From a plasmid, in the sequence record NZ_KX832927.1: a DNA stretch of 64,000 bases; one strand, given 5' to 3'. The translations under genes and the position numbers were made by a program. The notes under the pieces are model-generated. The model made no database searches and was not told the DNA's origin. It saw only the letters and a list, made by a program, of their open reading frames with translations. Within the stretch, counting starts at the first letter, position 1, and each line of letters starts with the position of its first letter. Below are positions 1-64,000 of this stretch, one piece after another.

Positions 1-15
1 GCGGGATTTATTTAT

Positions 16-2787
16 CTATTCATCTTTAACACTTAACCTTGTTTTCGCTCTTTGTCTAACTTCATCTAAATCTGTACCTTCAACCCCTCTGGTAAATCGC
101 TCGACAGAGTTTACTCGCTTTCCATCAGCATTGAGTGTACTTCCAGAACCCGTATATTTATCGAGGTCAAATTCTTTGAAATCAGGAAGCATGTCGGCTT
201 CTTTAAGAGTTGCGGTCCATTCAGAAAAGTCTATTTTGGTGAAGTCTACTTTATCCATATCTGCTAATGTAATTCCTTCACAATTCGGATTTTTTGTATC
301 ACCGTATCCTATTGTTCCTCTAACGTGCTCAGTGATTATTCTGGCTACCTGAGAGTTATACGCACAGTAGCTACTTTTCTTTTCGATACATGCGCCAAGA
401 ACCTTCTTAGAACACCAACTGTCTACCTTTGTCGCTAACTTAGTTTCTTTTTTGATTGCCAGTTTGAATTCTTCATCGGTACAAGCCCATATAATATTCA
501 CCAATAGGTTTGCCATTTGGTATGCCAAGTATGCATATCCGACAACTGACATGGCTGTTGTGATCGTTGATGAAAGTTGCACTACTGAAGCACCGGAGCT
601 AGCCCCTCCGTTTTCTGCTAATGATTGAGTTGCGGTTTTTCCGCCTTCAGTAGCTGCGGATTGGAAAATAGCGTTTGTAACAGCCTCACCGAAGGTGTTT
701 GCAGTCCATTCGGCAACTTTGGTTGTTAGGTTGTTAAGCGCTGCTGTTGTCATCGAGACAACGCCTTTTTCAGCGACTCCTTGAGCTACTTCAGCACCGG
801 CATTTCCGACAAAAGAGTTAAAAGCGGAAATAGCAGGTTTTGTAATAGCTTCCACCGCATCCATAGCTGCTGTGCTTGCCATATCAAATAAGCCTACACC
901 ACCATCAAACAACCCTGCTTCTATCGCTAAAGCATCTGCCGCTCTCATAGTCATCATTGAAAGCTGTACGTATTCTATCCAGCTCACACCGACCGGTTGA
1001 TCACAACAATCTACCCATCCTCCCATTGCCGTTCGGCATGTCAGAGCTTCACCTTTGAAAATGACACATTGCTCTTTATTCAAAGAAGATTCACCGTTGT
1101 TTGCTTCTTCTGCATCAGCACAATTAGTATCTGCCAATGCAAAAGATGCCGCATTCAACATAGCAGCCGCTGTTGCAAAATCACCATTCTCTTGAGATGA
1201 AGGACGTAAACATGATCCATTTAGACATTGTACCGCGCCGTCACAAATTAGCTTTTCATGGACTGCGCCATTATTAAAGGTAACATCTTTTCCACAATCC
1301 CATGTTTCACTAGATTGCCAGCAACCAGCAATATCACCTTCTTTTCCCGTTAAACATTGAGACTTTATAAATGAACAACCTTGCTTCTCGTATTTTTTAC
1401 ATGTGTTGTTAACTCCATGCTCTTTACCGCAATGCGTGATCACTTCTGCTCGCTTACAGAATGGAGATATTTTATCTAACGGCGGTGGCACGAAGTCCTC
1501 TTTACAGAGTTTGACACCATCTATGACAGCACAACCGTCTTTATCGGGGATTATTGTGTCATGACAAACAACAGTGTAATCCTGACAAAATCCTTCTTTA
1601 ATGGCTTTGACTGCCTTGTTAAATTCACCTTGCTGTGGCGAACTCCATACATCGTTAGTAAGTGCCTTTTTTTTATCAAATTGAATGCGTAATTGTGCAA
1701 AGCCTTCACCTGCACCAGTTACAGAAACTCTGTTTTTAAAAAACACTTCATCATACGGTTGGACCTTACTAAATTTTTCAGTCACATCAACATCTAATTG
1801 CTGGTCCCAACTTGTAGAAAGTTCGCAACGACCAGGAGTTTCAGGTGGAAAAACATCTTTTCCGTGTGGTCCACCCCATACCTGTTCAAGATCAGTGCTT
1901 GTACCAGCATAGATTTGCATGTAATCATCCCATTTAGCGCGGGTTATTTTTGCGCTAATAACAGCGGTTGGGTTAATAACATTCACAGACATATAATCTT
2001 CAAATATTCGGCAGTTACCTTTCCAGTAGTCATCACCTACTTTTCCTAACCAGATATCAACACATGTCTCCCCACAGGTTTTAATATTTGCAGGACCTGA
2101 ATTATGAGATACCAAACCTGCTAAATATGGATGATTAACTATGTAACCACCTGTCACATCGACTGTTTTTGTGCATTCCTTATAATCAGGTATGTGCTTT
2201 TTATCTACATAATCCTCAAATACCTGTTTTGTTTCGCATTTTGAAATAGCATCGGAATATTTTTTTTCATTTGAGAGAAAATCGTTATGAACATTAAAAA
2301 CATCATCATCTTTGTTAATGTCAATTGAGGAATGACGGGATGCCCCTACTAAAGTTCGGTATGCCTCTCCCTTGGGGCTTTGTTCTGTTTTAAGTTTTTT
2401 TGATTCATGAAACCCAATTTCATTTGTTTTGCTATCATTGCCATAGACGTTTGATACATCATCTACTCCCATAGCAAGGCTGTCTTTATAATAAATACTG
2501 TTAAAATTGACTGATTCACCTTTACCAAATTGTGAAGTACCTTTCGAGTCTACATTTAGGCTTGGTAATGTTTTATAAAAATTTAAAGCCTCTTTAGCTG
2601 TGTCATGACCAGCAGTAACTCCCTCCAAATTATTTTTATCTGTCTGATATTTACCTGTGTTTTCTGGAGGTGTGGACGGAACTTCAGCAAATGAGTTAAC
2701 GGGTGTTATCATCACTGAGATATAGGCTATTAGTGATAAATGAGTCACCACCGAAGAAAAATTTCTTCTCCTAAAATTTTGAATCAT
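16..2787 (-). CDS. traN: TraN, F-type mating pair stabilization outer-membrane protein (923 aa, expanded variant)
   Basis: N-terminal signal peptide and many Cys. The C-terminus 'CSKKVLGACIEKKSSYCAYNSQVARI...NPNCEGITLADMDKV' closely matches the conserved F TraN C-terminal motif 'CSKKVLGxCxEKKxSYC...DCRGITVDEL'. A 'WVDCCD' motif is also present. Confidence 0.85.
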   Translation of the reverse strand: MIQNFRRRNFSSVVTHLSLIAYISVMITPVNSFAEVPSTPPENTGKYQTDKNNLEGVTAGHDTAKEALNFYKTLPSLNVDSKGTSQFGKGESVNFNSIYYKDSLAMGVDDVSNVYGNDSKTNEIGFHESKKLKTEQSPKGEAYRTLVGASRHSSIDINKDDDVFNVHNDFLSNEKKYSDAISKCETKQVFEDYVDKKHIPDYKECTKTVDVTGGYIVNHPYLAGLVSHNSGPANIKTCGETCVDIWLGKVGDDYWKGNCRIFEDYMSVNVINPTAVISAKITRAKWDDYMQIYAGTSTDLEQVWGGPHGKDVFPPETPGRCELSTSWDQQLDVDVTEKFSKVQPYDEVFFKNRVSVTGAGEGFAQLRIQFDKKKALTNDVWSSPQQGEFNKAVKAIKEGFCQDYTVVCHDTIIPDKDGCAVIDGVKLCKEDFVPPPLDKISPFCKRAEVITHCGKEHGVNNTCKKYEKQGCSFIKSQCLTGKEGDIAGCWQSSETWDCGKDVTFNNGAVHEKLICDGAVQCLNGSCLRPSSQENGDFATAAAMLNAASFALADTNCADAEEANNGESSLNKEQCVIFKGEALTCRTAMGGWVDCCDQPVGVSWIEYVQLSMMTMRAADALAIEAGLFDGGVGLFDMASTAAMDAVEAITKPAISAFNSFVGNAGAEVAQGVAEKGVVSMTTAALNNLTTKVAEWTANTFGEAVTNAIFQSAATEGGKTATQSLAENGGASSGASVVQLSSTITTAMSVVGYAYLAYQMANLLVNIIWACTDEEFKLAIKKETKLATKVDSWCSKKVLGACIEKKSSYCAYNSQVARIITEHVRGTIGYGDTKNPNCEGITLADMDKVDFTKIDFSEWTATLKEADMLPDFKEFDLDKYTGSGSTLNADGKRVNSVERFTRGVEGTDLDEVRQRAKTRLSVKDE

Positions 2788-2945
2788 TTTCTTTCCTCAT
2801 GGTTTTCGGATCATTACATGATAAACACCTTACATTTCTATTTTTCAGGATAAATACTTAGAAAAGGGTTCTATTTAGCATGTAATTTTTTATGAAATAA
2901 GGTATGATTTAATCGTATATAAATTAATCAGTTGAGGGGGGCGAT

Positions 2946-3200
2946 ATGTCTTTTAATCACGGTTTCATATACAGACGACCGCGTTATTATCACTTCACCC
3001 GTTCGTGTAAGTGTCATGCGGAGAGAATGCAAAAAGCAGAACAACAAGCCGCAGAACAGCGTCAACACGATATTGATTTATATGGCTCTGCTTATGTTAG
3101 GAAGCGTGAAAGCGGCTCTGGTTTCGGTAGTTTTTTAGAAGATTATGGATTAGGTATTGCTATTGTCGTTTTTCTGGCGTTTTTTTTAATGCCAATTTGA
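2946..3200 (+). CDS. Small membrane protein (84 aa) between traG and traN, opposite strand. Positional candidate for entry exclusion (Eex-like); function unknown.
   Basis: Strong SD 'GAGGGGGG' 5 bp upstream of the ATG. C-terminal hydrophobic helix 'GLGIAIVVFLAFFLMPI'. Followed by a hairpin plus T-run terminator. In SXT/R391, eex sits directly downstream of traG. Confidence 0.4.
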   Translation: MSFNHGFIYRRPRYYHFTRSCKCHAERMQKAEQQAAEQRQHDIDLYGSAYVRKRESGSGFGSFLEDYGLGIAIVVFLAFFLMPI

Positions 3201-3220
3201 GTAACGCAGATCATAAAGAT

Positions 3221-3252
3221 AAGGCAAAAACACAATGTTTTTGCCTTTTTTT
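3221..3252 (+). terminator. Rho-independent terminator after the small + gene
   Basis: Hairpin 'aaggcaaaaacacaatgtttttgcctt' followed by a T-run. Confidence 0.5.
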
Positions 3253-3259
3253 ATGTCCG

Positions 3260-6200
3260 TTATCGCGGTTTAATTTGTTCTACTCTTGGCATTGGGTTAC
3301 CTTTTGTAATAATTGCTTTATCTTCACCTGAACCTTCTGATTTTTCAGGTTTCTCTGGTATAGAACTAGGTGATAGATCTGTACCGATAATTATGTCCCT
3401 ACGACTTCTTTGTGGAATTTGATTGCCATTACCACCTGCTAACGTGTTGTTGGTTATGTTTAATTGAGTATTCCCAGAACCCGTTCTTGCTTCAATTTGC
3501 ACATTATTAAGTGCGCTGTAAAGTTGGTCACGGCTGGCATTACCGCCATTTTCATAATATGTATTTGCGAAATTTGTTGCTGCTTCATTTATTTGATTAA
3601 TAGAAGTGGAATTTTTAGCAATAGCTGCGTATTGTGCTAGTCCGTCTGTAATATTGTTGGACTGTTCATACGGCATAGCCACTGTGTTTACTGGCTTCAT
3701 AGAATTTAAATTTGCCGTTGTATCTGATTCTATGTTGTTTTGATCTGCACCCACGTTACTAACTGAATTGTTCAATGCATTCATGCTTGCAGCAACACTT
3801 GTGCCATCATTTGAAATCATTCGAGAGCTATTTTCTGATACAGAACTTCCATGTAATTGTTCTCTAGCCATCTTAGATTCTGAATAATGCTCAGACATTC
3901 CTAGTCCTGCACTATTTTTAGCTGAAACATCTTCTACATTAGTCTGTTGGCTGTTTAAGAACTGTTGGGCTTGAGCTGTAGTATTACCGAATTTGGTATT
4001 AACAGCCCCCTGAGTGCTGGAAATATTGCCTTGAACTTCCGATGCAGTATTTTGTGCAACATTCATGTTTCTACTTTCTTCGCCATTCATAGCACCAGTA
4101 GGGTTTGTAGCAGGACCGAACAATTCTCCAAAGTGGTTAACTAAACCGCCAGTATCGTTTGCTGCATAAATTGTCGCCGCGCTTTCTGCGTCCGATGCTC
4201 CCATAATGGAACTAAGCTGCTGTTGATATTCTTTTTTTCTGTTCTGGAATTCATCATTACTTAGATTTTCATTATTGATTTTGTCTACAACATTACTGTT
4301 TTCATTTGCTAAATTTGCTACCTGACCTGCGGTATAAGACTGTTTTGTAGATACAGAATTATTAGCAGAAACAGTCTCACTATATGATTCTTGGGCTGTT
4401 TCTGCTTGCGAGGCGGCTTGTCTGATACTTTGTGCTAGTTGTGCTGACTCTTGAGTACCACCATGTTTATCAAGTTGATCCGCAATGTGTTCAGCAAATT
4501 GAATATTATTGGATAAACTGGTTGCATCATTCGTTGCAACTGAGTCATTTGTCATTATGCCGGTTGTTTGAGCTCCAGAATTACGGTGAATATCGGAGGA
4601 TTGAGCACTAACGGCAGCGCTACCGCCAATAGAAACGCCTTTACCACCAGAGCCACCAGCTCCACCAGTATCCGGTGAACCTACGCCCATACCACCTGAT
4701 ACGCTTGCGTCACCGGATAAAGCGGTAATTTTTGCGCTCTCATCAATAGTAGAGGATGTGTTACCAGTTGTGATCATTGAGCCATTATTGGATGAATTGC
4801 TAACTGTATTGCTCAAACCGGTATCACTATTGATTGTAGATCCGTAGTTATGAGATGTATTTATCCCCATAGAACTCAAAGAACTAACACCTTTATCAAT
4901 AGCTGAAGTTAAGGTTTCTTGAGCTGTAATATTTCTACTGGAAGCAGATTGTATAGCTTGTTGTCGCGTATTTGATAAGTCCAGTTTTGGAGCAGTGCTA
5001 TTCCCGCCTGTTATCGTTGATACTGCATTATGTGCTGATTGTTCAGTAACTGCTGATTGCTTGTGTAAAGCTGGAGAATCAGTAGCATCTGGAGTCATTG
5101 GTGACGTATCAGGAGCACCTGTTGTTGATAGACCTTTTGTTAACCCCGTGAAAGCATAAGAGGAACCAAACACGACAAATGCGCCCAACATCGGTACTGA
5201 TGCCATCATGTGCCCTGCAATGGCGATATTTTTCTGTGTAACAAATAACAAATGGTATAAATCGGAGAAACTAGAAGCACCAGAAACCAGCACTGAGATA
5301 TCAGACTGTGTTTTAGTTAACATAATAGCGTTCATGATCGCAAGTAACGGTTGCCATGTTTGAATCCACAAAAGCACCAGAACGTATTTAAGGCTCAAAC
5401 CTACGCCCATTAATCCGAATGCTAAAGCGAAGGCAACAAATGGCACCAGACCGTATACAGCCGCCTGTATAAAAGACTGAAGATATTGAATCCAAATTAG
5501 AAATGACGAACCTTCAGACGCCCATTTGAATGATTGTTGAATTTGAGACTGTGATTTAGCGACCGCCGCATAGGAGTGATAGGCGTTTTCATTAGCGGTT
5601 TGAGGCATATTAACAACGAACGGGTACATTAATAACTGCGCTTGAAAATCACGTAGGTTTTTCCCTGTAGCCCCAAAAAATGTCATTGCTTCAGTCATGG
5701 TCTGGTTTGCAAATGGAAGTGAACACTGGTTCTTTGAGCCGTATGTTTTACATTTTTCACTAAACCCATTTCTTACACTGAGCACACCTTTACCGATTGA
5801 GTCAGCTTGCCCGCCAACCATAAGCCTGATACTTTTCATTGCCTCAAGACAGGACACATCATCAACTTTACCGTTTACTTCAATGGCAATAGTTCTGTTT
5901 GGGCTTGTTGCTAGTTGATCATCAAATGGCTTATTCATGATTCCCATGAAACTTTGAGCCCCTCTTGCAATATCAAATGCAAGGCATTGGTTTGTATAAA
6001 CCTTTATAGCTTCCTCTAAGTGAGCACTTTTACTATCGCCACTGGACCAAATTAACGGATCTCGCATTGCATCAAACATTGATGCAAGGGTATACAATGG
6101 GTCAACGGGACCGTTTTCAGTCATGCTTGGCATTGAAAATGCCTGTTCCATTTTTCGTGTAAACTGATAACCAGTATTGCTGATAATTGATGCTGTAAAA

Positions 6201-6502
6201 CCAACACCGAAAGGTACATTATCAACAGCCCGTACTTCGCCGGTTGTAACATCTTCAATCGTGACTCTTGTTGTAACTTGAAAGAAGCATAAAAATAGAA
6301 CTACTGATACGGCAGCTTGTTGAAATGCTATGGTTCTACCACCATCAGCGGCAGATTTTATTACATATCCGATGATGGATAACAAAAAAGCGATTTTAAA
6401 TGATCCTGCCAAGACACCATCGTTACTGAGCATACTAAGCCCGTTAAACACCATTGAAAGCGCCGAAGCTCCACCAGATGATGTGTATACGTGAAAATCC
6501 AT
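3260..6502 (-). CDS. traG: TraG, F-type pilus assembly and mating pair stabilization protein (1080 aa)
   Basis: N-terminal polytopic membrane region typical of TraG_N, followed by a long Ser/Asn/Gly-rich periplasmic C-terminal region. Synteny traF-traH-traG. Confidence 0.85.
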   Translation of the reverse strand: MDFHVYTSSGGASALSMVFNGLSMLSNDGVLAGSFKIAFLLSIIGYVIKSAADGGRTIAFQQAAVSVVLFLCFFQVTTRVTIEDVTTGEVRAVDNVPFGVGFTASIISNTGYQFTRKMEQAFSMPSMTENGPVDPLYTLASMFDAMRDPLIWSSGDSKSAHLEEAIKVYTNQCLAFDIARGAQSFMGIMNKPFDDQLATSPNRTIAIEVNGKVDDVSCLEAMKSIRLMVGGQADSIGKGVLSVRNGFSEKCKTYGSKNQCSLPFANQTMTEAMTFFGATGKNLRDFQAQLLMYPFVVNMPQTANENAYHSYAAVAKSQSQIQQSFKWASEGSSFLIWIQYLQSFIQAAVYGLVPFVAFALAFGLMGVGLSLKYVLVLLWIQTWQPLLAIMNAIMLTKTQSDISVLVSGASSFSDLYHLLFVTQKNIAIAGHMMASVPMLGAFVVFGSSYAFTGLTKGLSTTGAPDTSPMTPDATDSPALHKQSAVTEQSAHNAVSTITGGNSTAPKLDLSNTRQQAIQSASSRNITAQETLTSAIDKGVSSLSSMGINTSHNYGSTINSDTGLSNTVSNSSNNGSMITTGNTSSTIDESAKITALSGDASVSGGMGVGSPDTGGAGGSGGKGVSIGGSAAVSAQSSDIHRNSGAQTTGIMTNDSVATNDATSLSNNIQFAEHIADQLDKHGGTQESAQLAQSIRQAASQAETAQESYSETVSANNSVSTKQSYTAGQVANLANENSNVVDKINNENLSNDEFQNRKKEYQQQLSSIMGASDAESAATIYAANDTGGLVNHFGELFGPATNPTGAMNGEESRNMNVAQNTASEVQGNISSTQGAVNTKFGNTTAQAQQFLNSQQTNVEDVSAKNSAGLGMSEHYSESKMAREQLHGSSVSENSSRMISNDGTSVAASMNALNNSVSNVGADQNNIESDTTANLNSMKPVNTVAMPYEQSNNITDGLAQYAAIAKNSTSINQINEAATNFANTYYENGGNASRDQLYSALNNVQIEARTGSGNTQLNITNNTLAGGNGNQIPQRSRRDIIIGTDLSPSSIPEKPEKSEGSGEDKAIITKGNPMPRVEQIKPR

Positions 6503-6521
6503 TACTGATTACTCCGATTGA

Positions 6522-7931
6522 TTATTGAGCGTTCACACCATCTGGAACGTGAATTGGTTTCGTACCAACCATGAATGTATTAAATATTTCGTTTATTCTG
6601 ACTAAACCACCATGCTTAACAATGTAACCATCATGTATTTGTCGAAGGGTTACTTTTGCATCTCGTATCATTTCGCGCTGTTTTTTTATATGAGCAAAAA
6701 TAGGTTCCTCATTGTTTTCTATAATTCTATCTGCACTGCTTTCAGCGGCAGTTAACATATCGTTTAAATATACGAAAGCTGCTTCATAACTAATTATTTC
6801 TGATATATTTCTGTAATAGTGCATTGCTCTAGTAGTATCTTGACCATCTATTAATTTGTAGCCATTAGTGACAGCCCCATTAACATTGAAAAACAATACT
6901 TTTTGTTTTATGTTTTCAGCAGGTTTCTCATTGCTTATATATTTTTGAAGATAGTTATATTTTTCAAATATATCTAAGAATTGAGTCTGAAGCCCATCAA
7001 CCTTAATTTTCTTTGGTGCTGGAGCTATGCAGGTGTCTTTTGATGTACCACAGCCATAGATTTGAACATTTTCTTTTTCTTTTGAGCCTTTCATCAATAG
7101 TTCATAGACTTCCTCAATAGGAATGGGAGCAATTGTTTGGTGCAATATAGGAGTGGATTTGTCATTAGATTGTGTGGCTTCTTTTACAATAACCATACCA
7201 GTCAAACTCATAACTAATTCCTTTTGTTCGTCCGTAGAATTTAAAAATCCACTATTAAATCCACCTTTACTTAATAAACACCACATTACATTACCGTAGT
7301 GAGTACACGGTTTTGTTAAACCGGCTTTTTGTGCTGCCATCATTGGCGGTTGTTTACCTAACACCTCGGATTTATAGCTATTGAATGAATCCTGAATACC
7401 TTTAGATGAAAGCTGTGCAGACACTGACGTTTTCATTTCTTCGCTAATTGCACCTGCCATATCTACCATTAAGCCTTTTGATAATTGACATGAGTTGGCG
7501 GTGTATTCATTCAGCTTTTGTATGATGGATTGTAGTTTTGATAACTCCCCTCCCAGTACGGCATCCATAGCGTTAATAGCCAACTGAAATGCCAGTCCGA
7601 CAGAGTTAGCCGCGATATTTCGGAGCAATTGAATAAATTCTTCCGTGTTAATGAAACTGAATGATCCAGCAAAGAAATCAATACCGGCGCATCCACCAGA
7701 TGCTTTAGGTAACGTTACGTTAACGGGTGTAAGGGTTCGTAGCTGATTACGGACCACGAAGCCCCCTCCTACGTACCCCTCGCGAGTAACACTCTTATAA
7801 GAACCACCGCTGGTTGTGTTCGACATAGAGCCAAACATCTTATTTAATTGCTCGTTTACATCAGCGGATTGACTAATAGGAGTAAATCCGAAAAGAGCGG
7901 TAACAACCAAACTTAATAATGTCTTTTTCAT
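6522..7931 (-). CDS. traH: TraH, F-type pilus assembly protein
   Basis: Signal peptide. Strong match to the F TraH block 'TLPKASGGCAGIDFFAGSFSFIN...' (F: 'TLPDINAGCGGIDAYLGSFSFIN'). Confidence 0.88.
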   Translation of the reverse strand: MKKTLLSLVVTALFGFTPISQSADVNEQLNKMFGSMSNTTSGGSYKSVTREGYVGGGFVVRNQLRTLTPVNVTLPKASGGCAGIDFFAGSFSFINTEEFIQLLRNIAANSVGLAFQLAINAMDAVLGGELSKLQSIIQKLNEYTANSCQLSKGLMVDMAGAISEEMKTSVSAQLSSKGIQDSFNSYKSEVLGKQPPMMAAQKAGLTKPCTHYGNVMWCLLSKGGFNSGFLNSTDEQKELVMSLTGMVIVKEATQSNDKSTPILHQTIAPIPIEEVYELLMKGSKEKENVQIYGCGTSKDTCIAPAPKKIKVDGLQTQFLDIFEKYNYLQKYISNEKPAENIKQKVLFFNVNGAVTNGYKLIDGQDTTRAMHYYRNISEIISYEAAFVYLNDMLTAAESSADRIIENNEEPIFAHIKKQREMIRDAKVTLRQIHDGYIVKHGGLVRINEIFNTFMVGTKPIHVPDGVNAQ

Positions 7932-7946
7932 TACGAAATTAGCCTT

Positions 7947-8978
7947 TTAAGGTTTTATAACTTGAGATCGTTTTTGGATATATTCAACAAATAGAATTGG
8001 GTCATTTAAAATATCGTCTGGCATATCTTTGATTATGTCGCTGTCAATATATCCATTGTGATTAAGGGGAAGTGTGCTTGTGTAATCTTGTTCAGAAATT
8101 AGTTTTGCATCTTTAGCAATCAACACAGTGCGTTCCTTCAGAGAATCACTACTGATAGCGCTAAACGAAATGATTCTGATATCTTTAGGCGGTATGGCTA
8201 ATGCAATCGCCGGTACATTAGTAATTCCAAGTTTTTTGGCTTGACCGGTATCAATTTTCATATTGTTAAATTCATTTTGAGGTAGAGGGAGACCATCAAC
8301 AGAAATAGGAATTACATTTATGCTGGTTTCATGACTAAATGTTTTTAAAACGAAGGCTTGCTTCTCACATAAAGGACAGTCCTTTCCTTTAAAAAAGAAA
8401 AAGATACCTGCTTTACTTGAAATGCTATTCAAGACACGTCCTCTGTTTTCGTCAGCTATTCGTGTTTGCTCCATAGCCGCAAATGAGGATGTGGATCGGC
8501 GATTGTTTTCATCAATGAACGGATCAGTAGTAGTTACCAGTCTCGCCATATCTGCATAACGACTGGCTTTGTCAAGCATGATCCGTTGCACGTAATAGTA
8601 TCGCCTTACATTCTCTTTAGTCGGATTATCAATTGCATCATCTCGTAGCTTCTGAATGTTCTCCCGATACCATTTAACCGTAAATTTCGGCTCTGGTGCA
8701 GGAGCTGGCGCTGGTGTTAGTTTTGGTTCGAGTGGCTTAGGTTTTGGTGTATCTGGTTTTTGTTTAGTTGGAATGATTGGCTTTGGTTTCGCGACTTGCT
8801 TTTCATTATAGAAAAACCACCCTTCATCTTTTTTTTCCAAGTCTTGTACACTTCCACCAATTACCTGCTCAGAATCATCGTATGCTTTCTTAGGCTCTTG
8901 ATTTGCCAAAGAATAACCTGTTCCTGAAATTGAAATAGCCACAATTACAGCCATAGATAAATATTTATGTTTTCTCAT
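7947..8978 (-). CDS. traF: TraF/TrbB-family thioredoxin-fold conjugal pilus assembly protein with a CPLC active-site motif
   Basis: Signal peptide, Pro/Lys-rich linker, C-terminal thioredoxin-like region with 'GKDCPLCEKQ'. Lies immediately upstream of traH-traG. Confidence 0.72.
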   Translation of the reverse strand: MRKHKYLSMAVIVAISISGTGYSLANQEPKKAYDDSEQVIGGSVQDLEKKDEGWFFYNEKQVAKPKPIIPTKQKPDTPKPKPLEPKLTPAPAPAPEPKFTVKWYRENIQKLRDDAIDNPTKENVRRYYYVQRIMLDKASRYADMARLVTTTDPFIDENNRRSTSSFAAMEQTRIADENRGRVLNSISSKAGIFFFFKGKDCPLCEKQAFVLKTFSHETSINVIPISVDGLPLPQNEFNNMKIDTGQAKKLGITNVPAIALAIPPKDIRIISFSAISSDSLKERTVLIAKDAKLISEQDYTSTLPLNHNGYIDSDIIKDMPDDILNDPILFVEYIQKRSQVIKP

Positions 8979-9127
8979 TGAAATTCACTTATGTTTGATG
9001 TCAGCGACCTAATAAAAATGTTTTGCATTAGGAAAACACTGTTTTTATTCAGTTTTTACATGGAAAATATTTGTATTTTATATTTGCAAAAATTATTTTT
9101 TCTTGTATTAAAGTGATAAATTTCAAG

Positions 9128-9158
9128 CAAAAAAAAAGCCTCCGATGAGGGAGGCTTT
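9128..9158 (-). terminator. Rho-independent terminator downstream of the VWA-protein gene
   Basis: Inverted repeat 'aaagcctcc gatgag ggaggcttt' followed by a 9-nt T-run on the minus strand. Confidence 0.55.
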
Positions 9159-9213
9159 ATAGTTGTTTTCAGTGAAGCAAATTTGGGGTAACAACGCGAA
9201 AAGTAACCTTTCA

Positions 9214-11154
9214 CTATCGTGCTGTGACTATTAAATTCGCACACATTTGAAGTATGGATTGCTCAATTTCATTGAATTTATTGATAAATATAGTGTTTTT
9301 ACCAAATATCCTCTTGAAATAGGCTTCGTTTGTCCCATCTTCGTTCAATACAAAGGTACAGACTTCTATTCCTTCGATTGTTGCTGAGTTGATGATTTCT
9401 TGAGTCTTATTATCATCATTAGGTTCTCCGTCAGTGATAATGAAAATCATCTTTTTCTTTTCCCTTGATAGAGCGATTTCGCTTATTACGGGAATCAAAC
9501 TTTCAGCCAATGGAGTAGAGCCTAAACATCCTTTGTGAGTAAAAACGCCTTGAGAAATACTTGCGCGAAGCGGTGTATATCTTGGCTTCATCGTTTGTAC
9601 TAGTAGTGAATTGGATTCTTCAACGTAAAAAGGAAATGCATAGCAAGCTGTTGAAACACCTGTGATATTTAACCCTTCCAATACTGCAATGACGGAAGAT
9701 AATGCAGCTCGAATACGGGATGTATCAAAGTGGTATTCATGCATTGAGGAACTAGTATCAAGTAAAATAGAACAAGCACAATTTGGGCTTTGGATAACAC
9801 TTTTAGTCTTAAAAATGTTAGTGTTTCCCGTTTTTACACCTGCTAATTTACTGGATTTAATTCTTGCGCCTTGCTCCTTTAACCGTGAAGTGGATGTAGT
9901 ATTATCATGGACTAATTTTTCAAATGACCGGCGTAATCTACATCCTGTATTCAAACTTCTCTTAATATCAAGTGAAGTTATTGTTTGTGTGGCTTGATTA
10001 AAATTTTTCTTCCACTCTGTGTTAATAATCGCAACGTTAAAAAAATCATTAACTATTCCCTTGGAACTCATATCCTTTTTAAGTTGTTCCGTATTCGAGA
10101 TTGTAGATGTTATATCTTGAATAACATTTTCATTTACACTATCGAATGAAACGTCCTTAAAAATATCGTTAAAACTCTCTGGATCTGAATCTAAGTCGTC
10201 AGTATCAGTTTCGGTTGAAACATTGACGTCATTAGGTCCATTTGAACTTTCACCCACACCAGAGCAGTCAGAGTTACCGGAACCGTCAGGGTCATTACCC
10301 TCAGAGTTACCGGAACCGTCAGGGTCATTACCCTCAGAGCTACCAGAACCGTCAGGGTCATTACCCTCAGAGTTACCGGAACCATCAGGGTCATTACCCT
10401 CAGAGTTACCAGAACCGTCAGGGTCATTACCTTCAGAGTTACCGGAACCATCAGGGTCATTACCCTCAGAGTTACCAGCATCGCCAGAGCTACCATTAGA
10501 GGGAGGTAACGTATCTTGTGGTTTGAGCTGAAGGGCTGTTGCTAGAACAATGAATAATTTTTTGGCAATCAGATTGTTATCGACAGTAGTTGTGGATAAA
10601 AGCACCATTTCTAATAATCTATCAACCTTGTCAGAAATTGCTATGGTAAAGATTGAAATGAATTGAAGTTTTAGTTCGTTAATGTTGTTAACAACGACTC
10701 CGTTGTATTTACTTCTACCATGCAGTAAAACATAGTTTATGAAAAACGTTATTTTTTCCTCAATGGAAATGACGGAGTTAATAGGTTTTTCTGTAAAAAC
10801 ATGTTGTCTGACGGCATCCAAGTAATACTTGGCACCACCATAAACATGCTCTAACTTTGATTCAATCCAGATATCTTCGCAAATATTTTCTAATACACTA
10901 ATATATTTATTGCCTGTTTGAGCAACAAATGAAAAATCAGTGAATTTGGCATGTCCAATTTCATGAATTAAAAAACCTAACAAAATATTACCGAAAGATG
11001 TATCAGTTGTGTAAGGAATCCCTATTTCATATTTACCACTTTCAGATACACCACAATACGCTTCGTCAGTAGTAAACTTAATTGAAATGTCAAATTTGCC
11101 AGCTAATACATTAGCAACGATTGCTAATGAGGCTGCACTTCTTAATTGTTTCAT
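9214..11154 (-). CDS. CobT-like protein (646 aa): N-terminal region with HExxH (HEIGH) motif, acidic tandem repeats (DPDGSGNSEGN x7), C-terminal von Willebrand factor A domain
   Basis: 'LIHEIGHAKF' zincin-like motif. Seven 11-aa repeats. VWA MIDAS motif 'LLDTSSSM' and 'IFIITDGEPND'. Paired with the AAA_5 ATPase gene upstream. Confidence 0.7.
   Translation of the reverse strand: MKQLRSAASLAIVANVLAGKFDISIKFTTDEAYCGVSESGKYEIGIPYTTDTSFGNILLGFLIHEIGHAKFTDFSFVAQTGNKYISVLENICEDIWIESKLEHVYGGAKYYLDAVRQHVFTEKPINSVISIEEKITFFINYVLLHGRSKYNGVVVNNINELKLQFISIFTIAISDKVDRLLEMVLLSTTTVDNNLIAKKLFIVLATALQLKPQDTLPPSNGSSGDAGNSEGNDPDGSGNSEGNDPDGSGNSEGNDPDGSGNSEGNDPDGSGSSEGNDPDGSGNSEGNDPDGSGNSDCSGVGESSNGPNDVNVSTETDTDDLDSDPESFNDIFKDVSFDSVNENVIQDITSTISNTEQLKKDMSSKGIVNDFFNVAIINTEWKKNFNQATQTITSLDIKRSLNTGCRLRRSFEKLVHDNTTSTSRLKEQGARIKSSKLAGVKTGNTNIFKTKSVIQSPNCACSILLDTSSSMHEYHFDTSRIRAALSSVIAVLEGLNITGVSTACYAFPFYVEESNSLLVQTMKPRYTPLRASISQGVFTHKGCLGSTPLAESLIPVISEIALSREKKKMIFIITDGEPNDDNKTQEIINSATIEGIEVCTFVLNEDGTNEAYFKRIFGKNTIFINKFNEIEQSILQMCANLIVTAR
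10268..10498. repeat. Perfect to near-perfect 33-bp tandem repeat array (about 7 copies) inside the VWA-protein gene
   Basis: Unit 'cagagttaccggaaccgtcagggtcattaccct' repeated head-to-tail. Encodes 'DPDGSGNSEGN' on the minus strand. Confidence 0.9.
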
Positions 11155-11173
11155 ATATATACCTATTTAAATA

Positions 11174-11202
11174 AAAACGCCTGAATAAATTCAGGCGTTA
11201 GT
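11174..11202 (-). terminator. Rho-independent terminator
   Basis: Hairpin 'aacgcctgaa taaat tcaggcgtt' followed by T-rich sequence on the minus strand. Confidence 0.5.
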
Positions 11203-11218
11203 TTGGTTTCCCATATTA

Positions 11219-12406
11219 TTAGTAGAAAAATGGAACATCCTGATTTTCATCTTCAACACTAAAGGATGAATTTACAGGTAGATCCGAAGAAACTACTTCA
11301 GGTTCTGATTGAACATCAATTGGTGTCGGAGTTGGTGTCGTATTTTCTACAACATCTTGACTCACATTCGGCACTGTAACCGTTTGTGAGTTTTCGGCGA
11401 CATTCACAATGTTTAAATCGTTTTCTGTTGGTTCAGCATCATCATCTTCATCGACTATAATTTCAATGAAATCACTATCAGTATTACCCGTTACAGGTAC
11501 TGAAGTTGGTATGGCAGTTGATAAATCAATGTTGTTTGTAGTTTGTGGTAAAACAGTTAATTCCACATCTGATACATCGTTCAAATTGGTGGAGTTTATT
11601 AACTGTTTCAAAGTTTTAATGTCTGATAACGTAATAAAAAGTGTTGTTACGGCAATTGATTCGTCATTAGACAATCTACCAACGCTTGGCAACGTTGAAA
11701 TAAAGTTACTCAAATAATCACTTAAACTGCCAGCATCTGGATTTAATACAGCTAATCCTTTCAGCTTACTTGCAACTTCTCGTAACGTATTGAGTGTAGT
11801 TTGAGATATGTTTGATGCATTGTATGAGCCACGTTCCCGTAACTCAGAAATTCTATCAACAACATCAAGCAGGACAGATTCTTTAAGGCTTTGTACTTTT
11901 TCTTCTGACTCGCCTTCACCAAAGGGTGAAATATTGAAAGAAGAAAAACCAAATTGTAGCTTTTCATCTAACCGTTTGACGTCAATAACTTCGGACTCAA
12001 ACAGTTTTTTTACAGTTTCATCTTCTTTATCTAACCATGAAAGAAAATCAGTTGATATAGCGGATAAAAACTCATTTTTGAATATATAGAATTGGTCCTT
12101 TAAATCATTTAGCTGCTGCCTTACGTGACTTGCAAGTGAAGTCGGCACTGCATACCCGTTCAAGAATGGAACACCATATTTTGAACAGATTGCATCAGCA
12201 CCAGTACGAAAGGTACGCATTTTGTTGATTTTTGCAGGGTCAATAACCTTTTTGGTTCCGAGGCTGGCTATTGTTTCGGGAGGCAGAACTATATCTCCAG
12301 TGTTAATAACCTTAATATCTTTACCTTTAAGTGTTTTTCTTCCAGTAGTTAAACGGATACCTTCCAGAGAAAAAATTACTACATTTTCAAGAATGTTTGG
12401 GCTCAT
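11219..12406 (-). CDS. Hypothetical protein (395 aa) with an acidic C-terminus, located between the CobS-like and CobT-like genes
   Basis: Long ORF with coding-like composition. No recognisable motifs. Flanked by terminators. Confidence 0.55.
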   Translation of the reverse strand: MSPNILENVVIFSLEGIRLTTGRKTLKGKDIKVINTGDIVLPPETIASLGTKKVIDPAKINKMRTFRTGADAICSKYGVPFLNGYAVPTSLASHVRQQLNDLKDQFYIFKNEFLSAISTDFLSWLDKEDETVKKLFESEVIDVKRLDEKLQFGFSSFNISPFGEGESEEKVQSLKESVLLDVVDRISELRERGSYNASNISQTTLNTLREVASKLKGLAVLNPDAGSLSDYLSNFISTLPSVGRLSNDESIAVTTLFITLSDIKTLKQLINSTNLNDVSDVELTVLPQTTNNIDLSTAIPTSVPVTGNTDSDFIEIIVDEDDDAEPTENDLNIVNVAENSQTVTVPNVSQDVVENTTPTPTPIDVQSEPEVVSSDLPVNSSFSVEDENQDVPFFY

Positions 12407-12504
12407 AAATTCACCTACATATTTATATATTTAAAAAAGGCAAATAGATAAATCTATTTACCTTGTCGATTTATTAATAATTAAAATTAAAAATAAGATT
12501 TGAA

Positions 12505-13512
12505 TTAAGATTTAAAATAAACATTAAACATATCGTTCAATGCTATTTTTTCATCTTCAGGAGCTCTGTTAGAGATATGTAATTGCCATGCATCTAACAG
12601 AATATCTACCGGTGGTTGTTTAGAACGAAGCATAAAATCGAAACGGCGAACAACATTCACAAGGCTTCTAGTTGAAATAGCGGTACTACTGAAGCTAGTG
12701 ACTGTCGCAGATGTACTTTTACGTACATCGTTAGCCAGCTTTATCAGCCCATCCGTCAGTAACTGATGTGATTCAGGATCAGACAAAAATGAAGCAAGTA
12801 GCTTACGTTCTTCTTTTTCGGGCATATAGTCAGCCTCAACAAACATAAACCTATCGAGGTTGGCTATATTCTGTGGTTTTACACCACTGTAATTTCCTGT
12901 CATATCACCGGTCCCATTACTGTTTGCAGTTACTGCAAATCTAAAGTTTTCATGGTGATGAATGCATTCATTTGTTTCAGGAATGACAAGAGAACCCATC
13001 TCTAAGATCCCGTTGAGGGAGTTAGCTACGGAAGGTTCTAATTGGTCATACTCATCAATCAGAAAAACCAACCCATGCTTATACGCGATGGTTAGCGGTC
13101 CTTCATGAAAGACGGTTTCTTGATCACCCGTTAATTTATCGACCTTTAGGCGAAAACTACCGAGTAAGCTACTCATATCAAGATCAGGACTGGCTGTTAC
13201 TTTCATCAATCCCCAATTCATACGAGCAGCAATTTGCTCAACTATTGAAGATTTTCCACAGCCAGTAGGTCCAGAAATCCAGAGTGATGTATCTAATGGG
13301 TTATCAAACCACATTAATACATGCTTTCTGAGTGAAGGTTCAAACACATACTTCTCATTAAATTTCGGGATATACTCTGAAAATTGATGGTCATTAGAAA
13401 AACCCTTGATACTATATTTGCCCTTTAAATTCTCAGGCAGAATAATACCTAAAGATTCCATATCGACCGGAGTGTTACGTTTAATATCAAAACTGTTATT
13501 TACAGCGTTCAT
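12505..13512 (-). CDS. CobS/MoxR-like AAA+ ATPase (AAA_5 family, 335 aa)
   Basis: Walker A 'GPTGCGKSS', Walker B 'VFLIDEYD'. The size and domain order match CobS-type ATPases that pair with VWA proteins. Confidence 0.8.
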   Translation of the reverse strand: MNAVNNSFDIKRNTPVDMESLGIILPENLKGKYSIKGFSNDHQFSEYIPKFNEKYVFEPSLRKHVLMWFDNPLDTSLWISGPTGCGKSSIVEQIAARMNWGLMKVTASPDLDMSSLLGSFRLKVDKLTGDQETVFHEGPLTIAYKHGLVFLIDEYDQLEPSVANSLNGILEMGSLVIPETNECIHHHENFRFAVTANSNGTGDMTGNYSGVKPQNIANLDRFMFVEADYMPEKEERKLLASFLSDPESHQLLTDGLIKLANDVRKSTSATVTSFSSTAISTRSLVNVVRRFDFMLRSKQPPVDILLDAWQLHISNRAPEDEKIALNDMFNVYFKS

Positions 13513-13565
13513 ATATTTACCTATTTAAATAATAAACATTCAAATTAATTTGAGGTTTAAGTTTG

Positions 13566-13934
13566 TTAAATTGAACAATTAACAACACCGCAATGACGTT
13601 GACTTTTTAATATCTCGCCATTCACAAATGTTGTTACTTGTTTTACGTTAGTCATGTAAGTTTCAATATCAAAATCTCTCATGCTTTTAGTAATAAAAGG
13701 AATGAGAAATGATTTTCCACCAATAAGACATTTATTTGTTTTGTATTTAACACTTAGGAAATCAGCAAACAAAGCAATGTTATTTGCTTGGTTTAATAAA
13801 TCATTTCTTTCAGTGTTTGTGACACGTAATAACATACGAAGTTTTTCATTTTCATCTTGAGTTAAATCAATAACGCCAAAACTTTTCTGTTCATCGGATG
13901 CAGCATAAGTTGTCATATTAATGATATTATTCAT
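13566..13934 (-). CDS. Hypothetical protein (122 aa)
   Basis: ORF with an upstream SD-like 'taggt' context. No motifs recognised. Confidence 0.45.
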   Translation of the reverse strand: MNNIINMTTYAASDEQKSFGVIDLTQDENEKLRMLLRVTNTERNDLLNQANNIALFADFLSVKYKTNKCLIGGKSFLIPFITKSMRDFDIETYMTNVKQVTTFVNGEILKSQRHCGVVNCSI

Positions 13935-13971
13935 TGATAGTCCTTAACGCCTGAATTAAAACTCAGGGTTA

Positions 13972-15078
13972 TTATAAATAATTATATATATCTATTATTG
14001 AATCACCTTTCTGACGGTTTTCATTGTCATAATGATTATCAGAAGGTGATATTGAATTGGAAGAATGATATTCATAACTTGTTATTGATGTTTTAATTGA
14101 CGACTCACCATAACAATCAGGATGATCTTCTTCATTGATACCTAATTTCTCTCTTAGCTTCTTCCAAGAAAACCGTGGAGCGCTGTGAGATTCTAAATAT
14201 CGAATACCAAAGCCTTCAAGCCTCAAGGGAGCATTAGGTTGTAACTTTAATACAGATGAGAAAACCTTTATTTCATTTCTTATCTGTTCATCAAATGATG
14301 CTACTTTTTCTTTAGCTTCATTCAATTGTTTTTGTGCTAATTGAAATGCAGATTGTAATTCAACTAACTTTTTTGTGCGTGAAATTAAATCTTCAGGGTT
14401 AATATTACGTTCTTTTAGTACATCATCACTATTTAAATAAATTATATCCTTATTTACATCAAACTCAGGAGGCGTTTTGTTATTAACGCAATTCCAGAAT
14501 CTTTTAGTGATGGTAACAACCTTATTTATTATTTTGTCATTAATTTTTAATTTAAAGACAAGAGGTGTTTCTTTAGCAGACCAGAATACCAAGTACCCAT
14601 ATGTGCTGCCAGTAACTACCATTTGATGATAAACCTGCCATTTGTAATAGTTGAAAATTGAAGATTTTGCTTTTTCTTCTAATAACAAACGGTGGTTTTT
14701 TGGGGATATATTTTTGAACTCTACAACATCATTATTTTCAATAAGTCCATCAAGTGAGGCTATCATGTGCGGATATTTCCTACTTCGCACACAACAAGGA
14801 CTACTGATTTCCCCATACTGATTTTCAAACCAGTGTCGGGCGAACTGTTCGGATAGCTTCCCTACTTCAACTTGCCGTATACATGACAAATCCTTTGGTG
14901 GAATAGCTCCGATCCATTCTAAATATAAGCTGTAAGGAGTATTGCTGAACTCATTTTTAACGTCGGGATTAAGAGTGGGGGTACACGTAGCTGTTACACC
15001 CGTTTTTCTCCAGCTTAACCATTTATCAGAACCTTGAATGAGATCATATATATCGAAATTATTCATATTAATATCCAA
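13972..15078 (-). CDS. exo: YqaJ/lambda-Exo-like PD-(D/E)xK exonuclease (phage-type recombination exonuclease) with a C-terminal coiled-coil extension
   Basis: N-terminal 'GSDKWLSWRK...' resembles the YqaJ domain start. Directly downstream of recT. The ORF-track start is TTG; an ATG at 15064-15066 gives an alternative start. Confidence 0.65.
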   Translation of the reverse strand: MDINMNNFDIYDLIQGSDKWLSWRKTGVTATCTPTLNPDVKNEFSNTPYSLYLEWIGAIPPKDLSCIRQVEVGKLSEQFARHWFENQYGEISSPCCVRSRKYPHMIASLDGLIENNDVVEFKNISPKNHRLLLEEKAKSSIFNYYKWQVYHQMVVTGSTYGYLVFWSAKETPLVFKLKINDKIINKVVTITKRFWNCVNNKTPPEFDVNKDIIYLNSDDVLKERNINPEDLISRTKKLVELQSAFQLAQKQLNEAKEKVASFDEQIRNEIKVFSSVLKLQPNAPLRLEGFGIRYLESHSAPRFSWKKLREKLGINEEDHPDCYGESSIKTSITSYEYHSSNSISPSDNHYDNENRQKGDSIIDIYNYL

Positions 15079-15101
15079 AACCCGTAGATAAACTACGGGT
15101 C
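15079..15101 (-). terminator. Hairpin between recT and exo (terminator or attenuator)
   Basis: 'cccgtag ataaa ctacggg'. Confidence 0.4.
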
Positions 15102-15114
15102 CGGTTGATATCTA

Positions 15115-16404
15115 TTAATTCTGCTCAATAGTACGCAAAATATAATCAGATAACGGTTTAAATTCGATAATAGACAACTTATTTATAAGTGGTGCCATAT
15201 CGCTTTGTTTTTTACAATCAGAGAATAACTGTCGGCAACAAGCTAAATCAGATTTAACTTGCTCAAGTGTTTTTATAAATGCTACTTGATCTGAGCCTGA
15301 AACAGTTGAAATGAAATTATCAACATCTTTAAAATCATTATTCTGGATTGCATTAGATAGTATTTTATTAAATACATTCTTTCTTTCTGCTATTAATTCT
15401 TCCTTTGCATATTCAATTTCTGTAGGATTAAACTCAAAGTTATTTGAGATTTCATCAAGCATACTTTCAAATGCATTGGTCTTGCTGCACCGTTCAACTA
15501 GCTTGTCAATCCGCCGTTTCACTCCATTACGAATGACATCAACTACAATAGCCTCAGACACGTTTTTAGACGAGTCTGTTACTACTGCTGAGTCTTGGTC
15601 AGTAAATGCGTGTACAGCTTCATAACTAGTTGTTTCGAGCGAAACAGGACGATTTTGAGTAAAACCCTCACCCCCATCTGTATTCAGATAATCAATTGTT
15701 CGCATGATTGCCTGATTAGCGTTAGGAAGTAAGTGTATACAGGATTTGATAGCAGTTTTTCTGATCATCTGTGTAGTAAACAACGACCACGGAGATTTAT
15801 CAGGACTATACAGCCAACTTGCAGATTTTAAACGGGCACTTGCAATATCACGTCTGGTTATGAAGTAAATCAAGTGAGTATCGTCATGCAGAAGGTAGTC
15901 AACATATACCCCCCTGAAATTACCTCTTTCACCGATTGAGCCTTTGTCGAATTGGTCTATAAGAATATTTCCAACATCTGCAAAAGGGTCATAGTGATGT
16001 GTTGGTGGTGTCCGTCTGCCATTGAACTCAAACTTATCTTTTTCAAAAACTAAATCTATAATTAAGTTTTTACACATTTGAGCTTCAATAGCCATTTTTA
16101 TTAACCCCAAATACGAGACATCAAGAATAACACGCTCATCTCTGGGTACTAAGTATGCTAATTTTTGAGCAGGGTCTAACGTTAGTGACGTTGTTGCAAG
16201 CTGTAAAAATGCAGTTTTAAAACTAGCGGGATTATTAATAGCAATCGCCATTAGTTTTTTGTTGTTATCAATCTGATTCTTAGCAAAAATTGCTTCATTA
16301 AAATACGATGCTTCACTAAGGGAGTTCTCAGTAAATTTCGGTTTTAAACTTGCAATTATGTTAGAAACAGCTTTGCTACCTTGAACTATATTCGATGATG
16401 ACAT
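15115..16404 (-). CDS. recT: RecT/Bet-family single-strand annealing protein (429 aa, with C-terminal extension)
   Basis: Core resembles RecT: 'LVPRDERVILDVSYLGLIKMA...SPWSLFTTQMIRKTAIKSCIH'. Paired with the YqaJ-like exonuclease, as in the SXT/IncC bet-exo modules. Confidence 0.75.
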   Translation of the reverse strand: MSSSNIVQGSKAVSNIIASLKPKFTENSLSEASYFNEAIFAKNQIDNNKKLMAIAINNPASFKTAFLQLATTSLTLDPAQKLAYLVPRDERVILDVSYLGLIKMAIEAQMCKNLIIDLVFEKDKFEFNGRRTPPTHHYDPFADVGNILIDQFDKGSIGERGNFRGVYVDYLLHDDTHLIYFITRRDIASARLKSASWLYSPDKSPWSLFTTQMIRKTAIKSCIHLLPNANQAIMRTIDYLNTDGGEGFTQNRPVSLETTSYEAVHAFTDQDSAVVTDSSKNVSEAIVVDVIRNGVKRRIDKLVERCSKTNAFESMLDEISNNFEFNPTEIEYAKEELIAERKNVFNKILSNAIQNNDFKDVDNFISTVSGSDQVAFIKTLEQVKSDLACCRQLFSDCKKQSDMAPLINKLSIIEFKPLSDYILRTIEQN

Positions 16405-16481
16405 ATATAAGATACCTATTTAAGAAACAAAAAAACCGCATATAGCGGCTATTGTTTGAATTGGAATTGATGAATATTAGT

Positions 16482-16979
16482 TCAAATAGATTTTTTACTA
16501 TCTAATGAACTTAATAATTGGCTTTTTAACAATAGCTGATTATTATCATATTTATTTTCTTCCAATTTTTTATTTGATTCATCAAGCGAATTTCTGGATT
16601 TATTAAAGTTTAATATATCCGTTAACTCTCTGATGCGTTCTAAACTTCTAACGCGCTGTTGTCTTGCTTCTTCATCTATTTCAACCTCTGATTTCGTTTG
16701 ATAAGTATTAACGCCATTGATTGATAATATAAATGGAAGAATATAGAATCTTTCTTTAACAATATTGTTAATTACAGATTCTTTTAATTTAACCTCACCC
16801 TTTGCAAATATCGTATCATTGCTTTTTGCATTTGATAATATCTCTGCAAGTTTGGTGTCCTTACAAACTATATGAAAGTAAGCACTTTGATCTTCAAGCA
16901 TGACATCATAAACTATTTTGTCTTTTACTTGAGTCGAGCGAATAATATTTATTTTACCTGAGAATGATAATTCACACAT
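16482..16979 (-). CDS. Hypothetical protein (165 aa), possible OB-fold/SSB-like protein upstream of recT
   Basis: Position matches ssb in the SXT ssb-bet-exo module. N-terminal beta-rich region 'SFSGKINIIRSTQVKDKIVYDVML'. Assignment is weak. Confidence 0.35.
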   Translation of the reverse strand: MCELSFSGKINIIRSTQVKDKIVYDVMLEDQSAYFHIVCKDTKLAEILSNAKSNDTIFAKGEVKLKESVINNIVKERFYILPFILSINGVNTYQTKSEVEIDEEARQQRVRSLERIRELTDILNFNKSRNSLDESNKKLEENKYDNNQLLLKSQLLSSLDSKKSI

Positions 16980-17109
16980 ATTTTCACCTATTTATTTAAT
17001 AAGAGACACATAATTAAAACTATGAGCTCAGAGTTTTTGAATAAAGTATATTCAATGATTGATTATATTTTATTAGGGCGTAGAAAAGCCTTGACTGTTA
17101 AGCGTGATG

Positions 17110-17838
17110 CTAAACAGTTGTGATTAACCAGAAAGATCTCCGTTTGGGAGCTGCCAGTTTCTCACTACCGAGTCGGTTTCCTGACTCATCAATTATACGG
17201 GCATATTCAACAACTTCTTCACGCTCTTTTTTGAGAGTGATGAAATCACCTTTCTGCACCGTTGAGTTAGCAATTGCATCTGCCAGACCTAAACCCCAAA
17301 TGATATCTTCATCAATACGAACGTAATAGGACCGTCTGTTTTGAGGTTTGAACTGGTAGTGCGCTACTCCGAAATCACGTAAAATACCGTGGTATTCTTT
17401 GTGAGAACCCTTTCGACAGTCGTTAGAAGATGAAAGCTGTGCTTCGTTTCTATCCAATCTATCGCTATTTGAGGCGCAAATTTCCGGATAATTATTGCTT
17501 GAGTCGTCTTTTTGCTCACAATCGTGTGCAATCATTAACTCGTGTGAAGTTGGAACTTCAGCGTTTGGATATAGGTTCACATCATCGGCATTGCGAAAAT
17601 GTGCCTTTCGTCTATTTAGCTGATCTCTATTGCGTTTATTCAGATACAAAATCATGAAGATAGTTGTACTGATAGCAATCGAAACCAGATTTTTAGTGCT
17701 AAAACTTTCTACGTTTGGTAGTGATCCATCCCACAAAAACACAAGCGCAAACATTATTGAAGCGTATGCAACCGTGAATTTATAGTTCAGGCAGGCGTGA
17801 ACAAGCACACCAATCACTAGTATTGATATGATTAACAT
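17110..17838 (-). CDS. Membrane protein (242 aa): N-terminal transmembrane helices plus a C-terminal soluble domain
   Basis: Two or three hydrophobic helices at the N-terminus. C-terminal domain 'YVRIDEDIIWGLGLADAIANSTVQKGDFITLKKEREEVVEYARIIDE'. Confidence 0.5.
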   Translation of the reverse strand: MLIISILVIGVLVHACLNYKFTVAYASIMFALVFLWDGSLPNVESFSTKNLVSIAISTTIFMILYLNKRNRDQLNRRKAHFRNADDVNLYPNAEVPTSHELMIAHDCEQKDDSSNNYPEICASNSDRLDRNEAQLSSSNDCRKGSHKEYHGILRDFGVAHYQFKPQNRRSYYVRIDEDIIWGLGLADAIANSTVQKGDFITLKKEREEVVEYARIIDESGNRLGSEKLAAPKRRSFWLITTV

Positions 17839-18121
17839 ATAATTTACCTTCGTAAACTTGGGTATTATTGGAGAGTTTAAAACCGTTAGTAGTCAAAACT
17901 ACTTCGGGGGAGCGAGGGATTATTGAAATCTCTCTGAATTGAACTATGAGTTAACATAGCTAGAGGTAGTGTCAATCAGACACTTGTAACGGAACTATTC
18001 TGTTTCAAAAAAACTAAGAATGCAAGTCCCTTTTTTGATTGCAATTTTTGTTGCTATCATGAAAAGATCTTTTTTATTGGTACGTATAATGAAGGTCTTT
18101 GAAACCGGTTTTGGAGAAAAT

Positions 18122-18778
18122 ATGAGTCAGGAGAAAGAAGTTGTCGATTCAACGACTACACAAAAAACAAGACGGAAAAAAGTAACTTCTGTACCGTCGT
18201 CTGAATACAAAATGCACTTGGACACTACTATTGCAATTGATGCATATCATCAACGGTTCTATGTAGCAAGCCAAGCTGCCTATTTGATGGAACAGCGCCT
18301 TGAACGCTGTTTGATGCATCGAGATAAATTACTACGTGATCGTGCTGCTGCTATCATAAAAACACTCAATCAGGCTGTTGACAGTAATTTAACTGATTTA
18401 GAAAATTACAAACTCACATTGGTGCAAGTCATATCTGAAGTTGGGAATGAACGTGGTGATAAATATGAGTTATTAACCTATTCTACCCCTCGCGATATGA
18501 CTATTGAAAATCGTACTTATTTTGCAACTAGAATGTGTGTAGGGTTAGAGACTCTCGATCTTGTAGTTAAGTATCTTGATGTTTGCCGACATTATTCTTT
18601 AGTGCCATTGCCTGAGATTCTTGAAACGCAAAGCACCGCTGATAAACGTATGCGAGGCATCTTTAGCACAATCATTCGTCATGGTGAAACAATGAAGCGG
18701 TTGGAGATTGAGTATGCCAAGAAGAAGGCAGTCCGTGATGATAAACCTGTGTCAGATAGCGCAATTGAAAATGATTAA
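18122..18778 (+). CDS. Hypothetical protein (about 218 aa from the ATG with SD 'GGAG'; the ORF track extends it to 18020)
   Basis: SD 'ggagaaaat ATG' at 18122. Helical protein with no recognised motifs. Confidence 0.5.
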   Translation: MSQEKEVVDSTTTQKTRRKKVTSVPSSEYKMHLDTTIAIDAYHQRFYVASQAAYLMEQRLERCLMHRDKLLRDRAAAIIKTLNQAVDSNLTDLENYKLTLVQVISEVGNERGDKYELLTYSTPRDMTIENRTYFATRMCVGLETLDLVVKYLDVCRHYSLVPLPEILETQSTADKRMRGIFSTIIRHGETMKRLEIEYAKKKAVRDDKPVSDSAIEND

Positions 18779-18860
18779 TTGAATATATCAGGTTGACTAA
18801 AGATGGTCGTAAGGATCATCTTTATTTAACTACAATTGAAACCTAATTAATGGTAAGCAA

Positions 18861-19211
18861 ATGAATACCTATCACTATTTAGCTATTGGGTGTGTTGTTT
18901 TTAATATTGCTTTATTTTTTTACTATCTTTATAAAATCTCTAAAGATAATGGGAGTTATATTAATCGTCGGTTATTATTAATTCCACTTGTGCTTGCAGC
19001 TATATTATATTCACAAGCTGTTTATTATGAAGAAAAGGTTTTGCTAGGGGAATATTATGTGAAGCAATGTAAATTAATAGAATCAAATATATCCAATGGG
19101 TTTTTAGAGTCCAACACTAATAAAATAGAATGTAATGGGGTCTTTGATAATGTATCAACATCTAAATATAATAATGCAATTGATGCGTATAATGAAAGAT
19201 TAAATAAATAA
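18861..19211 (+). CDS. Small membrane protein (116 aa)
   Basis: Two hydrophobic helices. Followed by a bidirectional terminator. Confidence 0.5.
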   Translation: MNTYHYLAIGCVVFNIALFFYYLYKISKDNGSYINRRLLLIPLVLAAILYSQAVYYEEKVLLGEYYVKQCKLIESNISNGFLESNTNKIECNGVFDNVSTSKYNNAIDAYNERLNK

Positions 19212-19243
19212 GTATAATAATTTGGTTTATTTTCACCATGATT

Positions 19244-19274
19244 AAAAAAACCCACTAATCGTGGGTTTTTTTTT
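19244..19274. terminator. Bidirectional rho-independent terminator between convergent genes
   Basis: 'aaaaaaacccactaatcgtgggttttttttt'. Confidence 0.7.
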
Positions 19275-20328
19275 ATAAAATTATACGGCAACAGTCCATC
19301 CATTGAAAAATCATATACGTACTTTCTTGCCCTGACCCCGTAGGGTATCTGAATGATCCTCCTTGCCACTTGTAAGGAGTTTCACCAAGAACGTGTGATC
19401 TCTTTGTTTCTGGTGTTGGATAAACCATATTAAATTTATATTGTTGTTTGGGGATAGTTGGGTAAACACGAGGTTTACAAGCCACTTCACGACCTACGGT
19501 AAGACGTGCAAGCCCTCTGCGGTGTTCAAGTGATAATGATTTTGCTGCGGTCAAGCTGGTTGTCCTAGGTGTGTCTCTTGATGATGTTGAACCGGTTAAC
19601 GGATATTGACCACCCCATGATCCGGCGCACCACCACAGCTTGTTCATCGGCTTTCCGCCGCCAGTAATGGCAACAGATTCCATTGTACACGCTTGATGTG
19701 CAATTATATTTGCTACCGCTACGGACTCAGGATGCTGGAAGAATGCCAGAGTTGCGCTATGCCAAGTTGGGTCAATCTCTGAAAAACTAATGATATCAAA
19801 GTCACTGTATGCGTCTGGTTGACAACCTTTCGGCAACCACAAATCTAATATACGTAACAGTGGAGCAGAGTAGTAATGATAGTGATAGAAACTGATACCA
19901 GAGTTCGTGTCTATCTCATGACCTGTATCTGATACCTGTGTACCGTAACTGTATTTATTCCCCACATTGATTTTTAACCCGCCCATCGTAGAGAAGCAAC
20001 CAGGAACTCGCGTAACTTCCATAATTTTGCGAGGTTCCCACACTCCAGTTAACAACCCTGCGTGATAAACCCCTAATCCGTCAGGACAGGCGCAGAATAC
20101 GCCCTTTGCGGCATCATCAGGCATATCACCGCTAGGTCCAATATTAGCTCCTGATATCTTTATCGGAAAAATGCAACTCCAGCAAACATCAGTAAACATT
20201 TTGCCCTTTGTTAAAAATTCATTATCCTTGCATGTGAATGATCCAGTATTATTATTTTGTACACTTTCTGCATAGCTTAACGAAGTTAACAGGAGTGCAG
20301 ATGATAATAACAATTTAAATTTATTCAT
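19273..20328 (-). CDS. traU: TraU, F-type pilus assembly protein
   Basis: Signal peptide. 'DVCWSCIFPIKISG' matches F TraU 'DICWSCIFPLSLGS'. Conserved Cys pattern and 'EIDPTW' block. Confidence 0.9.
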   Translation of the reverse strand: MNKFKLLLSSALLLTSLSYAESVQNNNTGSFTCKDNEFLTKGKMFTDVCWSCIFPIKISGANIGPSGDMPDDAAKGVFCACPDGLGVYHAGLLTGVWEPRKIMEVTRVPGCFSTMGGLKINVGNKYSYGTQVSDTGHEIDTNSGISFYHYHYYSAPLLRILDLWLPKGCQPDAYSDFDIISFSEIDPTWHSATLAFFQHPESVAVANIIAHQACTMESVAITGGGKPMNKLWWCAGSWGGQYPLTGSTSSRDTPRTTSLTAAKSLSLEHRRGLARLTVGREVACKPRVYPTIPKQQYKFNMVYPTPETKRSHVLGETPYKWQGGSFRYPTGSGQESTYMIFQWMDCCRIIL

Positions 20329-21548
20329 CAGTAATTCCTTTCTGCATATTCATTAACAATAAATTGCTTATCATCACCGGTTACAATGCTTGGAACATTA
20401 CGAATCCCAAAACGCTCTTTCATGCCTTCTTGAATAAAATATAAAGTGGCATCATCACCATATAAATTGCTGTCGGAAAATGTTTCCCAACCGTTCCCAT
20501 AAACGTCAGTTGCAATTAATGTAGGAATTAAGTTTTCTTCTTTGGCATTTTGATATTGCTGTTGTGCAAATACACGTTGCCATTCTGAAGCAGGATTGAA
20601 AAAAATTAACTTCAAGTTAAACGGGATAACGTCCATAGGGTTTACTCGCCCTTTTTTGGCAATTATGCGTCCATCTGGAGATAATATATCCTGTGGTATC
20701 ACAACGCTTGGGTCTACATAGTGGGTGCTATCTTTTAGAGCTTCAGGGAATTTGTATATATCTTTATTCTTCCAGTATCGGTTATAGGCATCCTTTTTCA
20801 TTTTCTCGAAATCTAGATTTTTAATACCTTCTTCAATTAAATCCAGCATATTACGTTCAATTACCTCAACAACTGGTCCTTGCACACCCATATTCCCTGT
20901 TTTGTTATCGAGATAATTAACATTGGAAATTCCATGTACCAGAGATACAAATTCACCATCATTTTCATGAATGATAGTCGGAATGGTTCGCACACCATAT
21001 TTGATAAAAATGTTCGGGTCTATTGTGAAATTCACTTCTGACTTCGTATCGCGAATTAATTTATGCCAGTGATTTATTTCATCGACCAGTGAATCTTTAT
21101 TTTTAACTCCCTGAACAACTAGGATTACATCATTACGACCTGATACTGACCGCATAATATCAATTACTTCAGTATCTTTAAGACTTGCCGAAATCAATAT
21201 GTAAAATACATTACCTTTTTGCTGTTGGTTGAAATTTCCACTTTCATTCTGACTTTTGATCATCTCCTTCAGTATCTGACCTTCATCAGTCGTTAGCTTG
21301 TTAATAGCCTGATTTGCCATGACGTTTTTATCTGCGATAAGCTGGCGCGTTGCTTCTCTGTGAACTTCAGCTTGTGCCGCTGCCACTGCTTTCAGTTTTT
21401 CCAAATCTGCCATGTCTGTATCAGTAGCTCGTTCGACAGTAGGAATGGATTCTGTATATGGAGTAACCATATTTAATTTACTATTTGCACTGGATGTAAT
21501 GGACAGTGTTAATAGAGAAATTAATAATGTAACTTTCTTTTTTACCAT
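20328..21548 (-). CDS. traW: TraW/TrbC-like F-type pilus assembly protein (start moved to the ATG at 21548, 'MVKKKVTLL...')
   Basis: Signal peptide. Sits between trhF and traU, as in the SXT/IncHI order. Confidence 0.7.
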   Translation of the reverse strand: MVKKKVTLLISLLTLSITSSANSKLNMVTPYTESIPTVERATDTDMADLEKLKAVAAAQAEVHREATRQLIADKNVMANQAINKLTTDEGQILKEMIKSQNESGNFNQQQKGNVFYILISASLKDTEVIDIMRSVSGRNDVILVVQGVKNKDSLVDEINHWHKLIRDTKSEVNFTIDPNIFIKYGVRTIPTIIHENDGEFVSLVHGISNVNYLDNKTGNMGVQGPVVEVIERNMLDLIEEGIKNLDFEKMKKDAYNRYWKNKDIYKFPEALKDSTHYVDPSVVIPQDILSPDGRIIAKKGRVNPMDVIPFNLKLIFFNPASEWQRVFAQQQYQNAKEENLIPTLIATDVYGNGWETFSDSNLYGDDATLYFIQEGMKERFGIRNVPSIVTGDDKQFIVNEYAERNY

Positions 21549-22057
21549 ATCGGATATGCTCTCCCGATCACATTTTCTATGGGGAGTACGCCCCAATACC
21601 GTGAGTCAAAACTGACCTTAGTTCGACCCATTAGCCAGATGTGACCAGCAGGAATTATCCCTTCACGTTGTAATTCCTGCTCTGTATGACCAGATTCTCT
21701 TGCTAATAGAAGTCCTTCACCCACCATCAGCTCATTGACAGTGGTTTCTTCAGGATTGACCCTAACCTTGTCACCAGCTACACCGTCTATAAATTTGATC
21801 GCAATGCTACTGATGTATTCAGACCGAAAAGCAAATATTTTCCCTTTCTGAATATCTTTATCCATTTTGTCAATTAGATAAATTCTGTGTTCAGGGAGGC
21901 AGGGGTAGTTTTGCGGATCAATCCCAATTGAAAAACGATTAAGTATGTAATGGCTTGCAGGTGCGACAGTGGCGACAATAATCAACATATAAAGAGATTG
22001 CCGCCCCCATCCCCGTTTTTTCTTTGAAATTCTTTTATAAAGTTTCTTCAGGTGCAT
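21542..22057 (-). CDS. trhF: TrhF/TraF-type S26 signal-peptidase-like protein (pilin maturation peptidase)
   Basis: S26 box E 'SFDSRYWG'. Position between traC and traW. Confidence 0.75.
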   Translation of the reverse strand: MHLKKLYKRISKKKRGWGRQSLYMLIIVATVAPASHYILNRFSIGIDPQNYPCLPEHRIYLIDKMDKDIQKGKIFAFRSEYISSIAIKFIDGVAGDKVRVNPEETTVNELMVGEGLLLARESGHTEQELQREGIIPAGHIWLMGRTKVSFDSRYWGVLPIENVIGRAYPIW

Positions 22058-22058
22058 A

Positions 22059-22328
22059 TCAGTTATCTTTTAGCTTTCCACTGATGTATACGCCGTCAGG
22101 AGCCGTATGAAGCGCTGATTGATTGAATATGATGAAACCTTTGCCTTTCAAAATGTCAGCTCTATGCTGTATTACCGCTCGTTCTTGGGGGGATTTGATA
22201 CTCCCGTCAGGGTTACTCATGTTTATCACAGCAATTTGTGCCACCAGTGGCTTTGGTGGCTTTAAGTGCGAGTAAATACCCGCACCGATAAACCCGAACA
22301 AAATCGGTAAAAAAACGGTTTTAATCAT
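22059..22328 (-). CDS. Small hypothetical membrane or secreted protein (89 aa)
   Basis: N-terminal hydrophobic helix. Overlaps the traC stop. Confidence 0.4.
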   Translation of the reverse strand: MIKTVFLPILFGFIGAGIYSHLKPPKPLVAQIAVINMSNPDGSIKSPQERAVIQHRADILKGKGFIIFNQSALHTAPDGVYISGKLKDN

Positions 22329-24807
22329 CGTTTCCGTACCCCTGTTCTATTAAATAATCATCAATTGCCTCAATGACGTCTTGCCCCTTCTTCAATTTAT
22401 CCTCAATCGCCTGTACTTCAGATGCTTTTGTTGTGTAAAGCATGTAAGAAAACTTATCGACAATGAACCGGCAAATTCCTCCCCCCATAGCACTCATAAA
22501 GTAGATTTCTGAATAGATACCCGCTTGGCTTTTTACTGTTTTCAAAAATTCGTAACCAGCTTCATCGAGCGGTAAACGTTCTTCCCTTCGTGCTTTGTTC
22601 ACCGCAGATTCTGTTTGTCCTAGCATGGCAAGGAATGCGGAGTTATCTGTGATAGCAAGACCAACGCGGTCTTTATACATATCATTGATAGATTGAGTTA
22701 TCGTAATAGCACTACCGTAGTATTTTCGGAACCGGCGATACCCTTTTTCGATAAATGCACCGATGTTTCCTGTTAGTAAAGCCCATGCCTCATCAATGAT
22801 TACAATCTTCATTTGATCTCGATCACCTAGATACATATCCTGTTGAATTTGATAAATTAATTGCATCAGAATGATTTGTTTCAGGTGTTCGGATTTTTCA
22901 ATGCGACCCAACTCAAGTACAGTAAACGGATTATCAAACGAGATATTGTTTTTACCGGTAAAATATTTGCCGTATTGACCTTCTTTTGTGAACGGATATA
23001 ACTGCTCACCGATATCTTTAATGCGCTGATCAGGATCGTTTTTGCAGGAGTCTGCTACCATGTCGATAGTTGTTTCTTTACCATGTTCCCTAACTAATTT
23101 GGCAACATGATTTTTCAAACGGGATGTTTCAAAATCCCCTAAACCGTCTTGTGGTGCAGCCATCACTGACAGCAAACCAATAACTAAATCTTCTTCACCG
23201 GTTCCTTCATCTGCATCTTCATCTTCACCAAAGTAATCTTCAATAATTTCAAAGAAGTTAAGACATGGTTTGGTCGATGGATGAAAATCCACATACGAAC
23301 CATCAAACATCTGACACAGTTTTTTATATGAGTCGCCAGCGTCAATTACCCATATCTTAGCCCCTAGTGAACGGTATGCAGAGATAATGTAGTTAGTTAA
23401 GAATGATTTACCTGAGCCAGATGATGCGGCAATACATACGTTGTAGTTTGTATCGCTTTGGAAAAAGTCCATTGTCTGGACCTGACCATTTCTTGATGTA
23501 AGAGTCAGAACCGGATTACCAGTTCCTTGCCAATCTGAATACAGTGGAGAAAGAACGAGTGCTTCTTCCACCGCCAGAGTTCGAGAGCGACCGAAAAATT
23601 TGTCAGCACTTGCTTCATAAAATAATGGCAGTGTGCCTAGAAATATCGGTGCGACGAAATTGACATCGGGAATCATTTTGAAAGATAAATTGTTAAGGTA
23701 GCTAGTTGCTTCCTGTACAGATTGATTAAGTTGTTGAACTGAATTGGCAAAAATTGAAACAGAAAAGGCAGCTTTGTAAATTGGCTGTCCATCATCAATT
23801 TTCTGAGCCAAAACATCAAATCCCGAACTTGTGGTTTTCATTGATGGAACCCATCTTGAAGATGGTCCATCTGCGTTGCGTGTAGCAACTGTACGTTTTG
23901 ATGTAAATGTACTTTTAGCATTCTGCTGGTCTGGATAAACCAGTGTCATGTTGATGATGCAGGGGTTTTTTATACCGGTTGCACCGTTCATCAAATCGCC
24001 TAAAAAATACTGAGCCGAACCCTCTTGAAATCTGCGAGGCAACTTTTTAGCTGAAATTGTTCTTGCAAAAGTAGTGTTTGTGTCTGTTTTACTACTCTCA
24101 TCCTCTGGATTGCCGAAACCGACATAATTAGACCGAACGAAAAACAAGCTATCTAGTTCTAGTAGCTGTTCCGAAATCATTTTATCTTCATCAACTTCAA
24201 TCGGCATTCTGTCGCGCCATGTCGCATTACTGCCTTGATTTATCATTGAAGTGATAGCGGTAAGATATATTTCTCTTGTAAGTTGCTGAGGTGCGAAACC
24301 CGTCATTCTAAGAGTGGTTTCAAAGTTACCCTGCATCTCTTTAACAGTATTTAATTCATTATGTGAAGGAGAAAGATCATTTTTAATAGGCACTTTGACA
24401 GTAAAGTACAATTCACAGTTACGAGCTTTTGTATTAGTGCCGCTAAACGCTTTCGATGTATGAGCCAGCAGAAAACGTGAGCGTTTTAAGTTCGTCGTTT
24501 TCATAACCTGATTCTGACAATTCATGCGTAAGAAATCAGATCTATTTGCAATGTGGCTGATATTTGGTGAGGCAAACAAAGATATCTGAATAACGGTACT
24601 ATTCGGGAAATACCCTGATAAAAGCGTTTTTAATTGAGAGAGCTCTTTTCCCGTTGTACCAGACAAGGGAATACATTTAAATCCAAAACCGATATAGTTA
24701 TTTTCACAAATAAAAATGTTATCATCGTCATGAATTGCTAAAACTGGACATAAAGATGAAAAACGCTTAAAGGTTTGCAATTTTTTTAAGATAGTAGCTG
24801 TTGCCAT
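22321..24807 (-). CDS. traC: TraC, VirB4-family F-type T4SS ATPase
   Basis: Walker A 'AASSGSGKSF'. Size 828 aa. Synteny. Confidence 0.9.
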   Translation of the reverse strand: MATATILKKLQTFKRFSSLCPVLAIHDDDNIFICENNYIGFGFKCIPLSGTTGKELSQLKTLLSGYFPNSTVIQISLFASPNISHIANRSDFLRMNCQNQVMKTTNLKRSRFLLAHTSKAFSGTNTKARNCELYFTVKVPIKNDLSPSHNELNTVKEMQGNFETTLRMTGFAPQQLTREIYLTAITSMINQGSNATWRDRMPIEVDEDKMISEQLLELDSLFFVRSNYVGFGNPEDESSKTDTNTTFARTISAKKLPRRFQEGSAQYFLGDLMNGATGIKNPCIINMTLVYPDQQNAKSTFTSKRTVATRNADGPSSRWVPSMKTTSSGFDVLAQKIDDGQPIYKAAFSVSIFANSVQQLNQSVQEATSYLNNLSFKMIPDVNFVAPIFLGTLPLFYEASADKFFGRSRTLAVEEALVLSPLYSDWQGTGNPVLTLTSRNGQVQTMDFFQSDTNYNVCIAASSGSGKSFLTNYIISAYRSLGAKIWVIDAGDSYKKLCQMFDGSYVDFHPSTKPCLNFFEIIEDYFGEDEDADEGTGEEDLVIGLLSVMAAPQDGLGDFETSRLKNHVAKLVREHGKETTIDMVADSCKNDPDQRIKDIGEQLYPFTKEGQYGKYFTGKNNISFDNPFTVLELGRIEKSEHLKQIILMQLIYQIQQDMYLGDRDQMKIVIIDEAWALLTGNIGAFIEKGYRRFRKYYGSAITITQSINDMYKDRVGLAITDNSAFLAMLGQTESAVNKARREERLPLDEAGYEFLKTVKSQAGIYSEIYFMSAMGGGICRFIVDKFSYMLYTTKASEVQAIEDKLKKGQDVIEAIDDYLIEQGYGNDD

Positions 24808-25571
24808 TATTTACCACTCTCCAAAAATGACTTTAACCCTTCAACTGGTTTACCTACGTTGTAAGTTCCATCGTCACGAATAATGAAAGGGATCATACTC
24901 ACACCAAAAACTTGTGCGGTAATTTCCCTTTTCATCAAAGCCTCACGGTCACAGTTTTCAATTTGATCGAAACGTACACTGTTATTCCCTGTAATGATTG
25001 CTCTGTCAGCTCTGTATCTGTCTTTTGCACAATACAATTCAAAATTGCGTTGCTGGCTATTACTGTTTAAAACGCCTACGGAAAGTACATGAACAGTATA
25101 TTTCTCAGGGTCCAGATTATTTAGTTGCTGTAAAGTTTCATGGCACTGAACGCAGAACGGGTCAGTGAAAATAATGGTCTGCTTTGGACCTTTTCCCCAC
25201 GTTGCAGACTGCAAATCATCCATTTTAATATTGAGGTTCTTTACAGGAATAATTGATCCAAACTTTTGAATTTCTTCAAACGAGGTTAAATCTTTTTTCG
25301 CCCATGTATCATATAAAGTTCCCTTGATAACAAATCGCCCATTCGATGTAAGAAGCTGTAAATTACCATTGTTATTAAGTGCAATTATCCCGTTGCTTGG
25401 TAATAGAAATTTGGGAATATCAGGCGTTTTTGTGGGATGTGCTTTTAATGCTTCTTGATTGAAAACAGTCTGTGTATTTGTTTTTTCGATATCAGCATAG
25501 TTCGCATGAGCGTGTGCGGTTGTGAAAGCTAAAGCTAATGATATTAAACTAAGGTGTATCTTATTTTTCAT
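24807..25571 (-). CDS. dsbC: DsbC-like periplasmic thiol:disulfide interchange protein (start moved to 'MKNKIHLSL...', 254 aa)
   Basis: Signal peptide, N-terminal dimerisation-like region, CVQC active site. Position upstream of traC matches plasmid DsbC in SXT and IncHI elements. Confidence 0.8.
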   Translation of the reverse strand: MKNKIHLSLISLALAFTTAHAHANYADIEKTNTQTVFNQEALKAHPTKTPDIPKFLLPSNGIIALNNNGNLQLLTSNGRFVIKGTLYDTWAKKDLTSFEEIQKFGSIIPVKNLNIKMDDLQSATWGKGPKQTIIFTDPFCVQCHETLQQLNNLDPEKYTVHVLSVGVLNSNSQQRNFELYCAKDRYRADRAIITGNNSVRFDQIENCDREALMKREITAQVFGVSMIPFIIRDDGTYNVGKPVEGLKSFLESGK

Positions 25572-25653
25572 TTTGAATCCTGCACCATCTGCGTATTTAT
25601 CTGTGGATTGTGATTCTTTCACATCTGAAAAATTTCTTTTCTTGTTTGGCAAT

Positions 25654-25684
25654 AAAAAAAGGACTTAAAAAGTCCTTTTTAAAA
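25654..25684 (-). terminator. Hairpin plus T-run between traV and dsbC
   Basis: 'aaggact taaaa agtcctt ttt'. Confidence 0.4.
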
Positions 25685-25701
25685 TTGTTGCTGACCACCA
25701 G

Positions 25702-26214
25702 TTATTTTCGGTTATCTGGTGTTTGTAGTGGTTTGAGAACCGCATTGTGCTTGCGATCTGGACGAGAAACACCGACTTCCCATTTACGAGGCGATATCTC
25801 CGTGTAGACATACCCTGTGATGATAAGATCTCCATCTGTGTTTTCGTATGGGTCGATTAAAACACGCATTACCATCGACTCGCTTCTAATGGGTTGTGGG
25901 TTTGCCGCAGGTTTTGGCACAGGTACATATTGTCCAGACTCTGTACCAACCCATTTACTGTTTTCTGATTTGAGTATGTTATCCATATCGCTTTTGCTTA
26001 CTACTTCTCCGTTGAGCTGCATTTGAGAAACAGTATCAATTTTTTCTTGATAGTTTTCACCATCAGTCAATTTGTGTACGTCACGAACACTCATACACGT
26101 TACTGAATTAGGCATACCTTTACAGCCAAACTCTGTTTCACCGACCATAAGAGATGAACAGGCGGTTAATGAAAGGGTAGTTAAAACCATCAGTGGCAAT
26201 AGTAAAAATTTCAT
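25702..26214 (-). CDS. traV: TraV lipoprotein (start moved to ATG 26214, 171 aa)
   Basis: Lipobox 'LSLTAC'. Conserved Cys pair. Position after traB. Confidence 0.75.
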   Translation of the reverse strand: MKFLLLPLMVLTTLSLTACSSLMVGETEFGCKGMPNSVTCMSVRDVHKLTDGENYQEKIDTVSQMQLNGEVVSKSDMDNILKSENSKWVGTESGQYVPVPKPAANPQPIRSESMVMRVLIDPYENTDGDLIITGYVYTEISPRKWEVGVSRPDRKHNAVLKPLQTPDNRK

Positions 26215-26230
26215 AGAGTAAGTCCGTATT

Positions 26231-27523
26231 TTAATTGGTTTGTCTGAATTGAAGTTGAACGCCTTTTGTGACAACAAAATCTATTGATCTGGCAGGGTCA
26301 ATTTCAATTACAGGGAACAGGTCTTGTGCCATATCCATGTAAAAGTCAGCTAACCGGTTGAGTGCGCTGCCTACGCCTTTCATTGCTGCACCTTGTACCT
26401 TATTGCTGTTAATTTGTTGATAAGGTGACTGAGTTGGTCCTATTCCGTCCTGTGTTAACGTGATAGATGGAATTTGCTGAACACTGAACATTTCCGAGCC
26501 AGCTTGAAGAAATCCTGCAATAAGCGCTTTCGCAAGATATTGCCCCTGTTTTGTTACTAAGCGCCCACGAATACCGATTTTCCCATCCTCTCCGACGGCA
26601 TACGAATCAAAGGTTGCTTCAATAACTGCCCCATCTTCTCTGATGCAGGAGATCGTGTTACTGCGTAAGTAGGCACGTTCTGATGATAGCTCGCCATAAC
26701 CACTGCTAATAATTGCACAATCACGAATATCCGCGGTGTAGTTATTAGGTAAAATTGCTTCTCTTTTCACACGCACTAACATTGGATAAGGGTGTTCTCT
26801 TGCCGCTTTCGCTGTGGGTGCATCCATCCCTGACAAAGCAACTGTGGAAATAATAGAGCCAGCCGGTAAGTACGTTCCTTCCAGTTCAGGGTTCACATTT
26901 GCATCCGTTTCGGATTTTGATAATGTATTATTCGCTTTGGATTCTGAGTCGTGATTATTTGTACCATCATAGGTAGTCAGCTCAGGGTATTCTTCATCTG
27001 ATCCAGACGTATTTGCTTCCTGTGTTGTGTTCGGACTGTACGGTATATCATTTTCATAAACATCATTCAGGTTACGACCGCCCCCTGTCTGACTTGAAGT
27101 TCTGCCGGTGTTGGAAAAGCTATTCGTATAATCCGGCGTGTTAATCTTCTCTTTCAGTTGCTTATCAAGCTGTTGCTTTAGTTCAGCAGAGAGATCATTT
27201 TTTTGATTTTCTAATATTTTTTGTTGAGCATACAGTTGTGTAACTTCCTTTTTATACGATTCCTGTACGGATAATAGACTATCAATTCGGTCATCAATTC
27301 GACGTAAATCAGCGGCAATTGATTCTTGACTAACTCCCTGTGTGTCAGCGTTGGTGAGCAAGTTTGTCACCGGTTTGTTGTTCACTGCTGATGCAGCGGT
27401 CTGATATTCGGGTTCACTGGTTAAAAAATACAAAGCTGTTACCAGTAAAATTCCACCACCACCCCATAAGACAAGTTTTTTCTGTTTTGGGCTCAGGTTT
27501 TCGTATTGGTCTTTGATAGACAT
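26231..27523 (-). CDS. traB: TraB (VirB10-like)
   Basis: N-terminal transmembrane helix, coiled-coil, C-terminal VirB10-like beta-barrel region. Synteny traK-traB-traV. Confidence 0.85.
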   Translation of the reverse strand: MSIKDQYENLSPKQKKLVLWGGGGILLVTALYFLTSEPEYQTAASAVNNKPVTNLLTNADTQGVSQESIAADLRRIDDRIDSLLSVQESYKKEVTQLYAQQKILENQKNDLSAELKQQLDKQLKEKINTPDYTNSFSNTGRTSSQTGGGRNLNDVYENDIPYSPNTTQEANTSGSDEEYPELTTYDGTNNHDSESKANNTLSKSETDANVNPELEGTYLPAGSIISTVALSGMDAPTAKAAREHPYPMLVRVKREAILPNNYTADIRDCAIISSGYGELSSERAYLRSNTISCIREDGAVIEATFDSYAVGEDGKIGIRGRLVTKQGQYLAKALIAGFLQAGSEMFSVQQIPSITLTQDGIGPTQSPYQQINSNKVQGAAMKGVGSALNRLADFYMDMAQDLFPVIEIDPARSIDFVVTKGVQLQFRQTN

Positions 27524-27526
27524 GCA

Positions 27527-28528
27527 TTACTCCGCTAGACGTGGGCGAGAATTTTCAGAACGAGTTTCCTCTGACGTATTAGATTTACGAATCACAAAGT
27601 AAGCCTCAGTCGATTGCTGCGGTTCTAACGTGTTATTGCTCCATAGAGCTCTTGCAGCTAATCTTGGATGTGTACACAGTGACTCATCAACAGTGACGGT
27701 TGTGTTACCAATGTTTTTAGCAACCCCAATTATTACGCCGAAATTACTGCCTGACAGATACTGTCCTTCGCTAAATGTGTATTTGATATTATCTTGTGGG
27801 CTATTTGTTCTGAACGCACAATTGGGTACAGAAATACCTGCATTGTTGATCCCCATAATTTCATAGCCAGCAGGTACATCACCCAATGCGACATTTCTTA
27901 GTAATTTAGTGATTGTGCGAGTGTATGAATCACTTTTTTCCCATTTATCTGCGACTTCCTTATTACCCGAGGCTGTAGGGGTGTAATACTTGCCACTGTT
28001 ATATACAGCCACGTTTTCATCGTCTTTTTCTAAAAGTAGAGTTGCTTCAACAGGCGGTCTTTTTTGTGGGTGCAGGGATAGTGAAATTGCTTTACTTTCA
28101 TCACCTTTATTCGTGATGTACATAGCAACAGGATTATCTTTGAATGCAGTAAAGTAAATTACATTACCCTCCTGTCTTATTTTTATTTCATTCTTTTTTA
28201 TCGTTTGAACAACCGGTTCTGAAAACGGTGTAACAATTCTGTTAGGTTGTCCTAATGAGACTGGAATTAACGTGTTTTCACCTGAACGAATTGTGTATGT
28301 CATACGGGAATTAGTTTTAGCTTTTGATGAAATGACAGACGATGGCACCGGTTGAATATTTAAGTCGTCTGAAGCAATCTCTTTAATCGAGCTGGATTGA
28401 TTCTCAGCACCGCCTGAAGGTTGTTGATCCTGACCATAGACAGAAATGGTTTTCGCTGAAGCGAATGAGCTCAAAGCTAGTGAAAGAAGCAGAACCTTAC
28501 AATTGAACTTAGCCTGATAATTAATCAT
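27527..28528 (-). CDS. traK: TraK (VirB9/secretin-like)
   Basis: Signal peptide. Synteny traE-traK-traB. Confidence 0.75.
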   Translation of the reverse strand: MINYQAKFNCKVLLLSLALSSFASAKTISVYGQDQQPSGGAENQSSSIKEIASDDLNIQPVPSSVISSKAKTNSRMTYTIRSGENTLIPVSLGQPNRIVTPFSEPVVQTIKKNEIKIRQEGNVIYFTAFKDNPVAMYITNKGDESKAISLSLHPQKRPPVEATLLLEKDDENVAVYNSGKYYTPTASGNKEVADKWEKSDSYTRTITKLLRNVALGDVPAGYEIMGINNAGISVPNCAFRTNSPQDNIKYTFSEGQYLSGSNFGVIIGVAKNIGNTTVTVDESLCTHPRLAARALWSNNTLEPQQSTEAYFVIRKSNTSEETRSENSRPRLAE

Positions 28529-29174
28529 TTACTCTACTTCCTTCAATAATATCTTTAGACTGTGAATCATCTGGTAACACACCGCCGTTTGCTTCCTGCT
28601 CATACGTCGGCAAATATGCATCACCATTCTTTAATTGAATATCTTCGATAACGGGCTTATAGCCACGAATATAAACTGTGACAATGTAATGAACTGTCTT
28701 AGTCGTAGTTCTTCCTGTCACACTTTTAACTTCTTGTGAACCCTCGACAAAGTAGACGCCCTTCGCTTTCGGGTCTGTTGAAATACGAGTTGGTGTAAAT
28801 GACAGTGATACACGGTCACGATTTATCTGACTGATAGCATCATCAATACTTAGCATAATCCGTTGGTAGCTATTGGGAGAAAGAAACGGCGCTAATGAGG
28901 ATTTAACGAAATTTACTGATGAGGGATTAGTATTGCCAAGTAACGTTGCGATATAACTCGCCCACGATTGCATATATGCCGTAGAACCTTCATTTTCATC
29001 AATCCAGCCAGTTGTTTGTAAGTTAGGCGGCACAATTATGATCTTTTCATTCTTTCCATACAGAAGGAACAGTAACCCAATCGCAATGAAGCCAGTGCAT
29101 AAATTAGATAGTGATAGGACTTTTGATGTTTCCTGTAGTCTGGAAACTGTTTTTGTCATTTTGAAAAATTTCAT
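28521..29174 (-). CDS. traE: TraE (VirB8-like)
   Basis: Single N-terminal transmembrane helix. Size matches F TraE. Synteny. Confidence 0.8.
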   Translation of the reverse strand: MKFFKMTKTVSRLQETSKVLSLSNLCTGFIAIGLLFLLYGKNEKIIIVPPNLQTTGWIDENEGSTAYMQSWASYIATLLGNTNPSSVNFVKSSLAPFLSPNSYQRIMLSIDDAISQINRDRVSLSFTPTRISTDPKAKGVYFVEGSQEVKSVTGRTTTKTVHYIVTVYIRGYKPVIEDIQLKNGDAYLPTYEQEANGGVLPDDSQSKDIIEGSRVND

Positions 29175-29458
29175 CAGTAGAATTCTCTGTCAAATGAATC
29201 AGGAATAAATGTAATTTTGTTGTCACCGATGCCAAATCGCCAGTAGACCAAATGGGCTAAATATTTATCAGATGCTTTATCAAGAAAACGTCCATATATC
29301 TTGCTAAGAACAACGCCAACCGCGATCATGGTTAATAATTTTCCAGTAAAAACTCCAATACCGATCATGACCATGAATGGAAATAGCTCGTCAACGGTCC
29401 AGAAAAATAGCTTAGGTGGATCATCAACACTGTGAGATATATTTACTACCTTACTCAT
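29174..29458 (-). CDS. traL: TraL (VirB3-like; start moved to ATG 29458)
   Basis: 'DDPPKLFFWTVDELFPFMVMIGIGV' matches the TraL conserved core. Confidence 0.75.
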   Translation of the reverse strand: MSKVVNISHSVDDPPKLFFWTVDELFPFMVMIGIGVFTGKLLTMIAVGVVLSKIYGRFLDKASDKYLAHLVYWRFGIGDNKITFIPDSFDREFY

Positions 29459-29479
29459 TTTAAATACCTTATATATCAA

Positions 29480-30271
29480 CTAATTGACTTGTGTTAACTG
29501 TCCCATTACTGCTTTGATTTCGTTTAATGGAACTGCGCCTTGTAACGGAACCGCTTTTTCTTGATATGAAACGATAGTGCTTGGAGTTCGGTCAAAGTTA
29601 AGACCAATGGCTTCTTGTGTATCGAATAAAATTTTCGCGTTGCTGCTATTGCTGTTTACACAGCTCTGAAACGCTGTCTCATCGAGACTATAACTACTTG
29701 CTAATTGAGCAATAGGCGTGCTAAATCCGCCACTTCGTTGAGAATCGAAAATGAATTTCGCAACTTCAAAAAAACCATAATTACCTTTTTGCTCATACGC
29801 ACACTCTGTCAACGTTGATAGATACAGCGAGCGTTGACCATGACCAAGTGTGTGTTTGAACACAAGAGCTACGTTACCGCCGGATGAATCAACGAAATCG
29901 AGTAATTCAGGAAACCCCTGACCGCAATACGGACACTCAAAATCAGAATAGTGAATCAATAAAAACGGTGCATTTATGTTCCCGTAAACGCGATCATTCG
30001 TTGGTGATGGTTGTTCGAGTGTACTTTTATTGCTCTCTGAGATTTGTTCAGGTGTTTTTAGGGTTGTTGGTTTATAACCAGTTGCAGCGATATACGTGCT
30101 AAAAAAGTTCGCCAAATCATCATCATTGGCTATTTTAGGTATTTCAATACTGTCAACTGCTATCTGAATTTCATTCATATCAGCATTTAAAAAGTATGTT
30201 TTCATACCCGTAAAAGCAGTTAACGATGCAAGAGCAACAACACTGACGTGTGTAAAAGTTATTTTTTTCAT
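29480..30271 (-). CDS. DsbA-like thioredoxin-fold protein (CPYC active site), secreted
   Basis: Signal peptide. 'FECPYCGQ' motif. Confidence 0.7.
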   Translation of the reverse strand: MKKITFTHVSVVALASLTAFTGMKTYFLNADMNEIQIAVDSIEIPKIANDDDLANFFSTYIAATGYKPTTLKTPEQISESNKSTLEQPSPTNDRVYGNINAPFLLIHYSDFECPYCGQGFPELLDFVDSSGGNVALVFKHTLGHGQRSLYLSTLTECAYEQKGNYGFFEVAKFIFDSQRSGGFSTPIAQLASSYSLDETAFQSCVNSNSSNAKILFDTQEAIGLNFDRTPSTIVSYQEKAVPLQGAVPLNEIKAVMGQLTQVN

Positions 30272-30570
30272 TTCTTCTGACCAAGTTCTATTAAATCGCT
30301 ACGAGAAATCATTTTCCTTTGTGGCATTTGATTAGACGCTTCGAGTTCATCTTTAGTGAGCTCAAATAACTTCAATACAAGTTCGCTTTCATCTTCAAGA
30401 TAGACAGAGCTCAATGTGACTTTTGAAATATCGCTGTTAAATGTTCTAAGCGAGTTAGACAAATGAAAATTGACAGCCAACGTAATGATATTGAAAACAA
30501 AAATACTCGCTAAAACTGACGTAATTAAATGACTGGATTTATTAAGCATAGGACCCCCCGACAGAGGCAT
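30268..30570 (-). CDS. Small hypothetical membrane protein
   Basis: One hydrophobic helix. Overlaps the downstream gene. Confidence 0.4.
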   Translation of the reverse strand: MPLSGGPMLNKSSHLITSVLASIFVFNIITLAVNFHLSNSLRTFNSDISKVTLSSVYLEDESELVLKLFELTKDELEASNQMPQRKMISRSDLIELGQKK

Positions 30571-30631
30571 AATGTACCAATCTATCGGGGTTTTTTTTGG
30601 CAGAAGGGTATTAAAACAATGATGATTGTTT

Positions 30632-31291
30632 TTAGATTTGCTTAGGGAGATTACTGATCATTAAAATAATGGAAGTAGGTATGACAAATAATGTCATGAC
30701 TGCATTTATAACTGGTGGTACGGGCAGTGGTATCAAAATTGATACTGCAACCAAGAAAACAGTCAACCCTATGAGCTTCATACTACGTCTGTTTAAAAAG
30801 GGTGATACATATGAGAAGTCGTATTGCTTCCGCTTCCATCTGCAAACACCGGCAATGAGTGAGGGTACTAAAATGATACAAAAGAACGGCAACCAAAATG
30901 ATAAAAGAGCCATACGATACACAATCATATAGTTATGGTAATTTATCATTTTCGCTAAGTTAATGAAAAATGGATAGAAAATCCCACTTATATTGTTAAA
31001 CGTTTGCTCCAGCGGGTCAACTGACACTGGCAATGGTGCATAGTAATTTGTTAATGCAGAGTTGATACCGGTTTGAACAAAAAAGTCATTATATAACTCA
31101 TTGGCAAATGGGAGAATCTGGCTATGAAAACCACTTTTACCAGTAATCAATTCGCCCATTTTTAACTCGCTAACCATGTTTGATTTATACCATTCAGCAG
31201 GGATAAACAATGACATGATAATGAGTAAAACTGTTACCGTAAGTAACAGTTTTTTAATTGAACTACCGTTAGATTGTGTATCGGCTGACAT
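30632..31291 (-). CDS. Polytopic membrane protein (219 aa) downstream of traD
   Basis: Four or more hydrophobic segments. Its position is analogous to ICE membrane proteins that follow traD. Confidence 0.5.
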   Translation of the reverse strand: MSADTQSNGSSIKKLLLTVTVLLIIMSLFIPAEWYKSNMVSELKMGELITGKSGFHSQILPFANELYNDFFVQTGINSALTNYYAPLPVSVDPLEQTFNNISGIFYPFFINLAKMINYHNYMIVYRMALLSFWLPFFCIILVPSLIAGVCRWKRKQYDFSYVSPFLNRRSMKLIGLTVFLVAVSILIPLPVPPVINAVMTLFVIPTSIILMISNLPKQI

Positions 31292-31302
31292 TAATAACCT
31301 CT

Positions 31303-31653
31303 TTAGAAACTGGAAATAACGCTATTATCTAACCTTTCAGGGAATTTATACTTGTGATATTCATCTAAAGGCGAAGTGTTATTTAACTTTGAAAGAAAAA
31401 CTATGGATTTTGAAATGACTATTGCTAGATTGTCCCAATCTGAAATCTTCAAATCAGTTTTTTTTCTTTGATAATATTTCTCAATTTGTTCGTTGAAGTA
31501 GTCACAGAAAATGGTTTCAAATTCAGTGTCCTTCATAGATAGAAGCATTAATATGATCTGACGGCTACAAATATTCCACTGGAGAAGAAAACGACCAAAA
31601 TATATGTCGCTTGCATTGGATCTAAACTCATACTCTGGGACAATATTATCCAT
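31303..31653 (-). CDS. Hypothetical protein (116 aa)
   Basis: ORF with tight spacing to traD. Confidence 0.4.
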   Translation of the reverse strand: MDNIVPEYEFRSNASDIYFGRFLLQWNICSRQIILMLLSMKDTEFETIFCDYFNEQIEKYYQRKKTDLKISDWDNLAIVISKSIVFLSKLNNTSPLDEYHKYKFPERLDNSVISSF

Positions 31654-33567
31654 TTAACGTGCCTTATTAAATTCTTTGATTAGCATCTTTAACTTTAATA
31701 CTTCTTTTTCGCTGGTTGGTAATTGTACAATTGGAATTTGACCTTTACATATATTCCCCGCTTTTAAAATAGCGCAAAACTCTAGATTTGGGAGGTTTCC
31801 TAATAGTTGTGGAGGAAATAACTCACTCTCAACCTCCATCAATCGCTCACCAATACTTCCGGTGATTTTTTCTGGATCTTCCCCCGAACTCGTACCATGC
31901 CCTCTTTGGATGTACTTGAAATTTGTAGTTGGTATTCTTTCTATTAAATCTTTTTGACCTTGAATATTGATAGTCCGTAATGCAATGTTATGGTTCGCAT
32001 TTATACTAACTTGTTCTTTTTTCGCTTCAGAGCCAAGGGTTGCAACGTAGTCAGTGGTAGACTGTGAGGCAATGAATAACTTAAACCCTGCCCCTCTCCC
32101 TTTATTTTGAAGCCGAATAACCTGATCGTTGATAACTTCAGCAGCTTCATCAATAAGAATATTTGTGTCGCGTTTCTTTTCACCACGCGGTTTGGCATAG
32201 TTATAAATATCAGCCGCAACAGCAGTGATATCGCTTAGAAATATTGAGCCAACGGCGTTTCCTTTATCACCATCGGCAAGAGAATTAAGCCCTAAATACA
32301 TCATTCCGTTTGTATTGATGATATCTTTCATATTAGTAATGACTCTTTCATCATCAATATTCTCACTGGACGGTGACAATACTTCATCTAACCCATCACT
32401 AGTTAACATACTTAATACAGGTAGTGCTGTTAATATCATTTTTTGGAAATGTTCACGATTATGCTGAAATAGGTCAATTCCACTTTTAATGAATGTATAT
32501 TCCTTAATTTTTGCAATATCATTCAGATAGATAGTGATTCTTATTCCGGCATGGTTCTCGATAGTTCCTGTCGTTCTAGTCATTGATTGATGTTCTAATC
32601 TACGATCAAGAAGTGAGTCGTATACATCAGGAAATAGCTCATATCCTAATTTGTCGATTGCTTTAACAAGTAATTCAGCAAAATTACCCAAATTAGTACC
32701 AAGCTGTGCTTTTATATTTACAAGAGTAGGCTTTACGTTTGCGAAATTCATCAACTGCACAATAGTTGTCAACGTCATTGTCGCAAATGAAATAAATGGA
32801 TCAGTTGTGTTATCAGCCTTCTGGATAACAGAAATAATACGGCTGGCTACTTCAGTTGAGTTGGAATAATTTGATATTGGTGAAATCCGGTTGGATTTAT
32901 CCAAGTGTGCAATGGAAAGATAATAAAAATCATCTTCTCGTTCCATTAGTTTCATGCACTTATACATGTAATCCGCAAGTTCCTCATCATTTTTAGGGTC
33001 AATGAGAATAAGAGGTTGCCGTTTTAAAGCGGCTTGCAGAATAAGTAATTTGTAAAGAGTCGTTTTACCGGAACCCGTAGTACCAGTTAATGACGTATGT
33101 AGCGTCATTAAATCATCAGGTACGCTGATCCACTCATTTGAATTCCCTAATTTATGAATCCAGCCATGTCCCATGCTTTCATGATCATCGGGTAAAAACC
33201 TGTCAGCAACACCGCTTTTTAAAATTTCATACGCCCGTTGACCATGCTCATGCCGCCATGTAAATCCTTTACCTATCAATGTCGTGTCGCGATTGTTCAT
33301 CATTTCTTTGACAACATCATAGGCTGAAGTAAACGTAGGAGCTGGTCTGGTTTTCAGGTTTTTATGCAAGACTGCAATTTTAATTGCATTTGGTAATGAT
33401 TTCATGGCGAAAATGCTTTGTATCGCAGCAGCAGATAGCGTAGCAGTAAAAGGCATTGAGAGATATGCACCAACACCTACCGTAGCTAATACACCGGTTC
33501 CCCACCCACAAACTTCATACATCTCGTAGTTAGTACGAAATGGCATTAAATGTTTCCAATCACTCAT
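31654..33567 (-). CDS. traD: TraD, type IV coupling protein (SXT/ICE-type)
   Basis: N-terminal transmembrane helices. Walker A 'TGTTGSGKTT'. Synteny with traI. Confidence 0.9.
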   Translation of the reverse strand: MSDWKHLMPFRTNYEMYEVCGWGTGVLATVGVGAYLSMPFTATLSAAAIQSIFAMKSLPNAIKIAVLHKNLKTRPAPTFTSAYDVVKEMMNNRDTTLIGKGFTWRHEHGQRAYEILKSGVADRFLPDDHESMGHGWIHKLGNSNEWISVPDDLMTLHTSLTGTTGSGKTTLYKLLILQAALKRQPLILIDPKNDEELADYMYKCMKLMEREDDFYYLSIAHLDKSNRISPISNYSNSTEVASRIISVIQKADNTTDPFISFATMTLTTIVQLMNFANVKPTLVNIKAQLGTNLGNFAELLVKAIDKLGYELFPDVYDSLLDRRLEHQSMTRTTGTIENHAGIRITIYLNDIAKIKEYTFIKSGIDLFQHNREHFQKMILTALPVLSMLTSDGLDEVLSPSSENIDDERVITNMKDIINTNGMMYLGLNSLADGDKGNAVGSIFLSDITAVAADIYNYAKPRGEKKRDTNILIDEAAEVINDQVIRLQNKGRGAGFKLFIASQSTTDYVATLGSEAKKEQVSINANHNIALRTINIQGQKDLIERIPTTNFKYIQRGHGTSSGEDPEKITGSIGERLMEVESELFPPQLLGNLPNLEFCAILKAGNICKGQIPIVQLPTSEKEVLKLKMLIKEFNKAR

Positions 33568-36065
33568 TGTTTTTCTCGCATAAATTGAAGTCCAAAATGG
33601 CTGTTGTAGCTTTCAAAACTAACAGCCATGATTTGTTTGAATGTCGTTTGAGACACCCCCAACTTAGCAGATATTTCAATAAGTTCAGTCCGACTCAGCT
33701 CTATATATTGAATCGTTTTAAATTGGTTTTCGGAAATGTCGTTTTCATTGTGAATAGAAAATATGACATCTTCAATTAATGAGGTTGCTAAGTCAGGAAT
33801 GGCTGGATTTAACATTTGTTCAATTTCAGAAAATCCTGTGATGATAAATACATCAATGAGTAATTCTTTTTTCAAAACAAGATAGAAATTTGATCTTAAA
33901 AGCACCAGCGCTTCATCATCTTTAGAACGTGATGCTTGAGGGCTTCTGGCTTTCCATGCCGAGGGTATTTCGAGTTTATCATCAACCAGTAAGTGATTTT
34001 GATTTATGTTGCTAATTAACTGTTCTTTTGAAAGCCCTAATAGATATATTTCAAAAGCCTCTCTGATATGAAGATCAGCTGTAATATAGATATCACTATG
34101 CATACCCTTTTGAGTTGTAATCTCTACGGAGTCGGTGTCATCAAGTTTCACGTCTGCAAACAATGATTTCTGCTCAGATAATTGAGTAGCTACTGGTATA
34201 TCAGTCAGTGATTTCATTGGTAGTGCTACTGACGGTTTACTCATGGCAATAATCCGTTCTTTTAACCCTAGGCTGTGTTTATGGGTTATCTCAGAAGCAG
34301 GATTGCCTACTGGCAGTGTATCACCACCCTGTATCTTGAGATCACATGCTGCTATAACTTGAACTTCAGGTACTTCAACGGCTTGTTCATTACATACCGG
34401 CTCGATAATGGCTAGTTCTTCAAGCGTTTCCATTATGCTAGTTACATTATCAGATTCTGGAGGTGTATCATTTATTATTTTATCTACAATATCAATCGGT
34501 TGATGCTTAAAATCTTTGTTTACGATAGTTGGTTCAGTTTTTTCACCTGTGATTTCTACATTAGTTCCTGTTTTTGGTTCAAAACTAACCCAACTCGTTT
34601 CGTTTTTGACATAAACAGATGCATGTGTTGGTTTTATATTTTCGCCAAATAGTAATTCGTCTGAAGCTAATTTCACGCAGTAAAAGAACGTGTCTGGATC
34701 TTTTATAAACGACGCCGATTTGAGTAACTTTTTTGGTGCAATCTTCCAATAGAGTGAACCTCTTGGCGCTTCAATGATTACATCATGAGCTAATAGTATC
34801 TCACCTAAACTATCTGCTGATTGTGGGATAAAAATTCCAAGGTTTTTTATCTCTTTGCATAATTCTTCAGCGGCACTAGCCCAAATAATGTAGACCCCAT
34901 CTGGCGTTGACCAAATCGGACTTGGAGGAACGTTTGGGGTCCAACGACCTGATGATATAAATTGGCGCATAGTATCAACCAGACGCTGAATTGTTGATAC
35001 ACCAGAACCGGCAGCGCGTATCGCATCACCTGATGTCAATTTGAGGTCATTTGCAACAGAGGCTCGGTCTGCGAGTAACAGAATATTAAACAACTGATTG
35101 CCATTGATTGCTTTTTTATCCGCCTGTTCCATGTTATCGCTGTTAGAAATTGCCTCTATGACTTTGAAATATAGGTTTTTACTATTTTGTTGAAGTAGTT
35201 CTATCACTTTCGCAGGAACAATTTTATCAATAAGCGAAGGTGCTATAATTCTATGATTATTATGTCTTTTCTTGTTCCACTGTAAAAAATACCTTTCTAT
35301 GTCGTGTTCAACAGCCCAATGAAACAGATTTTTTCCACTAGGTTTCCACTGATATACACCAGTCTGATCCCAAATTTCATAGTCAGACACTGGTTTACCA
35401 ATGTCGTGCAGTAATGCAGTTACAGCCACTGCAAGACGCCATTTCAAAGCGTTAGCAGACCGTTCTTCAGGGGTTTCATTGCTATCAAAGTCCGTGGTCT
35501 TTGTGTGCTTAACTGCGATGTAACAGACTTCTAAACTGTGTCGTAAAAGCCCTCCTTGAGCTCTGTGGTGATGTGCTTCAGAAGCTGGTAGTAAGTGTAT
35601 GAAATCAGCAGTATTACATAGTAGTGGCATGACCAATTCATCAAATAGCTCACCGATTTGCATTTCTCTTTTGATTTTTGTGATCATTTCCGCTTGGGTT
35701 TTAATCAGCAATTGTTTTCCGCTGATTCTTGCAGGATATCCTTCAATTTTTGGCGGATATCCAATCGGCATTTTGAATGTTTCTATTTGAGATTTAATAT
35801 CATCCGGAATTTCAATCTCACCTTTTTGAAGTATGGAATGCTGTGAGTCCTGCATATCTGGCAATGTTGACACATCTACCGAGAAGGGATCTTTCCCTGA
35901 TTTCAGTATGGATTTTAACCAATTTATAAACATTCGGTGAACCTGCTTCTCTAAATTTTTAGGATTTTTTGATGCAACAATGTTACCTGTTTTTAAATTT
36001 GCAATTTCATAATTAGAACCGTTTTGCATTGTTATATCGGGAAAAACTGCACCTAAATAGTTCAT
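33564..36065 (-). CDS. traI: TraI, MobH-family HD-domain relaxase (ATG at 36065; the ORF track extends to the GTG at 36074)
   Basis: HD motif 'HHHRAQGGLLRHSLEV ... LLHDIGKP' characteristic of MOBH relaxases (SXT, IncC, IncHI TraI). Confidence 0.88.
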   Translation of the reverse strand: MNYLGAVFPDITMQNGSNYEIANLKTGNIVASKNPKNLEKQVHRMFINWLKSILKSGKDPFSVDVSTLPDMQDSQHSILQKGEIEIPDDIKSQIETFKMPIGYPPKIEGYPARISGKQLLIKTQAEMITKIKREMQIGELFDELVMPLLCNTADFIHLLPASEAHHHRAQGGLLRHSLEVCYIAVKHTKTTDFDSNETPEERSANALKWRLAVAVTALLHDIGKPVSDYEIWDQTGVYQWKPSGKNLFHWAVEHDIERYFLQWNKKRHNNHRIIAPSLIDKIVPAKVIELLQQNSKNLYFKVIEAISNSDNMEQADKKAINGNQLFNILLLADRASVANDLKLTSGDAIRAAGSGVSTIQRLVDTMRQFISSGRWTPNVPPSPIWSTPDGVYIIWASAAEELCKEIKNLGIFIPQSADSLGEILLAHDVIIEAPRGSLYWKIAPKKLLKSASFIKDPDTFFYCVKLASDELLFGENIKPTHASVYVKNETSWVSFEPKTGTNVEITGEKTEPTIVNKDFKHQPIDIVDKIINDTPPESDNVTSIMETLEELAIIEPVCNEQAVEVPEVQVIAACDLKIQGGDTLPVGNPASEITHKHSLGLKERIIAMSKPSVALPMKSLTDIPVATQLSEQKSLFADVKLDDTDSVEITTQKGMHSDIYITADLHIREAFEIYLLGLSKEQLISNINQNHLLVDDKLEIPSAWKARSPQASRSKDDEALVLLRSNFYLVLKKELLIDVFIITGFSEIEQMLNPAIPDLATSLIEDVIFSIHNENDISENQFKTIQYIELSRTELIEISAKLGVSQTTFKQIMAVSFESYNSHFGLQFMREKQ

Positions 36066-36095
36066 ACTCACCACGATTTTCAGTGAGGAACTTAG

Positions 36096-36737
36096 ATGAA
36101 AAAGTCATTTATATTTTGTTGTCTGCTTGCGACATCCTTATCAGGTTGCAGTAGCGCAGATAAGCCCATATTTGGGTGCGGAAATTATGTAAAAACATCC
36201 ACAATTAGCATTGAATCGGGTTATGGCGGTACAGCCAATGACGTAATTGATAAGCGAATTGCCCGAAAAGCAGTAACAGCTACTTATCCTGCTGACTATA
36301 CCTATCGTGAAAATTGGAAAGATACGAATAGGGGGGGAGCATCATTGCGACAACAAGGGTACAGGCACGTTATTGCATCACCATACGAGATCTACGACCA
36401 AGGCAAAAAGCATATTCCTGTGGACCGTAGCTTTCATACAGACCTATTAATAAGTAGTTTGGCTCGCAGTAGTTCATCGCACATATATGCCAAACCCGAA
36501 TTACCATCGTTTTGCGGAGAAAATTCACGAAGCTATTTTCTGAAGGAAACACCTGAAAATAGAAATTCTCGAAATGAATATATTCGTATTAAAGAAAAAT
36601 ACTGTTCAGATCCGGAGCATAAATTAACTAATGAAGAATTGGCTATTTTGCAAAATGGAGAACCCGATTCTCTCAAAAACTACCGGATGAAAATCTATAT
36701 TAATAACCAAAACGAACCATCACCTGCAATAAAGTAG
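36096..36737 (+). CDS. Lipoprotein (213 aa), divergent from traI
   Basis: Strong SD 'TGAGGAA'. Lipobox 'LSGCSS'. Confidence 0.6.
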   Translation: MKKSFIFCCLLATSLSGCSSADKPIFGCGNYVKTSTISIESGYGGTANDVIDKRIARKAVTATYPADYTYRENWKDTNRGGASLRQQGYRHVIASPYEIYDQGKKHIPVDRSFHTDLLISSLARSSSSHIYAKPELPSFCGENSRSYFLKETPENRNSRNEYIRIKEKYCSDPEHKLTNEELAILQNGEPDSLKNYRMKIYINNQNEPSPAIK

Positions 36738-36753
36738 AAAGGTATTTTTCATT

Positions 36754-37560
36754 ATGAATAAATCATCAACGTATCAAAAATCAGTGATTGCGCTTTTAAC
36801 TACAATGGTTGGCGTAGGAATAACCAGTACCTATTTAACCACAAGTGAGTTAAAGGAAACGAATGCACTATTGGCTTCGTCAATTACTATTCAAAATCAT
36901 ATAAAAACAGAAAGTGCGGGTGTAAATCAGTCTTTAAGCAAAATTTTGTCTCTGTCCGAAAATACTGAGCCGGTGCAACAGCCTGAAGCGCAACCTGAAG
37001 AACCAGATCTCAATCTTTCTCAGGTCCAGCTTGATTCCAACACACTAACGTATGGCAATGAAAACGCAAGATTTTCGCTTGTAACATATATGGATTTCCA
37101 ATGTCCATATTGCCAACGTTTCGCGTCTACTCCTAAAACATTAGTTGATAAGGCGAACGGTGGCTTAGTCAATTGGAAATGGAAAAACAGCCCTCTACCA
37201 TTCCACGAGCCGAATGCTACGGATTATGCCGTGAAAATGCTCTGCGCTGGCGCTCAAAACACTGACAATCACTGGAAGATCATTTCAATGTGGGGGAATC
37301 ATGAAATTGATTTTGCTACCGCAGATATGGTCGGAATGTTTGAGTTAGACCCTGTTGCGTATAACACATGCCTTAAAACTGATTCTGTAAAGTTAACTTT
37401 AGATAAAGACAAGGCAGAAAGTCGAGCTCTTGGTGTTTCAGGCACTCCTACAACGGTAATAGTTGATAATAAAACAGGAGAAAAACGTGTGATAGAAGGT
37501 GCTGTACCAATGGATATGTTTGTAAACACCATCGAAGTCATGATGAAAAAATCACAATAA
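36754..37560 (+). CDS. DsbA-like thioredoxin-fold protein (CPYC), secreted
   Basis: 'FQCPYCQRF' motif. N-terminal hydrophobic segment. Confidence 0.7.
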   Translation: MNKSSTYQKSVIALLTTMVGVGITSTYLTTSELKETNALLASSITIQNHIKTESAGVNQSLSKILSLSENTEPVQQPEAQPEEPDLNLSQVQLDSNTLTYGNENARFSLVTYMDFQCPYCQRFASTPKTLVDKANGGLVNWKWKNSPLPFHEPNATDYAVKMLCAGAQNTDNHWKIISMWGNHEIDFATADMVGMFELDPVAYNTCLKTDSVKLTLDKDKAESRALGVSGTPTTVIVDNKTGEKRVIEGAVPMDMFVNTIEVMMKKSQ

Positions 37561-37673
37561 AACCAATTCGTTTTAGCAACCTTTCAAAAGATAAATATTA
37601 ATTAGTAAATGTAAAATCCACGTTGATAGTAGTTTGCTGTCAATTTAATACTGTAAATATAGAAGGGTTAGAT

Positions 37674-38033
37674 ATGCAATTAGTAAAAACATGTGCCATG
37701 CCTAAAATTGATACCAAAAAACTGCTTTTCGTAGTTTTAGCTGTGTTGTGTGTAGCGGCATTGGCAGTTATGTTCGCCTATGGCAAAGGAACCGAACAGT
37801 CCGGTTTCAAAGAAGTATGGATGCAAATCACTGCATATATGCAGGGGTCATTAGGACGTGTGTTAGTGGGTCTGATTGTCGTTGTTGGTATTGCGGCGGC
37901 GGTTGTTCGTCAGTCGTTAATGACCTTTGCAGTGGCGGTTGGTGCGGCAATTGGTCTGTACTACGCACCGGATATCATCAACGGTATCATGACTTCATCA
38001 GTAGCAGTGACCACTGCACTGCCAGTTTTATAA
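37674..38033 (+). CDS. traA: TraA, F-type pilin precursor
   Basis: About 120 aa with a leader and two hydrophobic helices ('...VLVGLIVVVGIAAAVV...FAVAVGAAIGLYYAPD...'). SD 'agaaggg'. Gly/Ala/Val-rich, GC-richer coding patch. Followed by a strong terminator. Confidence 0.7.
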   Translation: MQLVKTCAMPKIDTKKLLFVVLAVLCVAALAVMFAYGKGTEQSGFKEVWMQITAYMQGSLGRVLVGLIVVVGIAAAVVRQSLMTFAVAVGAAIGLYYAPDIINGIMTSSVAVTTALPVL

Positions 38034-38057
38034 TTGGCAAATAAAATCTCGTTATAC

Positions 38058-38092
38058 AGAAAGCCGTATTTATATACGGCTTTATTATTATA
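38058..38092 (+). terminator. Rho-independent terminator after traA
   Basis: 'aagccgtat ttatat atacggctt tattatt'. Confidence 0.65.
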
Positions 38093-38184
38093 AATTTCGC
38101 TCCCTTAAGAATTTCATTACCCTCTAAAGTCGCTTCATTTCTATGATATTCTCCATTCCTGCGAATAGTAATGGATTGAAAGGT

Positions 38185-39720
38185 ATGCCAAAAATCACTC
38201 TTTCTCAAGAACAAGAAGCAATTTTAGCCTCAGAAGAAAAGTATATTTGTTGTCAGGCTTATGCAGGTTCTGGAAAAACCTTCATATTGACTCAATTGGC
38301 AAAGCGTAATCCGGATAAACGTATTTTGTACTTAGCCTACAACAAAGGCATACAGACAGAAGCATCACAAAAATTTCCTTCTAATACCAAAGTGATCACC
38401 ACTCATGCAATGGCATATCGGTATTTGAAGAATTTGAAATACAAAATGAAGTTTAATTTCAATGGATTCGATGTGGCAAGGCTACTAAACATTACATCTG
38501 TTCAATTGCAATTTCTCATAATCGAGACTTTAAATAAATTTTATAGGTCTGATGATTATTCCTTACATATACATCACGTTCCAACAGAGAACACAAGCAA
38601 TGGTAAAAAACATGCTGAAAATGTTAGGAAAAGCGCATTAGAAAATTCAAAACTCATTTTTGAATTACAAGCTGACCCTAAAAATGACTTTCCTGCTCCC
38701 CCTGACTTTTACATAAAATATTTTCAGTTAGTCGCCCCTCCCCTACATACATGGTTCGACATCATTTTGTTTGATGAAGCACAGGATGCCAACTTAGTAA
38801 CGAAGGCAATGCTTGATAAATGTGAATGTAAACGAATCTTTGTAGGTGATACGCACCAGATGATCAACCGCTGGCGTGGGGCAAATGATGCCCTAAATGC
38901 ATCTGTACGTGATGGGGCTCAGATATTGCGTCTAACTACGTCATATCGGTTTGGACGATGTGTAGCTGCTATAGCTAATGCCATACTGATGCTAAAAGGT
39001 GAGACTGTAAGCCTTAAAACGACCGGTATTACCGATAGGCTCATAAGTAAAGCTGAAATCAAGAATATCTTCCCTAGAACTGTGATTTCACGCACCAATC
39101 TATCTGTGTTGATCAATGCAATTGACGCTGGAAGATGCGGTAAAAAAGTGTTCTTCGTAGGTGGTATTGATAGATATGCTTTAGACGATATTGCTGATTT
39201 TTACTATCTGTATATCGGCAATACGAAAATGATAAAGAGAAAAGCATTTTTATACGACTATCCCAATTGGGACCGCGTTGTAAGCGTTGCAGAAAATTCA
39301 GGCGACAATACATTGAAAAGGACGATACACCTAATTGAAAATGAGCCTGATATTCTAGAGCTGGTTGATAAAATTAAAGAAGTAGCTGTTATTAATTATA
39401 AAGAAGCTGATTTAACGCTTGTAACTGCACATTCATCTAAAGGGCTCGAATGGGAATATATTGAGATTGATGATGATTATGTTTCATTAGTTGAATATAT
39501 TGAAAAAACACCAAAGGAAAGACAAAACCTTATATTTATTAATGATGAATTAAATTTATTATATGTAGCAGTAACAAGAGCTACGAAAGCCCTGTCAGTA
39601 TCAATGTTGATAATGGAAATTATTTCGTTAATAAAGAAAAGGAAAAATAAAAATATTCCGATACCTATTGTTACTCCAGCAGAGCTATTTTTATTTATTA
39701 ATCAAAAACATGTTGTTTGA
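38185..39720 (+). CDS. UvrD/PcrA-like superfamily 1 DNA helicase (about 511 aa from the ATG with SD; the ORF track starts at 38143)
   Basis: Walker A 'AGSGKTF', 'FDEAQD', 'VAVTRATKAL' (motif VI-like). Confidence 0.75.
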   Translation: MPKITLSQEQEAILASEEKYICCQAYAGSGKTFILTQLAKRNPDKRILYLAYNKGIQTEASQKFPSNTKVITTHAMAYRYLKNLKYKMKFNFNGFDVARLLNITSVQLQFLIIETLNKFYRSDDYSLHIHHVPTENTSNGKKHAENVRKSALENSKLIFELQADPKNDFPAPPDFYIKYFQLVAPPLHTWFDIILFDEAQDANLVTKAMLDKCECKRIFVGDTHQMINRWRGANDALNASVRDGAQILRLTTSYRFGRCVAAIANAILMLKGETVSLKTTGITDRLISKAEIKNIFPRTVISRTNLSVLINAIDAGRCGKKVFFVGGIDRYALDDIADFYYLYIGNTKMIKRKAFLYDYPNWDRVVSVAENSGDNTLKRTIHLIENEPDILELVDKIKEVAVINYKEADLTLVTAHSSKGLEWEYIEIDDDYVSLVEYIEKTPKERQNLIFINDELNLLYVAVTRATKALSVSMLIMEIISLIKKRKNKNIPIPIVTPAELFLFINQKHVV

Positions 39721-39814
39721 AAGAATATATAAATGCCGATAATAGCCATCATTTATCCAATCCAAAAATAGTTGTATCGGCAAGGTGATTTTTAAAGCTA
39801 ATGAAGTATAGTTA

Positions 39815-40891
39815 TTATTCGGTAATTCTATCCTCACCAACTTTAAAATCCGGATTTGCTTCTAAAGAGAAGCGCCACAGCCCAAGAACGTTTCCTTTGT
39901 AATCTTCAGGGATTTTAACTGAAAAAACGTCAGGTTCCGCTCTAGAGGTAATAGCTGTTACTTCCTGTTCATATACGGTATGTTCATTGAATGCCTCAGT
40001 TATCATAGAACTTAGATTACCAAGTATTGAAAATCCATTTTTTTCAAAGTCCTCCATAGATTGGGGGGAAAATGAATAACGTACACTCTGTAACGTATTA
40101 CTCTGAGTCATTACCGCTTCTGGTTCACCACACTCCCACTGACCGAATCTCATAAGATAGAAAGCTATATTTTTTTCATTGTGCTCAATAATTTCTTCTC
40201 CATCACAATACATTTTCACATCACCACAGACAAAATGAGCATAATTGTCATCATTGATAGAAATATCTTTTGTATTATCAGCTACTAGTTCGATGATAAG
40301 TGGAGGCTTTGTTGCAATCATGACATCGCCAAGCATTGCCATTTCACTATTTCCTAAAGAATGCAAAGCACATGTTTCATATTTTGTTTTGCGTTCAATA
40401 AATGAAGTTACCGGAAGTAAAGTCCATATTCTTAGACTACGATAGTATATTGCAAAAAAGAGAGGTATTTGGTTTATTTCACTGTATCGCTGAAGCTTTT
40501 CAACATAATTATTTGTAAGAAAATATGATGCTTTAGGGTTAGGTTGATTACAATTTTTCACTTCAACAAATATTTGTCTCCCATCTTTCAAAATGAGTCT
40601 GTAATCTGGTAACTCAATTTCGTCATCATCATAAATTACATCACCGGTATCTTCAGTTTTAATCAGTCTACAACCATGCAGACCAGCGACCACTTCACTA
40701 AAACAGGATTCCATACGCTTGCCGTGAAGTAAAATTGCATTTTCCTGTGATGCTTTGAGAGAGTCACGAAATACATGAAGAAATTTTTCAGTATCTTCTT
40801 GTGATCTAAGCTTAAAGCCATGTTCACGGCTGAATGCTGTAAATACCTCTAGTGCTTCGAATTTTTCAGGGTTCCGTTCTAGGCGTTTCAT
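39815..40891 (-). CDS. Hypothetical protein with a putative PD-(D/E)xK nuclease-like core (358 aa)
   Basis: 'DYRLILKDGRQIFVEVKNC' fits the D...(E/D)xK pattern. Convergent with the helicase gene. Confidence 0.45.
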   Translation of the reverse strand: MKRLERNPEKFEALEVFTAFSREHGFKLRSQEDTEKFLHVFRDSLKASQENAILLHGKRMESCFSEVVAGLHGCRLIKTEDTGDVIYDDDEIELPDYRLILKDGRQIFVEVKNCNQPNPKASYFLTNNYVEKLQRYSEINQIPLFFAIYYRSLRIWTLLPVTSFIERKTKYETCALHSLGNSEMAMLGDVMIATKPPLIIELVADNTKDISINDDNYAHFVCGDVKMYCDGEEIIEHNEKNIAFYLMRFGQWECGEPEAVMTQSNTLQSVRYSFSPQSMEDFEKNGFSILGNLSSMITEAFNEHTVYEQEVTAITSRAEPDVFSVKIPEDYKGNVLGLWRFSLEANPDFKVGEDRITE

Positions 40892-40932
40892 AGTTTTTCA
40901 CTTATAGTAAGATACACAAAATACGATAAACA

Positions 40933-41499
40933 TTAACTATCAGTTTGTATAGCTAAAAGCATTTCTAAATGATGTTTCACCAGAAATTTGATAATGACTC
41001 TATCATAACCGAGATATTGCTCGACTGATAAATTAGCAATGAATGCGGCTTCAGTCATTGTTATACCATTAGGGTTTTGTTCTAAACCTAAAATTCGCCT
41101 CATAGCCTCTGATTCAGCCCCTCTCATGAGAGTAAACACTTCATCAGAGCAACGATGTTCTGGAAGTAATTCCTTCGTGATTTTCAAGGGATTTACGCCA
41201 CCATGATAATTTCCTGTTTTGTCTCTTTCGATAAGGTTAATTGCTTGGTTTCCGTCGCGAAAATCAATTAAAGGGTCTATGACGGTATGAGCCTTTGTCT
41301 CGATCCATGAGTATTGCAAAATGCTGTTTGTGTAAGCTAAATCCGTCTCCGGAGTTTGGACCAGTTCTTGCTTATAGATACCAATCACAGCCTCGCCCTC
41401 GATGTATCCCTCTTTTAATAATTGTCGGCATAAAAGATATGAATATGGGTACATCTGAATATCGTCAGCTATTGTTCTCAGACTCGTGTATTTTTCCAT
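40933..41499 (-). CDS. Hypothetical protein (188 aa)
   Basis: ORF with no recognised motifs. Confidence 0.45.
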   Translation of the reverse strand: MEKYTSLRTIADDIQMYPYSYLLCRQLLKEGYIEGEAVIGIYKQELVQTPETDLAYTNSILQYSWIETKAHTVIDPLIDFRDGNQAINLIERDKTGNYHGGVNPLKITKELLPEHRCSDEVFTLMRGAESEAMRRILGLEQNPNGITMTEAAFIANLSVEQYLGYDRVIIKFLVKHHLEMLLAIQTDS

Positions 41500-41557
41500 T
41501 TTGAATCCAAAAAAGCCCCAAAAAAGGGCTGTAAGGTAGTTTTGGGAGAGTTACCGA

Positions 41558-42532
41558 TCATTTATTGGTGGTGTTCGCGTTTACTTTTTCATAATGAATA
41601 GAATCCGTTCTTTCATCGGGGTTTTTCGCGCTAAGTAATATAAATGTATAATTTTGTTTACCGTGAGTGATGAATAAGTCTGTGCCGCCCCACACTTCAG
41701 AACTTGGCTTTTTCGATAGGAGCAAAATATTATTTGGTAACAATTTGATATCGAAATGATCGTCATGGTCGGAGCCATTGATGAAGTAGTTGAGCTCTTT
41801 CACGGCTTCGGATTGTGTAGGTAGGAAAATTTTCACCGCAAAATTACGGTATAGATAGACTTTTGTTTGTGAATTTGGAGCGTATGGGATCGTTAATTGC
41901 TTCCCTACATAGTCGAGGTTTTGGTCATTTTCATGACGTTTGTTTCTTTCTTCCAACGCTGCATCGAATACGTTTTTAAAGTCTTGTTGCTGTGTTGGAG
42001 CCTGATTGCTGTAATATACGTCACTGAGTTCCTGCTCTACCGGTGCAGGCGGTTGACCTGTAAAGTCGGTACTTAATGCCTGAGTGTGTTCTACTACTGA
42101 AGTAGCAGCTTCGTTAACAGGCTCAAGCATTTCATTATTTTTTTGTTCGCTATCTGATGCTAGTTGTTTTTCTGTGTCGCCAGAATGTTCCTTTACTGCT
42201 TCTGAGAGCGTTTTAGCAACTTCAACTGTCACAGTGTCGGATTTAACTTCTAATGTAGGAGAATCGGTTTTAGCTACGTTCTCGGCATTGTTCGATTCTG
42301 GTTCTGCCTCTTTGGGATTGTTAAAAACAGGAATAGAGGTTTCAACGTCACTATAATAATTAACATCAATTTCTGTCGTGTCTGTTGCTGGCTTGAGTAA
42401 AAAAAATGCTGCTATTGCACCCGCTGAAACCGCAATTGCAATCACGGATTTTTTATTCAGAAGAAAACCAAGTCCTTTTTTACTTTCACTTTTTTTAGTA
42501 TTGGAAGAAACATCCGTCATTTTGAGCCTCAA
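41558..42532 (-). CDS. Membrane-anchored hypothetical protein (324 aa) with an acidic, low-complexity extracytoplasmic region
   Basis: A single transmembrane helix near the N-terminus, then a Glu/Thr/Ser-rich linker and a C-terminal globular part. Confidence 0.5.
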   Translation of the reverse strand: MRLKMTDVSSNTKKSESKKGLGFLLNKKSVIAIAVSAGAIAAFFLLKPATDTTEIDVNYYSDVETSIPVFNNPKEAEPESNNAENVAKTDSPTLEVKSDTVTVEVAKTLSEAVKEHSGDTEKQLASDSEQKNNEMLEPVNEAATSVVEHTQALSTDFTGQPPAPVEQELSDVYYSNQAPTQQQDFKNVFDAALEERNKRHENDQNLDYVGKQLTIPYAPNSQTKVYLYRNFAVKIFLPTQSEAVKELNYFINGSDHDDHFDIKLLPNNILLLSKKPSSEVWGGTDLFITHGKQNYTFILLSAKNPDERTDSIHYEKVNANTTNK

Positions 42533-42609
42533 TAATCTGCGTTACGTGTATCTGCTATATGTTATAGAATTACGCCCTACGAATAGGGCGCAAAGGTTCT
42601 AAAATCGTA

Positions 42610-43545
42610 TTACTTTCTCAACAGAAATAATTTATTGGCTATCATTTTTCCGTCCATGAGTGTTAGACGGTCAGATGTTCTGTGACTGTATAGAATTGCA
42701 TCGTTTGAAAATTTACCTGATGTGACTAGAAATACATGCTTAAATTCGGGTTCTGATTCAAGCACACCAACCATTTCACGAGCGATAGCAACACCTACAT
42801 TGTCTGATTTCCAGTGTTTGCATTGAGCGAAAACCTTGATTCCATCACGTTCCATAATGATATCTTTCCCACCGTCTGGTCCATAATTAGTGACAGTAGC
42901 TCTGTACCCAAGGCTGTTGAATAACTCTCTTATAAATTCCTCAAATTCTCTCCACGATAGTTCGCGAATAAATTGCAATGCATCTTCATGATAGGTGGCG
43001 TTAAAAAGTACCTTTTTAAACATAGTTTGCTGTTTATAACGAAAGTAGACACTTGCAGAATAAGCCACGAGCAGAAATGCAACGCACGAACGTAATATAT
43101 GGAAAATATAATATGAACAAACGGGAATATTCCTCAGAGAGAATAATTTATTCGCACTGCTTTTCCCAAAAATATCAGCATATGCTGTTTTAATATCACC
43201 CCATATTAGTTGTATGATTTTCGTTGTTATTACATGGTCATAACGAAGAAAAAATACCGTTATTGTTGTAACAGCAATTATCACTAATGCAACTTGAGGG
43301 TTTAATAGAGGGGCATTTCTTTTAATTCCCACTGAAGCCCATTCAGGTTTCTTTTTCTTGTGTAACCTCAATATTTTGCTGCTAGGTGATAACATATAAA
43401 TAGCGAATAAAGGTATTACTAAAGTTAAAACTCTCGCAATAGAATCAAATCTAAGAAATACCAGAATGGTCATATAGAATATAAATGCAATATTCATATT
43501 AGTTACATAGGGATTTCGTTTCTTAAATCTACGCTTTCTTCTCAT
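42610..43545 (-). CDS. Membrane-anchored protein with a C-terminal Mrr-like restriction-endonuclease (Mrr_cat) domain
   Basis: Several N-terminal transmembrane helices. The C-terminal 'EFEEFIRELFNSLGYRATVTNYGPDGGKDIIMERDGIKVFAQCKHW' matches the Mrr N-terminal catalytic domain pattern (D...D...QCK). Confidence 0.6.
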   Translation of the reverse strand: MRRKRRFKKRNPYVTNMNIAFIFYMTILVFLRFDSIARVLTLVIPLFAIYMLSPSSKILRLHKKKKPEWASVGIKRNAPLLNPQVALVIIAVTTITVFFLRYDHVITTKIIQLIWGDIKTAYADIFGKSSANKLFSLRNIPVCSYYIFHILRSCVAFLLVAYSASVYFRYKQQTMFKKVLFNATYHEDALQFIRELSWREFEEFIRELFNSLGYRATVTNYGPDGGKDIIMERDGIKVFAQCKHWKSDNVGVAIAREMVGVLESEPEFKHVFLVTSGKFSNDAILYSHRTSDRLTLMDGKMIANKLFLLRK

Positions 43546-43562
43546 TACAACATTCCAATTTA

Positions 43563-44132
43563 CTAAAATAGTAGCTCTGTCACAGTAAGTAAGGCTCCGT
43601 TCGGAGTGATATGTATTCCATCCTTTGTGCGAACTGTTGTCCCATCTATGGCATCCTTGTATGTTTCACCAAGAACCGTTCGCGTATCTACGGTGGTGAT
43701 CCCCTCTATCTGCGAAGCCGTCATTATGGCGTGCCGAGTGTTATCTAATAGTCTGTTTTTGGTGGGGTCTTTAAGGGTTGGAGGAAGTAACCAGATCACA
43801 TTTTGGTTTCTGGCTTTTATGGTTTGGATAAAATGCCGAACTTTAGAGGTGTACTTTTCTTTTTCTGATATTTGAACATGGTCGTTAGTACCGAGAATCA
43901 CATAAACGGTATCGTATTTTTCAAAACTGAATTGCTCTGCGTATCTCTGCCAATCAAGGATCTTCTTTGTGGATAATCCGCTACCTACTTTGTATCGAGC
44001 ATCAACAGCTTGGATTGTGCTGTACCCTTTAGCTATCTCATAGGTAAGTGAATCTCCTATAAAAACAGGTTTGCTGTATGACATAGAAGAAAATAAAAGG
44101 GAGCTGATTACTGAGATTTTATAAATATTCAT
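43563..44132 (-). CDS. Secreted SGNH/GDSL-family hydrolase
   Basis: Signal peptide. 'FIGDSLT' (GDSL block I), 'GTND' (block III), 'DGIHIT' (block V, DxxH). Confidence 0.65.
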   Translation of the reverse strand: MNIYKISVISSLLFSSMSYSKPVFIGDSLTYEIAKGYSTIQAVDARYKVGSGLSTKKILDWQRYAEQFSFEKYDTVYVILGTNDHVQISEKEKYTSKVRHFIQTIKARNQNVIWLLPPTLKDPTKNRLLDNTRHAIMTASQIEGITTVDTRTVLGETYKDAIDGTTVRTKDGIHITPNGALLTVTELLF

Positions 44133-44472
44133 TGCAACCCATATCAGTTATAAGCCAAATCTCACTACTTTGACTTGTGTTCTTTTTAAGCAATATCGAG
44201 CATGGTATAGATGCCATATCAATTTTTATTAATGTGTTGCCACTCCCCTTCACCTCATAGAGTTGCTTTATTTCGTTGGATTCAAGACCAGTAATCTCTC
44301 TTGCCAGTACATAGGTATCAGCTACTCTGTCGAAGCCACCAGAACTGACATGCTTATCTTGTGCGGCTTGCGTCACAAGATGCTCGTGTGTAGTGATCGC
44401 CCCTGTGGTAGAACCACAAGAGGACAAGAAAAAGCAAACTAATGCGATACAGCTTCTATTTATCCCCATCAT
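44119..44472 (-). CDS. Lipoprotein (117 aa)
   Basis: Lipobox 'LSSCGS'. Overlaps both neighbours, so likely an operon. Confidence 0.5.
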   Translation of the reverse strand: MMGINRSCIALVCFFLSSCGSTTGAITTHEHLVTQAAQDKHVSSGGFDRVADTYVLAREITGLESNEIKQLYEVKGSGNTLIKIDMASIPCSILLKKNTSQSSEIWLITDMGCNEYL

Positions 44473-45205
44473 TCCCCTCTGCCGTTTGAGCTTCAGAAAT
44501 TACTTTTAAGCTATTCTCCCCTATATCAAAATCGCTTTTCATAAACTCAAGTGTAAAAGCCGTGGCTAAATACCGGCTTATCAAAAGTTCCTTTTTAACA
44601 AGCCCTCGCAAATGCCGTGGAGTTCCAACCGCATTTTCAAAAAACCGTGAATCCCATGAGTGATCCCTGTTATCGCCAAGAACAAAAACATATCCATCAG
44701 GGATTACCCATTGTGTATAAATTGGCTTAACGAATGGTTTACGGTTATCAATGACGTACTCATATTGTTGCGCATTACGTTCCTGAAGCGCCTGATAGGT
44801 ACTCGTATGGTCATTATGAAGGTTTAGCTGCCCGATCATCCTTCCGTTGATCTGGACCGACTTATCATCGGTATAAGTGACAGTATCGCCAGCCAATCCG
44901 ATAATGCGTTTTACATAAATGAATGAAGGGAATGCAGGAGCTCGGAAAATCACGATATCCCCACGCATCAATTGCTCTTTTTGCGCATCAACCGGCTTTG
45001 CAAAAATGAGATCACCAGCTTTCAATGTCGGTGCCATAGAGGATGTAGGGATAATGTAATAGTCCAATAGGTAGGATTTAACGGACCATACAATAAGTGA
45101 AATTATTACCAAACTGACAGTATAAAAACTAGGCTTACGTTTACGATATACGAGGTAAAGAATTCGTAGGATAAGTGCAATAATAAGGGTACTTATGAAG
45201 TTCAT
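44456..45205 (-). CDS. Signal peptidase I (LepB-like S26 peptidase)
   Basis: Box B 'PTSSMAPTL' (catalytic Ser). Box E 'GDNRDHSWDSRF'. N-terminal transmembrane helices. Confidence 0.8.
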   Translation of the reverse strand: MNFISTLIIALILRILYLVYRKRKPSFYTVSLVIISLIVWSVKSYLLDYYIIPTSSMAPTLKAGDLIFAKPVDAQKEQLMRGDIVIFRAPAFPSFIYVKRIIGLAGDTVTYTDDKSVQINGRMIGQLNLHNDHTSTYQALQERNAQQYEYVIDNRKPFVKPIYTQWVIPDGYVFVLGDNRDHSWDSRFFENAVGTPRHLRGLVKKELLISRYLATAFTLEFMKSDFDIGENSLKVISEAQTAEGNDGDK

Positions 45206-45285
45206 GACCTTCAGCCTTCAGAAATCAAAAAGGCAATGTACCCGTTATGTAGTATCTTTTTTCTTAGTAAACAGTCATAAAAGTA

Positions 45286-45708
45286 TCACTTTCTATTTTG
45301 GTGGTGCATGGTTATGGCTCTCAAATATCCATAAAACCATAACATATTAAAGTGGCTACTTATTTTTAAAGGCAAAAAATAACATATAGTGTCACTGGAA
45401 AAAACAAGATGTCCTATCTTATTATTAACTGTTTTAAAGCTGATTGAATCAATATAATTTTTAGAGTGTTCAAAATAGATATGATAGCAATATACATAAA
45501 TTGTAAGAAGAAAGAATGATGCGAATACCTTAGATAATTCAATTAACGGAATAGATTCAACAAAATCGCCTACTAATGCAATTAAAACAGTTAATATTAA
45601 TACTGAAATATCAATTATATTTCTTTTTCGAATTAACATATATGCTGGATATACACAAATGACGGTTAAAAAAATGATCCGAATGAATGTAGTGTATTTA
45701 TTCTTCAT
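45286..45708 (-). CDS. Hypothetical membrane protein (140 aa)
   Basis: Three or four hydrophobic helices. Overlaps the upstream gene. Confidence 0.45.
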   Translation of the reverse strand: MKNKYTTFIRIIFLTVICVYPAYMLIRKRNIIDISVLILTVLIALVGDFVESIPLIELSKVFASFFLLTIYVYCYHIYFEHSKNYIDSISFKTVNNKIGHLVFSSDTICYFLPLKISSHFNMLWFYGYLRAITMHHQNRK

Positions 45709-46705
45709 TAGACCACCATTCAGGAGCTGCTAATGAATCCTCTGAAACTTTCCAACCAAAGTTAATCAACATTTTCTTTATATTATAAGGTTTATCCATA
45801 AAATAACTCATGTGGGTTTTATTGTTCCTTGTGAGCTGCCCTGCCCTAACTGAAGTAATACCAATGTAGGTTGTTAAGTCTGACAGTGTATAACCCAAAT
45901 ACGTGATATCTGACAATTCGTCGATACACTTATTTTCATGAATAGTGTTTAGGATACCCTCTAATTCAGTTTTAACAAACATATACAATTGTCTGCTGTC
46001 ACTACCGGTTATTTTTTCACTTTCATTGCAGTGGATATTATGGACATTCTCATTATCCTTGTTGTTTTCAAGCCACCAATTAGGCGCATGTAAATTATTG
46101 CTAGTAACAACCCATCCATGATTAATAAGAACAAGCGCATTATTAAATGTATACTTTGAAAGTTTCACTTCATTAACTTCAGACAAAAATATTTCTTGCT
46201 TGTCAATGCATTCCAAAATACCAAGATCCATTAACATTGTAGTTATAGATGATTGATTTCTATGTATCTTATCTGCGATTGAGCTTAGGTTCATCTTGTT
46301 TTGTATCATGGAGATAACTGTATGAATTTCTTCATTAACCCATACTGTTTCATTACGATTCAAATCGTTAGTGTTGCTCATAGGGAATTGATCATTACTT
46401 ACCCACCACTTGGGGGCTTTAAGAGATTCCTCCCTGTTTGATAACTCATATATCCAACCAAGTTCTAATAATTTAGGAATAAATGATGAATGAGGAATGA
46501 GGTGATTTAAATTAGTATTCCTAGCCGTAGATATCTTATTATCCTTATAGTTTATTTCACACAACCCCATGTTCAATAATTTTGAGAGGACATCATTTAC
46601 ACTACGTCCGGTAAATCTGCATATCTTTTCGATGAAAAACGGCTCATTAATGGTTCCGAATAGTTTTGTTATTTCAGATAATGTCCATACCGTTAGATTT
46701 CGCAT
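45698..46705 (-). CDS. Hypothetical protein built from three tandem modules of about 110 aa (HTH-like segment followed by 'L..GW......L.AP.WW')
   Basis: Internal repeats seen in the translation: 'LLELGWIYELSNREESLKAPKWW', 'LINHGWVVTSNNLHAPNWW', 'LINFGWKVSEDSLAAPEWW'. Confidence 0.5.
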   Translation of the reverse strand: MRNLTVWTLSEITKLFGTINEPFFIEKICRFTGRSVNDVLSKLLNMGLCEINYKDNKISTARNTNLNHLIPHSSFIPKLLELGWIYELSNREESLKAPKWWVSNDQFPMSNTNDLNRNETVWVNEEIHTVISMIQNKMNLSSIADKIHRNQSSITTMLMDLGILECIDKQEIFLSEVNEVKLSKYTFNNALVLINHGWVVTSNNLHAPNWWLENNKDNENVHNIHCNESEKITGSDSRQLYMFVKTELEGILNTIHENKCIDELSDITYLGYTLSDLTTYIGITSVRAGQLTRNNKTHMSYFMDKPYNIKKMLINFGWKVSEDSLAAPEWWSNEE

Positions 46706-46725
46706 GTTTATTTCACTTGATGTAA

Positions 46726-47385
46726 TTAAAATGGGAATAAACCGTAATTTTCACAGCCTAGTTCTTCTCTTGATTCTGTTGATATAATAATTTGTTTCAA
46801 TTCGCTCAATAATTTTAATTGTTCAGTAATTACGTTCCTGTTTTCATTGTCAATAATATTTGTACTTGCAATTTCTTCAAATGCATCTTTCATATTGAAA
46901 ATACTCATTCTTTCGATATTCACACAAGTATTAGATGCTAGATAATTAATTAACCAATTTAATTTTACTAATTTATAACAGTAAATAACACAAGTATGAC
47001 CCACTCCAAATTCACCAGATAAAACATTTCTAGCGTGAAACACTAATTCTTCATATACTTTTAGAAATGCTAAACTTTGTGACGTTGCGCGGTGATTCGT
47101 TAATAGTTCATTTACTTTTTCAATATTCGAGGATAGATCATTTTCTTCAGGGAATGTGATTGTCACTGATTCTTGTTGCTGCCATTTTTGATTTTTATTA
47201 TTAAGGTGTATTTCCACATACTTTTGTAACCATATGTATTTAGTTTCATTTGATGGTATGGATGTGTAAAATATAAAAAAAGGAACGTTAAATAATAATG
47301 CGTATTTTATTGTTTTAACAGGAAAACTTAGTTTTACAGTTTCATCAAATGAACTGACAGTTCCTTTAGATTGTACAAAAAACAA
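46726..47385 (-). CDS. Hypothetical protein (219 aa)
   Basis: ORF with no recognised motifs. Confidence 0.45.
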   Translation of the reverse strand: MFFVQSKGTVSSFDETVKLSFPVKTIKYALLFNVPFFIFYTSIPSNETKYIWLQKYVEIHLNNKNQKWQQQESVTITFPEENDLSSNIEKVNELLTNHRATSQSLAFLKVYEELVFHARNVLSGEFGVGHTCVIYCYKLVKLNWLINYLASNTCVNIERMSIFNMKDAFEEIASTNIIDNENRNVITEQLKLLSELKQIIISTESREELGCENYGLFPF

Positions 47386-47554
47386 TCACCCGTTGGATTA
47401 CTGTTTTCAAATATTTCAATCATGAAGTCTGTCCCATAGTCACGTTCATCAATTGAACGTAACACCCACTTATCGCTAGGTATCTGGTTATTAACAATTT
47501 TTTTGCTTCTGTTTCGGTAATGTGCGTTTCAGATCTCATTTTTCCATCCTATCA

Positions 47555-48508
47555 TTAGTATATAAGATTCCTTGCAGCAGCTTCTAAGCGTGTTACACCT
47601 CGTTTGTCATACCGCTGTGTGGTTGCTACGCTACTGTGCCCCATAGCCTCCCTGACAGTAAGTAGGTCCTCACCGAGTTCTAACAGCTTAGTAGCATAGG
47701 TTCGTCGGCAGTCATGGGGGGTAAATGAATCAGAGGCTGAATCTTTCACCAGTTTATCAATAATATACCGTAAACCATCGGTTGTTATTCTATCGCAAGT
47801 CACATCATCATTTTTACGTATGCGGGTAAAAACTGCACCGGTATGATCCCCTCTTACAGTTTCTATCCATAAACGAATACGACGGAGCGTGTCACTTGGC
47901 ATGAAGTTAGTTCTTTCTTTGTTTCCTTTACCCATGATTTTAATGGAGTAATTATCAAAATTGATATCTTCCATATCCAATAAAGTGACTTCAGCACGGC
48001 GCAAACCACAGCCAAGCATTAATGATACAATCGCCGCATCACGTACCGAGACTGCGGTATTTAGGCTATCAAGGTGTTGATAAATAGCAGTTATTTCACT
48101 ACTACTCAGTGAACGCCCTCGACCGATACGGTTCCCACGAATCCGGCGTATGCTTCTAATATCTTGATATGTATCACTGTCTATAATTCGTGATGCTCTG
48201 GCTTCTTCAGCCACCCCTTTAATAGCACTCAGAATTAGGTTTATACTATTAGGTGTCTTTTTCTCCAGTATTAATTTCTGAAGTACCAATTGAACGGCAT
48301 CTCGATCTATGATTGACCAATCGAAAGTAAACGGGTCCATAGCACGAAACAATTTAACCACTGACACTAGGCAGGAGCGCATTGTCTTTTGGCTTTGTTT
48401 GGAACGCAGCCGTAGCAAGTAGCTGGTTGCTGGATTGTTGGTGTTTTTCGTCATGTTATTTACATCAACAATTTCTGTTACGTTGTCACGTAAAATTAAC
48501 TCTCCCAT
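47555..48508 (-). CDS. Tyrosine recombinase (phage-integrase/Xer family; start moved to the ATG with SD 'AAGGAGG', 317 aa)
   Basis: 'LRRAEV', 'HDCRRTYAT', 'GHSSVATTQRY' (RHRY catalytic signature). Confidence 0.8.
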   Translation of the reverse strand: MGELILRDNVTEIVDVNNMTKNTNNPATSYLLRLRSKQSQKTMRSCLVSVVKLFRAMDPFTFDWSIIDRDAVQLVLQKLILEKKTPNSINLILSAIKGVAEEARASRIIDSDTYQDIRSIRRIRGNRIGRGRSLSSSEITAIYQHLDSLNTAVSVRDAAIVSLMLGCGLRRAEVTLLDMEDINFDNYSIKIMGKGNKERTNFMPSDTLRRIRLWIETVRGDHTGAVFTRIRKNDDVTCDRITTDGLRYIIDKLVKDSASDSFTPHDCRRTYATKLLELGEDLLTVREAMGHSSVATTQRYDKRGVTRLEAAARNLIY

Positions 48509-48814
48509 CGGTGCCTCCTTGGTGCTGAAAATCGGTGTGAAAATTGTGGTGAATTCTGGTGCATCAAATAGCATCACTAACCATAAATCATAAAATAAAA
48601 AAAGTTACTACATTAAACGTATATTTAACCGAGTAAAGGGTAGCACAGGTATTTATCATCGAATAGCTAAAATACAGGTATTTGTACGCATTAAAAGGCT
48701 TGCAATCTTTAAACTGTTGTATAATGGAATTACGTAGTAAGTTCTTAAAAATAATAATGATTTTTACATTACTAATTACCTAAATGTTTCGGAGAGGGAT
48801 AATGTCAGCGATAA

Positions 48815-49081
48815 ATGACTTGGGCTTTGGTTTGGTTTGGTTTGGTTATTACATTTTGGATCTGTCTAGCATTTGTCATGTTATTAGTTTACATATTCAA
48901 ATCCGATTTGAATAAGAAAGCCGTGAAAGATGGAAAGCGATATAGCCAATTAAAGATTTACCGAACCATCGAGCGAGATTACAAAATTCTCTACGTGCTA
49001 GGTGATGAAAGTTACAGTATTGAAGTAGATAAGGATTATTACGATGCGGCTATTGATAAATATAATCAGTCTATTAAGTAA
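48815..49081 (+). CDS. Small membrane protein (88 aa) whose 5' end contains a (TTTGG)4 repeat. A better-placed ATG at 48802 is out of frame with it.
   Basis: N-terminal hydrophobic helix. SD 'GGAGAGGG' serves the ATG at 48802 (37-aa frame); see findings. Confidence 0.4.
   Translation: MTWALVWFGLVITFWICLAFVMLLVYIFKSDLNKKAVKDGKRYSQLKIYRTIERDYKILYVLGDESYSIEVDKDYYDAAIDKYNQSIK
48826..48845. repeat. Pentanucleotide microsatellite (TTTGG)x4
   Basis: Direct reading of 'ctttggtttggtttggtttggtt'. Confidence 0.9.
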
Positions 49082-49120
49082 TATTTTTTGTAAATTTCTT
49101 TATTAATCAATGAGGTTGAT

Positions 49121-49375
49121 ATGAATTTAAAAAAACTAGAAATGGTGGTCAGTCTTGCATTTTCGGTAATGATTTTTGTTTTATTTGGTATGTTTCTATT
49201 TGAAGGTTCAATTCGATTAAATGGATTTTTCTTTGTTGTATTATATATTCTTGCTGGTGCAAATATATTTTTGATTACCTATAATCGTAATGGACCAGTC
49301 AGTAAAATTATTGCTTATTCAATTGCTATAATTCTTTTGCTAATACTTATTTTTGCCTTGATATTTGTTCTTTAA
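49121..49375 (+). CDS. Small hydrophobic membrane protein (84 aa)
   Basis: Three hydrophobic helices. SD-like 'gaggttg' upstream. Confidence 0.4.
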   Translation: MNLKKLEMVVSLAFSVMIFVLFGMFLFEGSIRLNGFFFVVLYILAGANIFLITYNRNGPVSKIIAYSIAIILLLILIFALIFVL

Positions 49376-49430
49376 ATTTCAACAAATTTATCATAGTAAA
49401 GTATTAGTGTTTTTTCTCCTGTTTGTAGTA

Positions 49431-49468
49431 GGGGTCTGAGGTCCAACCATGCGAAAAACCACGTTAAG
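49431..49468. repeat. 38-bp terminal inverted repeat of a Tn3-subgroup transposon, interior to the right
   Basis: 'GGGGTCTGAGGTCCAACCATGCGAAAAACCACGTTAAG' compared with the Tn3 IR 'GGGGTCTGACGCTCAGTGGAACGAAAACTCACGTTAAG'. Confidence 0.6.
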
Positions 49469-49694
49469 AAAGCAACCTTCTGAAAAGGCGACGTTTATCA
49501 GTTTTTTTTCCGGCCATAAAGGGGGCGGAAATTATTCCCTGCACGGGTATTCGCAAGGATTTCGGTAGTGCTCTGGCTCTGCCCCCCATAACCTGGCGGA
49601 CAGAGCATGATTGGGAAAGCGGTACCCTCACGGCAGAAACGATTGACGCAGGCTATATTTCTATTATTCTGGAAATATAGATAAAGGAGGTATT

Positions 49695-49875
49695 ATGGAT
49701 TTAAACACTGCTGCAAACGCACTTCGAGAACTGGGCCACCCGACACGTCTCAGCATATACCGGGAGCTGGTCAGGGCGGGTCATGAAGGCCTGCCGGTTG
49801 GCGAACTGCAGAAGCACCTTGAGATTCCTGCCTCCACGCTCAGCCATCATCTTTCAGCGCTGATATCCGCTGGAC
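49695..49875 (+). pseudogene. ArsR/SmtB-family transcriptional regulator, 3' end removed by IS26
   Basis: wHTH 'LSIYRELVRAGHEGLPVGELQKHLEIPASTLSHHLSAL'. The ORF runs into the IS26 IR. Confidence 0.6.
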
Positions 49876-50695
49876 GGCACTGTTGCAAATAGTCGGTGGT
49901 GATAAACTTATCATCCCCTTTTGCTGATGGAGCTGCACATGAACCCATTCAAAGGCCGGCATTTTCAGCGTGACATCATTCTGTGGGCCGTACGCTGGTA
50001 CTGCAAATACGGCATCAGTTACCGTGAGCTGCAGGAGATGCTGGCTGAACGCGGAGTGAATGTCGATCACTCCACGATTTACCGCTGGGTTCAGCGTTAT
50101 GCGCCTGAAATGGAAAAACGGCTGCGCTGGTACTGGCGTAACCCTTCCGATCTTTGCCCGTGGCACATGGATGAAACCTACGTGAAGGTCAATGGCCGCT
50201 GGGCGTATCTGTACCGGGCCGTCGACAGCCGGGGCCGCACTGTCGATTTTTATCTCTCCTCCCGTCGTAACAGCAAAGCTGCATACCGGTTTCTGGGTAA
50301 AATCCTCAACAACGTGAAGAAGTGGCAGATCCCGCGATTCATCAACACGGATAAAGCGCCCGCCTATGGTCGCGCGCTTGCTCTGCTCAAACGCGAAGGC
50401 CGGTGCCCGTCTGACGTTGAACACCGACAGATTAAGTACCGGAACAACGTGATTGAATGCGATCATGGCAAACTGAAACGGATAATCGGCGCCACGCTGG
50501 GATTTAAATCCATGAAGACGGCTTACGCCACCATCAAAGGTATTGAGGTGATGCGTGCACTACGCAAAGGCCAGGCCTCAGCATTTTATTATGGTGATCC
50601 CCTGGGCGAAATGCGCCTGGTAAGCAGAGTTTTTGAAATGTAAGGCCTTTGAATAAGACAAAAGGCTGCCTCATCGCTAACTTTGCAACAGTGCC
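49876..50695 (+). mobile_element. IS26 (820 bp, IS6 family)
   Basis: 14-bp IRs 'GGCACTGTTGCAAA' at 49876-49889 and its complement at 50682-50695. Tnp26 protein is identical in the stretch read. Confidence 0.95.
49939..50643 (+). CDS. tnpA: IS26 transposase Tnp26 (234 aa)
   Basis: 'MNPFKGRHFQRDIILWAVRWYCKYGISYRELQEMLAERG...' canonical Tnp26. Confidence 0.95.
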   Translation: MNPFKGRHFQRDIILWAVRWYCKYGISYRELQEMLAERGVNVDHSTIYRWVQRYAPEMEKRLRWYWRNPSDLCPWHMDETYVKVNGRWAYLYRAVDSRGRTVDFYLSSRRNSKAAYRFLGKILNNVKKWQIPRFINTDKAPAYGRALALLKREGRCPSDVEHRQIKYRNNVIECDHGKLKRIIGATLGFKSMKTAYATIKGIEVMRALRKGQASAFYYGDPLGEMRLVSRVFEM

Positions 50696-51131
50696 CGCCG
50701 ATGCGCTCAAGCCGTGGATTGCGCGGCGTGAACGCTGGCCGTCCTTTCTGATCCGGCGCGATCCGCGCGACATCAGCCGTATCTGGGTCCTGGAACCGGA
50801 GGGACAGCATTACCTGGAAATTCCCTACCGTACCTTGTCGCATCCGGCTGTCACCCTCTGGGAACAACGGCAGGCGCTGGCGAAACTGCGGCAGCAAGGG
50901 CGCGAACAGGTGGATGAGTCGGCGCTGTTCCGCATGATCGGCCAGATGCGTGAGATTGTGACCAGCGCGCAGAAGGCCACACGCAAGGCGCGGCGTGACG
51001 CGGATCGCCGCCAGCACCTCAAGACATCAGCTCGGCCGGACAAGCCCGTTCCGCCGGATACGGATATTGCCGACCCGCAGGCAGACAACTTGCCACCCGC
51101 CAAACCGTTCGACCAGATTGAGGAGTGGTAG
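50696..51131 (+). pseudogene. tniA: tniA (Tn402/Tn5053-family transposase), 3' fragment only. The 5' part and IRt were removed by IS26.
   Basis: The reading frame runs from inside IS26. C-terminal sequence is followed by an overlapping tniB, as in Tn21/In2. Confidence 0.8.
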
Positions 51132-51994
51132 CCGTGGACGAATATCCCATCATCGACCTGTCCCACCTGCTGCCGGCGGCCCAGGGCTTGGCCCGTCTTC
51201 CGGCGGACGAGCGCATCCAGCGCCTTCGCGCCGACCGCTGGATCGGCTATCCGCGCGCAGTCGAGGCGCTGAACCGGCTGGAAGCCCTTTATGCGTGGCC
51301 AAACAAGCAACGCATGCCCAACCTGCTGCTGGTTGGCCCGACCAACAATGGCAAGTCGATGATCGTCGAGAAGTTCCGCCGCACCCACCCGGCCAGCTCC
51401 GACGCCGACCAGGAGCACATCCCGGTGTTGGTCGTGCAGATGCCGTCCGAGCCGTCCGTGATCCGCTTCTACGTCGCGCTGCTCGCCGCGATGGGCGCGC
51501 CGCTGCGCCCACGCCCACGGTTGCCGGAAATGGAGCAACTGGCTCTGGCACTGCTGCGCAAGGTCGGCGTGCGCATGCTGGTGATCGACGAGCTGCACAA
51601 CGTGCTGGCCGGCAACAGCGTCAACCGCCGGGAATTCCTCAACCTGCTGCGCTTCCTCGGCAACGAACTGCGCATCCCGTTGGTTGGGGTAGGCACGCGC
51701 GACGCCTACCTAGCCATCCGCTCCGATGACCAGTTGGAAAATCGCTTCGAGCCGATGATGCTGCCGGTATGGGAGGCCAACGACGATTGCTGCTCACTGC
51801 TGGCCAGCTTCGCCGCTTCGCTCCCGCTGCGCCGGCCTTCCCCAATTGCCACGCTGGACATGGCTCGCTACCTGCTCACACGCAGCGAGGGCACCATAGG
51901 GGAACTGGCGCACTTGCTGATGGCGGCGGCCATCGTCGCCGTGGAGAGCGGCGAGGAAGCGATCAACCATCGCACACTCAGCATGGCCTGTTGA
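51125..51994 (+). CDS. tniB: TniB-delta (ATP-binding transposition protein), 3' end truncated by IS1326 (tniBΔ1-like). Likely GTG start at 51134.
   Basis: Walker A 'GPTNNGKS', 'VIDELHNV'. Followed directly by the IS1326 end. Confidence 0.85.
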   Translation: MVAVDEYPIIDLSHLLPAAQGLARLPADERIQRLRADRWIGYPRAVEALNRLEALYAWPNKQRMPNLLLVGPTNNGKSMIVEKFRRTHPASSDADQEHIPVLVVQMPSEPSVIRFYVALLAAMGAPLRPRPRLPEMEQLALALLRKVGVRMLVIDELHNVLAGNSVNRREFLNLLRFLGNELRIPLVGVGTRDAYLAIRSDDQLENRFEPMMLPVWEANDDCCSLLASFAASLPLRRPSPIATLDMARYLLTRSEGTIGELAHLLMAAAIVAVESGEEAINHRTLSMAC

Positions 51995-52016
51995 GTTGCA
52001 TCTAAAATTGACCCAC

Positions 52017-53630
52017 TGGGGGTGCGGACGATTTCTTGGACGGTTTATACGGACATCAATCCGACCGCATGACGATACTCGATGGGACTACGCCCGCCAA
52101 GCGACACTTTGATGCGGCGCTCGTTGTACCAGTGGATATAGGCATCGATTCGCGTCATGAGGTCTTTCAGCGTCACGTGCTGCCAATTCCTCGGGTAGAT
52201 TAGTTCGGTCTTCAATCGTCCGAAAAAGCCCTCGCATGCAGCATTGTCTGGCGAGCAGCCCTTTTTGGACATCGACCGCGTTAATTGGGCATTTTCAGTG
52301 CGGCGGATCCACGCAGGCCAGCGATAATGCGAGCCCCTGTCCGAATGGATAACCGGATGCTCACCGGGTCGCAGTGTCCGTACCGCGTGATCCAGCATGG
52401 TATTGACCAGGTTCGCATCCGGGCTGGTGCCGATATTCCAGGCCACCACCAGCCCATCGAAGCAATCGACGATCGGCGAGACGTAGACCTTCCCTGCCGG
52501 AATGTGTATTTCCGTCAGATCGGTCAACCATTTCGTATTCGGCGCCGACGCGTGAAAGTCGCGATTCAGCAGATTCGGGACCGCTGGTGTCGGGTCGCCA
52601 GCATACGCCGAGAAGCGCCGGCGGCGCGGTGTTCTCACGACCAGACGCTCTTGCGCCATCAAGCGACGCACGACCTTCTCGGACACACGCATGCCACCAA
52701 GGCGCAAGGCACTATCAATGCGTCGATAGCCATAGCAGCGGTAGTTGTCCTCGAAGATAGTCCGAATGACCTCACGCACCTGCGTGTACTTGTCGGGCCG
52801 CGTCTGCCGCAGGCGTTGATAGAAGTATGTGCTGCGCGCCAGCTTCAGGCCGCACAACAGATTGGCTAATGGAAACGTGACTCTGAGGGCATCAACCACC
52901 TTCGTTTTTTCTCGGCTTGTCAGTTCGAGGGGGTTGATGCCCATGTCTTTTTTTATCAATTCACTCGCCTTCTCCAGAATTGCATTCTCCATGCGAAGCC
53001 GCTGGTTCTGGCTCTCCAGTTCGGCCAGTTCCCTGAGTAGTGCCTCATGCCGCTGCTCGAGCGAGGTGTCACCTTTCTTCTTTGTCATGGGTTTTAGGGG
53101 CACTTTGCCAAGTAATCGATGCTGCCAGTTATACAACGTTGGTCGCGATACACCGACAGTGTCGGCCACATCCTTTGCCGAACCTACGCGCAGGTTCAGT
53201 GCAATGACGGCTTGCTGCTTCTCGAGGCGAGAGCGGGCGACTGTGGGAGCGCTGCTGCCGACGACCGTCCTAGCGAATTCAGGGCGTAAATCACGGATCC
53301 AGGCACGCAAGGCCTCGCGGCTTGGGTAGCCCAGGCTTCGGATTGTGTGACTCAGGCAGTAGCCTTGTTCGATATAGTGATCTACTGCCCGTTGCTTTTG
53401 CTCATCGGTGTACTGCCGTTTTATCCGTTGATAGCCTCGGCGAAGATCCTGATTCCGTTCGAATTCTGCCAACCAGGCCTTCAGCGAGTTCTTGGTGGGG
53501 TATCCCAGCTGCCGTAGTGTGGCGCTCATCCGGCGCCCAAGCTTCAGGTACAACCTCACGGCTCGAAGGCGATCTTCATACGAATACATGAACTACTCCT
53601 AAAGTAGTCCAAGATTTTGTCCGCACCCCA
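52017..53630 (-). mobile_element. IS1353-like IS3-family element (about 1614 bp) inserted in IS1326
   Basis: Terminal IRs 'TGGGGGTGCGGACGATTTCTTGGAC' and 'GTCCAAGATTTTGTCCGCACCCCA'. Located between the IS1326 left end and istA, as in In2. Confidence 0.75.
52045..53589 (-). CDS. IS3-family transposase (514 aa, single continuous ORF in this copy; HTH N-terminus plus DDE integrase core)
   Basis: N-terminal HTH 'LRAVRLYLKLGRRMSATLRQLGYP'. C-terminal rve-like region 'VHSDRGSHY...'. Confidence 0.75.
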   Translation of the reverse strand: MYSYEDRLRAVRLYLKLGRRMSATLRQLGYPTKNSLKAWLAEFERNQDLRRGYQRIKRQYTDEQKQRAVDHYIEQGYCLSHTIRSLGYPSREALRAWIRDLRPEFARTVVGSSAPTVARSRLEKQQAVIALNLRVGSAKDVADTVGVSRPTLYNWQHRLLGKVPLKPMTKKKGDTSLEQRHEALLRELAELESQNQRLRMENAILEKASELIKKDMGINPLELTSREKTKVVDALRVTFPLANLLCGLKLARSTYFYQRLRQTRPDKYTQVREVIRTIFEDNYRCYGYRRIDSALRLGGMRVSEKVVRRLMAQERLVVRTPRRRRFSAYAGDPTPAVPNLLNRDFHASAPNTKWLTDLTEIHIPAGKVYVSPIVDCFDGLVVAWNIGTSPDANLVNTMLDHAVRTLRPGEHPVIHSDRGSHYRWPAWIRRTENAQLTRSMSKKGCSPDNAACEGFFGRLKTELIYPRNWQHVTLKDLMTRIDAYIHWYNERRIKVSLGGRSPIEYRHAVGLMSV

Positions 53631-53711
53631 ACTTAGGGTAAAGATTTGCGTCGAAATTTGACCCACGTATGACACTGTTTCCCGTCTGGATATGGCGGGA
53701 GAAATCAAGGA

Positions 53712-55235
53712 GTGATAAACGTGGCGATATTGAGCGCAATTCGACGCTGGCATTTTCGCGATGGTGCGTCGATTCGGGAAATAGCCCGACGAAGCGGCCT
53801 GTCCAGGAACACCGTTCGCAAGTATTTGCAAAGCAAGGTGGTTGAACCGCAGTACCCAGCGCGAGACAGCGTTGGCAAGTTAAGTCCTTTTGAGCCCAAG
53901 TTAAGGCAGTGGCTCTCCACCGAGCACAAAAAGACAAAGAAGCTGCGCAGAAACCTGCGCAGCATGTACCGGGATTTGGTCGCTTTGGGCTTTACCGGGT
54001 CTTATGACCGAGTGTGTGCCTTTGCCCGACAGTGGAAAGATTCCGAACAGTTCAAGGCGCAAACCTCGGGCAAGGGTTGTTTCATCCCCTTGCGCTTTGC
54101 TTGTGGCGAAGCCTTCCAATTCGATTGGAGTGAGGACTTTGCCCGCATAGCGGGCAAACAGGTCAAACTTCAGATTGCCCAGTTTAAGTTGGCCCACAGC
54201 CGGGCCTTTGTGCTTCGGGCTTACTACCAGCAAAAACATGAAATGCTGTTTGATGCCCACTGGCATGCCTTTCAAATCTTCGGTGGCATTCCCAAGCGCG
54301 GCATCTACGACAACATGAAGACCGCTGTGGATTCGGTGGGGCGTGGCAAAGAGCGCAGGGTCAATCAGCGGTTCACTGCCATGGTCAGCCACTACCTGTT
54401 TGATGCGCAGTTCTGTAATCCAGCATCGGGTTGGGAGAAAGGCCAGATTGAGAAGAACGTGCAGGATTCCCGCCAACGCCTGTGGCAAGGGGCACCAGAC
54501 TTTCAAAGCCTTGCTGATTTGAATGTGTGGCTTGAGCATCGCTGCAAAGCGCTGTGGTCTGAGCTGCGCCACCCCGAATTGGACCAAACCGTGCAAGAGG
54601 CCTTTGCCGATGAACAAGGCGAGTTGATGGCGCTACCCAATGCCTTTGATGCATTCGTGGAGCAAACCAAGCGAGTCACTTCAACCTGCCTTGTTCACCA
54701 CGAGGGCAATCGCTACAGCGTTCCTGCCAGTTACGCCAACAGGGCCATCAGCCTTCGGATTTATGCAGACAAGCTGGTGATGGCTGCCGAAGGCCAACAC
54801 ATTGCCGAGCATCCAAGATTGTTTGGCAGTGGCCACGCTCGGCGTGGCCACACACAATACGACTGGCACCATTACTTGTCTGTGCTTCAGAAGAAACCTG
54901 GGGCGTTGCGCAATGGTGCGCCATTTGCTGAATTGCCACCCGCGTTCAAGAAGCTTCAATCCATCTTGCTGCAACGCCCCGGCGGTGACCGTGACATGGT
55001 GGAAATTCTGGCCCTTGTATTGCACCACGATGAAGGTGCGGTACTCAGTGCTGTGGAATTGGCATTGGAGTGTGGCAAGCCATCGAAGGAGCATGTGCTT
55101 AATCTGTTGGGACGTTTGACCGAAGAACCTCCACCCAAACCGATTCCAATTCCCAAGGGGTTAAGGCTGACATTGGAACCACAGGCCAACGTGAACCGCT
55201 ATGACAGTTTAAGGAGAGCCCATGATGCAGCATGA
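53712..55235 (+). CDS. istA: IstA transposase of IS1326 (IS21 family)
   Basis: 507 aa. HTH N-terminus, DDE core. Overlaps istB. Confidence 0.9.
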
Positions 55236-56007
55236 AGGCCATGTGAGAATCCTCAAATCCTTGAAACTCTTTGGCATGGCACACGCCATTGAGGAGTTGG
55301 GCAATCAGAATTCACCAGCATTTAATCAAGCCTTGCCCATGCTGGACAGCTTGATTAAAGCTGAAGTGGCAGAGCGTGAAGTACGTTCGGTGAACTATCA
55401 ATTGCGGGTGGCCAAGTTCCCCGTGTATCGGGACTTGGTGGGCTTTGACTTCAGTCAAAGCCTGGTTAATGAGGCCACGGTCAAACAATTGCACCGGTGC
55501 GACTTCATGGAACAAGCCCAGAACGTGGTGCTGATTGGTGGGCCAGGCACAGGCAAGACTCACCTGGCCACAGCCATTGGTACACAAGCAGTGATGCACT
55601 TGAACCGACGGGTGCGTTTCTTCTCCACCGTGGATTTGGTCAATGCACTGGAGCAAGAGAAATCATCTGGGCGTCAGGGACAAATCGCAAACCGTCTGTT
55701 GTATGCCGATTTGGTGATTCTGGATGAGCTGGGATATTTGCCTTTTAGCCAAACCGGTGGGGCACTGCTGTTTCACCTGCTCTCAAAGCTGTACGAAAAA
55801 ACCAGCGTGATACTGACCACCAACTTGAGCTTCTCGGAATGGAGCCGAGTGTTTGGCGATGAAAAGATGACAACAGCGTTGTTGGACCGACTAACCCACC
55901 ACTGCCACATCCTGGAAACCGGCAATGAAAGTTACCGCTTCAAACACAGTTCAACTCAGAATAAGCAGGAGGAAAAACAGACCCGCAAACTGAAAATCGA
56001 GACATAA
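55222..56007 (+). CDS. istB: IstB ATP-binding helper of IS1326
   Basis: Walker A '[15 protein letters not shown]', 'LVILDELGY'. Confidence 0.9.
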
Positions 56008-56182
56008 TTCTGACAACAAGGGGTGGGTCAAAATTCAATGCAAATCCCGGGTCAAATTTGGGTGCAAATCAACAGATATCGACAACCTCTCGCGCAACCA
56101 AGACATCGCGGTCGGACTGCAAGTGATCTTGAAGCCACGGGCCCGTCCCACCCCGACATGGACCTCGATGCCCGAACGGACG

Positions 56183-56683
56183 TTAGATTTCGAGTTCTAG
56201 GCGTTCTGCGATGAAGGTTGGATCCCAGCCGGGATTGAAAGTGTCGACGTGGGTGAATCCGAGCCGCTCGTATAGGCCACGCAGGTTCGGGTGGCAGTCG
56301 AGCCGCAGCTTGGCGCACCCCTGCGTTCGCGCGGCATGGCGGCAAGCCTCGATCAGCGCGGAGCTGACACCCCGGCCCGCATGTGTCCGTCGCACCGCGA
56401 GCTTGTGCAGATATGCGGCCTCCCCCTTGAGGGCGTCGGGCCAGAACTCGGGATCCTCGGCCGACAAGGTGCAACAGCCGACGATGCCGTCGCTGCAACT
56501 CGCGACTAGGAGCTCGGATCTCAGGACGAAGGTCTCCGCGAATGTCCGGTCGATCCGCGCGACGTCCCAGGCGGGCGTTCCCTTGGCGGACATCCACGCC
56601 GCAGCGTCGTGCATCAGCCGCACAACCTCGTCGATATCACCCGAGCAGGCGACCCGAACGTTCGGAGGCTCCTCGCTGTCCAT
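56183..56683 (-). CDS. orf5 of the class 1 integron 3'-CS (GNAT-family acetyltransferase)
   Basis: 166-aa protein as in the 3'-conserved segment. Located downstream of sul1. Confidence 0.85.
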   Translation of the reverse strand: MDSEEPPNVRVACSGDIDEVVRLMHDAAAWMSAKGTPAWDVARIDRTFAETFVLRSELLVASCSDGIVGCCTLSAEDPEFWPDALKGEAAYLHKLAVRRTHAGRGVSSALIEACRHAARTQGCAKLRLDCHPNLRGLYERLGFTHVDTFNPGWDPTFIAERLELEI

Positions 56684-56810
56684 TCGCTCCCCTGGCGCGG
56701 TATGAACCGCCGCCTCATAGTGCAGTTTGATCCTGACGAGCCCAGCATGTCTGCGCCCACCTTCGCGGAACCTGACCAGGGTCCGCTAGCGGGCGGCCGG
56801 AAGGTGAATG

Positions 56811-57650
56811 CTAGGCATGATCTAACCCTCGGTCTCTGGCGTCGCGACTGCGAAATTTCGCGAGGGTTTCCGAGAAGGTGATTGCGCTTCGCAGATCTCC
56901 AGGCGCGTGGGTGCGGACGTAGTCAGCGCCATTGCCGATCGCGTGAAGTTCCGCCGCAAGGCTCGCTGGACCCAGATCCTTTACAGGAAGGCCAACGGTG
57001 GCGCCCAAGAAGGATTTCCGCGACACCGAGACCAATAGCGGAAGCCCCAACGCCGACTTCAGCTTTTGAAGGTTCGACAGCACGTGCAGCGATGTTTCCG
57101 GTGCGGGGCTCAAGAAAAATCCCATCCCCGGATCGAGGATGAGCCGGTCGGCAGCGACCCCGCTCCGTCGCAAGGCGGAAACCCGCGCCTCGAAGAACCG
57201 CACAATCTCGTCGAGCGCGTCTTCGGGTCGAAGGTGACCGGTGCGGGTGGCGATGCCATCCCGCTGCGCTGAGTGCATAACCACCAGCCTGCAGTCCGCC
57301 TCAGCAATATCGGGATAGAGCGCAGGGTCAGGAAATCCTTGGATATCGTTCAGGTAGCCCACGCCGCGCTTGAGCGCATAGCGCTGGGTTTCCGGTTGGA
57401 AGCTGTCGATTGAAACACGGTGCATCTGATCGGACAGGGCGTCTAAGAGCGGCGCAATACGTCTGATCTCATCGGCCGGCGATACAGGCCTCGCGTCCGG
57501 ATGGCTGGCGGCCGGTCCGACATCCACGACGTCTGATCCGACTCGCAGCATTTCGATCGCCGCGGTGACAGCGCCGGCGGGGTCTAGCCGCCGGCTCTCA
57601 TCGAAGAAGGAGTCCTCGGTGAGATTCAGAATGCCGAACACCGTCACCAT
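56811..57650 (-). CDS. sul1: Sul1 dihydropteroate synthase (sulfonamide resistance). True start '[10 protein letters not shown]' (279 aa); the ORF track over-extends it.
   Basis: Full-length match to Sul1 as remembered. Confidence 0.95.
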
Positions 57651-57991
57651 GGCGTCGGCCTCCGCAGCGACTTCCACGATGGGGATCGGGCGAGCAAAAA
57701 GGCAGCAATTATGAGCCCCATACCTACAAAGCCCCACGCATCAAGCTTTTGCCCATGAAGCAACCAGGCAATGGCTGTAATTATGACGACGCCGAGTCCC
57801 GACCAGACTGCATAAGCAACACCGACAGGGATGGATTTCAGAACCAGAGAAAGAAAATAAAATGCGATGCCATAACCGATTATGACAACGGCGGAAGGGG
57901 CAAGCTTAGTAAAGCCCTCGCTAGATTTTAATGCGGATGTTGCGATTACTTCGCCAACTATTGCGATAACAAGAAAAAGCCAGCCTTTCAT
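57644..57991 (-). CDS. qacEdelta1: QacEΔ1 (truncated small multidrug resistance efflux protein of the 3'-CS)
   Basis: 115 aa '[22 protein letters not shown]...' with the characteristic altered C-terminus. Overlaps the sul1 start. Confidence 0.95.
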
Positions 57992-58094
57992 GATATATCT
58001 CCCAATTTGTGTAGGGCTTATTATGCACGCTTAAAAATAATAAAAGCAGACTTGACCTGATAGTTTGGCTGTGAGCAATTATGTGCTTAGTGCA

Positions 58095-58154
58095 TCTAAC
58101 GCTTGAGTTAAGCCGCGCCGCGAAGCGGCGTCGGCTTGAACGAATTGTTAGACA
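58095..58154 (-). other. attC (59-be) of the aadA1 cassette at the junction with qacEΔ1
   Basis: Imperfect inverted repeat containing 'gccgcgccgcgaagcggcgtcggc', typical of the aadA attC. Confidence 0.5.
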
Positions 58155-58946
58155 TTATTTGCCGACTACCTTGGTGATCTCGCCTTTCACGTAGTGAACA
58201 AATTCTTCCAACTGATCTGCGCGCGAGGCCAAGCGATCTTCTTCTTGTCCAAGATAAGCCTGTCTAGCTTCAAGTATGACGGGCTGATACTGGGCCGGCA
58301 GGCGCTCCATTGCCCAGTCGGCAGCGACATCCTTCGGCGCGATTCTGCCGGTTACTGCGCTGTACCAAATGCGGGACAACGTAAGCACTACATTTCGCTC
58401 ATCGCCAGCCCAGTCGGGCGGCGAGTTCCATAGCGTTAAGGTTTCATTTAGCGCCTCAAATAGATCCTGTTCAGGAACCGGATCAAAGAGTTCCTCCGCC
58501 GCTGGACCTACCAAGGCAACGCTATGTTCTCTTGCTTTTGTCAGCAAGATAGCCAGATCAATGTCGATCGTGGCTGGCTCGAAGATACCTGCAAGAATGT
58601 CATTGCGCTGCCATTCTCCAAATTGCAGTTCGCGCTTAGCTGGATAACGCCACGGAATGATGTCGTCGTGCACAACAATGGTGACTTCTACAGCGCGGAG
58701 AATCTCGCTCTCTCCAGGGGAAGCCGAAGTTTCCAAAAGGTCGTTGATCAAAGCTCGCCGCGTTGTTTCATCAAGCCTTACGGTCACCGTAACCAGCAAA
58801 TCAATATCACTGTGTGGCTTCAGGCCGCCATCCACTGCGGAGCCGTACAAATGTACGGCCAGCAACGTCGGTTCGAGATGGCGCTCGATGACGCCAACTA
58901 CCTCTGATAGTTGAGTCGATACTTCGGCGATCACCGCTTCCCTCAT
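58155..58946 (-). CDS. aadA1: AadA1-type aminoglycoside (3'')(9) adenylyltransferase (streptomycin/spectinomycin resistance), 263 aa from 'MREAVIAEV...'
   Basis: Near-identical to AadA1 as remembered. The ORF track over-extends the N-terminus. Confidence 0.9.
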   Translation of the reverse strand: MREAVIAEVSTQLSEVVGVIERHLEPTLLAVHLYGSAVDGGLKPHSDIDLLVTVTVRLDETTRRALINDLLETSASPGESEILRAVEVTIVVHDDIIPWRYPAKRELQFGEWQRNDILAGIFEPATIDIDLAILLTKAREHSVALVGPAAEELFDPVPEQDLFEALNETLTLWNSPPDWAGDERNVVLTLSRIWYSAVTGRIAPKDVAADWAMERLPAQYQPVILEARQAYLGQEEDRLASRADQLEEFVHYVKGEITKVVGK

Positions 58947-59038
58947 GATGTTTAACGCCTGGCACAGCGGATCGCAAACCTGGCGCGGCTTTTGGTACAA
59001 AAGGCGTGACAGGTTTGCGAATCCGTTGCTGCCACTTG

Positions 59039-59512
59039 TTAACCCTTTTGCCAGATTTGGTAACTATAATTTATGTTAGAGGCGAAGTCTTGGGTAAAAA
59101 CTGGCCTAAAATTGCTGGGGATTTCAGGAAAGTAAACATCACCTTCCGGCTCGATGTCTATTGTAGATATATGTAGTGTATCTACTTGATCGATCAGGCT
59201 TTTGTATATCTCCCCACCACCTGAAACAATGACATGATCCGTTATTTTCTTTAGGTTGGTTAAAGCATCTTTAATTGATGGAAAGATCACTACGTTCTCA
59301 TTGTCAGATGTAAAACTTGAACGTGTTACGACCGCATACTTTCGGTTGGGTAATGCTCCCATTGATTCAAAAGTCTTGCGTCCAACCAACAGCCATTGGT
59401 TATAGGTAATAGCTTTAAACAGGAGCTGTTCACCTTTGGCACTCCATGGAATATCAGGGCCATTCCCGATAACTCCATTCTTCGATATAGCTACCATTAG
59501 TGATAGTTTCAC
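59039..59512 (-). CDS. dfrA1: DfrA1 dihydrofolate reductase (trimethoprim resistance)
   Basis: 157 aa '[64 protein letters not shown]...'. Confidence 0.9.
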
Positions 59513-59671
59513 AATTCTTCCTCAGAGGTTAACTTTGTTTTAGGGCGACTGCCCTGCTGCGTAACATCGTTGCTGCTCCATAACATCAAACATCGACCCA
59601 CGGCGTAACGCGCTTGCTGCTTGGATGCCCGAGGCATAGACTGTACCCCAAAAAAACAGTCATAACAAGCC
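59513..59671 (-). other. attI1 recombination site region and the first cassette boundary
   Basis: Sequence between the intI1 start and dfrA1 includes the 'GTTA(A)CC' core-type junction. Confidence 0.6.
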
Positions 59672-60685
59672 ATGAAAACCGCCACTGCGCCGTTACCACC
59701 GCTGCGTTCGGTCAAGGTTCTGGACCAGTTGCGTGAGCGCATACGCTACTTGCATTACAGCTTACGAACCGAACAGGCTTATGTCCACTGGGTTCGTGCC
59801 TTCATCCGTTTCCACGGTGTGCGTCACCCGGCAACCTTGGGCAGCAGCGAAGTCGAGGCATTTCTGTCCTGGCTGGCGAACGAGCGCAAGGTTTCGGTCT
59901 CCACGCATCGTCAGGCATTGGCGGCCTTGCTGTTCTTCTACGGCAAGGTGCTGTGCACGGATCTGCCCTGGCTTCAGGAGATCGGAAGACCTCGGCCGTC
60001 GCGGCGCTTGCCGGTGGTGCTGACCCCGGATGAAGTGGTTCGCATCCTCGGTTTTCTGGAAGGCGAGCATCGTTTGTTCGCCCAGCTTCTGTATGGAACG
60101 GGCATGCGGATCAGTGAGGGTTTGCAACTGCGGGTCAAGGATCTGGATTTCGATCACGGCACGATCATCGTGCGGGAGGGCAAGGGCTCCAAGGATCGGG
60201 CCTTGATGTTACCCGAGAGCTTGGCACCCAGCCTGCGCGAGCAGCTGTCGCGTGCACGGGCATGGTGGCTGAAGGACCAGGCCGAGGGCCGCAGCGGCGT
60301 TGCGCTTCCCGACGCCCTTGAGCGGAAGTATCCGCGCGCCGGGCATTCCTGGCCGTGGTTCTGGGTTTTTGCGCAGCACACGCATTCGACCGATCCACGG
60401 AGCGGTGTCGTGCGTCGCCATCACATGTATGACCAGACCTTTCAGCGCGCCTTCAAACGTGCCGTAGAACAAGCAGGCATCACGAAGCCCGCCACACCGC
60501 ACACCCTCCGCCACTCGTTCGCGACGGCCTTGCTCCGCAGCGGTTACGACATTCGAACCGTGCAGGATCTGCTCGGCCATTCCGACGTCTCTACGACGAT
60601 GATTTACACGCATGTGCTGAAAGTTGGCGGTGCCGGAGTGCGCTCACCGCTTGATGCGCTGCCGCCCCTCACTAGTGAGAGGTAG
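59672..60685 (+). CDS. intI1: IntI1 class 1 integron integrase (337 aa)
   Basis: '[53 protein letters not shown]...' full-length IntI1. Confidence 0.97.
59759..59787 (-). promoter_or_regulatory. Cassette promoter Pc, weak variant (PcW): TGGACA, 17 bp, TAAGCT. Lies inside the intI1 5' end on the opposite strand.
   Basis: Reverse complement of 59759-59787 reads 'TGGACATAAGCCTGTTCGGTTCGTAAGCT'. Confidence 0.65.
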
Positions 60686-60862
60686 GGCAGCGCAAGTCAA
60701 TCCTGGCGGATTCACTACCCCTGCGCGAAGGCCATCGGTGCCGCATCGAACGGCCGGTTGCGGAAAGTCCTCCCTGCGTCCGCTGATGGCCGGCAGCAGC
60801 CCGTCGTTGCCTGATGGATCCAACCCCTCCGCTGCTATAGTGCAGTCGGCTTCTGACGTTCA

Positions 60863-60887
60863 GTGCAGCCGTCTTCTGAAAACGACA
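60863..60887. repeat. IRi, the 25-bp inverted repeat at the integrase end of the class 1 integron
   Basis: 'GTGCAGCCGTCTTCTGAAAACGACA' is the complement of 'TGTCGTTTTCAGAAGACGGCTGCAC'. Confidence 0.85.
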
Positions 60888-61238
60888 ATGGAGGTGGTAG
60901 CCGAGGGTGTGGAAACACCCGACTGCCTTGCGTGGTTGCGGCAGGCGGGTTGCGACACGGTGCAGGGTTTCCTGTTCGCCAGGCCGATGCCGGCGGCGGC
61001 CTTCGTCGGCTTCGTCAACCAATGGAGGAACACCACCATGAACGCCAATGAACCGAGCACCAGTTGCTGCGTGTGCTGCAAGGAAATCCCGCTCGATGCC
61101 GCCTTCACGCCGGAAGGGGCCGAGTACGTGGAGCATTTCTGCGGGCTGGAGTGCTATCAGCGCTTCCAGGCGCGGGCCAGCACTGCGACCGAAACCAGCG
61201 TCAAACCGGACGCTTGTGATTCGCCGCCGTCAGGTTGA
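60888..61238 (+). CDS. tnpM: TnpM / urf2 3' portion (EAL-domain remnant split by In2-type integron insertion, as in Tn21)
   Basis: ATG directly abuts IRi. Protein '[35 protein letters not shown]...' is the EAL C-terminal segment. Confidence 0.7.
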
Positions 61239-61239
61239 G

Positions 61240-61368
61240 GCATACCCTAACTTGGCGTCAGACCATCCGGCGCTAAATCGTCAGAATAGAGTTGCCTTCC
61301 GAATTGATTGACATACGCCGTCAAGGGTCATAGATTTCTTCCTGACACATTTCCCTCAGGAGGATACC
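61240..61368 (+). promoter_or_regulatory. res site region (resolution sites and tnpR promoter) of a Tn21-subgroup transposon
   Basis: Intergenic region upstream of tnpR in the Tn21 arrangement tnpM-res-tnpR-tnpA. Confidence 0.55.
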
Positions 61369-61929
61369 TTGCACGGTCAGCGCATCGGTTACGTCCGCGT
61401 CAGCAGCTTCGACCAGAACCCAGAACGGCAGCTCGAACAGATCCAGGTGGATAAAGTGTTCACCGACAAGGCGTCGGGCAAGGACACACGGCGGCCCGAA
61501 CTGGAACGGCTGCTCGCCTTCGTGCGCGAAGGCGACACGGTCGTGGTGCACAGCATGGATCGTCTGGCGCGCAACCTCGACGACCTGCGCCGCCTGGTGC
61601 AGGGCCTCACCCAGCGCGGCGTACGCATCGAGTTCCTTAAGGAGCATTTGACCTTCACCGGCGAGGACTCGCCGATGGCGAACCTGATGCTGTCGGTAAT
61701 GGGCGCGTTCGCCGAGTTCGAACGCGCCTTGATCCGCGAGCGGCAGCGCGAGGGCATCGCGCTCGCCAAGCAGCGCGGGGCCTACCGTGGCAGGAAGAAA
61801 TCCCTGTCGTCTGAGCGTATTGCCGAACTGCGCCAACGTGTCGAGGCTGGCGAGCAAAAGACCAAGCTGGCTCGTGAATTCGGAATCAGTCGCGAAACCC
61901 TGTATCAATACTTGAGAACGGATCAGTAA
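61369..61929 (+). CDS. tnpR: TnpR serine resolvase (Tn21/Tn501 subgroup)
   Basis: 186 aa '...[19 protein letters not shown]...' with a C-terminal HTH. Confidence 0.92.
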
Positions 61930-61931
61930 AT

Positions 61932-64000
61932 ATGCCACGTCGTTCAATCCTGTCCGCCGCCGAGCGCGAAAGCCTGCTGGCGTTGCCGGACACCAAGGAT
62001 GAGTTGATCCGTCACTACACGTTCAGCGAAACCGACCTCTCCATCATCCGGCAGCGGCGCGGCCCGGCCAACCGGCTGGGCTTCGCCGTGCAGCTCTGTT
62101 ACCTGCGCTTTCCTGGTGTCATCCTGGGCGTCGATGAGCCGCCGTTTCCGCCCTTGTTGAAACTGGTCGCCGACCAGCTCAAGGTCAGCGTCGAAAGCTG
62201 GGACGAATACGGGCAGCGGGAGCAGACCCGGCGCGAGCACCTGGTCGAACTGCAAACGGTGTTCGGCTTCCAGCCCTTTACCATGGGCCACTACCGGCAG
62301 GCCGTCCAGTTGCTGACCGAGATGGCCTTGCAGACCGACAAGGGCATCGTGCTGGCCAGCACCTTGATCGAGCACCTGCGGCAGCAGTCGGTCATTCTGC
62401 CTGCCCTCAACGCCGTCGAGCGGGCGAGCGCCGAAGCAATCACCCGCGCCAACCGGCGCATCTACGATGCCTTGGCCGAACCGCTGTCGGACGCGCATCG
62501 CCGCCGCCTCGACGATCTGCTCAAGCGTCGGGACAACGGCAAAACGACCTGGCTGGCCTGGCTGCGCCAATCGCCCGTCAAACCGAATTCGCGGCACATG
62601 CTGGAACACATCGAACGCCTCAAAGCGTGGCAGGCGCTCGACCTGCCTTCTGGCATCGAGCGGTCGGTGCACCAGAACCGCCTGCTCAAGATCGCCCGTG
62701 AGGGTGGCCAGATGACGCCCGCCGACCTGGCCAAGTTCGAGGCGCAGCGACGCTATGCCACCCTGGTGGCGCTTGCCATCGAGGGCATGGCCACCGTCAC
62801 CGACGAAATCATCGACCTGCACGACCGCATCCTGGGCAAGCTGTTCAACGCCGCCAAGAACAAGCATCAGCAGCAATTCCAGGCGTCCGGCAAGGCGATC
62901 AACGCCAAGGTGCGGCTGTTCGGCCGCATCGGCCAGGCGCTGATCGAGGCCAAGCAGGCGGGCCGCGATCCGTTCGCCGCCATCGAGGCCGTCATGTCCT
63001 GGGATGCCTTCGCCGAGAGCGTCACCGAAGCGCAGAAGCTTGCGCAGCCCGAGGACTTCGATTTCCTGCACCGCATCGGCGAAAGCTACGCCACGCTGCG
63101 CCGCTACGCGCCGGAATTCCTTGCCGTGCTCAAGCTGCGGGCCGCTCCCGCCGCGAAGGACGTGCTCGACGCCATCGAGGTGCTGCGCGGCATGAACAGC
63201 GACAACGCCCGCAAGGTGCCCGCCGACGCGCCGACCGAGTTCATCAAGCCGCGCTGGCAGAAGCTGGTCATGACCGACACCGGCATCGACCGGCGCTACT
63301 ACGAACTGTGCGCGCTGTCGGAGATGAAGAACGCGTTGCGTTCCGGCGACATCTGGGTGCAGGGGTCGCGCCAGTTCAAGGACTTCGAGGACTACCTGGT
63401 GCCGCCCGCGAAATTCGCCAGCCTCAAGCAGGCCAGCGAATTGCCGCTGGCCGTGGCCACCGACTGCAACCGGTACCTGAACGACCGGCTGACGCTGCTG
63501 GAAACACAGCTTGCCACCGTCAACCGTATGGCGACGGCCAACGAGCTGCCGGACGCCATCATCACCGAGTCAGGCTTGAAGATCACGCCGCTCGACGCGG
63601 CGGTACCCGACACCGCCCAAGCGCTGATCGACCAGACGGCAATGATCCTGCCGCACGTCAAGATCACCGAACTGCTGCTGGAGGTGGACGAATGGACGGG
63701 CTTCACTCGGCATTTCGCGCATCTGAAATCGGGCGACCCGGCCAAAGACAAGAACCTGTTGCTGACCACGATCCTCGCCGACGCGATCAACCTGGGCCTG
63801 ACCAAGATGGCGGAGTCTTGCCCCGGCACGACCTACGCCAAGCTGGCTTGGCTGCAAGCCTGGCACATCCGCGACGAAACCTACGGGGCGGCGCTGGCCG
63901 ATCTGGTCAACGCACAGTTCCGCCATCCCTTCGCCGAGCACTGGGGCGACGGCACCACCTCATCGTCGGACGGCCAGAACTTCCGCACCGGCAGCAAGGC
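61932..64000 (+). CDS. tnpA: TnpA Tn3-family transposase (Tn21 subgroup), 5' part only. Continues beyond the window.
   Basis: '[62 protein letters not shown]...' The frame is open to the window end. Confidence 0.92.

What the first reader, a model, noticed from the sequence alone, without database searches (positions are those of the whole stretch)
9214..13512. CobS-like AAA+ ATPase and CobT-like VWA protein with an HExxH motif and acidic repeats, embedded in the transfer backbone
A 335-aa AAA_5 ATPase (Walker A 'GPTGCGKSS') sits two genes upstream of a 646-aa protein. That protein has a zincin-like 'HEIGH' motif, seven DPDGSGNSEGN repeats and a C-terminal VWA (MIDAS 'DTSSSM') domain. A 395-aa ORF with no recognisable motifs lies between them. 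Sizes and domain order mirror CobS/CobT and MoxR-VWA chaperone pairs such as NorQ/NorD and CbbQ/CbbO. A similar 'cobS-like' gene is known in the SXT/IncC backbones, but no function in conjugation has been shown. Each gene has its own terminator and a near-identical start context, so the block looks like a deliberately expressed module next to recT/exo rather than a random insert. It may remodel a DNA-processing or pilus substrate.
Basis: partly seen in the sequence, partly recalled or inferred. Interest (0 to 1): 0.7.

Follow-up and report, generated by a model that had tools for sequence, protein, structure and literature searches.

The report
Plasmid CobS/CobT-like motor, adaptor, DUF3150
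Three adjacent plasmid genes encode a ring ATPase, a CobT-like adaptor that keeps a protease-type zinc motif, and a DUF3150 protein. The trio always travels with the plasmid's DNA-repair genes and probably helps incoming plasmid DNA survive the new host's restriction defences, so it is not a vitamin B12 or pilus function.

Summary
The three ORFs are real and sit at the stated coordinates. The window matches pPrY2001-like MOBH/MPF_F plasmids of Providencia and Proteus.

- **ATPase:** a CobS/MoxR-class AAA+ protein with intact catalytic motifs.
- **646-aa protein:** a full-length homologue of the solved CobT. It has a zincin-like N-domain, a disordered acidic linker, a pore 'shaft' and a VWA-MIDAS domain. 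Unlike true CobT it keeps HExxH plus a downstream Glu.
- **'Motif-less' middle ORF:** this is DUF3150 (Pfam E 1.7e-50).
- **Conservation:** the order [SSB]-[Bet/RecT]-Exo-ATPase-DUF3150-CobT-like recurs in IncC, IncHI1 and about 80 further loci.
- **Outdated claim:** In IncC, deleting the ATPase homologue Vcrx089 together with Vcrx090 abolishes anti-restriction. This acts in the recipient and was shown by two laboratories. The window lacks a Vcrx090 homologue.
- **Repeat:** 6.3 copies, not 7. Copy number varies from 1 to 8 among near-identical plasmids.
- **New observation:** DUF3150, Exo and Vcrx090-like proteins end in a co-varying aromatic C-terminal tip. The ATPase and the CobT-like protein essentially never do (0 of 72 and 1 of 90).

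Best reading: a motor-adaptor-client machine for defence evasion or repair during establishment. The biochemical target is unknown.

The parts
12505..13512 (-). CobS/MoxR-class AAA+ ATPase, 335 aa (the motor). Walker A is G81-S88 (nt 13249-13272). Walker B is D153/E154. Sensor 1 is N197, the candidate arginine finger is R221 and sensor 2 is R282.
   Evidence: AAA_5 scores 68.8 bits against a cutoff of 22. phrog_249 E 3.7e-55. PDB matches: midasin AAA domains, CobS 9ujv E 3e-26, NorQ and CbbQ. 33% identical to IncC Vcrx089, E 4e-45. The motifs are conserved in 67 distinct homologues.
11219..12406 (-). DUF3150 protein, 395 aa. It has a folded N-domain of about 265 aa, then an acidic tail predicted to be disordered (net charge of the whole protein -28), and ends in the aromatic tip ...DVPFFY (nt 11222-11239).
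   Evidence: PF11348 scores 172 bits, E 1.7e-50. 891 representative clusters match. 103 of 148 relatives end in F and 15 in W. 71 of 78 locus copies carry the strict aromatic tip. The AF2 model has pLDDT below 50 from aa 240 onward.
9214..11154 (-). CobT-like adaptor, 646 aa. The zincin-like N-domain is aa 6-210, the disordered acidic linker about aa 211-400, the shaft-like conserved segment about aa 405-455 (nt 9790-9942) and the VWA domain aa 456-643 (nt 9226-9789).
10951..10965 (-). HEIGH (H64, E65, H68), a zincin HExxH motif. The conserved E93/D94...E98 on the next helix lie at nt 10861-10878.
   Evidence: Invariant in 10 homologues that share 20-42% identity. True CobT has GDSMA at this position.
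10268..10476 (-). In-frame 33-bp tandem repeat, 6.3 copies, encoding (DPDGSGNSEGN)n inside the acidic linker.
   Evidence: TRF score 376. Copy number runs from 1 to 8 in near-identical plasmids, with protein lengths of 591 to 668 aa, many of them 11 aa apart. The 107-contig allele, the most widely seen, has a single unit.
9745..9759 (-). MIDAS DxSxS (D466, S468, S470). The remaining MIDAS residues are T547 and D575.
   Evidence: Invariant columns in alignments A2 and A7. They correspond to CobT D422/S424/S426/N518/D546 (preprint 10.64898/2026.07.21.739949).
13566..13934 (-). 122-aa ORF immediately upstream of the ATPase. It is a conserved accessory gene in the RecT-type lineages.
   Evidence: Homologous to the genes at the same position in L004 and L007. 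Also found in L009, L010, L012 and L050. No Pfam, PHROG or NCBIfam hit.
13972..15078 (-). YqaJ/lambda-type exonuclease, the syntenic partner of the trio. Its C-terminus is ...IDIYNYL.
   Evidence: PF09588 E 3e-18. Exo is present in 40 of 52 loci with at least 9 kb of upstream sequence. 42 of 54 Exo copies carry the aromatic tip.
15115..16404 (-). RecT-family single-strand annealing protein, 429 aa.
   Evidence: PF03837 E 5e-14.
12437..12464 (-). Terminator-like hairpin after the ATPase gene.
11176..11199 (-). Terminator-like hairpin after the DUF3150 gene. It scores on both strands.
9135..9158 (-). Terminator-like hairpin after the CobT-like gene, followed by a run of T.

Best explanation
The three genes encode one machine built on the plan of the CobS-CobT-CobN cobalt chelatase, but put to a different use.

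- **Motor.** The ATPase forms a hexameric ring. This is inferred from homology to CobS, NorQ and midasin.
- **Adaptor.** The 646-aa protein is a full-length CobT homologue. By analogy with the solved CobST complex, its N-domain would dock on the ATPase lid. A conserved segment just before the VWA domain would enter the ring pore when nucleotide binds. The N-domain sheet and the MIDAS face would together hold a client. Unlike true CobT, the N-domain keeps HExxH plus a downstream Glu, so it probably still binds zinc and may cleave or grip a peptide.
- **Third component.** DUF3150 takes the place that CobN has in the chelatase. It has a folded N-domain, an acidic disordered tail and an aromatic C-terminal tip.

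The trio is the constant companion of the SSB, Bet/RecT and Exo genes of MOBH-type conjugative elements. It most likely acts in the recipient just after DNA entry, to protect or repair the incoming plasmid. This has been shown only for the IncC ATPase deleted together with Vcrx090.

The step I favour is ATP-driven remodelling or removal of a protein on the DNA, for example a stalled type I restriction enzyme. Co-encoded proteins that carry the aromatic tip (DUF3150, Exo, Vcrx090-like) would be its clients or cofactors. This step is inference.
For: **Family and architecture**
- Pfam, NCBIfam, PHROG and PDB matches for the ATPase, and catalytic motifs conserved in 67 homologues.
- The CobT-like profile matches solved CobT over its full length, E 4.5e-63.
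- The predicted N-domain topology equals that described for CobT_N: one helix, a three-stranded sheet, then helices, M48C-like (preprint 10.64898/2026.07.21.739949).
- HExxH, E93/D94/E98, the shaft-region residues R408/G429/G443/F448 and the MIDAS residues are invariant at 20-42% identity.

**One system**
- The ATPase is present in 64 of 67 loci and DUF3150 in 63 of 67, on the same strand and in a fixed order. Hosts span Gamma-, Beta- and Alphaproteobacteria and Geobacter.

**Function**
- Deleting vcrx089-090 lowers transfer 25-fold into an RM+ recipient. The defect is complemented from the recipient, not the donor (PMC7498323).
- The same deletion raises restriction by EcoBI 424-fold and by EcoKI 906-fold (PMC11602122).
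- vcrx087 to vcrx094 are co-transcribed.
- The pCAR1 homologues ORF100-103 are strongly transcribed in a transconjugant host (PMC2642839).

**Client idea**
- The strict aromatic tip occurs in 91% of DUF3150, 78% of Exo and 11 of 11 Vcrx090-like proteins. It occurs in 0 of 72 ATPases, 1 of 90 CobT-like proteins and 3% of other ORFs.
- Exo and DUF3150 tips match within a locus more than in any of 20000 shuffles.
- The match is at the protein level, with different codons and different downstream DNA.
- The tip persists in loci that have no Exo or annealing protein.
Against: - No experiment addresses DUF3150 or the CobT-like protein in any element.
- The IncC phenotype comes from a double deletion. 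The ATPase's own contribution is not separated from that of Vcrx090, and polar effects on ssb-bet-exo were suspected.
- The window has no Vcrx090 homologue, so anti-restriction activity cannot simply be transferred to it.
- No peptidase family in Pfam matches the N-domain. True CobT uses the same fold without catalysis.
- The tip co-variation partly follows host clade, so the receptor could be a host protein.
- The shuffle test ignores relatedness among loci.
- The DUF3150 structure model is poor (pLDDT 46), and no physical interaction was tested.
Confidence: 0.55

Rival explanations
1. The trio is a dedicated accessory of the RecT/Bet-Exo recombination system rather than an anti-restriction device. 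It would load, activate, recycle or protect the exonuclease and annealing protein on DNA ends, or supply a Gam-like function.
For: Tight synteny with Exo (40 of 52 loci). Exo and DUF3150 share co-varying C-terminal tips. In pKAZ3, deleting exo (vcrx093) raises EcoBI restriction 426-fold, about the same as deleting vcrx089-090 (424-fold). That fits one pathway.
Against: In pVCR94 the ssb-exo deletion did not affect transfer into the RM+ recipient, whereas the vcrx089-090 deletion did. Several loci carry the trio with no Exo or annealing protein within 10 kb, for example IncHI1 L002, L007, L022, L026, L081 and the Geobacter type.
Confidence: 0.25
2. The trio is a chaperone for the transfer apparatus in the donor (pilus, type IV secretion or relaxosome assembly).
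For: In the window and in SXT the block lies between tra genes. The authors of the pCAR1 study speculated about a role in transfer.
Against: In IncC, IncHI1 and most of the 80 loci the block is not flanked by tra genes. SXT deletions of bet, exo, s067, s068 and s070 changed transfer by 10-fold or less, and s073 is dispensable (PMC2791158). The IncC phenotype is complemented from the recipient, not the donor.
Confidence: 0.08
3. The trio is a plasmid-borne defence or conflict system of the vWA-MoxR type, directed against phages or competing elements.
For: vWA-MoxR conflict systems are described (PMC7159879, listed). There is a weak similarity between the ATPase and the IetA/IteA anti-phage ATPases.
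Against: The PADLOC and NCBIfam hits cover only the Walker A region and score far below cutoff (23 against 510 bits). PADLOC gives no hit for DUF3150 or the CobT-like protein. The neighbours are anti-defence and establishment genes: ssb, recombinase and orphan methylases.
Confidence: 0.07
4. The ATPase and VWA protein are genuine cobaltochelatase subunits that use a host CobN to raise vitamin B12 synthesis. This is the annotation often given to the phage homologues.
For: Best named relatives are CobS and CobT. phrog_249 is labelled 'porphyrin biosynthesis'. This role was proposed for viral cobST genes (PMC8651126).
Against: The TIGR01650 CobS equivalog scores 92 bits against a cutoff of 558. 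The window protein does not reach the Pfam CobT threshold. HExxH is retained here but lost in real CobT. The fixed third partner is DUF3150, not CobN. The context is recombination and transfer. From general knowledge, not tested here, the enterobacterial hosts use the anaerobic CbiK route and lack CobN.
Confidence: 0.03

Closest known systems
Aerobic cobaltochelatase CobS-CobT-CobN (Brucella melitensis structures 9ujv and 9uka; preprint 10.64898/2026.07.21.739949)
   Same: A clade-6 AAA+ ring ATPase with a partner of identical architecture: M48C-like N-domain, disordered acidic linker, shaft segment and VWA-MIDAS domain. The full-length profile match is E 4.5e-63. The logic is three components: motor, adaptor and a third protein.
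   Different: HExxH...E is retained here and lost in CobT. The third protein is DUF3150 (about 45 kDa, with an acidic tail and aromatic tip) instead of the 137-kDa CobN. The context is recombination, anti-defence and conjugation, not a cob operon. The CobS equivalog threshold is missed by a wide margin.
IncC host-defence-evasion operon vcrx089-vcrx093 (pVCR94, pKAZ3); AntiDefenseFinder system vcrx089_090
   Same: The ATPase is homologous (33% identity, full length). The operon neighbourhood is the same: annealing protein, exonuclease, DUF3150 and CobT-like genes (by position vcrx094 and vcrx095). Both belong to the MOBH/MPF_F element family.
   Different: The window has no Vcrx090-family gene. 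It has RecT instead of Bet, no recognisable SSB gene, and a 122-aa gene upstream of the ATPase. In the window the ATPase sits next to DUF3150. In IncC, ssb-bet-exo lie between them.
NorQ-NorD and CbbQ-CbbO (MoxR-VWA remodelling pairs)
   Different: Their clients are metalloenzymes (nitric oxide reductase, Rubisco). They have no zincin N-domain with HExxH and no DUF3150.
MoxR-vWA pair of group 2.2 jumbo phages and the cobS/cobT genes of cyanophages (PMC7824862, PMC8651126)
   Same: They are carried by mobile elements. The vWA protein is fused to an N-terminal metallopeptidase-like domain. ATPase relatives occur in 803 phage records.
   Different: The phage versions lack DUF3150: only one 'phage' record matched, and it carries a Salmonella enterica organism name and full-length relatives of both proteins. 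Virion assembly or B12 roles have been proposed for them, without tests.

Membership tests
MoxR/CobS-class AAA+ ATPase (Pfam AAA_5) | AAA_5 domain above the Pfam gathering score | tested here: met
   68.8 bits against a cutoff of 22, E 6e-19.
MoxR/CobS-class AAA+ ATPase (Pfam AAA_5) | Intact Walker A, Walker B, sensor 1, arginine finger and sensor 2 | tested here: met
   G81-S88, D153/E154, N197, R221 and R282 are conserved in 67 distinct homologues.
MoxR/CobS-class AAA+ ATPase (Pfam AAA_5) | A VWA-MIDAS partner gene in the same operon | tested here: met
   The partner lies two genes downstream on the same strand. The ATPase accompanies the CobT-like gene in 64 of 67 loci.
MoxR/CobS-class AAA+ ATPase (Pfam AAA_5) | Hexameric ring with ATPase activity | not testable with these tools
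   Needs purified protein.
Cobaltochelatase subunit CobS (TIGR01650 equivalog) | Score above the equivalog cutoff | tested here: not met
   92.4 bits against a cutoff of 558.55.
Cobaltochelatase CobST(N) | CobN partner or cob operon context | tested here: not met
   The neighbours are RecT, Exo, DUF3150 and tra genes. DUF3150 is the fixed third gene.
CobT superfamily (PF06213 plus PF11775) | Full-length architecture: N-domain, disordered linker, shaft, VWA-MIDAS | tested here: met
   Profile A2 matches 9uka_G residues 24-619, E 4.5e-63. The AF2 topology agrees. 9 of 15 family members hit PF06213.
CobT superfamily (PF06213 plus PF11775) | The window protein itself reaches the Pfam CobT threshold | tested here: not met
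   The window protein gives no CobT hit. The N-domain of the IncC homologue scores 26.5 bits against a cutoff of 26.1.
Zincin (gluzincin, M48-like) metallopeptidase | HExxH on a helix plus a downstream acidic zinc ligand | tested here: met
   H64, E65, H68 and E93/D94/E98 are invariant in divergent homologues. They lie on consecutive predicted helices that follow a three-stranded sheet.
Zincin (gluzincin, M48-like) metallopeptidase | Sequence match to a curated peptidase family | tested here: not met
   No peptidase Pfam family matches at E up to 10. There is only a weak match to phrog_459 'peptidase', E 1.5e-6, with no individually significant stretch.
Zincin (gluzincin, M48-like) metallopeptidase | Zinc binding and proteolysis | not testable with these tools
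   Needs biochemistry.
IncC anti-restriction system vcrx089_090 | Vcrx089-like ATPase | tested here: met
   33% identity over 283 aa, E 4e-45.
IncC anti-restriction system vcrx089_090 | Vcrx090-family partner directly after the ATPase | tested here: not met
   BLAST, phmmer and a 33-member family HMM find nothing in the 64-kb window; the best E is 0.36. The family matches 48 ORFs among the compared loci.
IncC anti-restriction system vcrx089_090 | Anti-restriction phenotype in the recipient | not testable with these tools
   Needs mating assays.
DUF3150 (PF11348) | Full-length Pfam match above the gathering score | tested here: met
   172.2 bits against a cutoff of 24.9, covering profile positions 1-257 of 257.

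The most novel reading that the evidence does not exclude
The ATPase and the zincin-VWA adaptor form a receptor machine for a set of co-encoded proteins: DUF3150, the exonuclease, Vcrx090-like proteins and sometimes Bet. Each of these ends in an acidic tail with a co-evolving aromatic C-terminal tip. The machine would use ATP, and perhaps the retained HExxH site, to load, activate, recycle or cleave these factors, or a restriction enzyme stalled on the DNA, on plasmid DNA that has just entered a cell. That would be the first MoxR/CobST-type system with DNA-repair or anti-defence clients and a catalytically competent CobT-like adaptor.
Probability: 0.3. Interest if true: 0.8.

Novelty: new variant of a known kind. 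Interest (0 to 1): 0.5.

Why it matters
This gene set sits in the backbone of major multidrug-resistance vehicles: IncC, IncA, IncHI, SXT/R391 and the pPrY2001-like NDM plasmids. More than 1400 plasmid records carry it. The IncC ATPase region raises escape from type I restriction by a factor of hundreds, which helps explain the broad host range of these plasmids, yet its mechanism is unknown.

Three points make that mechanism testable:
- The ATPase always comes with a full-length CobT-like adaptor that keeps a protease motif.
- It also always comes with a DUF3150 protein.
- Several neighbouring proteins share a co-varying C-terminal tip.

Together these give a concrete subunit list, point mutants to make and a candidate docking motif. 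They also show that a 'vitamin B12' annotation used widely for plasmids and phages is probably misleading.

Tried and rejected
1. **Wider homologue search.** I used an artificial concatenated alignment (DUF3150 plus CobT-like, A1) to get diverse homologues for structure prediction. It returned almost only close relatives.
2. **DUF3150 structure.** AF2 with the shallow alignment gave pLDDT 46, which is unusable for fold search. No PDB sequence relative appeared even with a 60-sequence profile.
4. **Related-locus search from DUF3150.** The loci were therefore found through the HExxH pattern of the CobT-like protein. Those 80 loci cannot be used to measure HExxH conservation. For that I used the 8 plasmid lineages found by tblastn, plus P0045-P0048 and P0055.
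5. **PADLOC.** It gave only P-loop-level hits.
6. **DNA-repeat explanation for the shared tips.** Rejected, because the codons and downstream DNA differ.
7. **Annealing protein or Exo as the tip receptor.** Rejected as the sole receptor, because the tips persist in loci without them.
8. **Supplementary TnSeq tables of PMC7498323.** These could show insertion indexes for vcrx094 and vcrx095, but they are not held.

Full report
**1. What is there**

The window is collinear with pPrY2001-like conjugative plasmids of Providencia and Proteus. These are typed MOBH relaxase, MPF_F mating-pair system. The best match is NZ_OL908906 at 99.3%, and pPrY2001 (NC_022589) matches at 96.6%.

On the minus strand the order is: traC ... 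trbC, traU, several unknown ORFs, RecT (15115-16404), a YqaJ-type exonuclease (13972-15078), a 122-aa ORF (13566-13934), the ATPase (12505-13512), the 395-aa ORF (11219-12406), the 646-aa protein (9214-11154), then traF, traH, traG and traN.

The sizes and the motifs GPTGCGKSS, HEIGH and DTSSSM are as reported. Four corrections apply:
- The repeat is a 33-bp array of 6.3 copies, giving six DPDGSG units.
- The middle ORF is DUF3150, E 1.7e-50.
- The 20-nt start context is shared only by the ATPase and VWA genes. It has two exact hits in 64 kb against none expected.
- A hairpin with a T-run follows each gene, but no promoter-like site lies in the short gaps between them.

**2. The ATPase**

It matches AAA_5 (68.8 bits), phage 'CobS' family phrog_249 (E 4e-55), and in the PDB the midasin AAA domains, CobS (3e-26), NorQ and CbbQ. 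It falls far below the CobS equivalog cutoff, 92 bits against 558.

Walker A, Walker B, sensor 1, R221 and sensor-2 R282 are conserved in 67 distinct homologues. It is therefore an active-looking CobS/MoxR-class motor, but not a CobS orthologue.

**3. The 646-aa protein is a full-length CobT homologue that keeps a zincin site**

- Eight plasmid homologues found by tblastn share only 20-25% identity with it. They come from IncC, IncHI1, Citrobacter, Vibrio, Methylomonas and two Pseudomonas-type plasmids.
- All of them keep HExxH, an E-D-x-R-I-E helix about 25 residues later, a conserved basic segment before the VWA domain, and the MIDAS residues.
- A profile of the family aligns over its whole length with the solved CobT chain 9uka_G, E 4.5e-63.
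- 9 of 15 members hit Pfam CobT, although the window protein alone does not.
- True CobT reads GDSMA where this family reads HExxH.
- The AF2 model has moderate confidence for aa 6-210: one helix, three strands, then about seven helices with HExxH on the first. It is disordered for aa 211-455 and shows a VWA fold for aa 456-643. NorD is the best structural match for the VWA domain.

The recent CobSTN preprint (10.64898/2026.07.21.739949) describes the following:
- CobT_N has exactly this topology and resembles an M48C peptidase.
- It binds the CobS lid.
- The linker of about 90 residues is disordered.
- A 'shaft' just before the VWA domain enters the CobS ring when nucleotide binds.
- The client CobN is held between the CobT_N sheet and the MIDAS face.

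The window protein matches each of these elements. The difference is that its zincin motif is intact.

**4. The acidic repeat**

All homologues have a low-complexity acidic linker at this position. In the pPrY2001 lineage part of it is a 33-bp tandem repeat. Its copy number runs from 1 to 8 in otherwise near-identical proteins of 591 to 668 aa, many of them 11 aa apart. The 107-contig allele, the most widely seen, has a single unit. The repeat is therefore a variable spacer, not a functional module in itself.

**5. DUF3150 is the third subunit**

- tblastn finds the CobT-like gene on 1430 plasmid records, 1205 of them conjugative.
- In seven annotated lineages fetched from those records, and in 80 further genomic loci, the order [SSB]-[Bet or RecT]-Exo-ATPase-(small ORF)-DUF3150-CobT-like recurs on one strand.
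- Of 67 loci with at least 4.5 kb of upstream sequence, 63 have DUF3150 and 64 have the ATPase. Of 52 loci with at least 9 kb upstream, 40 have Exo.
- DUF3150 has 891 representative clusters and no PDB sequence relative.
- It is essentially absent from phage records, although CobS-like ATPases occur in 803 of them.

Its architecture is a conserved N-domain of about 265 aa, then a non-conserved acidic tail, then an aromatic C-terminus. Of 148 relatives, 103 end in F and 15 in W.

**6. What is known experimentally**

- **pCAR1 (2009).** ORF100-103 were noted as conserved in R478, Rts1, SXT and R391. ORF101 is a MoxR ATPase and ORF103 a VWA protein. The operon is strongly transcribed in a transconjugant host (PMC2642839).
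- **SXT.** Deletions of bet, exo, s067, s068 and s070 changed transfer by 10-fold or less, and s073 is dispensable (PMC2791158). By position these probably include the DUF3150 and CobT-like homologues. That mapping is my inference.
- **IncC pVCR94.** vcrx089 (AAA_5 plus CbbQ_C) and vcrx090 together give evasion of type I restriction. Deletion causes a 25-fold drop that is complemented from the recipient, not the donor. ssb-bet-exo repair Cas3 breaks. vcrx087 to vcrx094 form one transcript (PMC7498323).
- **pKAZ3.** The vcrx089-090 deletion raises restriction by EcoBI 424-fold and by EcoKI 906-fold (PMC11602122).
- **AntiDefenseFinder** lists the pair as a system (PMC11724313).
- **Gap.** No paper mentions vcrx095, and vcrx094 appears only as a primer site.

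The window ATPase is 33% identical to Vcrx089. A family HMM shows that Vcrx090-like genes directly follow the ATPase in many of the compared loci. The window and its RecT-type relatives have none (best E 0.36). They carry a conserved 122-aa gene upstream of the ATPase instead.

**7. A new observation: shared C-terminal tips**

Within each element, DUF3150, Exo, the Vcrx090-like protein and sometimes Bet end in similar aromatic tips:

| Locus | Exo | Post-ATPase protein | DUF3150 | Bet |
|---|---|---|---|---|
| P. putida L008 | AFCL | AFCV | EFCL | none |
| Methylomonas L006 | SSWF | SAWF | DFWF | no tip |
| L050 | TFDW | none | SFDW | none |
| L079 | SLYF | DFYF | SLYF | none |
| IncC L001 | TFYW | DHFF | DYFF | GSYY |
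| Window | YNYL | none | PFFY | none |

The strict tip pattern has these frequencies:

| Protein class | With tip | Total |
|---|---|---|
| DUF3150 | 71 | 78 |
| Exo | 42 | 54 |
| Vcrx090-like | 11 | 11 |
| Bet | 7 | 40 |
| ATPase | 0 | 72 |
| CobT-like | 1 | 90 |
| RecT | 0 | 10 |
| SSB | 1 | 32 |
| Other ORFs of at least 150 aa | 40 | 1386 |

- Exo and DUF3150 tips from the same locus share 1.89 of their last 4 residues, against 1.12 for shuffled pairs. None of 20000 shuffles reached the observed value.
- That test ignores relatedness among loci, but at least seven different tip classes match independently.
- The similarity is at the protein level, since the codons and downstream DNA differ.
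- It persists in loci that lack Exo and an annealing protein.

The simplest reading is a common docking site on something present in all loci: the ATPase/CobT-like pair, or a host protein. The tips recall the acidic tail and aromatic tip of SSB, but they differ from the IPF tips of the SSBs encoded in these same loci.

**8. Mechanism**

- **Shown by homology:** a motor, an adaptor and a fixed third protein.
- **Shown by experiment in IncC only:** the ATPase-containing region is needed in the recipient to escape restriction, mainly type I.
- **Inferred:** the machine remodels or removes a protein on incoming DNA. The host itself alleviates type I restriction through ClpXP degradation of HsdR (general knowledge, not tested here). 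An AAA+ motor with a protease-like adaptor could do the same for the plasmid. Alternatively it services the tip-bearing repair factors.

The B12, pilus and defence-system readings are weakly supported; the rival explanations give the evidence for and against each.

**9. Verdict**

- The kind (a MoxR/CobST motor-adaptor pair, and the IncC host-defence-evasion neighbourhood) is known.
- The three-component form has not been described in the papers I could search. It combines a CobT-like adaptor with an intact zincin motif, DUF3150 and tip-bearing partners.
- Interest is moderate. It is not a surprise in kind, but it gives a concrete handle on an open mechanism in clinically important plasmids.

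Noticed in passing
window 11222-11239 (DUF3150 C-terminus) and 13975-13995 (Exo C-terminus); loci L001-L088: DUF3150, Exo, Vcrx090-like proteins and some Bet proteins end in an aromatic tip, often preceded by acidic residues. The tip co-varies within each element (for example AFCL/AFCV/EFCL, TFDW/SFDW, SLYF/SLYF). The ATPase, CobT-like protein, RecT and SSB essentially never carry it. The similarity is at the protein level only.
   Followed up: yes
window 10268-10476: The 33-bp in-frame repeat in the CobT-like linker varies from 1 to 8 copies among near-identical plasmids. The single-unit allele is the most widespread. It sits a few kb from a single-strand-annealing recombination system, which might promote its expansion and contraction.
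   Followed up: partly
window 11152-11171 and 13510-13529: An identical 20-nt translation-start context (TTTAAATAGGTANATATATG) precedes the ATPase and CobT-like genes only. It occurs twice in 64 kb against none expected. This may serve matched translation of the two partners.
   Followed up: partly
window 9135-9158, 11176-11199, 12437-12464; also L001, L005, L008, L050: A hairpin directly after the stop codon of each gene of the block is also seen in distant lineages (IncC, pAQU-like, Pseudomonas), although the IncC operon is co-transcribed. These hairpins may be attenuators or mRNA stabilisers rather than full terminators.
   Followed up: partly
window 13566-13934: A 122-aa ORF with no database family is conserved immediately upstream of the ATPase in the RecT-type loci (L004, L007, L009, L010, L012, L050). 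Those are the loci that lack a Vcrx090-family gene.
   Followed up: partly
window 16482-16979 and 15115-16404: The 165-aa ORF at the position where related operons carry ssb has no SSB or other Pfam match. The RecT protein is long (429 aa), with a C-terminal extension of about 200 aa beyond the Pfam domain.
   Followed up: no
window about 50000-64000: G+C content jumps from about 0.36 to 0.50-0.65. The region holds a class 1 integron-type set (IntI1-like integrase 59672-60685, aadA-type 58155-59000, sul1-type 56811-57737) plus IS21-family istA/istB (53712-56007) and an IS3-type transposase (52045-53589). A tyrosine recombinase gene (47555-48577) lies just before the boundary.
   Followed up: partly
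phage hits H73-H81: Escherichia and Klebsiella phage records of about 84-120 kb (for example pJN2-26, Cyrano, ST13-OXA48phi12.3) encode a protein similar to the N-terminal zincin-like domain. It is annotated as a 'porphyrin biosynthesis protein'.
   Followed up: no
L001, L005, L007, L008 downstream of the CobT-like gene: Orphan DNA methyltransferases, a toprim/primase-like gene and a 5'-deoxynucleotidase often follow the trio. This fits an establishment and anti-defence gene neighbourhood.
   Followed up: no

What the first reader, a model, noticed from the sequence alone, without database searches (positions are those of the whole stretch)
42610..45205. Operon coupling a signal peptidase I, a lipoprotein, a secreted SGNH hydrolase and a membrane-anchored Mrr-like nuclease-domain protein
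Four overlapping or tightly spaced minus-strand genes are involved. They encode a LepB-like S26 peptidase (catalytic Ser in 'PTSSMAPTL'), a lipoprotein, a secreted GDSL/SGNH hydrolase, and a polytopic membrane protein whose cytoplasmic C-terminus carries an Mrr_cat-type restriction-endonuclease fold ('DGGKDII...QCKHW'). A membrane-tethered PD-(D/E)xK nuclease linked to envelope-acting enzymes is not a standard conjugation function. It could be a defence, exclusion or recipient-DNA-processing system.
Basis: partly seen in the sequence, partly recalled or inferred. Interest (0 to 1): 0.6.

Follow-up and report, generated by a model that had tools for sequence, protein, structure and literature searches.

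The report
Conjugation-accessory operon with membrane-tethered Mrr nuclease
The four genes are real, but they are not a self-contained defence system: they are this plasmid's version of a conserved conjugation-accessory gene block already mapped by deletion in plasmid Rts1, where the signal peptidase is needed for mating and the membrane-tethered nuclease and lipoprotein are not.

Summary
Observation confirmed. Four tightly packed minus-strand ORFs at 42610-45205 encode a LepB-type S26 peptidase, a lipoprotein, an exported SGNH/DUF459 enzyme and a 4-TM protein with an intact C-terminal Mrr_cat nuclease. The window is a pPrY2001-like MOBH/MPF_F conjugative plasmid of Proteus/Providencia.

Interpretation partly supported. 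S26, lipoprotein and TM-Mrr, together with a small membrane protein, p324 and p188, form a syntenic module found in every related lineage examined. These include Arsenophonus and Photorhabdus plasmids, Rts1/IncT, repA(pKOX)-type Klebsiella plasmids and the pKPC_CAV1321 family.

Published marker-free deletions in Rts1 (PMC10838148) give relative mating efficiencies of 0.001 for the LepB-like Orf185, 0.056 for Orf191 and 0.018 for Orf192. Deleting the lipoprotein (0.35) or orf188-190, which includes the TM-Mrr homolog (0.38), had no significant effect.

SGNH is a later insert. It is PatB/DUF459-like, restricted to Morganellaceae, and recurs on unrelated conjugative plasmids of that clade, whose peptidoglycan is O-acetylated.

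TM-Mrr is under strong purifying selection with invariant catalytic residues, and is a rare 4-TM offshoot of a very large family of membrane-anchored Mrr_cat proteins. Its role is unresolved; defence or exclusion is the leading inference.

The parts
45286..45708 (-). Small polytopic membrane protein (140 aa). It is not annotated by PGAP in the identical plasmid. It is the positional counterpart of Rts1 orf184.
   Evidence: ORF; 3 TM-like segments; 34% identity to the Photorhabdus counterpart. A small membrane ORF sits at the same position in all lineages. pN/pS is about 0.4. Rts1 delta-orf184 gave 0.45, no effect.
44456..45205 (-). LepB-type type I signal peptidase (S26A), with 2 TM helices and a periplasmic catalytic domain. 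Homolog of Rts1 Orf185, a mating-pair-formation gene.
   Evidence: Pfam and NCBIfam above cut-off. Aligns to E. coli LepB boxes. Ser56/Lys99 and boxes B-E are invariant and align with Rts1 Ser56/Lys101. phmmer 2.9e-57 to Rts1 Orf185. Rts1 deletion gave 0.00097.
44119..44472 (-). Small lipoprotein (117 aa) of unknown fold and function. Homolog of Rts1 orf187.
   Evidence: Lipobox LSSC. C19, S77, P90, C91, W106 and C113 are invariant across lineages. phmmer 6.9e-7 to Rts1 orf187. The AF2 model is weak, a helix plus a 4-stranded sheet, with no significant fold match. Rts1 delta-orf187 gave 0.35.
43563..44132 (-). Exported SGNH hydrolase of the DUF459/PatB-like family. It is a lineage-specific insert in the module.
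   Evidence: DUF459 1.5e-22. The best solved relatives are PatB peptidoglycan O-acetyltransferases, E 2.9e-6. Blocks S28, G52, N83 and D171/H174 are conserved, and all full-length relatives have signal peptides. Absent from Rts1-like modules. Homologs occur on other Morganellaceae plasmids.
42610..43545 (-). Inner-membrane protein with 4 TM helices and a cytoplasmic C-terminal Mrr_cat (PD-(D/E)xK) nuclease domain. Homolog of Rts1 orf189.
   Evidence: Mrr_cat 4.2e-23; topology; AF2 and Foldseek. E202, D224, D228, Q241 and K243 are invariant. phmmer 2.9e-34 to the Rts1 homolog. pN/pS 0.06-0.10. Rts1 delta-orf188-190 gave 0.38.
42572..42591 (-). Stable stem-loop with a UUCG tetraloop, starting 19 nt downstream of the Mrr stop codon. 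It has no U tract, so it may be an RNA stabiliser or a partial terminator.
   Evidence: Sequence. RNA fold -17.5 kcal/mol, z = -4.28. Not called as an intrinsic terminator.
41558..42532 (-). Membrane-anchored periplasmic protein (p324) with a low-complexity linker and a conserved C-terminal domain. Homolog of Rts1 Orf191 (Mpf, 0.056).
   Evidence: phmmer 1.9e-16; conserved C-terminal block. Rts1 Orf191 has a weak CagX/VirB9 Pfam match, 8.4e-5. Rts1 data.
40933..41499 (-). Cytoplasmic protein p188. Homolog of Rts1 Orf192, which is needed for efficient transfer (0.018) but is not an Mpf gene.
   Evidence: phmmer 1.3e-26. Present in 206 plasmid records with the same genus distribution as TM-Mrr. 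Rts1 data.
21542..22057 (-). Second, short TraF-type S26 peptidase inside the tra cluster. It is the counterpart of Rts1 Orf215, so this plasmid has two conjugation-linked peptidases like Rts1.
   Evidence: TIGR02771 TraF_Ti 3.9e-12 and TIGR02227 56 bits. PGAP annotation. Rts1 two-peptidase statement.
37623..38033 (+). TraA pilin precursor (TrbC/VirB2-like), a candidate substrate of the S26 peptidase.
   Evidence: NF041281 TraA_gammapb 8e-28. The translation shows a long leader with a hydrophobic segment followed by AYG. The substrate relation is an inference.

Best explanation
The four genes are the centre of a conserved conjugation-accessory operon of Rts1-related MOBH/MPF_F plasmids. The gene order is: small membrane protein, LepB-type S26 peptidase, (Orf186-like protein, lost in this lineage), lipoprotein, (SGNH, gained in this lineage), 4TM-Mrr nuclease, VirB9-like p324, p188.

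Shown by homology to tested genes: the S26 enzyme is a dedicated type I signal peptidase for mating-pair formation. It works alongside the TraF-type peptidase at 21542-22057.

Inferred: its substrate is the long-leader TraA pilin or another exported Mpf protein.

Shown by sequence and structure: the 4TM-Mrr protein is a catalytically intact Mrr-type nuclease held at the cytoplasmic face of the inner membrane. By analogy with Rts1 orf189 it is not needed in the donor for transfer.

Inferred: its most likely role is to cut unwanted DNA close to the membrane. That would be a defence or exclusion function expressed together with the transfer apparatus.

Inferred: the SGNH enzyme is a later, separately acquired periplasmic PatB/DUF459-like esterase or transferase. 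It probably acts on O-acetylated peptidoglycan, which would help the plasmid's SLT lytic transglycosylase and the T4SS cross the wall of Morganellaceae hosts.

The lipoprotein's role is unknown.
For: Plasmid identity: 100% to pTAFA, typed MOBH and MPF_F.

Synteny of the module holds in six diverged lineages, with protein identities down to about 22% for Mrr and 16-20% for the lipoprotein.

Rts1 marker-free deletions, with coordinates matching the Rts1 locus: orf185 0.00097 (mobilisation 0.0002), orf186 <0.0001, orf187 0.35, orf188-190 0.38, orf191 0.056, orf192 0.018.

S26 catalytic dyad and boxes are invariant. A second, TraF-like peptidase is present.

TM-Mrr: fold and catalytic residues; strong purifying selection; retained in essentially every plasmid that carries p188. 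The closest 148 relatives of its nuclease domain are mostly TM-anchored (86%) and are stand-alone genes. A TM + Mrr_cat protein, Epona, is a validated anti-phage gene.

SGNH: DUF459/PatB similarity; intact catalytic blocks and signal peptides. Homologs are almost exclusively in Proteus, Providencia, Morganella, Xenorhabdus and Photorhabdus, and sit next to transfer genes on two other plasmid backbones. These genera are listed as O-acetylating their peptidoglycan while E. coli does not, and O-acetylation blocks lytic transglycosylases (PMC6174289). The backbone encodes an SLT next to FlhC regulators, and the Rts1 SLT is an Mpf gene.
Against: Function is transferred from Rts1 across 26-40% identity, and nothing has been tested in a pPrY2001-like plasmid.

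The lineage lacks any Orf186 homolog in the window although Orf186 is essential in Rts1, so requirements may differ.

The Rts1 assays used only E. coli donors and recipients, and orf189 was deleted together with orf188 and orf190. Host-specific, recipient-side or masked roles are therefore untested.

No defence-family profile matches TM-Mrr beyond the nuclease domain. Deep syntenic conservation inside a transfer operon is atypical for defence genes.

For SGNH: PatB is a transferase that needs PatA, and no partner is adjacent. IncT plasmids live in Proteus without it. IS-disrupted copies exist in natural plasmids. SGNH enzymes have many possible substrates.

No shared regulatory motif with the tra promoters was found.
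Confidence: 0.6

Rival explanations
1. The four proteins form one integrated envelope-spanning defence or exclusion system. In this view the peptidase matures the secreted hydrolase, and the lipoprotein, hydrolase and nuclease cooperate against incoming phage or plasmid DNA.
For: Translational coupling and tight packing. All four genes are under purifying selection. Domain-level hits to Type IV REase, PDC-S02 and ZorD nuclease profiles. In another plasmid type the SGNH gene is followed directly by a DUF2726 gene. DUF2726 belongs to the PD-(D/E)xK clan as far as I recall; this was not tested here.
Against: SGNH is absent from most lineages that keep S26, lipoprotein and Mrr. The S26 homolog is an Mpf gene in Rts1. 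A lipoprotein would be processed by signal peptidase II, not by an S26 enzyme (established knowledge). No PADLOC multi-gene system matches. Natural variants break SGNH alone, or SGNH and Mrr together.
Confidence: 0.08
2. TM-Mrr is a true but conditionally required part of the transfer machinery. It might process or anchor DNA at the T4SS in native Morganellaceae donors, at other temperatures, on surfaces, or with particular recipients.
For: Its position between Mpf genes is conserved across very deep divergence. It co-occurs almost one-to-one with p188. Rts1-type homologs carry a topoisomerase-type Zn-ribbon DNA-binding module and sit next to ParB. Rts1 was tested only in liquid E. coli matings.
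Against: The Rts1 delta-orf188-190 mutant transfers at 0.38 of wild type. No characterised T4SS that I know of uses a PD-(D/E)xK nuclease beside the relaxase (own knowledge).
Confidence: 0.17
3. TM-Mrr serves plasmid maintenance and not DNA attack. It could act as a membrane tether or positioning factor, or as a post-segregational toxin-like element.
For: It lies next to ParB in Rts1-type plasmids. It is universally retained although dispensable for mating.
Against: The catalytic acidic, Gln and Lys residues are invariant, which argues for catalysis and against mere binding. There is no adjacent antitoxin-like gene. pPR-NDM-1A survives with the TM region deleted. A Photorhabdus plasmid carries a truncated copy.
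Confidence: 0.08
4. The SGNH enzyme acts on a substrate other than peptidoglycan. Candidates are O-acetyl groups on LPS, capsule or O-antigen, or a lipid. The effect could alter surface receptors for phage, or recipient recognition.
For: SGNH hydrolases are promiscuous (established knowledge). Similarity to PatB is weak: NCBIfam 25.7 bits against a cut-off of 580, PDB E 2.9e-6. No Ape1 match.
Against: The specific Pfam family is DUF459, whose solved members are PatB enzymes. The host range coincides with O-acetyl-peptidoglycan producers.
Confidence: 0.25

Closest known systems
Rts1 (IncT) orf184-orf192 region of the conjugation gene set (Murata, Gotoh and Hayashi 2024, PMC10838148)
   Same: Same gene order and homologous proteins: S26 (2.9e-57), lipoprotein (6.9e-7), TM-Mrr (2.9e-34), p324/Orf191 (1.9e-16) and p188/Orf192 (1.3e-26). 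Same location beside UvrD-like, traA, dsbA and mobH genes. Same two-peptidase arrangement.
   Different: The window lineage lacks Orf186 (essential in Rts1), the 125-aa Orf188 membrane protein and ParB. It has gained the SGNH gene. Its TM-Mrr lacks the C-terminal Zn-ribbon. The Rts1 authors did not list pPrY2001-like plasmids as relatives.
Pilin maturation in RP4: host LepB plus plasmid TraF acting on TrbC (as summarised in PMC10838148)
   Same: A LepB-type and a TraF-type S26 peptidase are both linked to a TrbC/VirB2-like pilin.
   Different: Here, as in Rts1, the LepB-type enzyme is plasmid-encoded instead of host-supplied. Its substrate is unknown.
Epona, a single-gene anti-phage system from Vibrio chromosomal integrons (bioRxiv 10.1101/2024.07.02.601686)
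   Same: An Mrr_cat nuclease domain fused to transmembrane helices.
   Different: Epona is described with a 2-TM holin-like domain and is an integron cassette. The protein here has 4 TM helices and is fixed inside a conjugation operon. No sequence comparison was possible, and no phage phenotype is known.
Mrr, MspJI and AspBHI modification-dependent (Type IV) restriction endonucleases
   Same: Same catalytic fold and D...(Q/E)xK motif. They are the top structural matches.
   Different: There is no N-terminal modified-DNA-reading domain (Mrr_N or SRA-like); it is replaced by a membrane anchor. Specificity is unknown.
PatB / Ape peptidoglycan O-acetyl transferase and esterase SGNH enzymes (PMC6174289)
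   Same: Periplasmic SGNH catalytic domain of the DUF459 family with an intact Ser-Asp-His machinery. Hosts O-acetylate their peptidoglycan.
   Different: The score is far below the PatB equivalog cut-off. There is no adjacent PatA. The gene is plasmid-borne and linked to transfer genes.

Membership tests
Type I signal peptidase, S26A (LepB type) | Ser/Lys catalytic dyad within conserved boxes B-E | tested here: met
   Ser56 (SM_PT), Lys99 (YVKR) and GDNRDxSxDSR are all invariant. Aligns to E. coli LepB boxes.
Type I signal peptidase, S26A (LepB type) | Curated family model score above its cut-off | tested here: met
   TIGR02227 119.7 bits against 47; PF10502 126.3 bits against 22.9.
Type I signal peptidase, S26A (LepB type) | N-terminal membrane anchor with a periplasmic catalytic domain | tested here: met
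   Two TM segments with a basic cytoplasmic loop. This is a prediction only.
Rts1 Orf185-type conjugation (Mpf) peptidase | Sequence homology and conserved position in the module | tested here: met
   phmmer 2.9e-57. Same position after the small membrane ORF in all lineages.
Rts1 Orf185-type conjugation (Mpf) peptidase | Required for conjugation and for mobilisation of a test plasmid | not testable with these tools
   Shown only for Rts1 (0.00097 and 0.0002).
Mrr-type (Type IV) restriction endonuclease | Mrr_cat PD-(D/E)xK catalytic domain with the D...(Q/E)xK motif | tested here: met
   PF04471 82.1 bits against 21. Foldseek returns MspJI, AF1548 and AspBHI. E202, D224, D228, Q241 and K243 are invariant.
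Mrr-type (Type IV) restriction endonuclease | N-terminal domain that reads modified DNA (Mrr_N winged helix or equivalent) | tested here: not met
   Residues 1-170 are four TM helices and loops, with no Pfam hit there.
Mrr-type (Type IV) restriction endonuclease | Modification-dependent DNA cleavage | not testable with these tools
   Needs biochemistry.
PADLOC candidate defence family PDC-S02 / known defence systems | Full-length match to a defence-family profile, or a recognised multi-gene system | tested here: not met
   The best hit is 44 bits and covers only profile positions 192-303 of 334, the nuclease part. The other three proteins have no hits. The same is true for Rts1-type homologs.
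Epona-like TM + Mrr_cat anti-phage proteins | Mrr_cat fused to TM helices and conferring phage resistance | tested here: inconclusive
   The architecture is partly shared (4 TM against 2 TM).
SGNH hydrolase superfamily | Blocks I (GDS), II (G), III (GxND) and V (DxxH) | tested here: met
   S28, G52, N83, D171 and H174 are at least 95% conserved in 31 sequences.
PatB peptidoglycan O-acetyltransferase | Equivalog-level similarity and an adjacent PatA (MBOAT) partner | tested here: not met
   NF045704 25.7 bits against a cut-off of 580. Neighbouring genes are the lipoprotein and TM-Mrr, with no MBOAT.
Ape-type O-acetylpeptidoglycan esterase | Esterase activity on O-acetylated MurNAc | not testable with these tools
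   No sequence match to solved Ape1 at E <= 1. The activity needs an assay.
Bacterial lipoprotein | Signal peptide with a lipobox and an invariant +1 Cys | tested here: met
   LSSC at residues 16-19. Cys19 is invariant in 7 diverged sequences.
Single operon | Co-directional genes with overlapping or very short spacers and no internal terminator | tested here: met
   Overlaps of 17 and 14 nt and a gap of 17 nt. No minus-strand terminator-like site inside the cluster.
Single operon | One transcript | not testable with these tools
   Needs RNA-seq or RT-PCR. A stable hairpin follows the Mrr stop codon.

The most novel reading that the evidence does not exclude
The 4TM-Mrr protein is a nuclease hard-wired into the conjugation operon to guard the transfer channel. 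It would sit at the inner membrane beside the T4SS and destroy DNA that enters through the plasmid's own pilus or T4SS, such as pilus-specific phage genomes or competing plasmids. That would be a nuclease-based form of entry exclusion or defence conserved across Rts1-related MOBH plasmids. A second strand of this reading is that Morganellaceae plasmids have repeatedly recruited a PatB-like SGNH enzyme to get their T4SS through O-acetylated peptidoglycan.
Probability: 0.17. Interest if true: 0.7.

Novelty: new variant of a known kind. Interest (0 to 1): 0.4.

Why it matters
pPrY2001-like plasmids spread NDM-1, cfr and other resistance genes among Proteus and Providencia and into E. coli. Their transfer genes have not been dissected.

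Linking this block to the Rts1 deletion map gives immediate, testable assignments: a plasmid-encoded LepB-type peptidase as a transfer requirement, and p324 and p188 as efficiency factors.

It also isolates two unexplained but strongly conserved passengers, the membrane-tethered Mrr nuclease and the lipoprotein.

If the nuclease proves to protect the conjugation channel, or the SGNH enzyme proves to adapt T4SS assembly to O-acetylated cell walls, both would be new principles in plasmid host-range and exclusion biology. If neither holds, the block is simply an ordinary lineage variant of a known transfer region.

Tried and rejected
- PADLOC and PHROGs scans of the ten proteins around the cluster gave only nuclease-domain or uninformative hits.
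- Direct sequence search of TM-Mrr against the PDB gave only spurious staphopain hits.
The shallow-alignment model had pLDDT 50, and Foldseek found nothing significant; a cystatin/monellin-like resemblance at E > 0.6 was not trusted.
- Profile searches of the lipoprotein, p188 and p324 families against the PDB found nothing.
- A search for a regulatory motif shared between the S26 upstream region and the tra promoters found none. The only recurrent motif is an AT-rich ribosome-binding leader elsewhere in the window.
- I looked for transfer data on the naturally disrupted plasmid pPR-NDM-1A. The paper reports none.
- tblastn for an Orf186, Orf188 or Orf184 homolog elsewhere in the window found none at E < 0.1.
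- The pPrY2001 literature does not mention these genes.
- I considered and rejected the idea that the cluster is part of the variable resistance region. It is low-GC backbone, conserved in 56 of 72 family plasmids.


Full report
**What is there**

The window carries four minus-strand ORFs exactly at the stated coordinates:
- S26 peptidase, 44456-45205 (249 aa)
- lipoprotein, 44119-44472 (117 aa)
- SGNH hydrolase, 43563-44132 (189 aa)
- polytopic membrane protein with a C-terminal Mrr_cat domain, 42610-43545 (311 aa)

The first two pairs overlap by 17 and 14 nt. The last pair is separated by 17 nt, and a GAGGGG ribosome-binding site precedes the lipoprotein start.

Curated models support three of the four assignments well above their cut-offs. 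The fourth has a lipobox (LSSC) whose cysteine is invariant in homologs as distant as 16% identity. PGAP's shorter 85-aa call, which omits the lipobox, is therefore probably wrong.

Hydropathy and the positive-inside rule give four TM helices with both termini of the Mrr protein in the cytoplasm, and a LepB-like two-TM topology for the peptidase. AlphaFold models the nuclease domain at pLDDT 76-92. The best structural matches are MspJI, AF1548, AspBHI and the Avs4 effector. The membrane part is helical but low-confidence because the alignment was shallow.

Within the plasmid family all four genes are under purifying selection: pN/pS is 0.11 for S26, 0.27-0.45 for the lipoprotein, 0.08-0.16 for SGNH and 0.06-0.10 for TM-Mrr.

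**What replicon this is**

The region is 100% identical to Proteus vulgaris plasmid pTAFA and 95-98% identical to about 70 pPrY2001-like plasmids of Proteus, Providencia, Moellerella and E. coli. These are typed MOBH/MPF_F and mostly predicted conjugative. One member, pHFK418-NDM, transfers at 1.5e-2.

The cluster lies in low-GC backbone between a tyrosine recombinase and the UvrD-traA-dsbA-mobH region. A second, short TraF-type S26 peptidase sits inside the tra cluster at 21542-22057.

**The block is part of a larger, old module**

Full-length relatives of the TM-Mrr protein are rare. Wherever they occur, the neighbours are the same. This holds on Arsenophonus nasoniae plasmids, a Photorhabdus contig and an unnamed contig at 44-64% identity. 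It also holds at 22-28% identity in Rts1 (IncT), a Klebsiella repA(pKOX)-type plasmid and the Citrobacter/Serratia/Kluyvera pKPC_CAV1321 family.

A presence/absence matrix shows the following:
- **In every lineage:** small membrane protein, S26, lipoprotein, TM-Mrr, a membrane-anchored p324-like protein and a cytoplasmic p188-like protein.
- **Orf186-like protein (~200 aa):** present everywhere except the pPrY2001 and Photorhabdus clade.
- **SGNH gene:** present only in the Morganellaceae-associated clade, and reduced to a remnant in Arsenophonus.

p188 and TM-Mrr have almost identical genus counts among 72,556 plasmids: Providencia 60/60, Citrobacter 60/58, Proteus 26/26, Klebsiella 19/19, Escherichia 13/13. 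A pattern-limited scan of 185,579 species genomes found the module only in Enterobacterales.

**Experimental anchor**

Murata, Gotoh and Hayashi (2024; PMC10838148) deleted every Rts1 gene except repA, marker-free, and measured E. coli-to-E. coli transfer. Their deletion coordinates match the Rts1 locus fetched here. Relative efficiencies were:

| Rts1 gene(s) | Product | Efficiency |
|---|---|---|
| orf184 | small membrane protein | 0.45 |
| orf185 | LepB-like S26 | 0.00097 (mobilisation 0.0002, hence mating-pair formation) |
| orf186 | 214-aa protein | <0.0001 |
| orf187 | lipoprotein | 0.35 |
| orf188-190 | 125-aa membrane protein, TM-Mrr homolog, ParB | 0.38 |
| orf191 | 410-aa protein | 0.056 |
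| orf192 | 221-aa protein | 0.018 |

The authors stress that Rts1 is the first element known to need two peptidases, Orf185 and the TraF-like Orf215.

The window S26 protein matches Orf185 at 2.9e-57, and its Ser56/Lys99 align with the reported Ser56/Lys101. Rts1 Orf191 has a weak CagX/VirB9-family match. The authors did not connect their module to pPrY2001-like plasmids; that link is made here.

**The nuclease**

E202, D224, D228, Q241, K243 and the TSG turn are invariant from this window to Rts1, so catalysis is probably preserved.

An exhaustive profile search of 1.84 billion representative proteins found 11,794 Mrr_cat relatives, but only about five clusters that also match the TM region. 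Of the 148 closest relatives, 86% have at least one predicted TM helix and 100 have a C-terminal Cys4 ribbon-like motif. Rts1-type homologs carry the same ribbon.

Membrane tethering of this nuclease clade is therefore common, and the 4-TM plasmid form is a rare derived branch. Two of the 2-TM relatives are stand-alone genes, one in an accessory region rich in toxin-antitoxin modules and one beside PNP_UDP_1 and HATPase_c_3 genes. One TM + Mrr_cat protein, Epona, has been validated as an anti-phage gene.

Against a defence reading, all PADLOC matches stop at the nuclease domain. Deep synteny inside a transfer operon is also unusual for defence genes.

Natural plasmids survive with the gene damaged. 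pPR-NDM-1A has lost the TM region to an IS200/IS605 insertion, and the Photorhabdus copy is truncated.

**The SGNH enzyme**

It belongs to DUF459, whose solved members are PatB peptidoglycan O-acetyltransferases. It falls far below the PatB equivalog threshold and has no PatA partner next to it. The catalytic blocks and a signal peptide are conserved in 31 relatives.

Those relatives are almost all from Proteus, Providencia, Morganella, Xenorhabdus and Photorhabdus. They sit on other conjugative backbones:
- directly after T4CP-relaxase-Hha-H-NS on ~40-kb IncFII-RepA/MOBF plasmids;
- next to a DUF2726 gene on 30-35-kb plasmids that also encode TrbM and an SLT-domain protein.

A Clarke-lab review lists exactly these genera as O-acetylating their peptidoglycan. 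It lists E. coli as not doing so, and notes that O-acetylation blocks lytic transglycosylases. The plasmid backbone encodes an SLT enzyme beside FlhC-type activators, and the Rts1 SLT is an Mpf gene.

This supports the inference that the enzyme adapts T4SS assembly to O-acetylated walls, but does not prove it. An IS3 insertion in one family member shows the gene is dispensable for maintenance.

**Verdict**

The interpretation of a single unusual four-protein system is only partly right:
- The peptidase is a conjugation gene by homology to a tested one.
- The hydrolase is a later add-on.
- The nuclease and lipoprotein are conserved passengers whose homologs are not needed for laboratory mating.

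The most likely role for the nuclease is protection against unwanted DNA at the membrane. That is inference, and I give the composite explanation 0.6 confidence.

A stable UUCG hairpin follows the Mrr stop codon (-17.5 kcal/mol, z = -4.3), so the transcription unit may pause or end there. I rate the finding as a new variant of a known kind, with moderate interest.

Noticed in passing
window 45286-45708 (-): A 140-aa membrane-protein ORF directly upstream of the S26 gene is not annotated by PGAP in the identical plasmid pTAFA. It has positional counterparts in every related lineage and 34% identity to the Photorhabdus one. It is probably a real gene, equivalent to Rts1 orf184.
   Followed up: partly
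window 44456-44472 junction; compare L005 3543-4133 and L007 7404-8048: The pPrY2001 and Photorhabdus lineages lack any homolog of Rts1 orf186, which is essential for Rts1 conjugation (<0.0001). tblastn of three orf186-family proteins against the whole window gave nothing below E = 0.16.
   Followed up: partly
window 46726-47385 (-): A DUF4365 protein sits next to the tyrosine recombinase, with a weak PADLOC PDC-M03B hit (2e-4). A preprint describes a validated anti-phage protein (Divona) with an N-terminal DUF4365 domain and an Mrr-subfamily nuclease.
   Followed up: no
window 39815-40891 (-): A 358-aa protein with no family match contains a PD-(D/E)xK-like motif by eye (LPDY...IFVEVKNC). It lies at the downstream end of the same gene array and could be another nuclease.
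   Followed up: no
window 45698-46705 (-): The 335-aa protein shows three internal repeats of roughly 110 aa (secondary BLAST alignments offset by one repeat), with weak HTH-type hits (TraM, MarR). It is broken into fragments in Arsenophonus.
   Followed up: no
window 11158-11173, 13516-13531, 16983-16998 and nearby (-): An AT-rich motif, TATTTAAATAGGTAAA, recurs immediately before the start codons of consecutive genes (VWA, MoxR, 165-aa ORF): 7 matches against 1.6 expected. It contains the AGG Shine-Dalgarno sequence, so it looks like a shared translation-initiation leader.
   Followed up: partly
L006 8106-9421: In the Photorhabdus plasmid a ParE/PaaA2 toxin-antitoxin pair has inserted inside the lipoprotein gene, splitting it. 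The Mrr gene there has a premature stop at the start of the nuclease domain.
   Followed up: partly
L019 8001-9086; L020 8001-9086: On 30-35-kb Proteus plasmids that also encode TrbM and an SLT-domain protein, a DUF459 SGNH gene is followed 4 nt later by a DUF2726 gene (2e-17). This is a second case of an SGNH gene next to a possible nuclease-fold gene.
   Followed up: partly
window 50001-64000: GC content jumps from about 0.37 to 0.50-0.65, which marks an acquired high-GC region, presumably a resistance region, beside the low-GC backbone.
   Followed up: no
window 12505-13512 versus L030 27753-29361: The window is not identical to pTAFA overall. pTAFA has an IS1 inserted in the MoxR-family gene, which is intact in the window.
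   Followed up: no

Follow-up and report, generated by a model that had tools for sequence, protein, structure and literature searches.

A length-variable TTTGG repeat in the helix codons of a small membrane-protein gene of Morganellaceae conjugative plasmids, probably a young frame-switching microsatellite

In the window, i.e. the whole 64-kb stretch of plasmid DNA analysed here (NZ_KX832927.1), a gene for a small conserved membrane protein is probably present as a frameshifted allele, in which a recently expanded coding microsatellite would act as a slow and incidental switch. Length change at this locus is concentrated in the expanded tract of TTTGG units, and the alleles differ in the frame in which they present the gene body to its start codon. 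We infer that the alleles arise by slippage, that they have consequences for expression and that the rate of change is low, on an evolutionary scale, rather than that of a selected high-frequency switch.

The (TTTGG)4 repeat is perfect at positions 48826–48845, 24 nt past the ATG at 48802, in the context CTTGGGC(TTTGG)4TT. Together with the trailing TT it was called by TRF at 48826–48847 (plus strand), with a period of 5, 4.4 copies and 100% matches. This length-variable tract lies in the codons of the N-terminal transmembrane helix and is the sole perfect pentanucleotide repeat with at least three copies in the 64-kb window; based on 300 dinucleotide-preserving shuffles, 0.003 pentanucleotide tracts of at least four copies are expected per window. 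As is typical of contingency loci, the repeat is perfect, has a unit length that is not a multiple of three and is located within the 5' coding region, so that the gene body enters or leaves the frame of the start as units are gained or lost. The working cut-off for hypermutability of pentanucleotide repeats is 5 or more units (PMC6321876), against which the window tract has 4 units and those of its relatives 5–6.

From 5' to 3', the plus strand reads the Shine-Dalgarno (SD) site GGAGAGGG (48791–48798), ATA, ATG (48802), TCAGCGATAA, ATG (48815), ACTTGGGC, (TTTGG)4 and TTATTACA. Translation from ATG 48802 (48802–48915, plus strand) yields MSAINDLGFGLVWFGYYILDLSSICHVISLHIQIRFE, a peptide of 37 aa that ends at the stop codon 48913–48915. 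The second ATG opens the 88-aa ORF of the ORF list, which contains the gene body and extends to 49081 (48815–49081, plus strand; WP_071547990.1 in CP126336). Because 48802 equals 1 and 48815 equals 2 modulo 3, the long frame is +1 relative to the strong-start frame, and 5 additional nucleotides bring it into phase with ATG 48802. The tract, the SD-led ATG 48802, the stop after 37 codons and the +1 frame of 88 aa had all been described in the initial annotation, in full agreement with the sequence, the ORF list and the TRF output.

The SD site that serves ATG 48802, read from the sequence, forms a duplex of -7.0 kcal/mol with the 3' end of the 16S rRNA at normal spacing, which places it in the best roughly 5% among all ATGs in the window, and in the alignment GGAGAGGG is kept in all relatives. 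ATG 48815 is without an SD site of its own and reaches only the tail of that of 48802, 14 nt off, at -4.8 kcal/mol. According to the alignment, this ATG is a by-chance product of the normal-frame Asn-Asp codons AAT-GAC. Its product in the 4-unit allele retains the whole helix (MTWALVWFGLVITFW...). Judged by the in-frame relatives and the SD strength, the true gene start is ATG 48802, an authentic start codon that stands in the wrong frame in the 4-unit allele. The 88-aa gene starting at ATG 48815, which the initial annotation had accepted, is better seen as an annotation by-product of the frameshift: in-frame relatives and distant homologues all start at the 48802 position. The 88-aa gene call in pTAFA (CP126336) is, by this reading, a gene-finder salvage from a frameshifted copy.

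A scan of 48450–49500 found no sigma-70 consensus promoter and no terminator upstream of or around the gene; a perfect TATAAT at 48720–48725, with an upstream partner TTGCAA spaced 14 nt from it, was read by eye. The divergent gene at 47555–48577 (minus strand) encodes a tyrosine recombinase (Pfam Phage_integrase, E = 1e-29). On the other side, a co-oriented gene from the ORF list (49121–49375, plus strand) encodes a hydrophobic protein of 84 aa, for which no family match was obtained in Pfam, PHROGs or NCBIfam. In all related loci of the Morganellaceae plasmids, this gene is found 3' of the repeat-bearing gene.

This region is part of the backbone in conjugative MOBH/MPF_F plasmids (rep_cluster_1506) carried by Proteus, Providencia, Moellerella and Morganella. 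Matches to a 181-nt query spanning the tract were obtained in 52 plasmid records; whole TTTGG units are the sole length difference in the alignment. Two units are present in 48 of these records (47 with a match span of 171 nt and one more interrupted by IS1), five units in three (186-nt span; CP047288 p152, CP053372 pG32-177 and CP148044 pDZa) and four units in a single one (181-nt span; CP126336 pTAFA). The coding sequences annotated by the depositors begin at the ATG equivalent to 48802 both in the 2-unit records (270 nt, 89 aa) and in the 5-unit records (285 nt, 94 aa). The 94-aa coding sequence of CP047288, CP053372 and CP148044 opens with MSAINDLGFGLVWFGLVITFWICLAFVM, also written MSAINDLGFGLVWFGLVITFW... 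Thus, the fusion of the strong start to the long frame that had been predicted for one more unit exists in nature as an annotated 5-unit allele in three plasmid records. Repeat number was also proposed for comparison between relatives, where invariance would have counted against phase variation; it is not invariant, with 4, 5 and 6 units among near-identical relatives.

For a wider sampling, the exact products of the alleles were looked up in a collection of 15 billion proteins. The 88-aa product of the 4-unit allele was present on 34 contigs (23 read from 61 index blocks), the 94-aa product of the 5-unit allele on seven contigs and the 89-aa forms of the 2-unit allele on 241, 49, 43, 15, 12 and fewer contigs. 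The 84-aa product predicted for a 6-unit allele (from a TTG start) was found as well, and three Logan contigs from three runs carry (TTTGG)6. This allele has the gene body in the third frame, and translation from the strong start would end after 25 codons. Exact look-ups in the same protein collection returned no predicted products of 3-, 7- or 8-unit alleles, no A-type 2-unit product and no 4- or 5-unit products of the 2-unit lineage. Scans for at least three units gave one true metagenome match (4 units), nothing in viral contigs and, in GTDB genomes, one chance match in a Methylophilaceae MAG.

Within its sublineage, the 4-unit allele is found more often than any other. (TTTGG)4 was confirmed in all 12 loci fetched, ten of which encode the 88-aa product and two of which are called as 57 or 52 aa, and in the independent metagenome contig UMIC01011282.1. 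At least 13 independent assemblies, which come from several species and contexts, carry this allele without change. Several of the fetched loci have an intact backbone with no resistance island nearby. Three shorter proteins, P0014 (57 aa), P0005 (52 aa) and P0021 (67 aa), were considered as extra alleles and rejected, as they result from different gene calling on 4-unit DNA. One and the same 4-unit sequence is annotated as 88, 67, 57 or 52 aa (L013, L026, L027 and CP126336 compared to L011), an inconsistency caused by the frameshift.

Two loci deserve a separate description. One of the 12 fetched lies inside a 4.78-Mb chromosome record (CP017671.1:1913554-1919820), where the backbone segment is the same, has the 4-unit allele and shares the island junction; therefore, the plasmid segment also exists in a chromosomally integrated form. 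A Logan contig of 1687 nt (L025, SRR19500616) carries a second, different ORF of 94 aa at 1016–1300, which overlaps the end of the usual 67-aa gene region, and its downstream part has 11–19 mismatches to the other loci.

The repeat had initially been placed at the junction between the backbone and the resistance island. This position holds only loosely, as the junction lies at 49430/49431, about 350 nt past the ORF stop and after the next gene, and the same 4-unit allele occurs in island-free relatives. In two such relatives (L002 and L004), the alignment to the window extends as far as 49430, and the 4-unit allele is also found where the backbone runs on into hok/gef. The resistance island is irrelevant to the tract. 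Its first bases (49431–49468, plus strand), GGGGTCTGAGGTCC...CACGTTAAG, are outside the switch and resemble a Tn3-family terminal inverted repeat; no partner copy of this island-start sequence is present in the window. IS26 begins near 49876, and a gene of the ArsR/HTH_20 type (49695–49892) is cut by the IS26 end at about 49876.

Elsewhere in the window, the strongest tandem array by far is a 33-nt repeat at 10268–10476 (6.3 copies, 93% matches, TRF score 376), which is unrelated to the TTTGG tract. At 47376 and 47497, within 46726–47539 (minus strand), the window has A6 and T7, compared to A7 and T8 in pTAFA, the metagenome contig, L002 and L028. These homopolymer deficits split a DUF4365 gene, encoding 271 aa in the relatives, into ORFs of 219, 43 and 39 aa. 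They represent either an indel error in the record or further homopolymer slippage. The 219-aa form of the DUF4365 gene is also carried by L011 and L022.

The loci with 4, 5 and 6 units belong to one sublineage, recognisable by the markers GCGATAAATGAC upstream and ...DKYNQSIK at the C-terminus. From -240 to +560 nt around the tract they have zero substitutions and unit number alone differs. Across 6272 nt, L011 (4 units) differs from L022 (5 units) by one SNP and one unit, and the same difference of one SNP and one unit separates L014 (4 units) from L021 (5 units) across 4666 nt. Such variation in unit number between otherwise near-identical elements is a further property of contingency loci. 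Another one, maintenance of the repeat across the relatives of the gene, was not found, with 2 units in 48 of the 52 records and no repeat in distant homologues. The 2-unit clade, roughly 8–10% diverged from the window over this stretch, shows a length change in none of its 48 records.

Since the alleles are identical around the tract, this is a real, length-unstable coding microsatellite, of which the window carries a frameshifted (off or low) allele. The tract expanded recently and within a single sublineage. The pattern is the expected signature of replication slippage that starts once a tract exceeds a few units.

How often the length has changed was assessed using the upstream haplotypes of the integrase gene. 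Haplotype hapA occurs with 4, 5 and 6 units and hapB, with 50 differences from hapA, with 4 and 5 units, while a third upstream haplotype (in L030) has 6 units. Combined with unit number, these haplotypes could reflect up to five independent slippage events, and several independent events, as in a four-gamete pattern, could mean a higher rate than assumed here. The four-gamete argument as a proof of recurrent slippage is weakened by the fact that a single crossover, or repeated import of a mosaic integrase segment, gives the same pattern. The haplotypes hapA, hapB, hapC and hapD differ at 50–190 sites, all of which lie more than 100–249 nt upstream of the tract. One crossover suffices because hapA and hapB differ only at sites 249 nt or more upstream of the tract and share identical sequence over the 3 kb downstream. 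A safe minimum is two length changes by slippage; recombination could account for the others.

The tyrosine recombinase region itself (47555–48603, compared to L003, L016 and L030) is a mosaic of at least four haplotypes, which differ at 50–190 sites over about 1.2 kb and abut identical downstream DNA. This arrangement points to recombination just 5' of the repeat-bearing gene.

The encoded protein consists of an N-terminal transmembrane helix and a beta3-alpha domain of roughly 55 aa. An AF2 model built from 11 sequences has a long helix, after which come three strands and another helix, with a pLDDT of 76.7 (65 for the first model). A profile search of 1.8 billion representatives retrieved seven proteins of 89–101 aa with an E-value of 2e-8 or better. 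The family, represented by P0001 and P0022–P0027, comprises proteins of roughly 90 aa that share a variable N-terminal transmembrane helix and a conserved C-terminal domain with the motif G-x-RYS-x-L ... Y-x-LGD ... IEV ... YY ... Y. The window ORF has every one of the invariant residues G46, R48, Y49, L52, Y66, L68, G69, I75, E76, V77, Y82 and Y89, which makes it a member of the family. Homologues at 30–45% identity are all 89–101 aa long, with the N-terminal helix and the conserved C-terminal domain. In the alignment, homologues at 30–70% identity have unrelated helix sequences and no repeat in the helix codons. A hand count from the alignment gave 4 non-synonymous and 7 synonymous differences in the ORF between the two plasmid sublineages, which would fit purifying selection on the gene before the expansion.

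Searches for a function in Pfam, PHROGs and NCBIfam gave nothing above noise, a sequence profile search of the PDB gave nothing, and a Foldseek search of the PDB with the AF2 model produced no match below E = 0.4. Two distant members of the family adjoin TraK, TrbI and NusG-like genes of conjugative elements. One homologue with 31% identity, on an 18-kb contig (L032, Logan SRR31301074), follows TraK, TrbI and a NusG-like gene at a distance of a few genes. This gene neighbourhood suggests that genes of the family are part of transfer or leading regions in conjugative elements.

According to the explanation that we favour, the ancestral helix codons would have held (TTTGG)2 and the tract would have grown in one young sublineage of Morganellaceae MOBH/MPF_F plasmids, its length now being altered by slipped-strand mispairing at replication. 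A simple path would be a 10-nt tandem duplication from 2 to 4 units, causing the frameshift, followed by the gain of one unit to 5, restoring the frame, and then a step to 6. With 5 units, as with 2, the gene would be in frame and on, producing a protein of 94 aa with FGLVW inserted into the helix. With 4 units, as in the window, ribosomes from the strong start would run into the 37-codon dead end and the body would be translated via ATG 48815 only, so that expression would be off or low. With 6 units, the body being in the third frame and the strong start ending after 25 codons, the gene would presumably be off. As the helix is intact, translation from ATG 48815 might nevertheless supply an almost normal protein in useful amounts. 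The commonness of the 4-unit allele could reflect selection, beyond mere tolerance.

Slipped-strand phase variation, as put forward in the initial annotation, thus stands as far as the frame arithmetic, the architecture and the existence of alleles with 4, 5 and 6 units are concerned. Frequent reversible switching was not borne out, given the recent expansion, the stable 4-unit allele, a family without the repeat and the requirement for only two events.

A genuine contingency locus, with frequent reversible switching in plasmid populations that is kept by selection because turning a conjugation-associated membrane protein on and off is useful (against phage, an exclusion system or a fitness cost), is nevertheless the strongest of the alternatives, though we consider it rather unlikely. 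Five-base loops are poorly recognised by MutS, which speaks in its favour. So do the 4-, 5- and 6-unit alleles, which put all three frames in nature, and the occurrence of both the 4- and the 5-unit allele on two upstream haplotypes and of 6 units on two. The architecture is that of opa and licA, in which the repeat is situated in the 5' hydrophobic coding region past the start codon (PMC13183285; PMC2212159). In Neisseria opa, CTCTT repeats lie in the codons of the signal sequence and changes in their copy number cause phase variation (PMC13183285). As in opa, a pentanucleotide unit is located here in a 5' hydrophobic (leader or transmembrane) coding segment just past the start, its copy number frames the body of a membrane protein, and in-frame length changes add only hydrophobic residues. 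The tracts of opa genes are far longer, and experiments have demonstrated that they switch at high frequency. Unlike opa, which is a chromosomal multigene family of a host-restricted pathogen and has no sequence homology to the window gene, the present repeat has 4–6 units, is recently born and resides on a Morganellaceae conjugative plasmid.

The closest precedent in size is hsdM of H. influenzae, encoding a type I methylase. In a passage of PMC2651432 citing Zaleski et al. 2005, it is described as having a coding (GACGA)4 tract, with strains carrying 1, 2 or 4 units, which switches at a high rate as measured via phage sensitivity. With the same unit length, the same copy number of four and a coding location, hsdM as described in that passage indicates that a 4-unit pentanucleotide tract can phase-vary (PMC2651432). 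What sets hsdM apart is its measured switching and the known role of its gene.

Against a contingency locus, the presence of 2 units in 48 of the 52 plasmid relatives and the lack of a repeat in distant homologues imply no long-term maintenance. That the 4-unit allele stays the same in at least 13 independent assemblies speaks against a very high rate, and the product look-ups found no 3-, 7- or 8-unit alleles. Moreover, one crossover within the 249 nt upstream can explain the haplotype pattern, and four units fall short of the minimum of 5 that is usually required for prediction (PMC6321876). It seems equally doubtful, for the Enterobacterales, that we are dealing with a plasmid-borne contingency locus in which a multidrug-resistance conjugative plasmid stochastically switches a transfer-region-associated membrane protein between on, low and off, by an SSR switch just born from a 2-unit precursor.

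More improbable still is a control of expression level by two starts, in which the 4-unit (ATG 48815) and the 5-unit (ATG 48802) alleles are both functional, with an intact helix and a different level or N-terminus, and the null state is limited to the third frame (3 or 6 units). This resembles licA (lic1) of H. influenzae, where start codons lie in two frames ahead of CAAT repeats, alpha/beta and gamma in two of the three frames (PMC2212159). In tabulated clinical specimens licA has 6–33 copies, mostly 18 or more, with switching of the ChoP phenotype at 1e-2 to 1e-3 per generation (PMC2212159). As in licA, the TTTGG repeat is located just past alternative ATGs in two of three frames (48802 and 48815) and unit number picks the start; unlike licA, which has a tetranucleotide unit, the second ATG is here an accident of the Asn-Asp codons without an SD site. 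That ATG 48815 is in frame with the body of the 4-unit allele and keeps the whole helix favours such a control, as does the wide spread of this allele without a second disabling mutation. However, ATG 48815 arises incidentally, has no SD site of its own and sits 13 nt inside the strong-start ORF, where occlusion by elongating ribosomes would be expected, and second mutations are uninformative in so young a clade.

A sequencing or assembly artefact, i.e. a miscounted short repeat without real polymorphism, is very hard to believe: the window is one base short in two homopolymers (47376 and 47497) compared to all close relatives, suggesting some indel error in the record, but the 4-unit allele recurs across NCBI, ENA, Logan and metagenome assemblies from many projects, 5 units are found in three finished plasmids and four other contigs and 6 units in three runs, and the lengths differ by whole 5-nt units in a tract that is not a homopolymer. 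Programmed +1 ribosomal frameshifting on the repeat, joining the 48802 frame to the 88-aa frame so that the 4-unit allele is normally expressed, is the least credible reading, as only the geometry of a body +1 to the strong start recommends it, the sequence showed neither a known +1 shift site nor a stimulatory element, and in-frame 2- and 5-unit alleles dominate the wider family, so that the gene is normally read without shifting; like the artefact, it was rejected.

We thus retain the young, slowly changing microsatellite as the preferred reading. For annotation, it means that a 4-unit allele called as 88, 84, 67, 57 or 52 aa across records corresponds to a true gene from ATG 48802, frameshifted in the window. 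The biological weight of the locus is limited. Frameshift switches based on simple sequence repeats (SSRs) are textbook knowledge in Neisseria, Haemophilus, Campylobacter and Helicobacter; to our knowledge, they have rarely been documented in Enterobacterales or their conjugative resistance plasmids. If a contingency locus were true, the plasmid would hedge against phage, an exclusion or defence interaction, or the cost of carriage, and the locus is a testable candidate for plasmid-level phase variation. With three length alleles covering all three frames in otherwise identical DNA, beside a deep and stable 2-unit clade, it offers a clean natural case of the birth and instability of a coding microsatellite.
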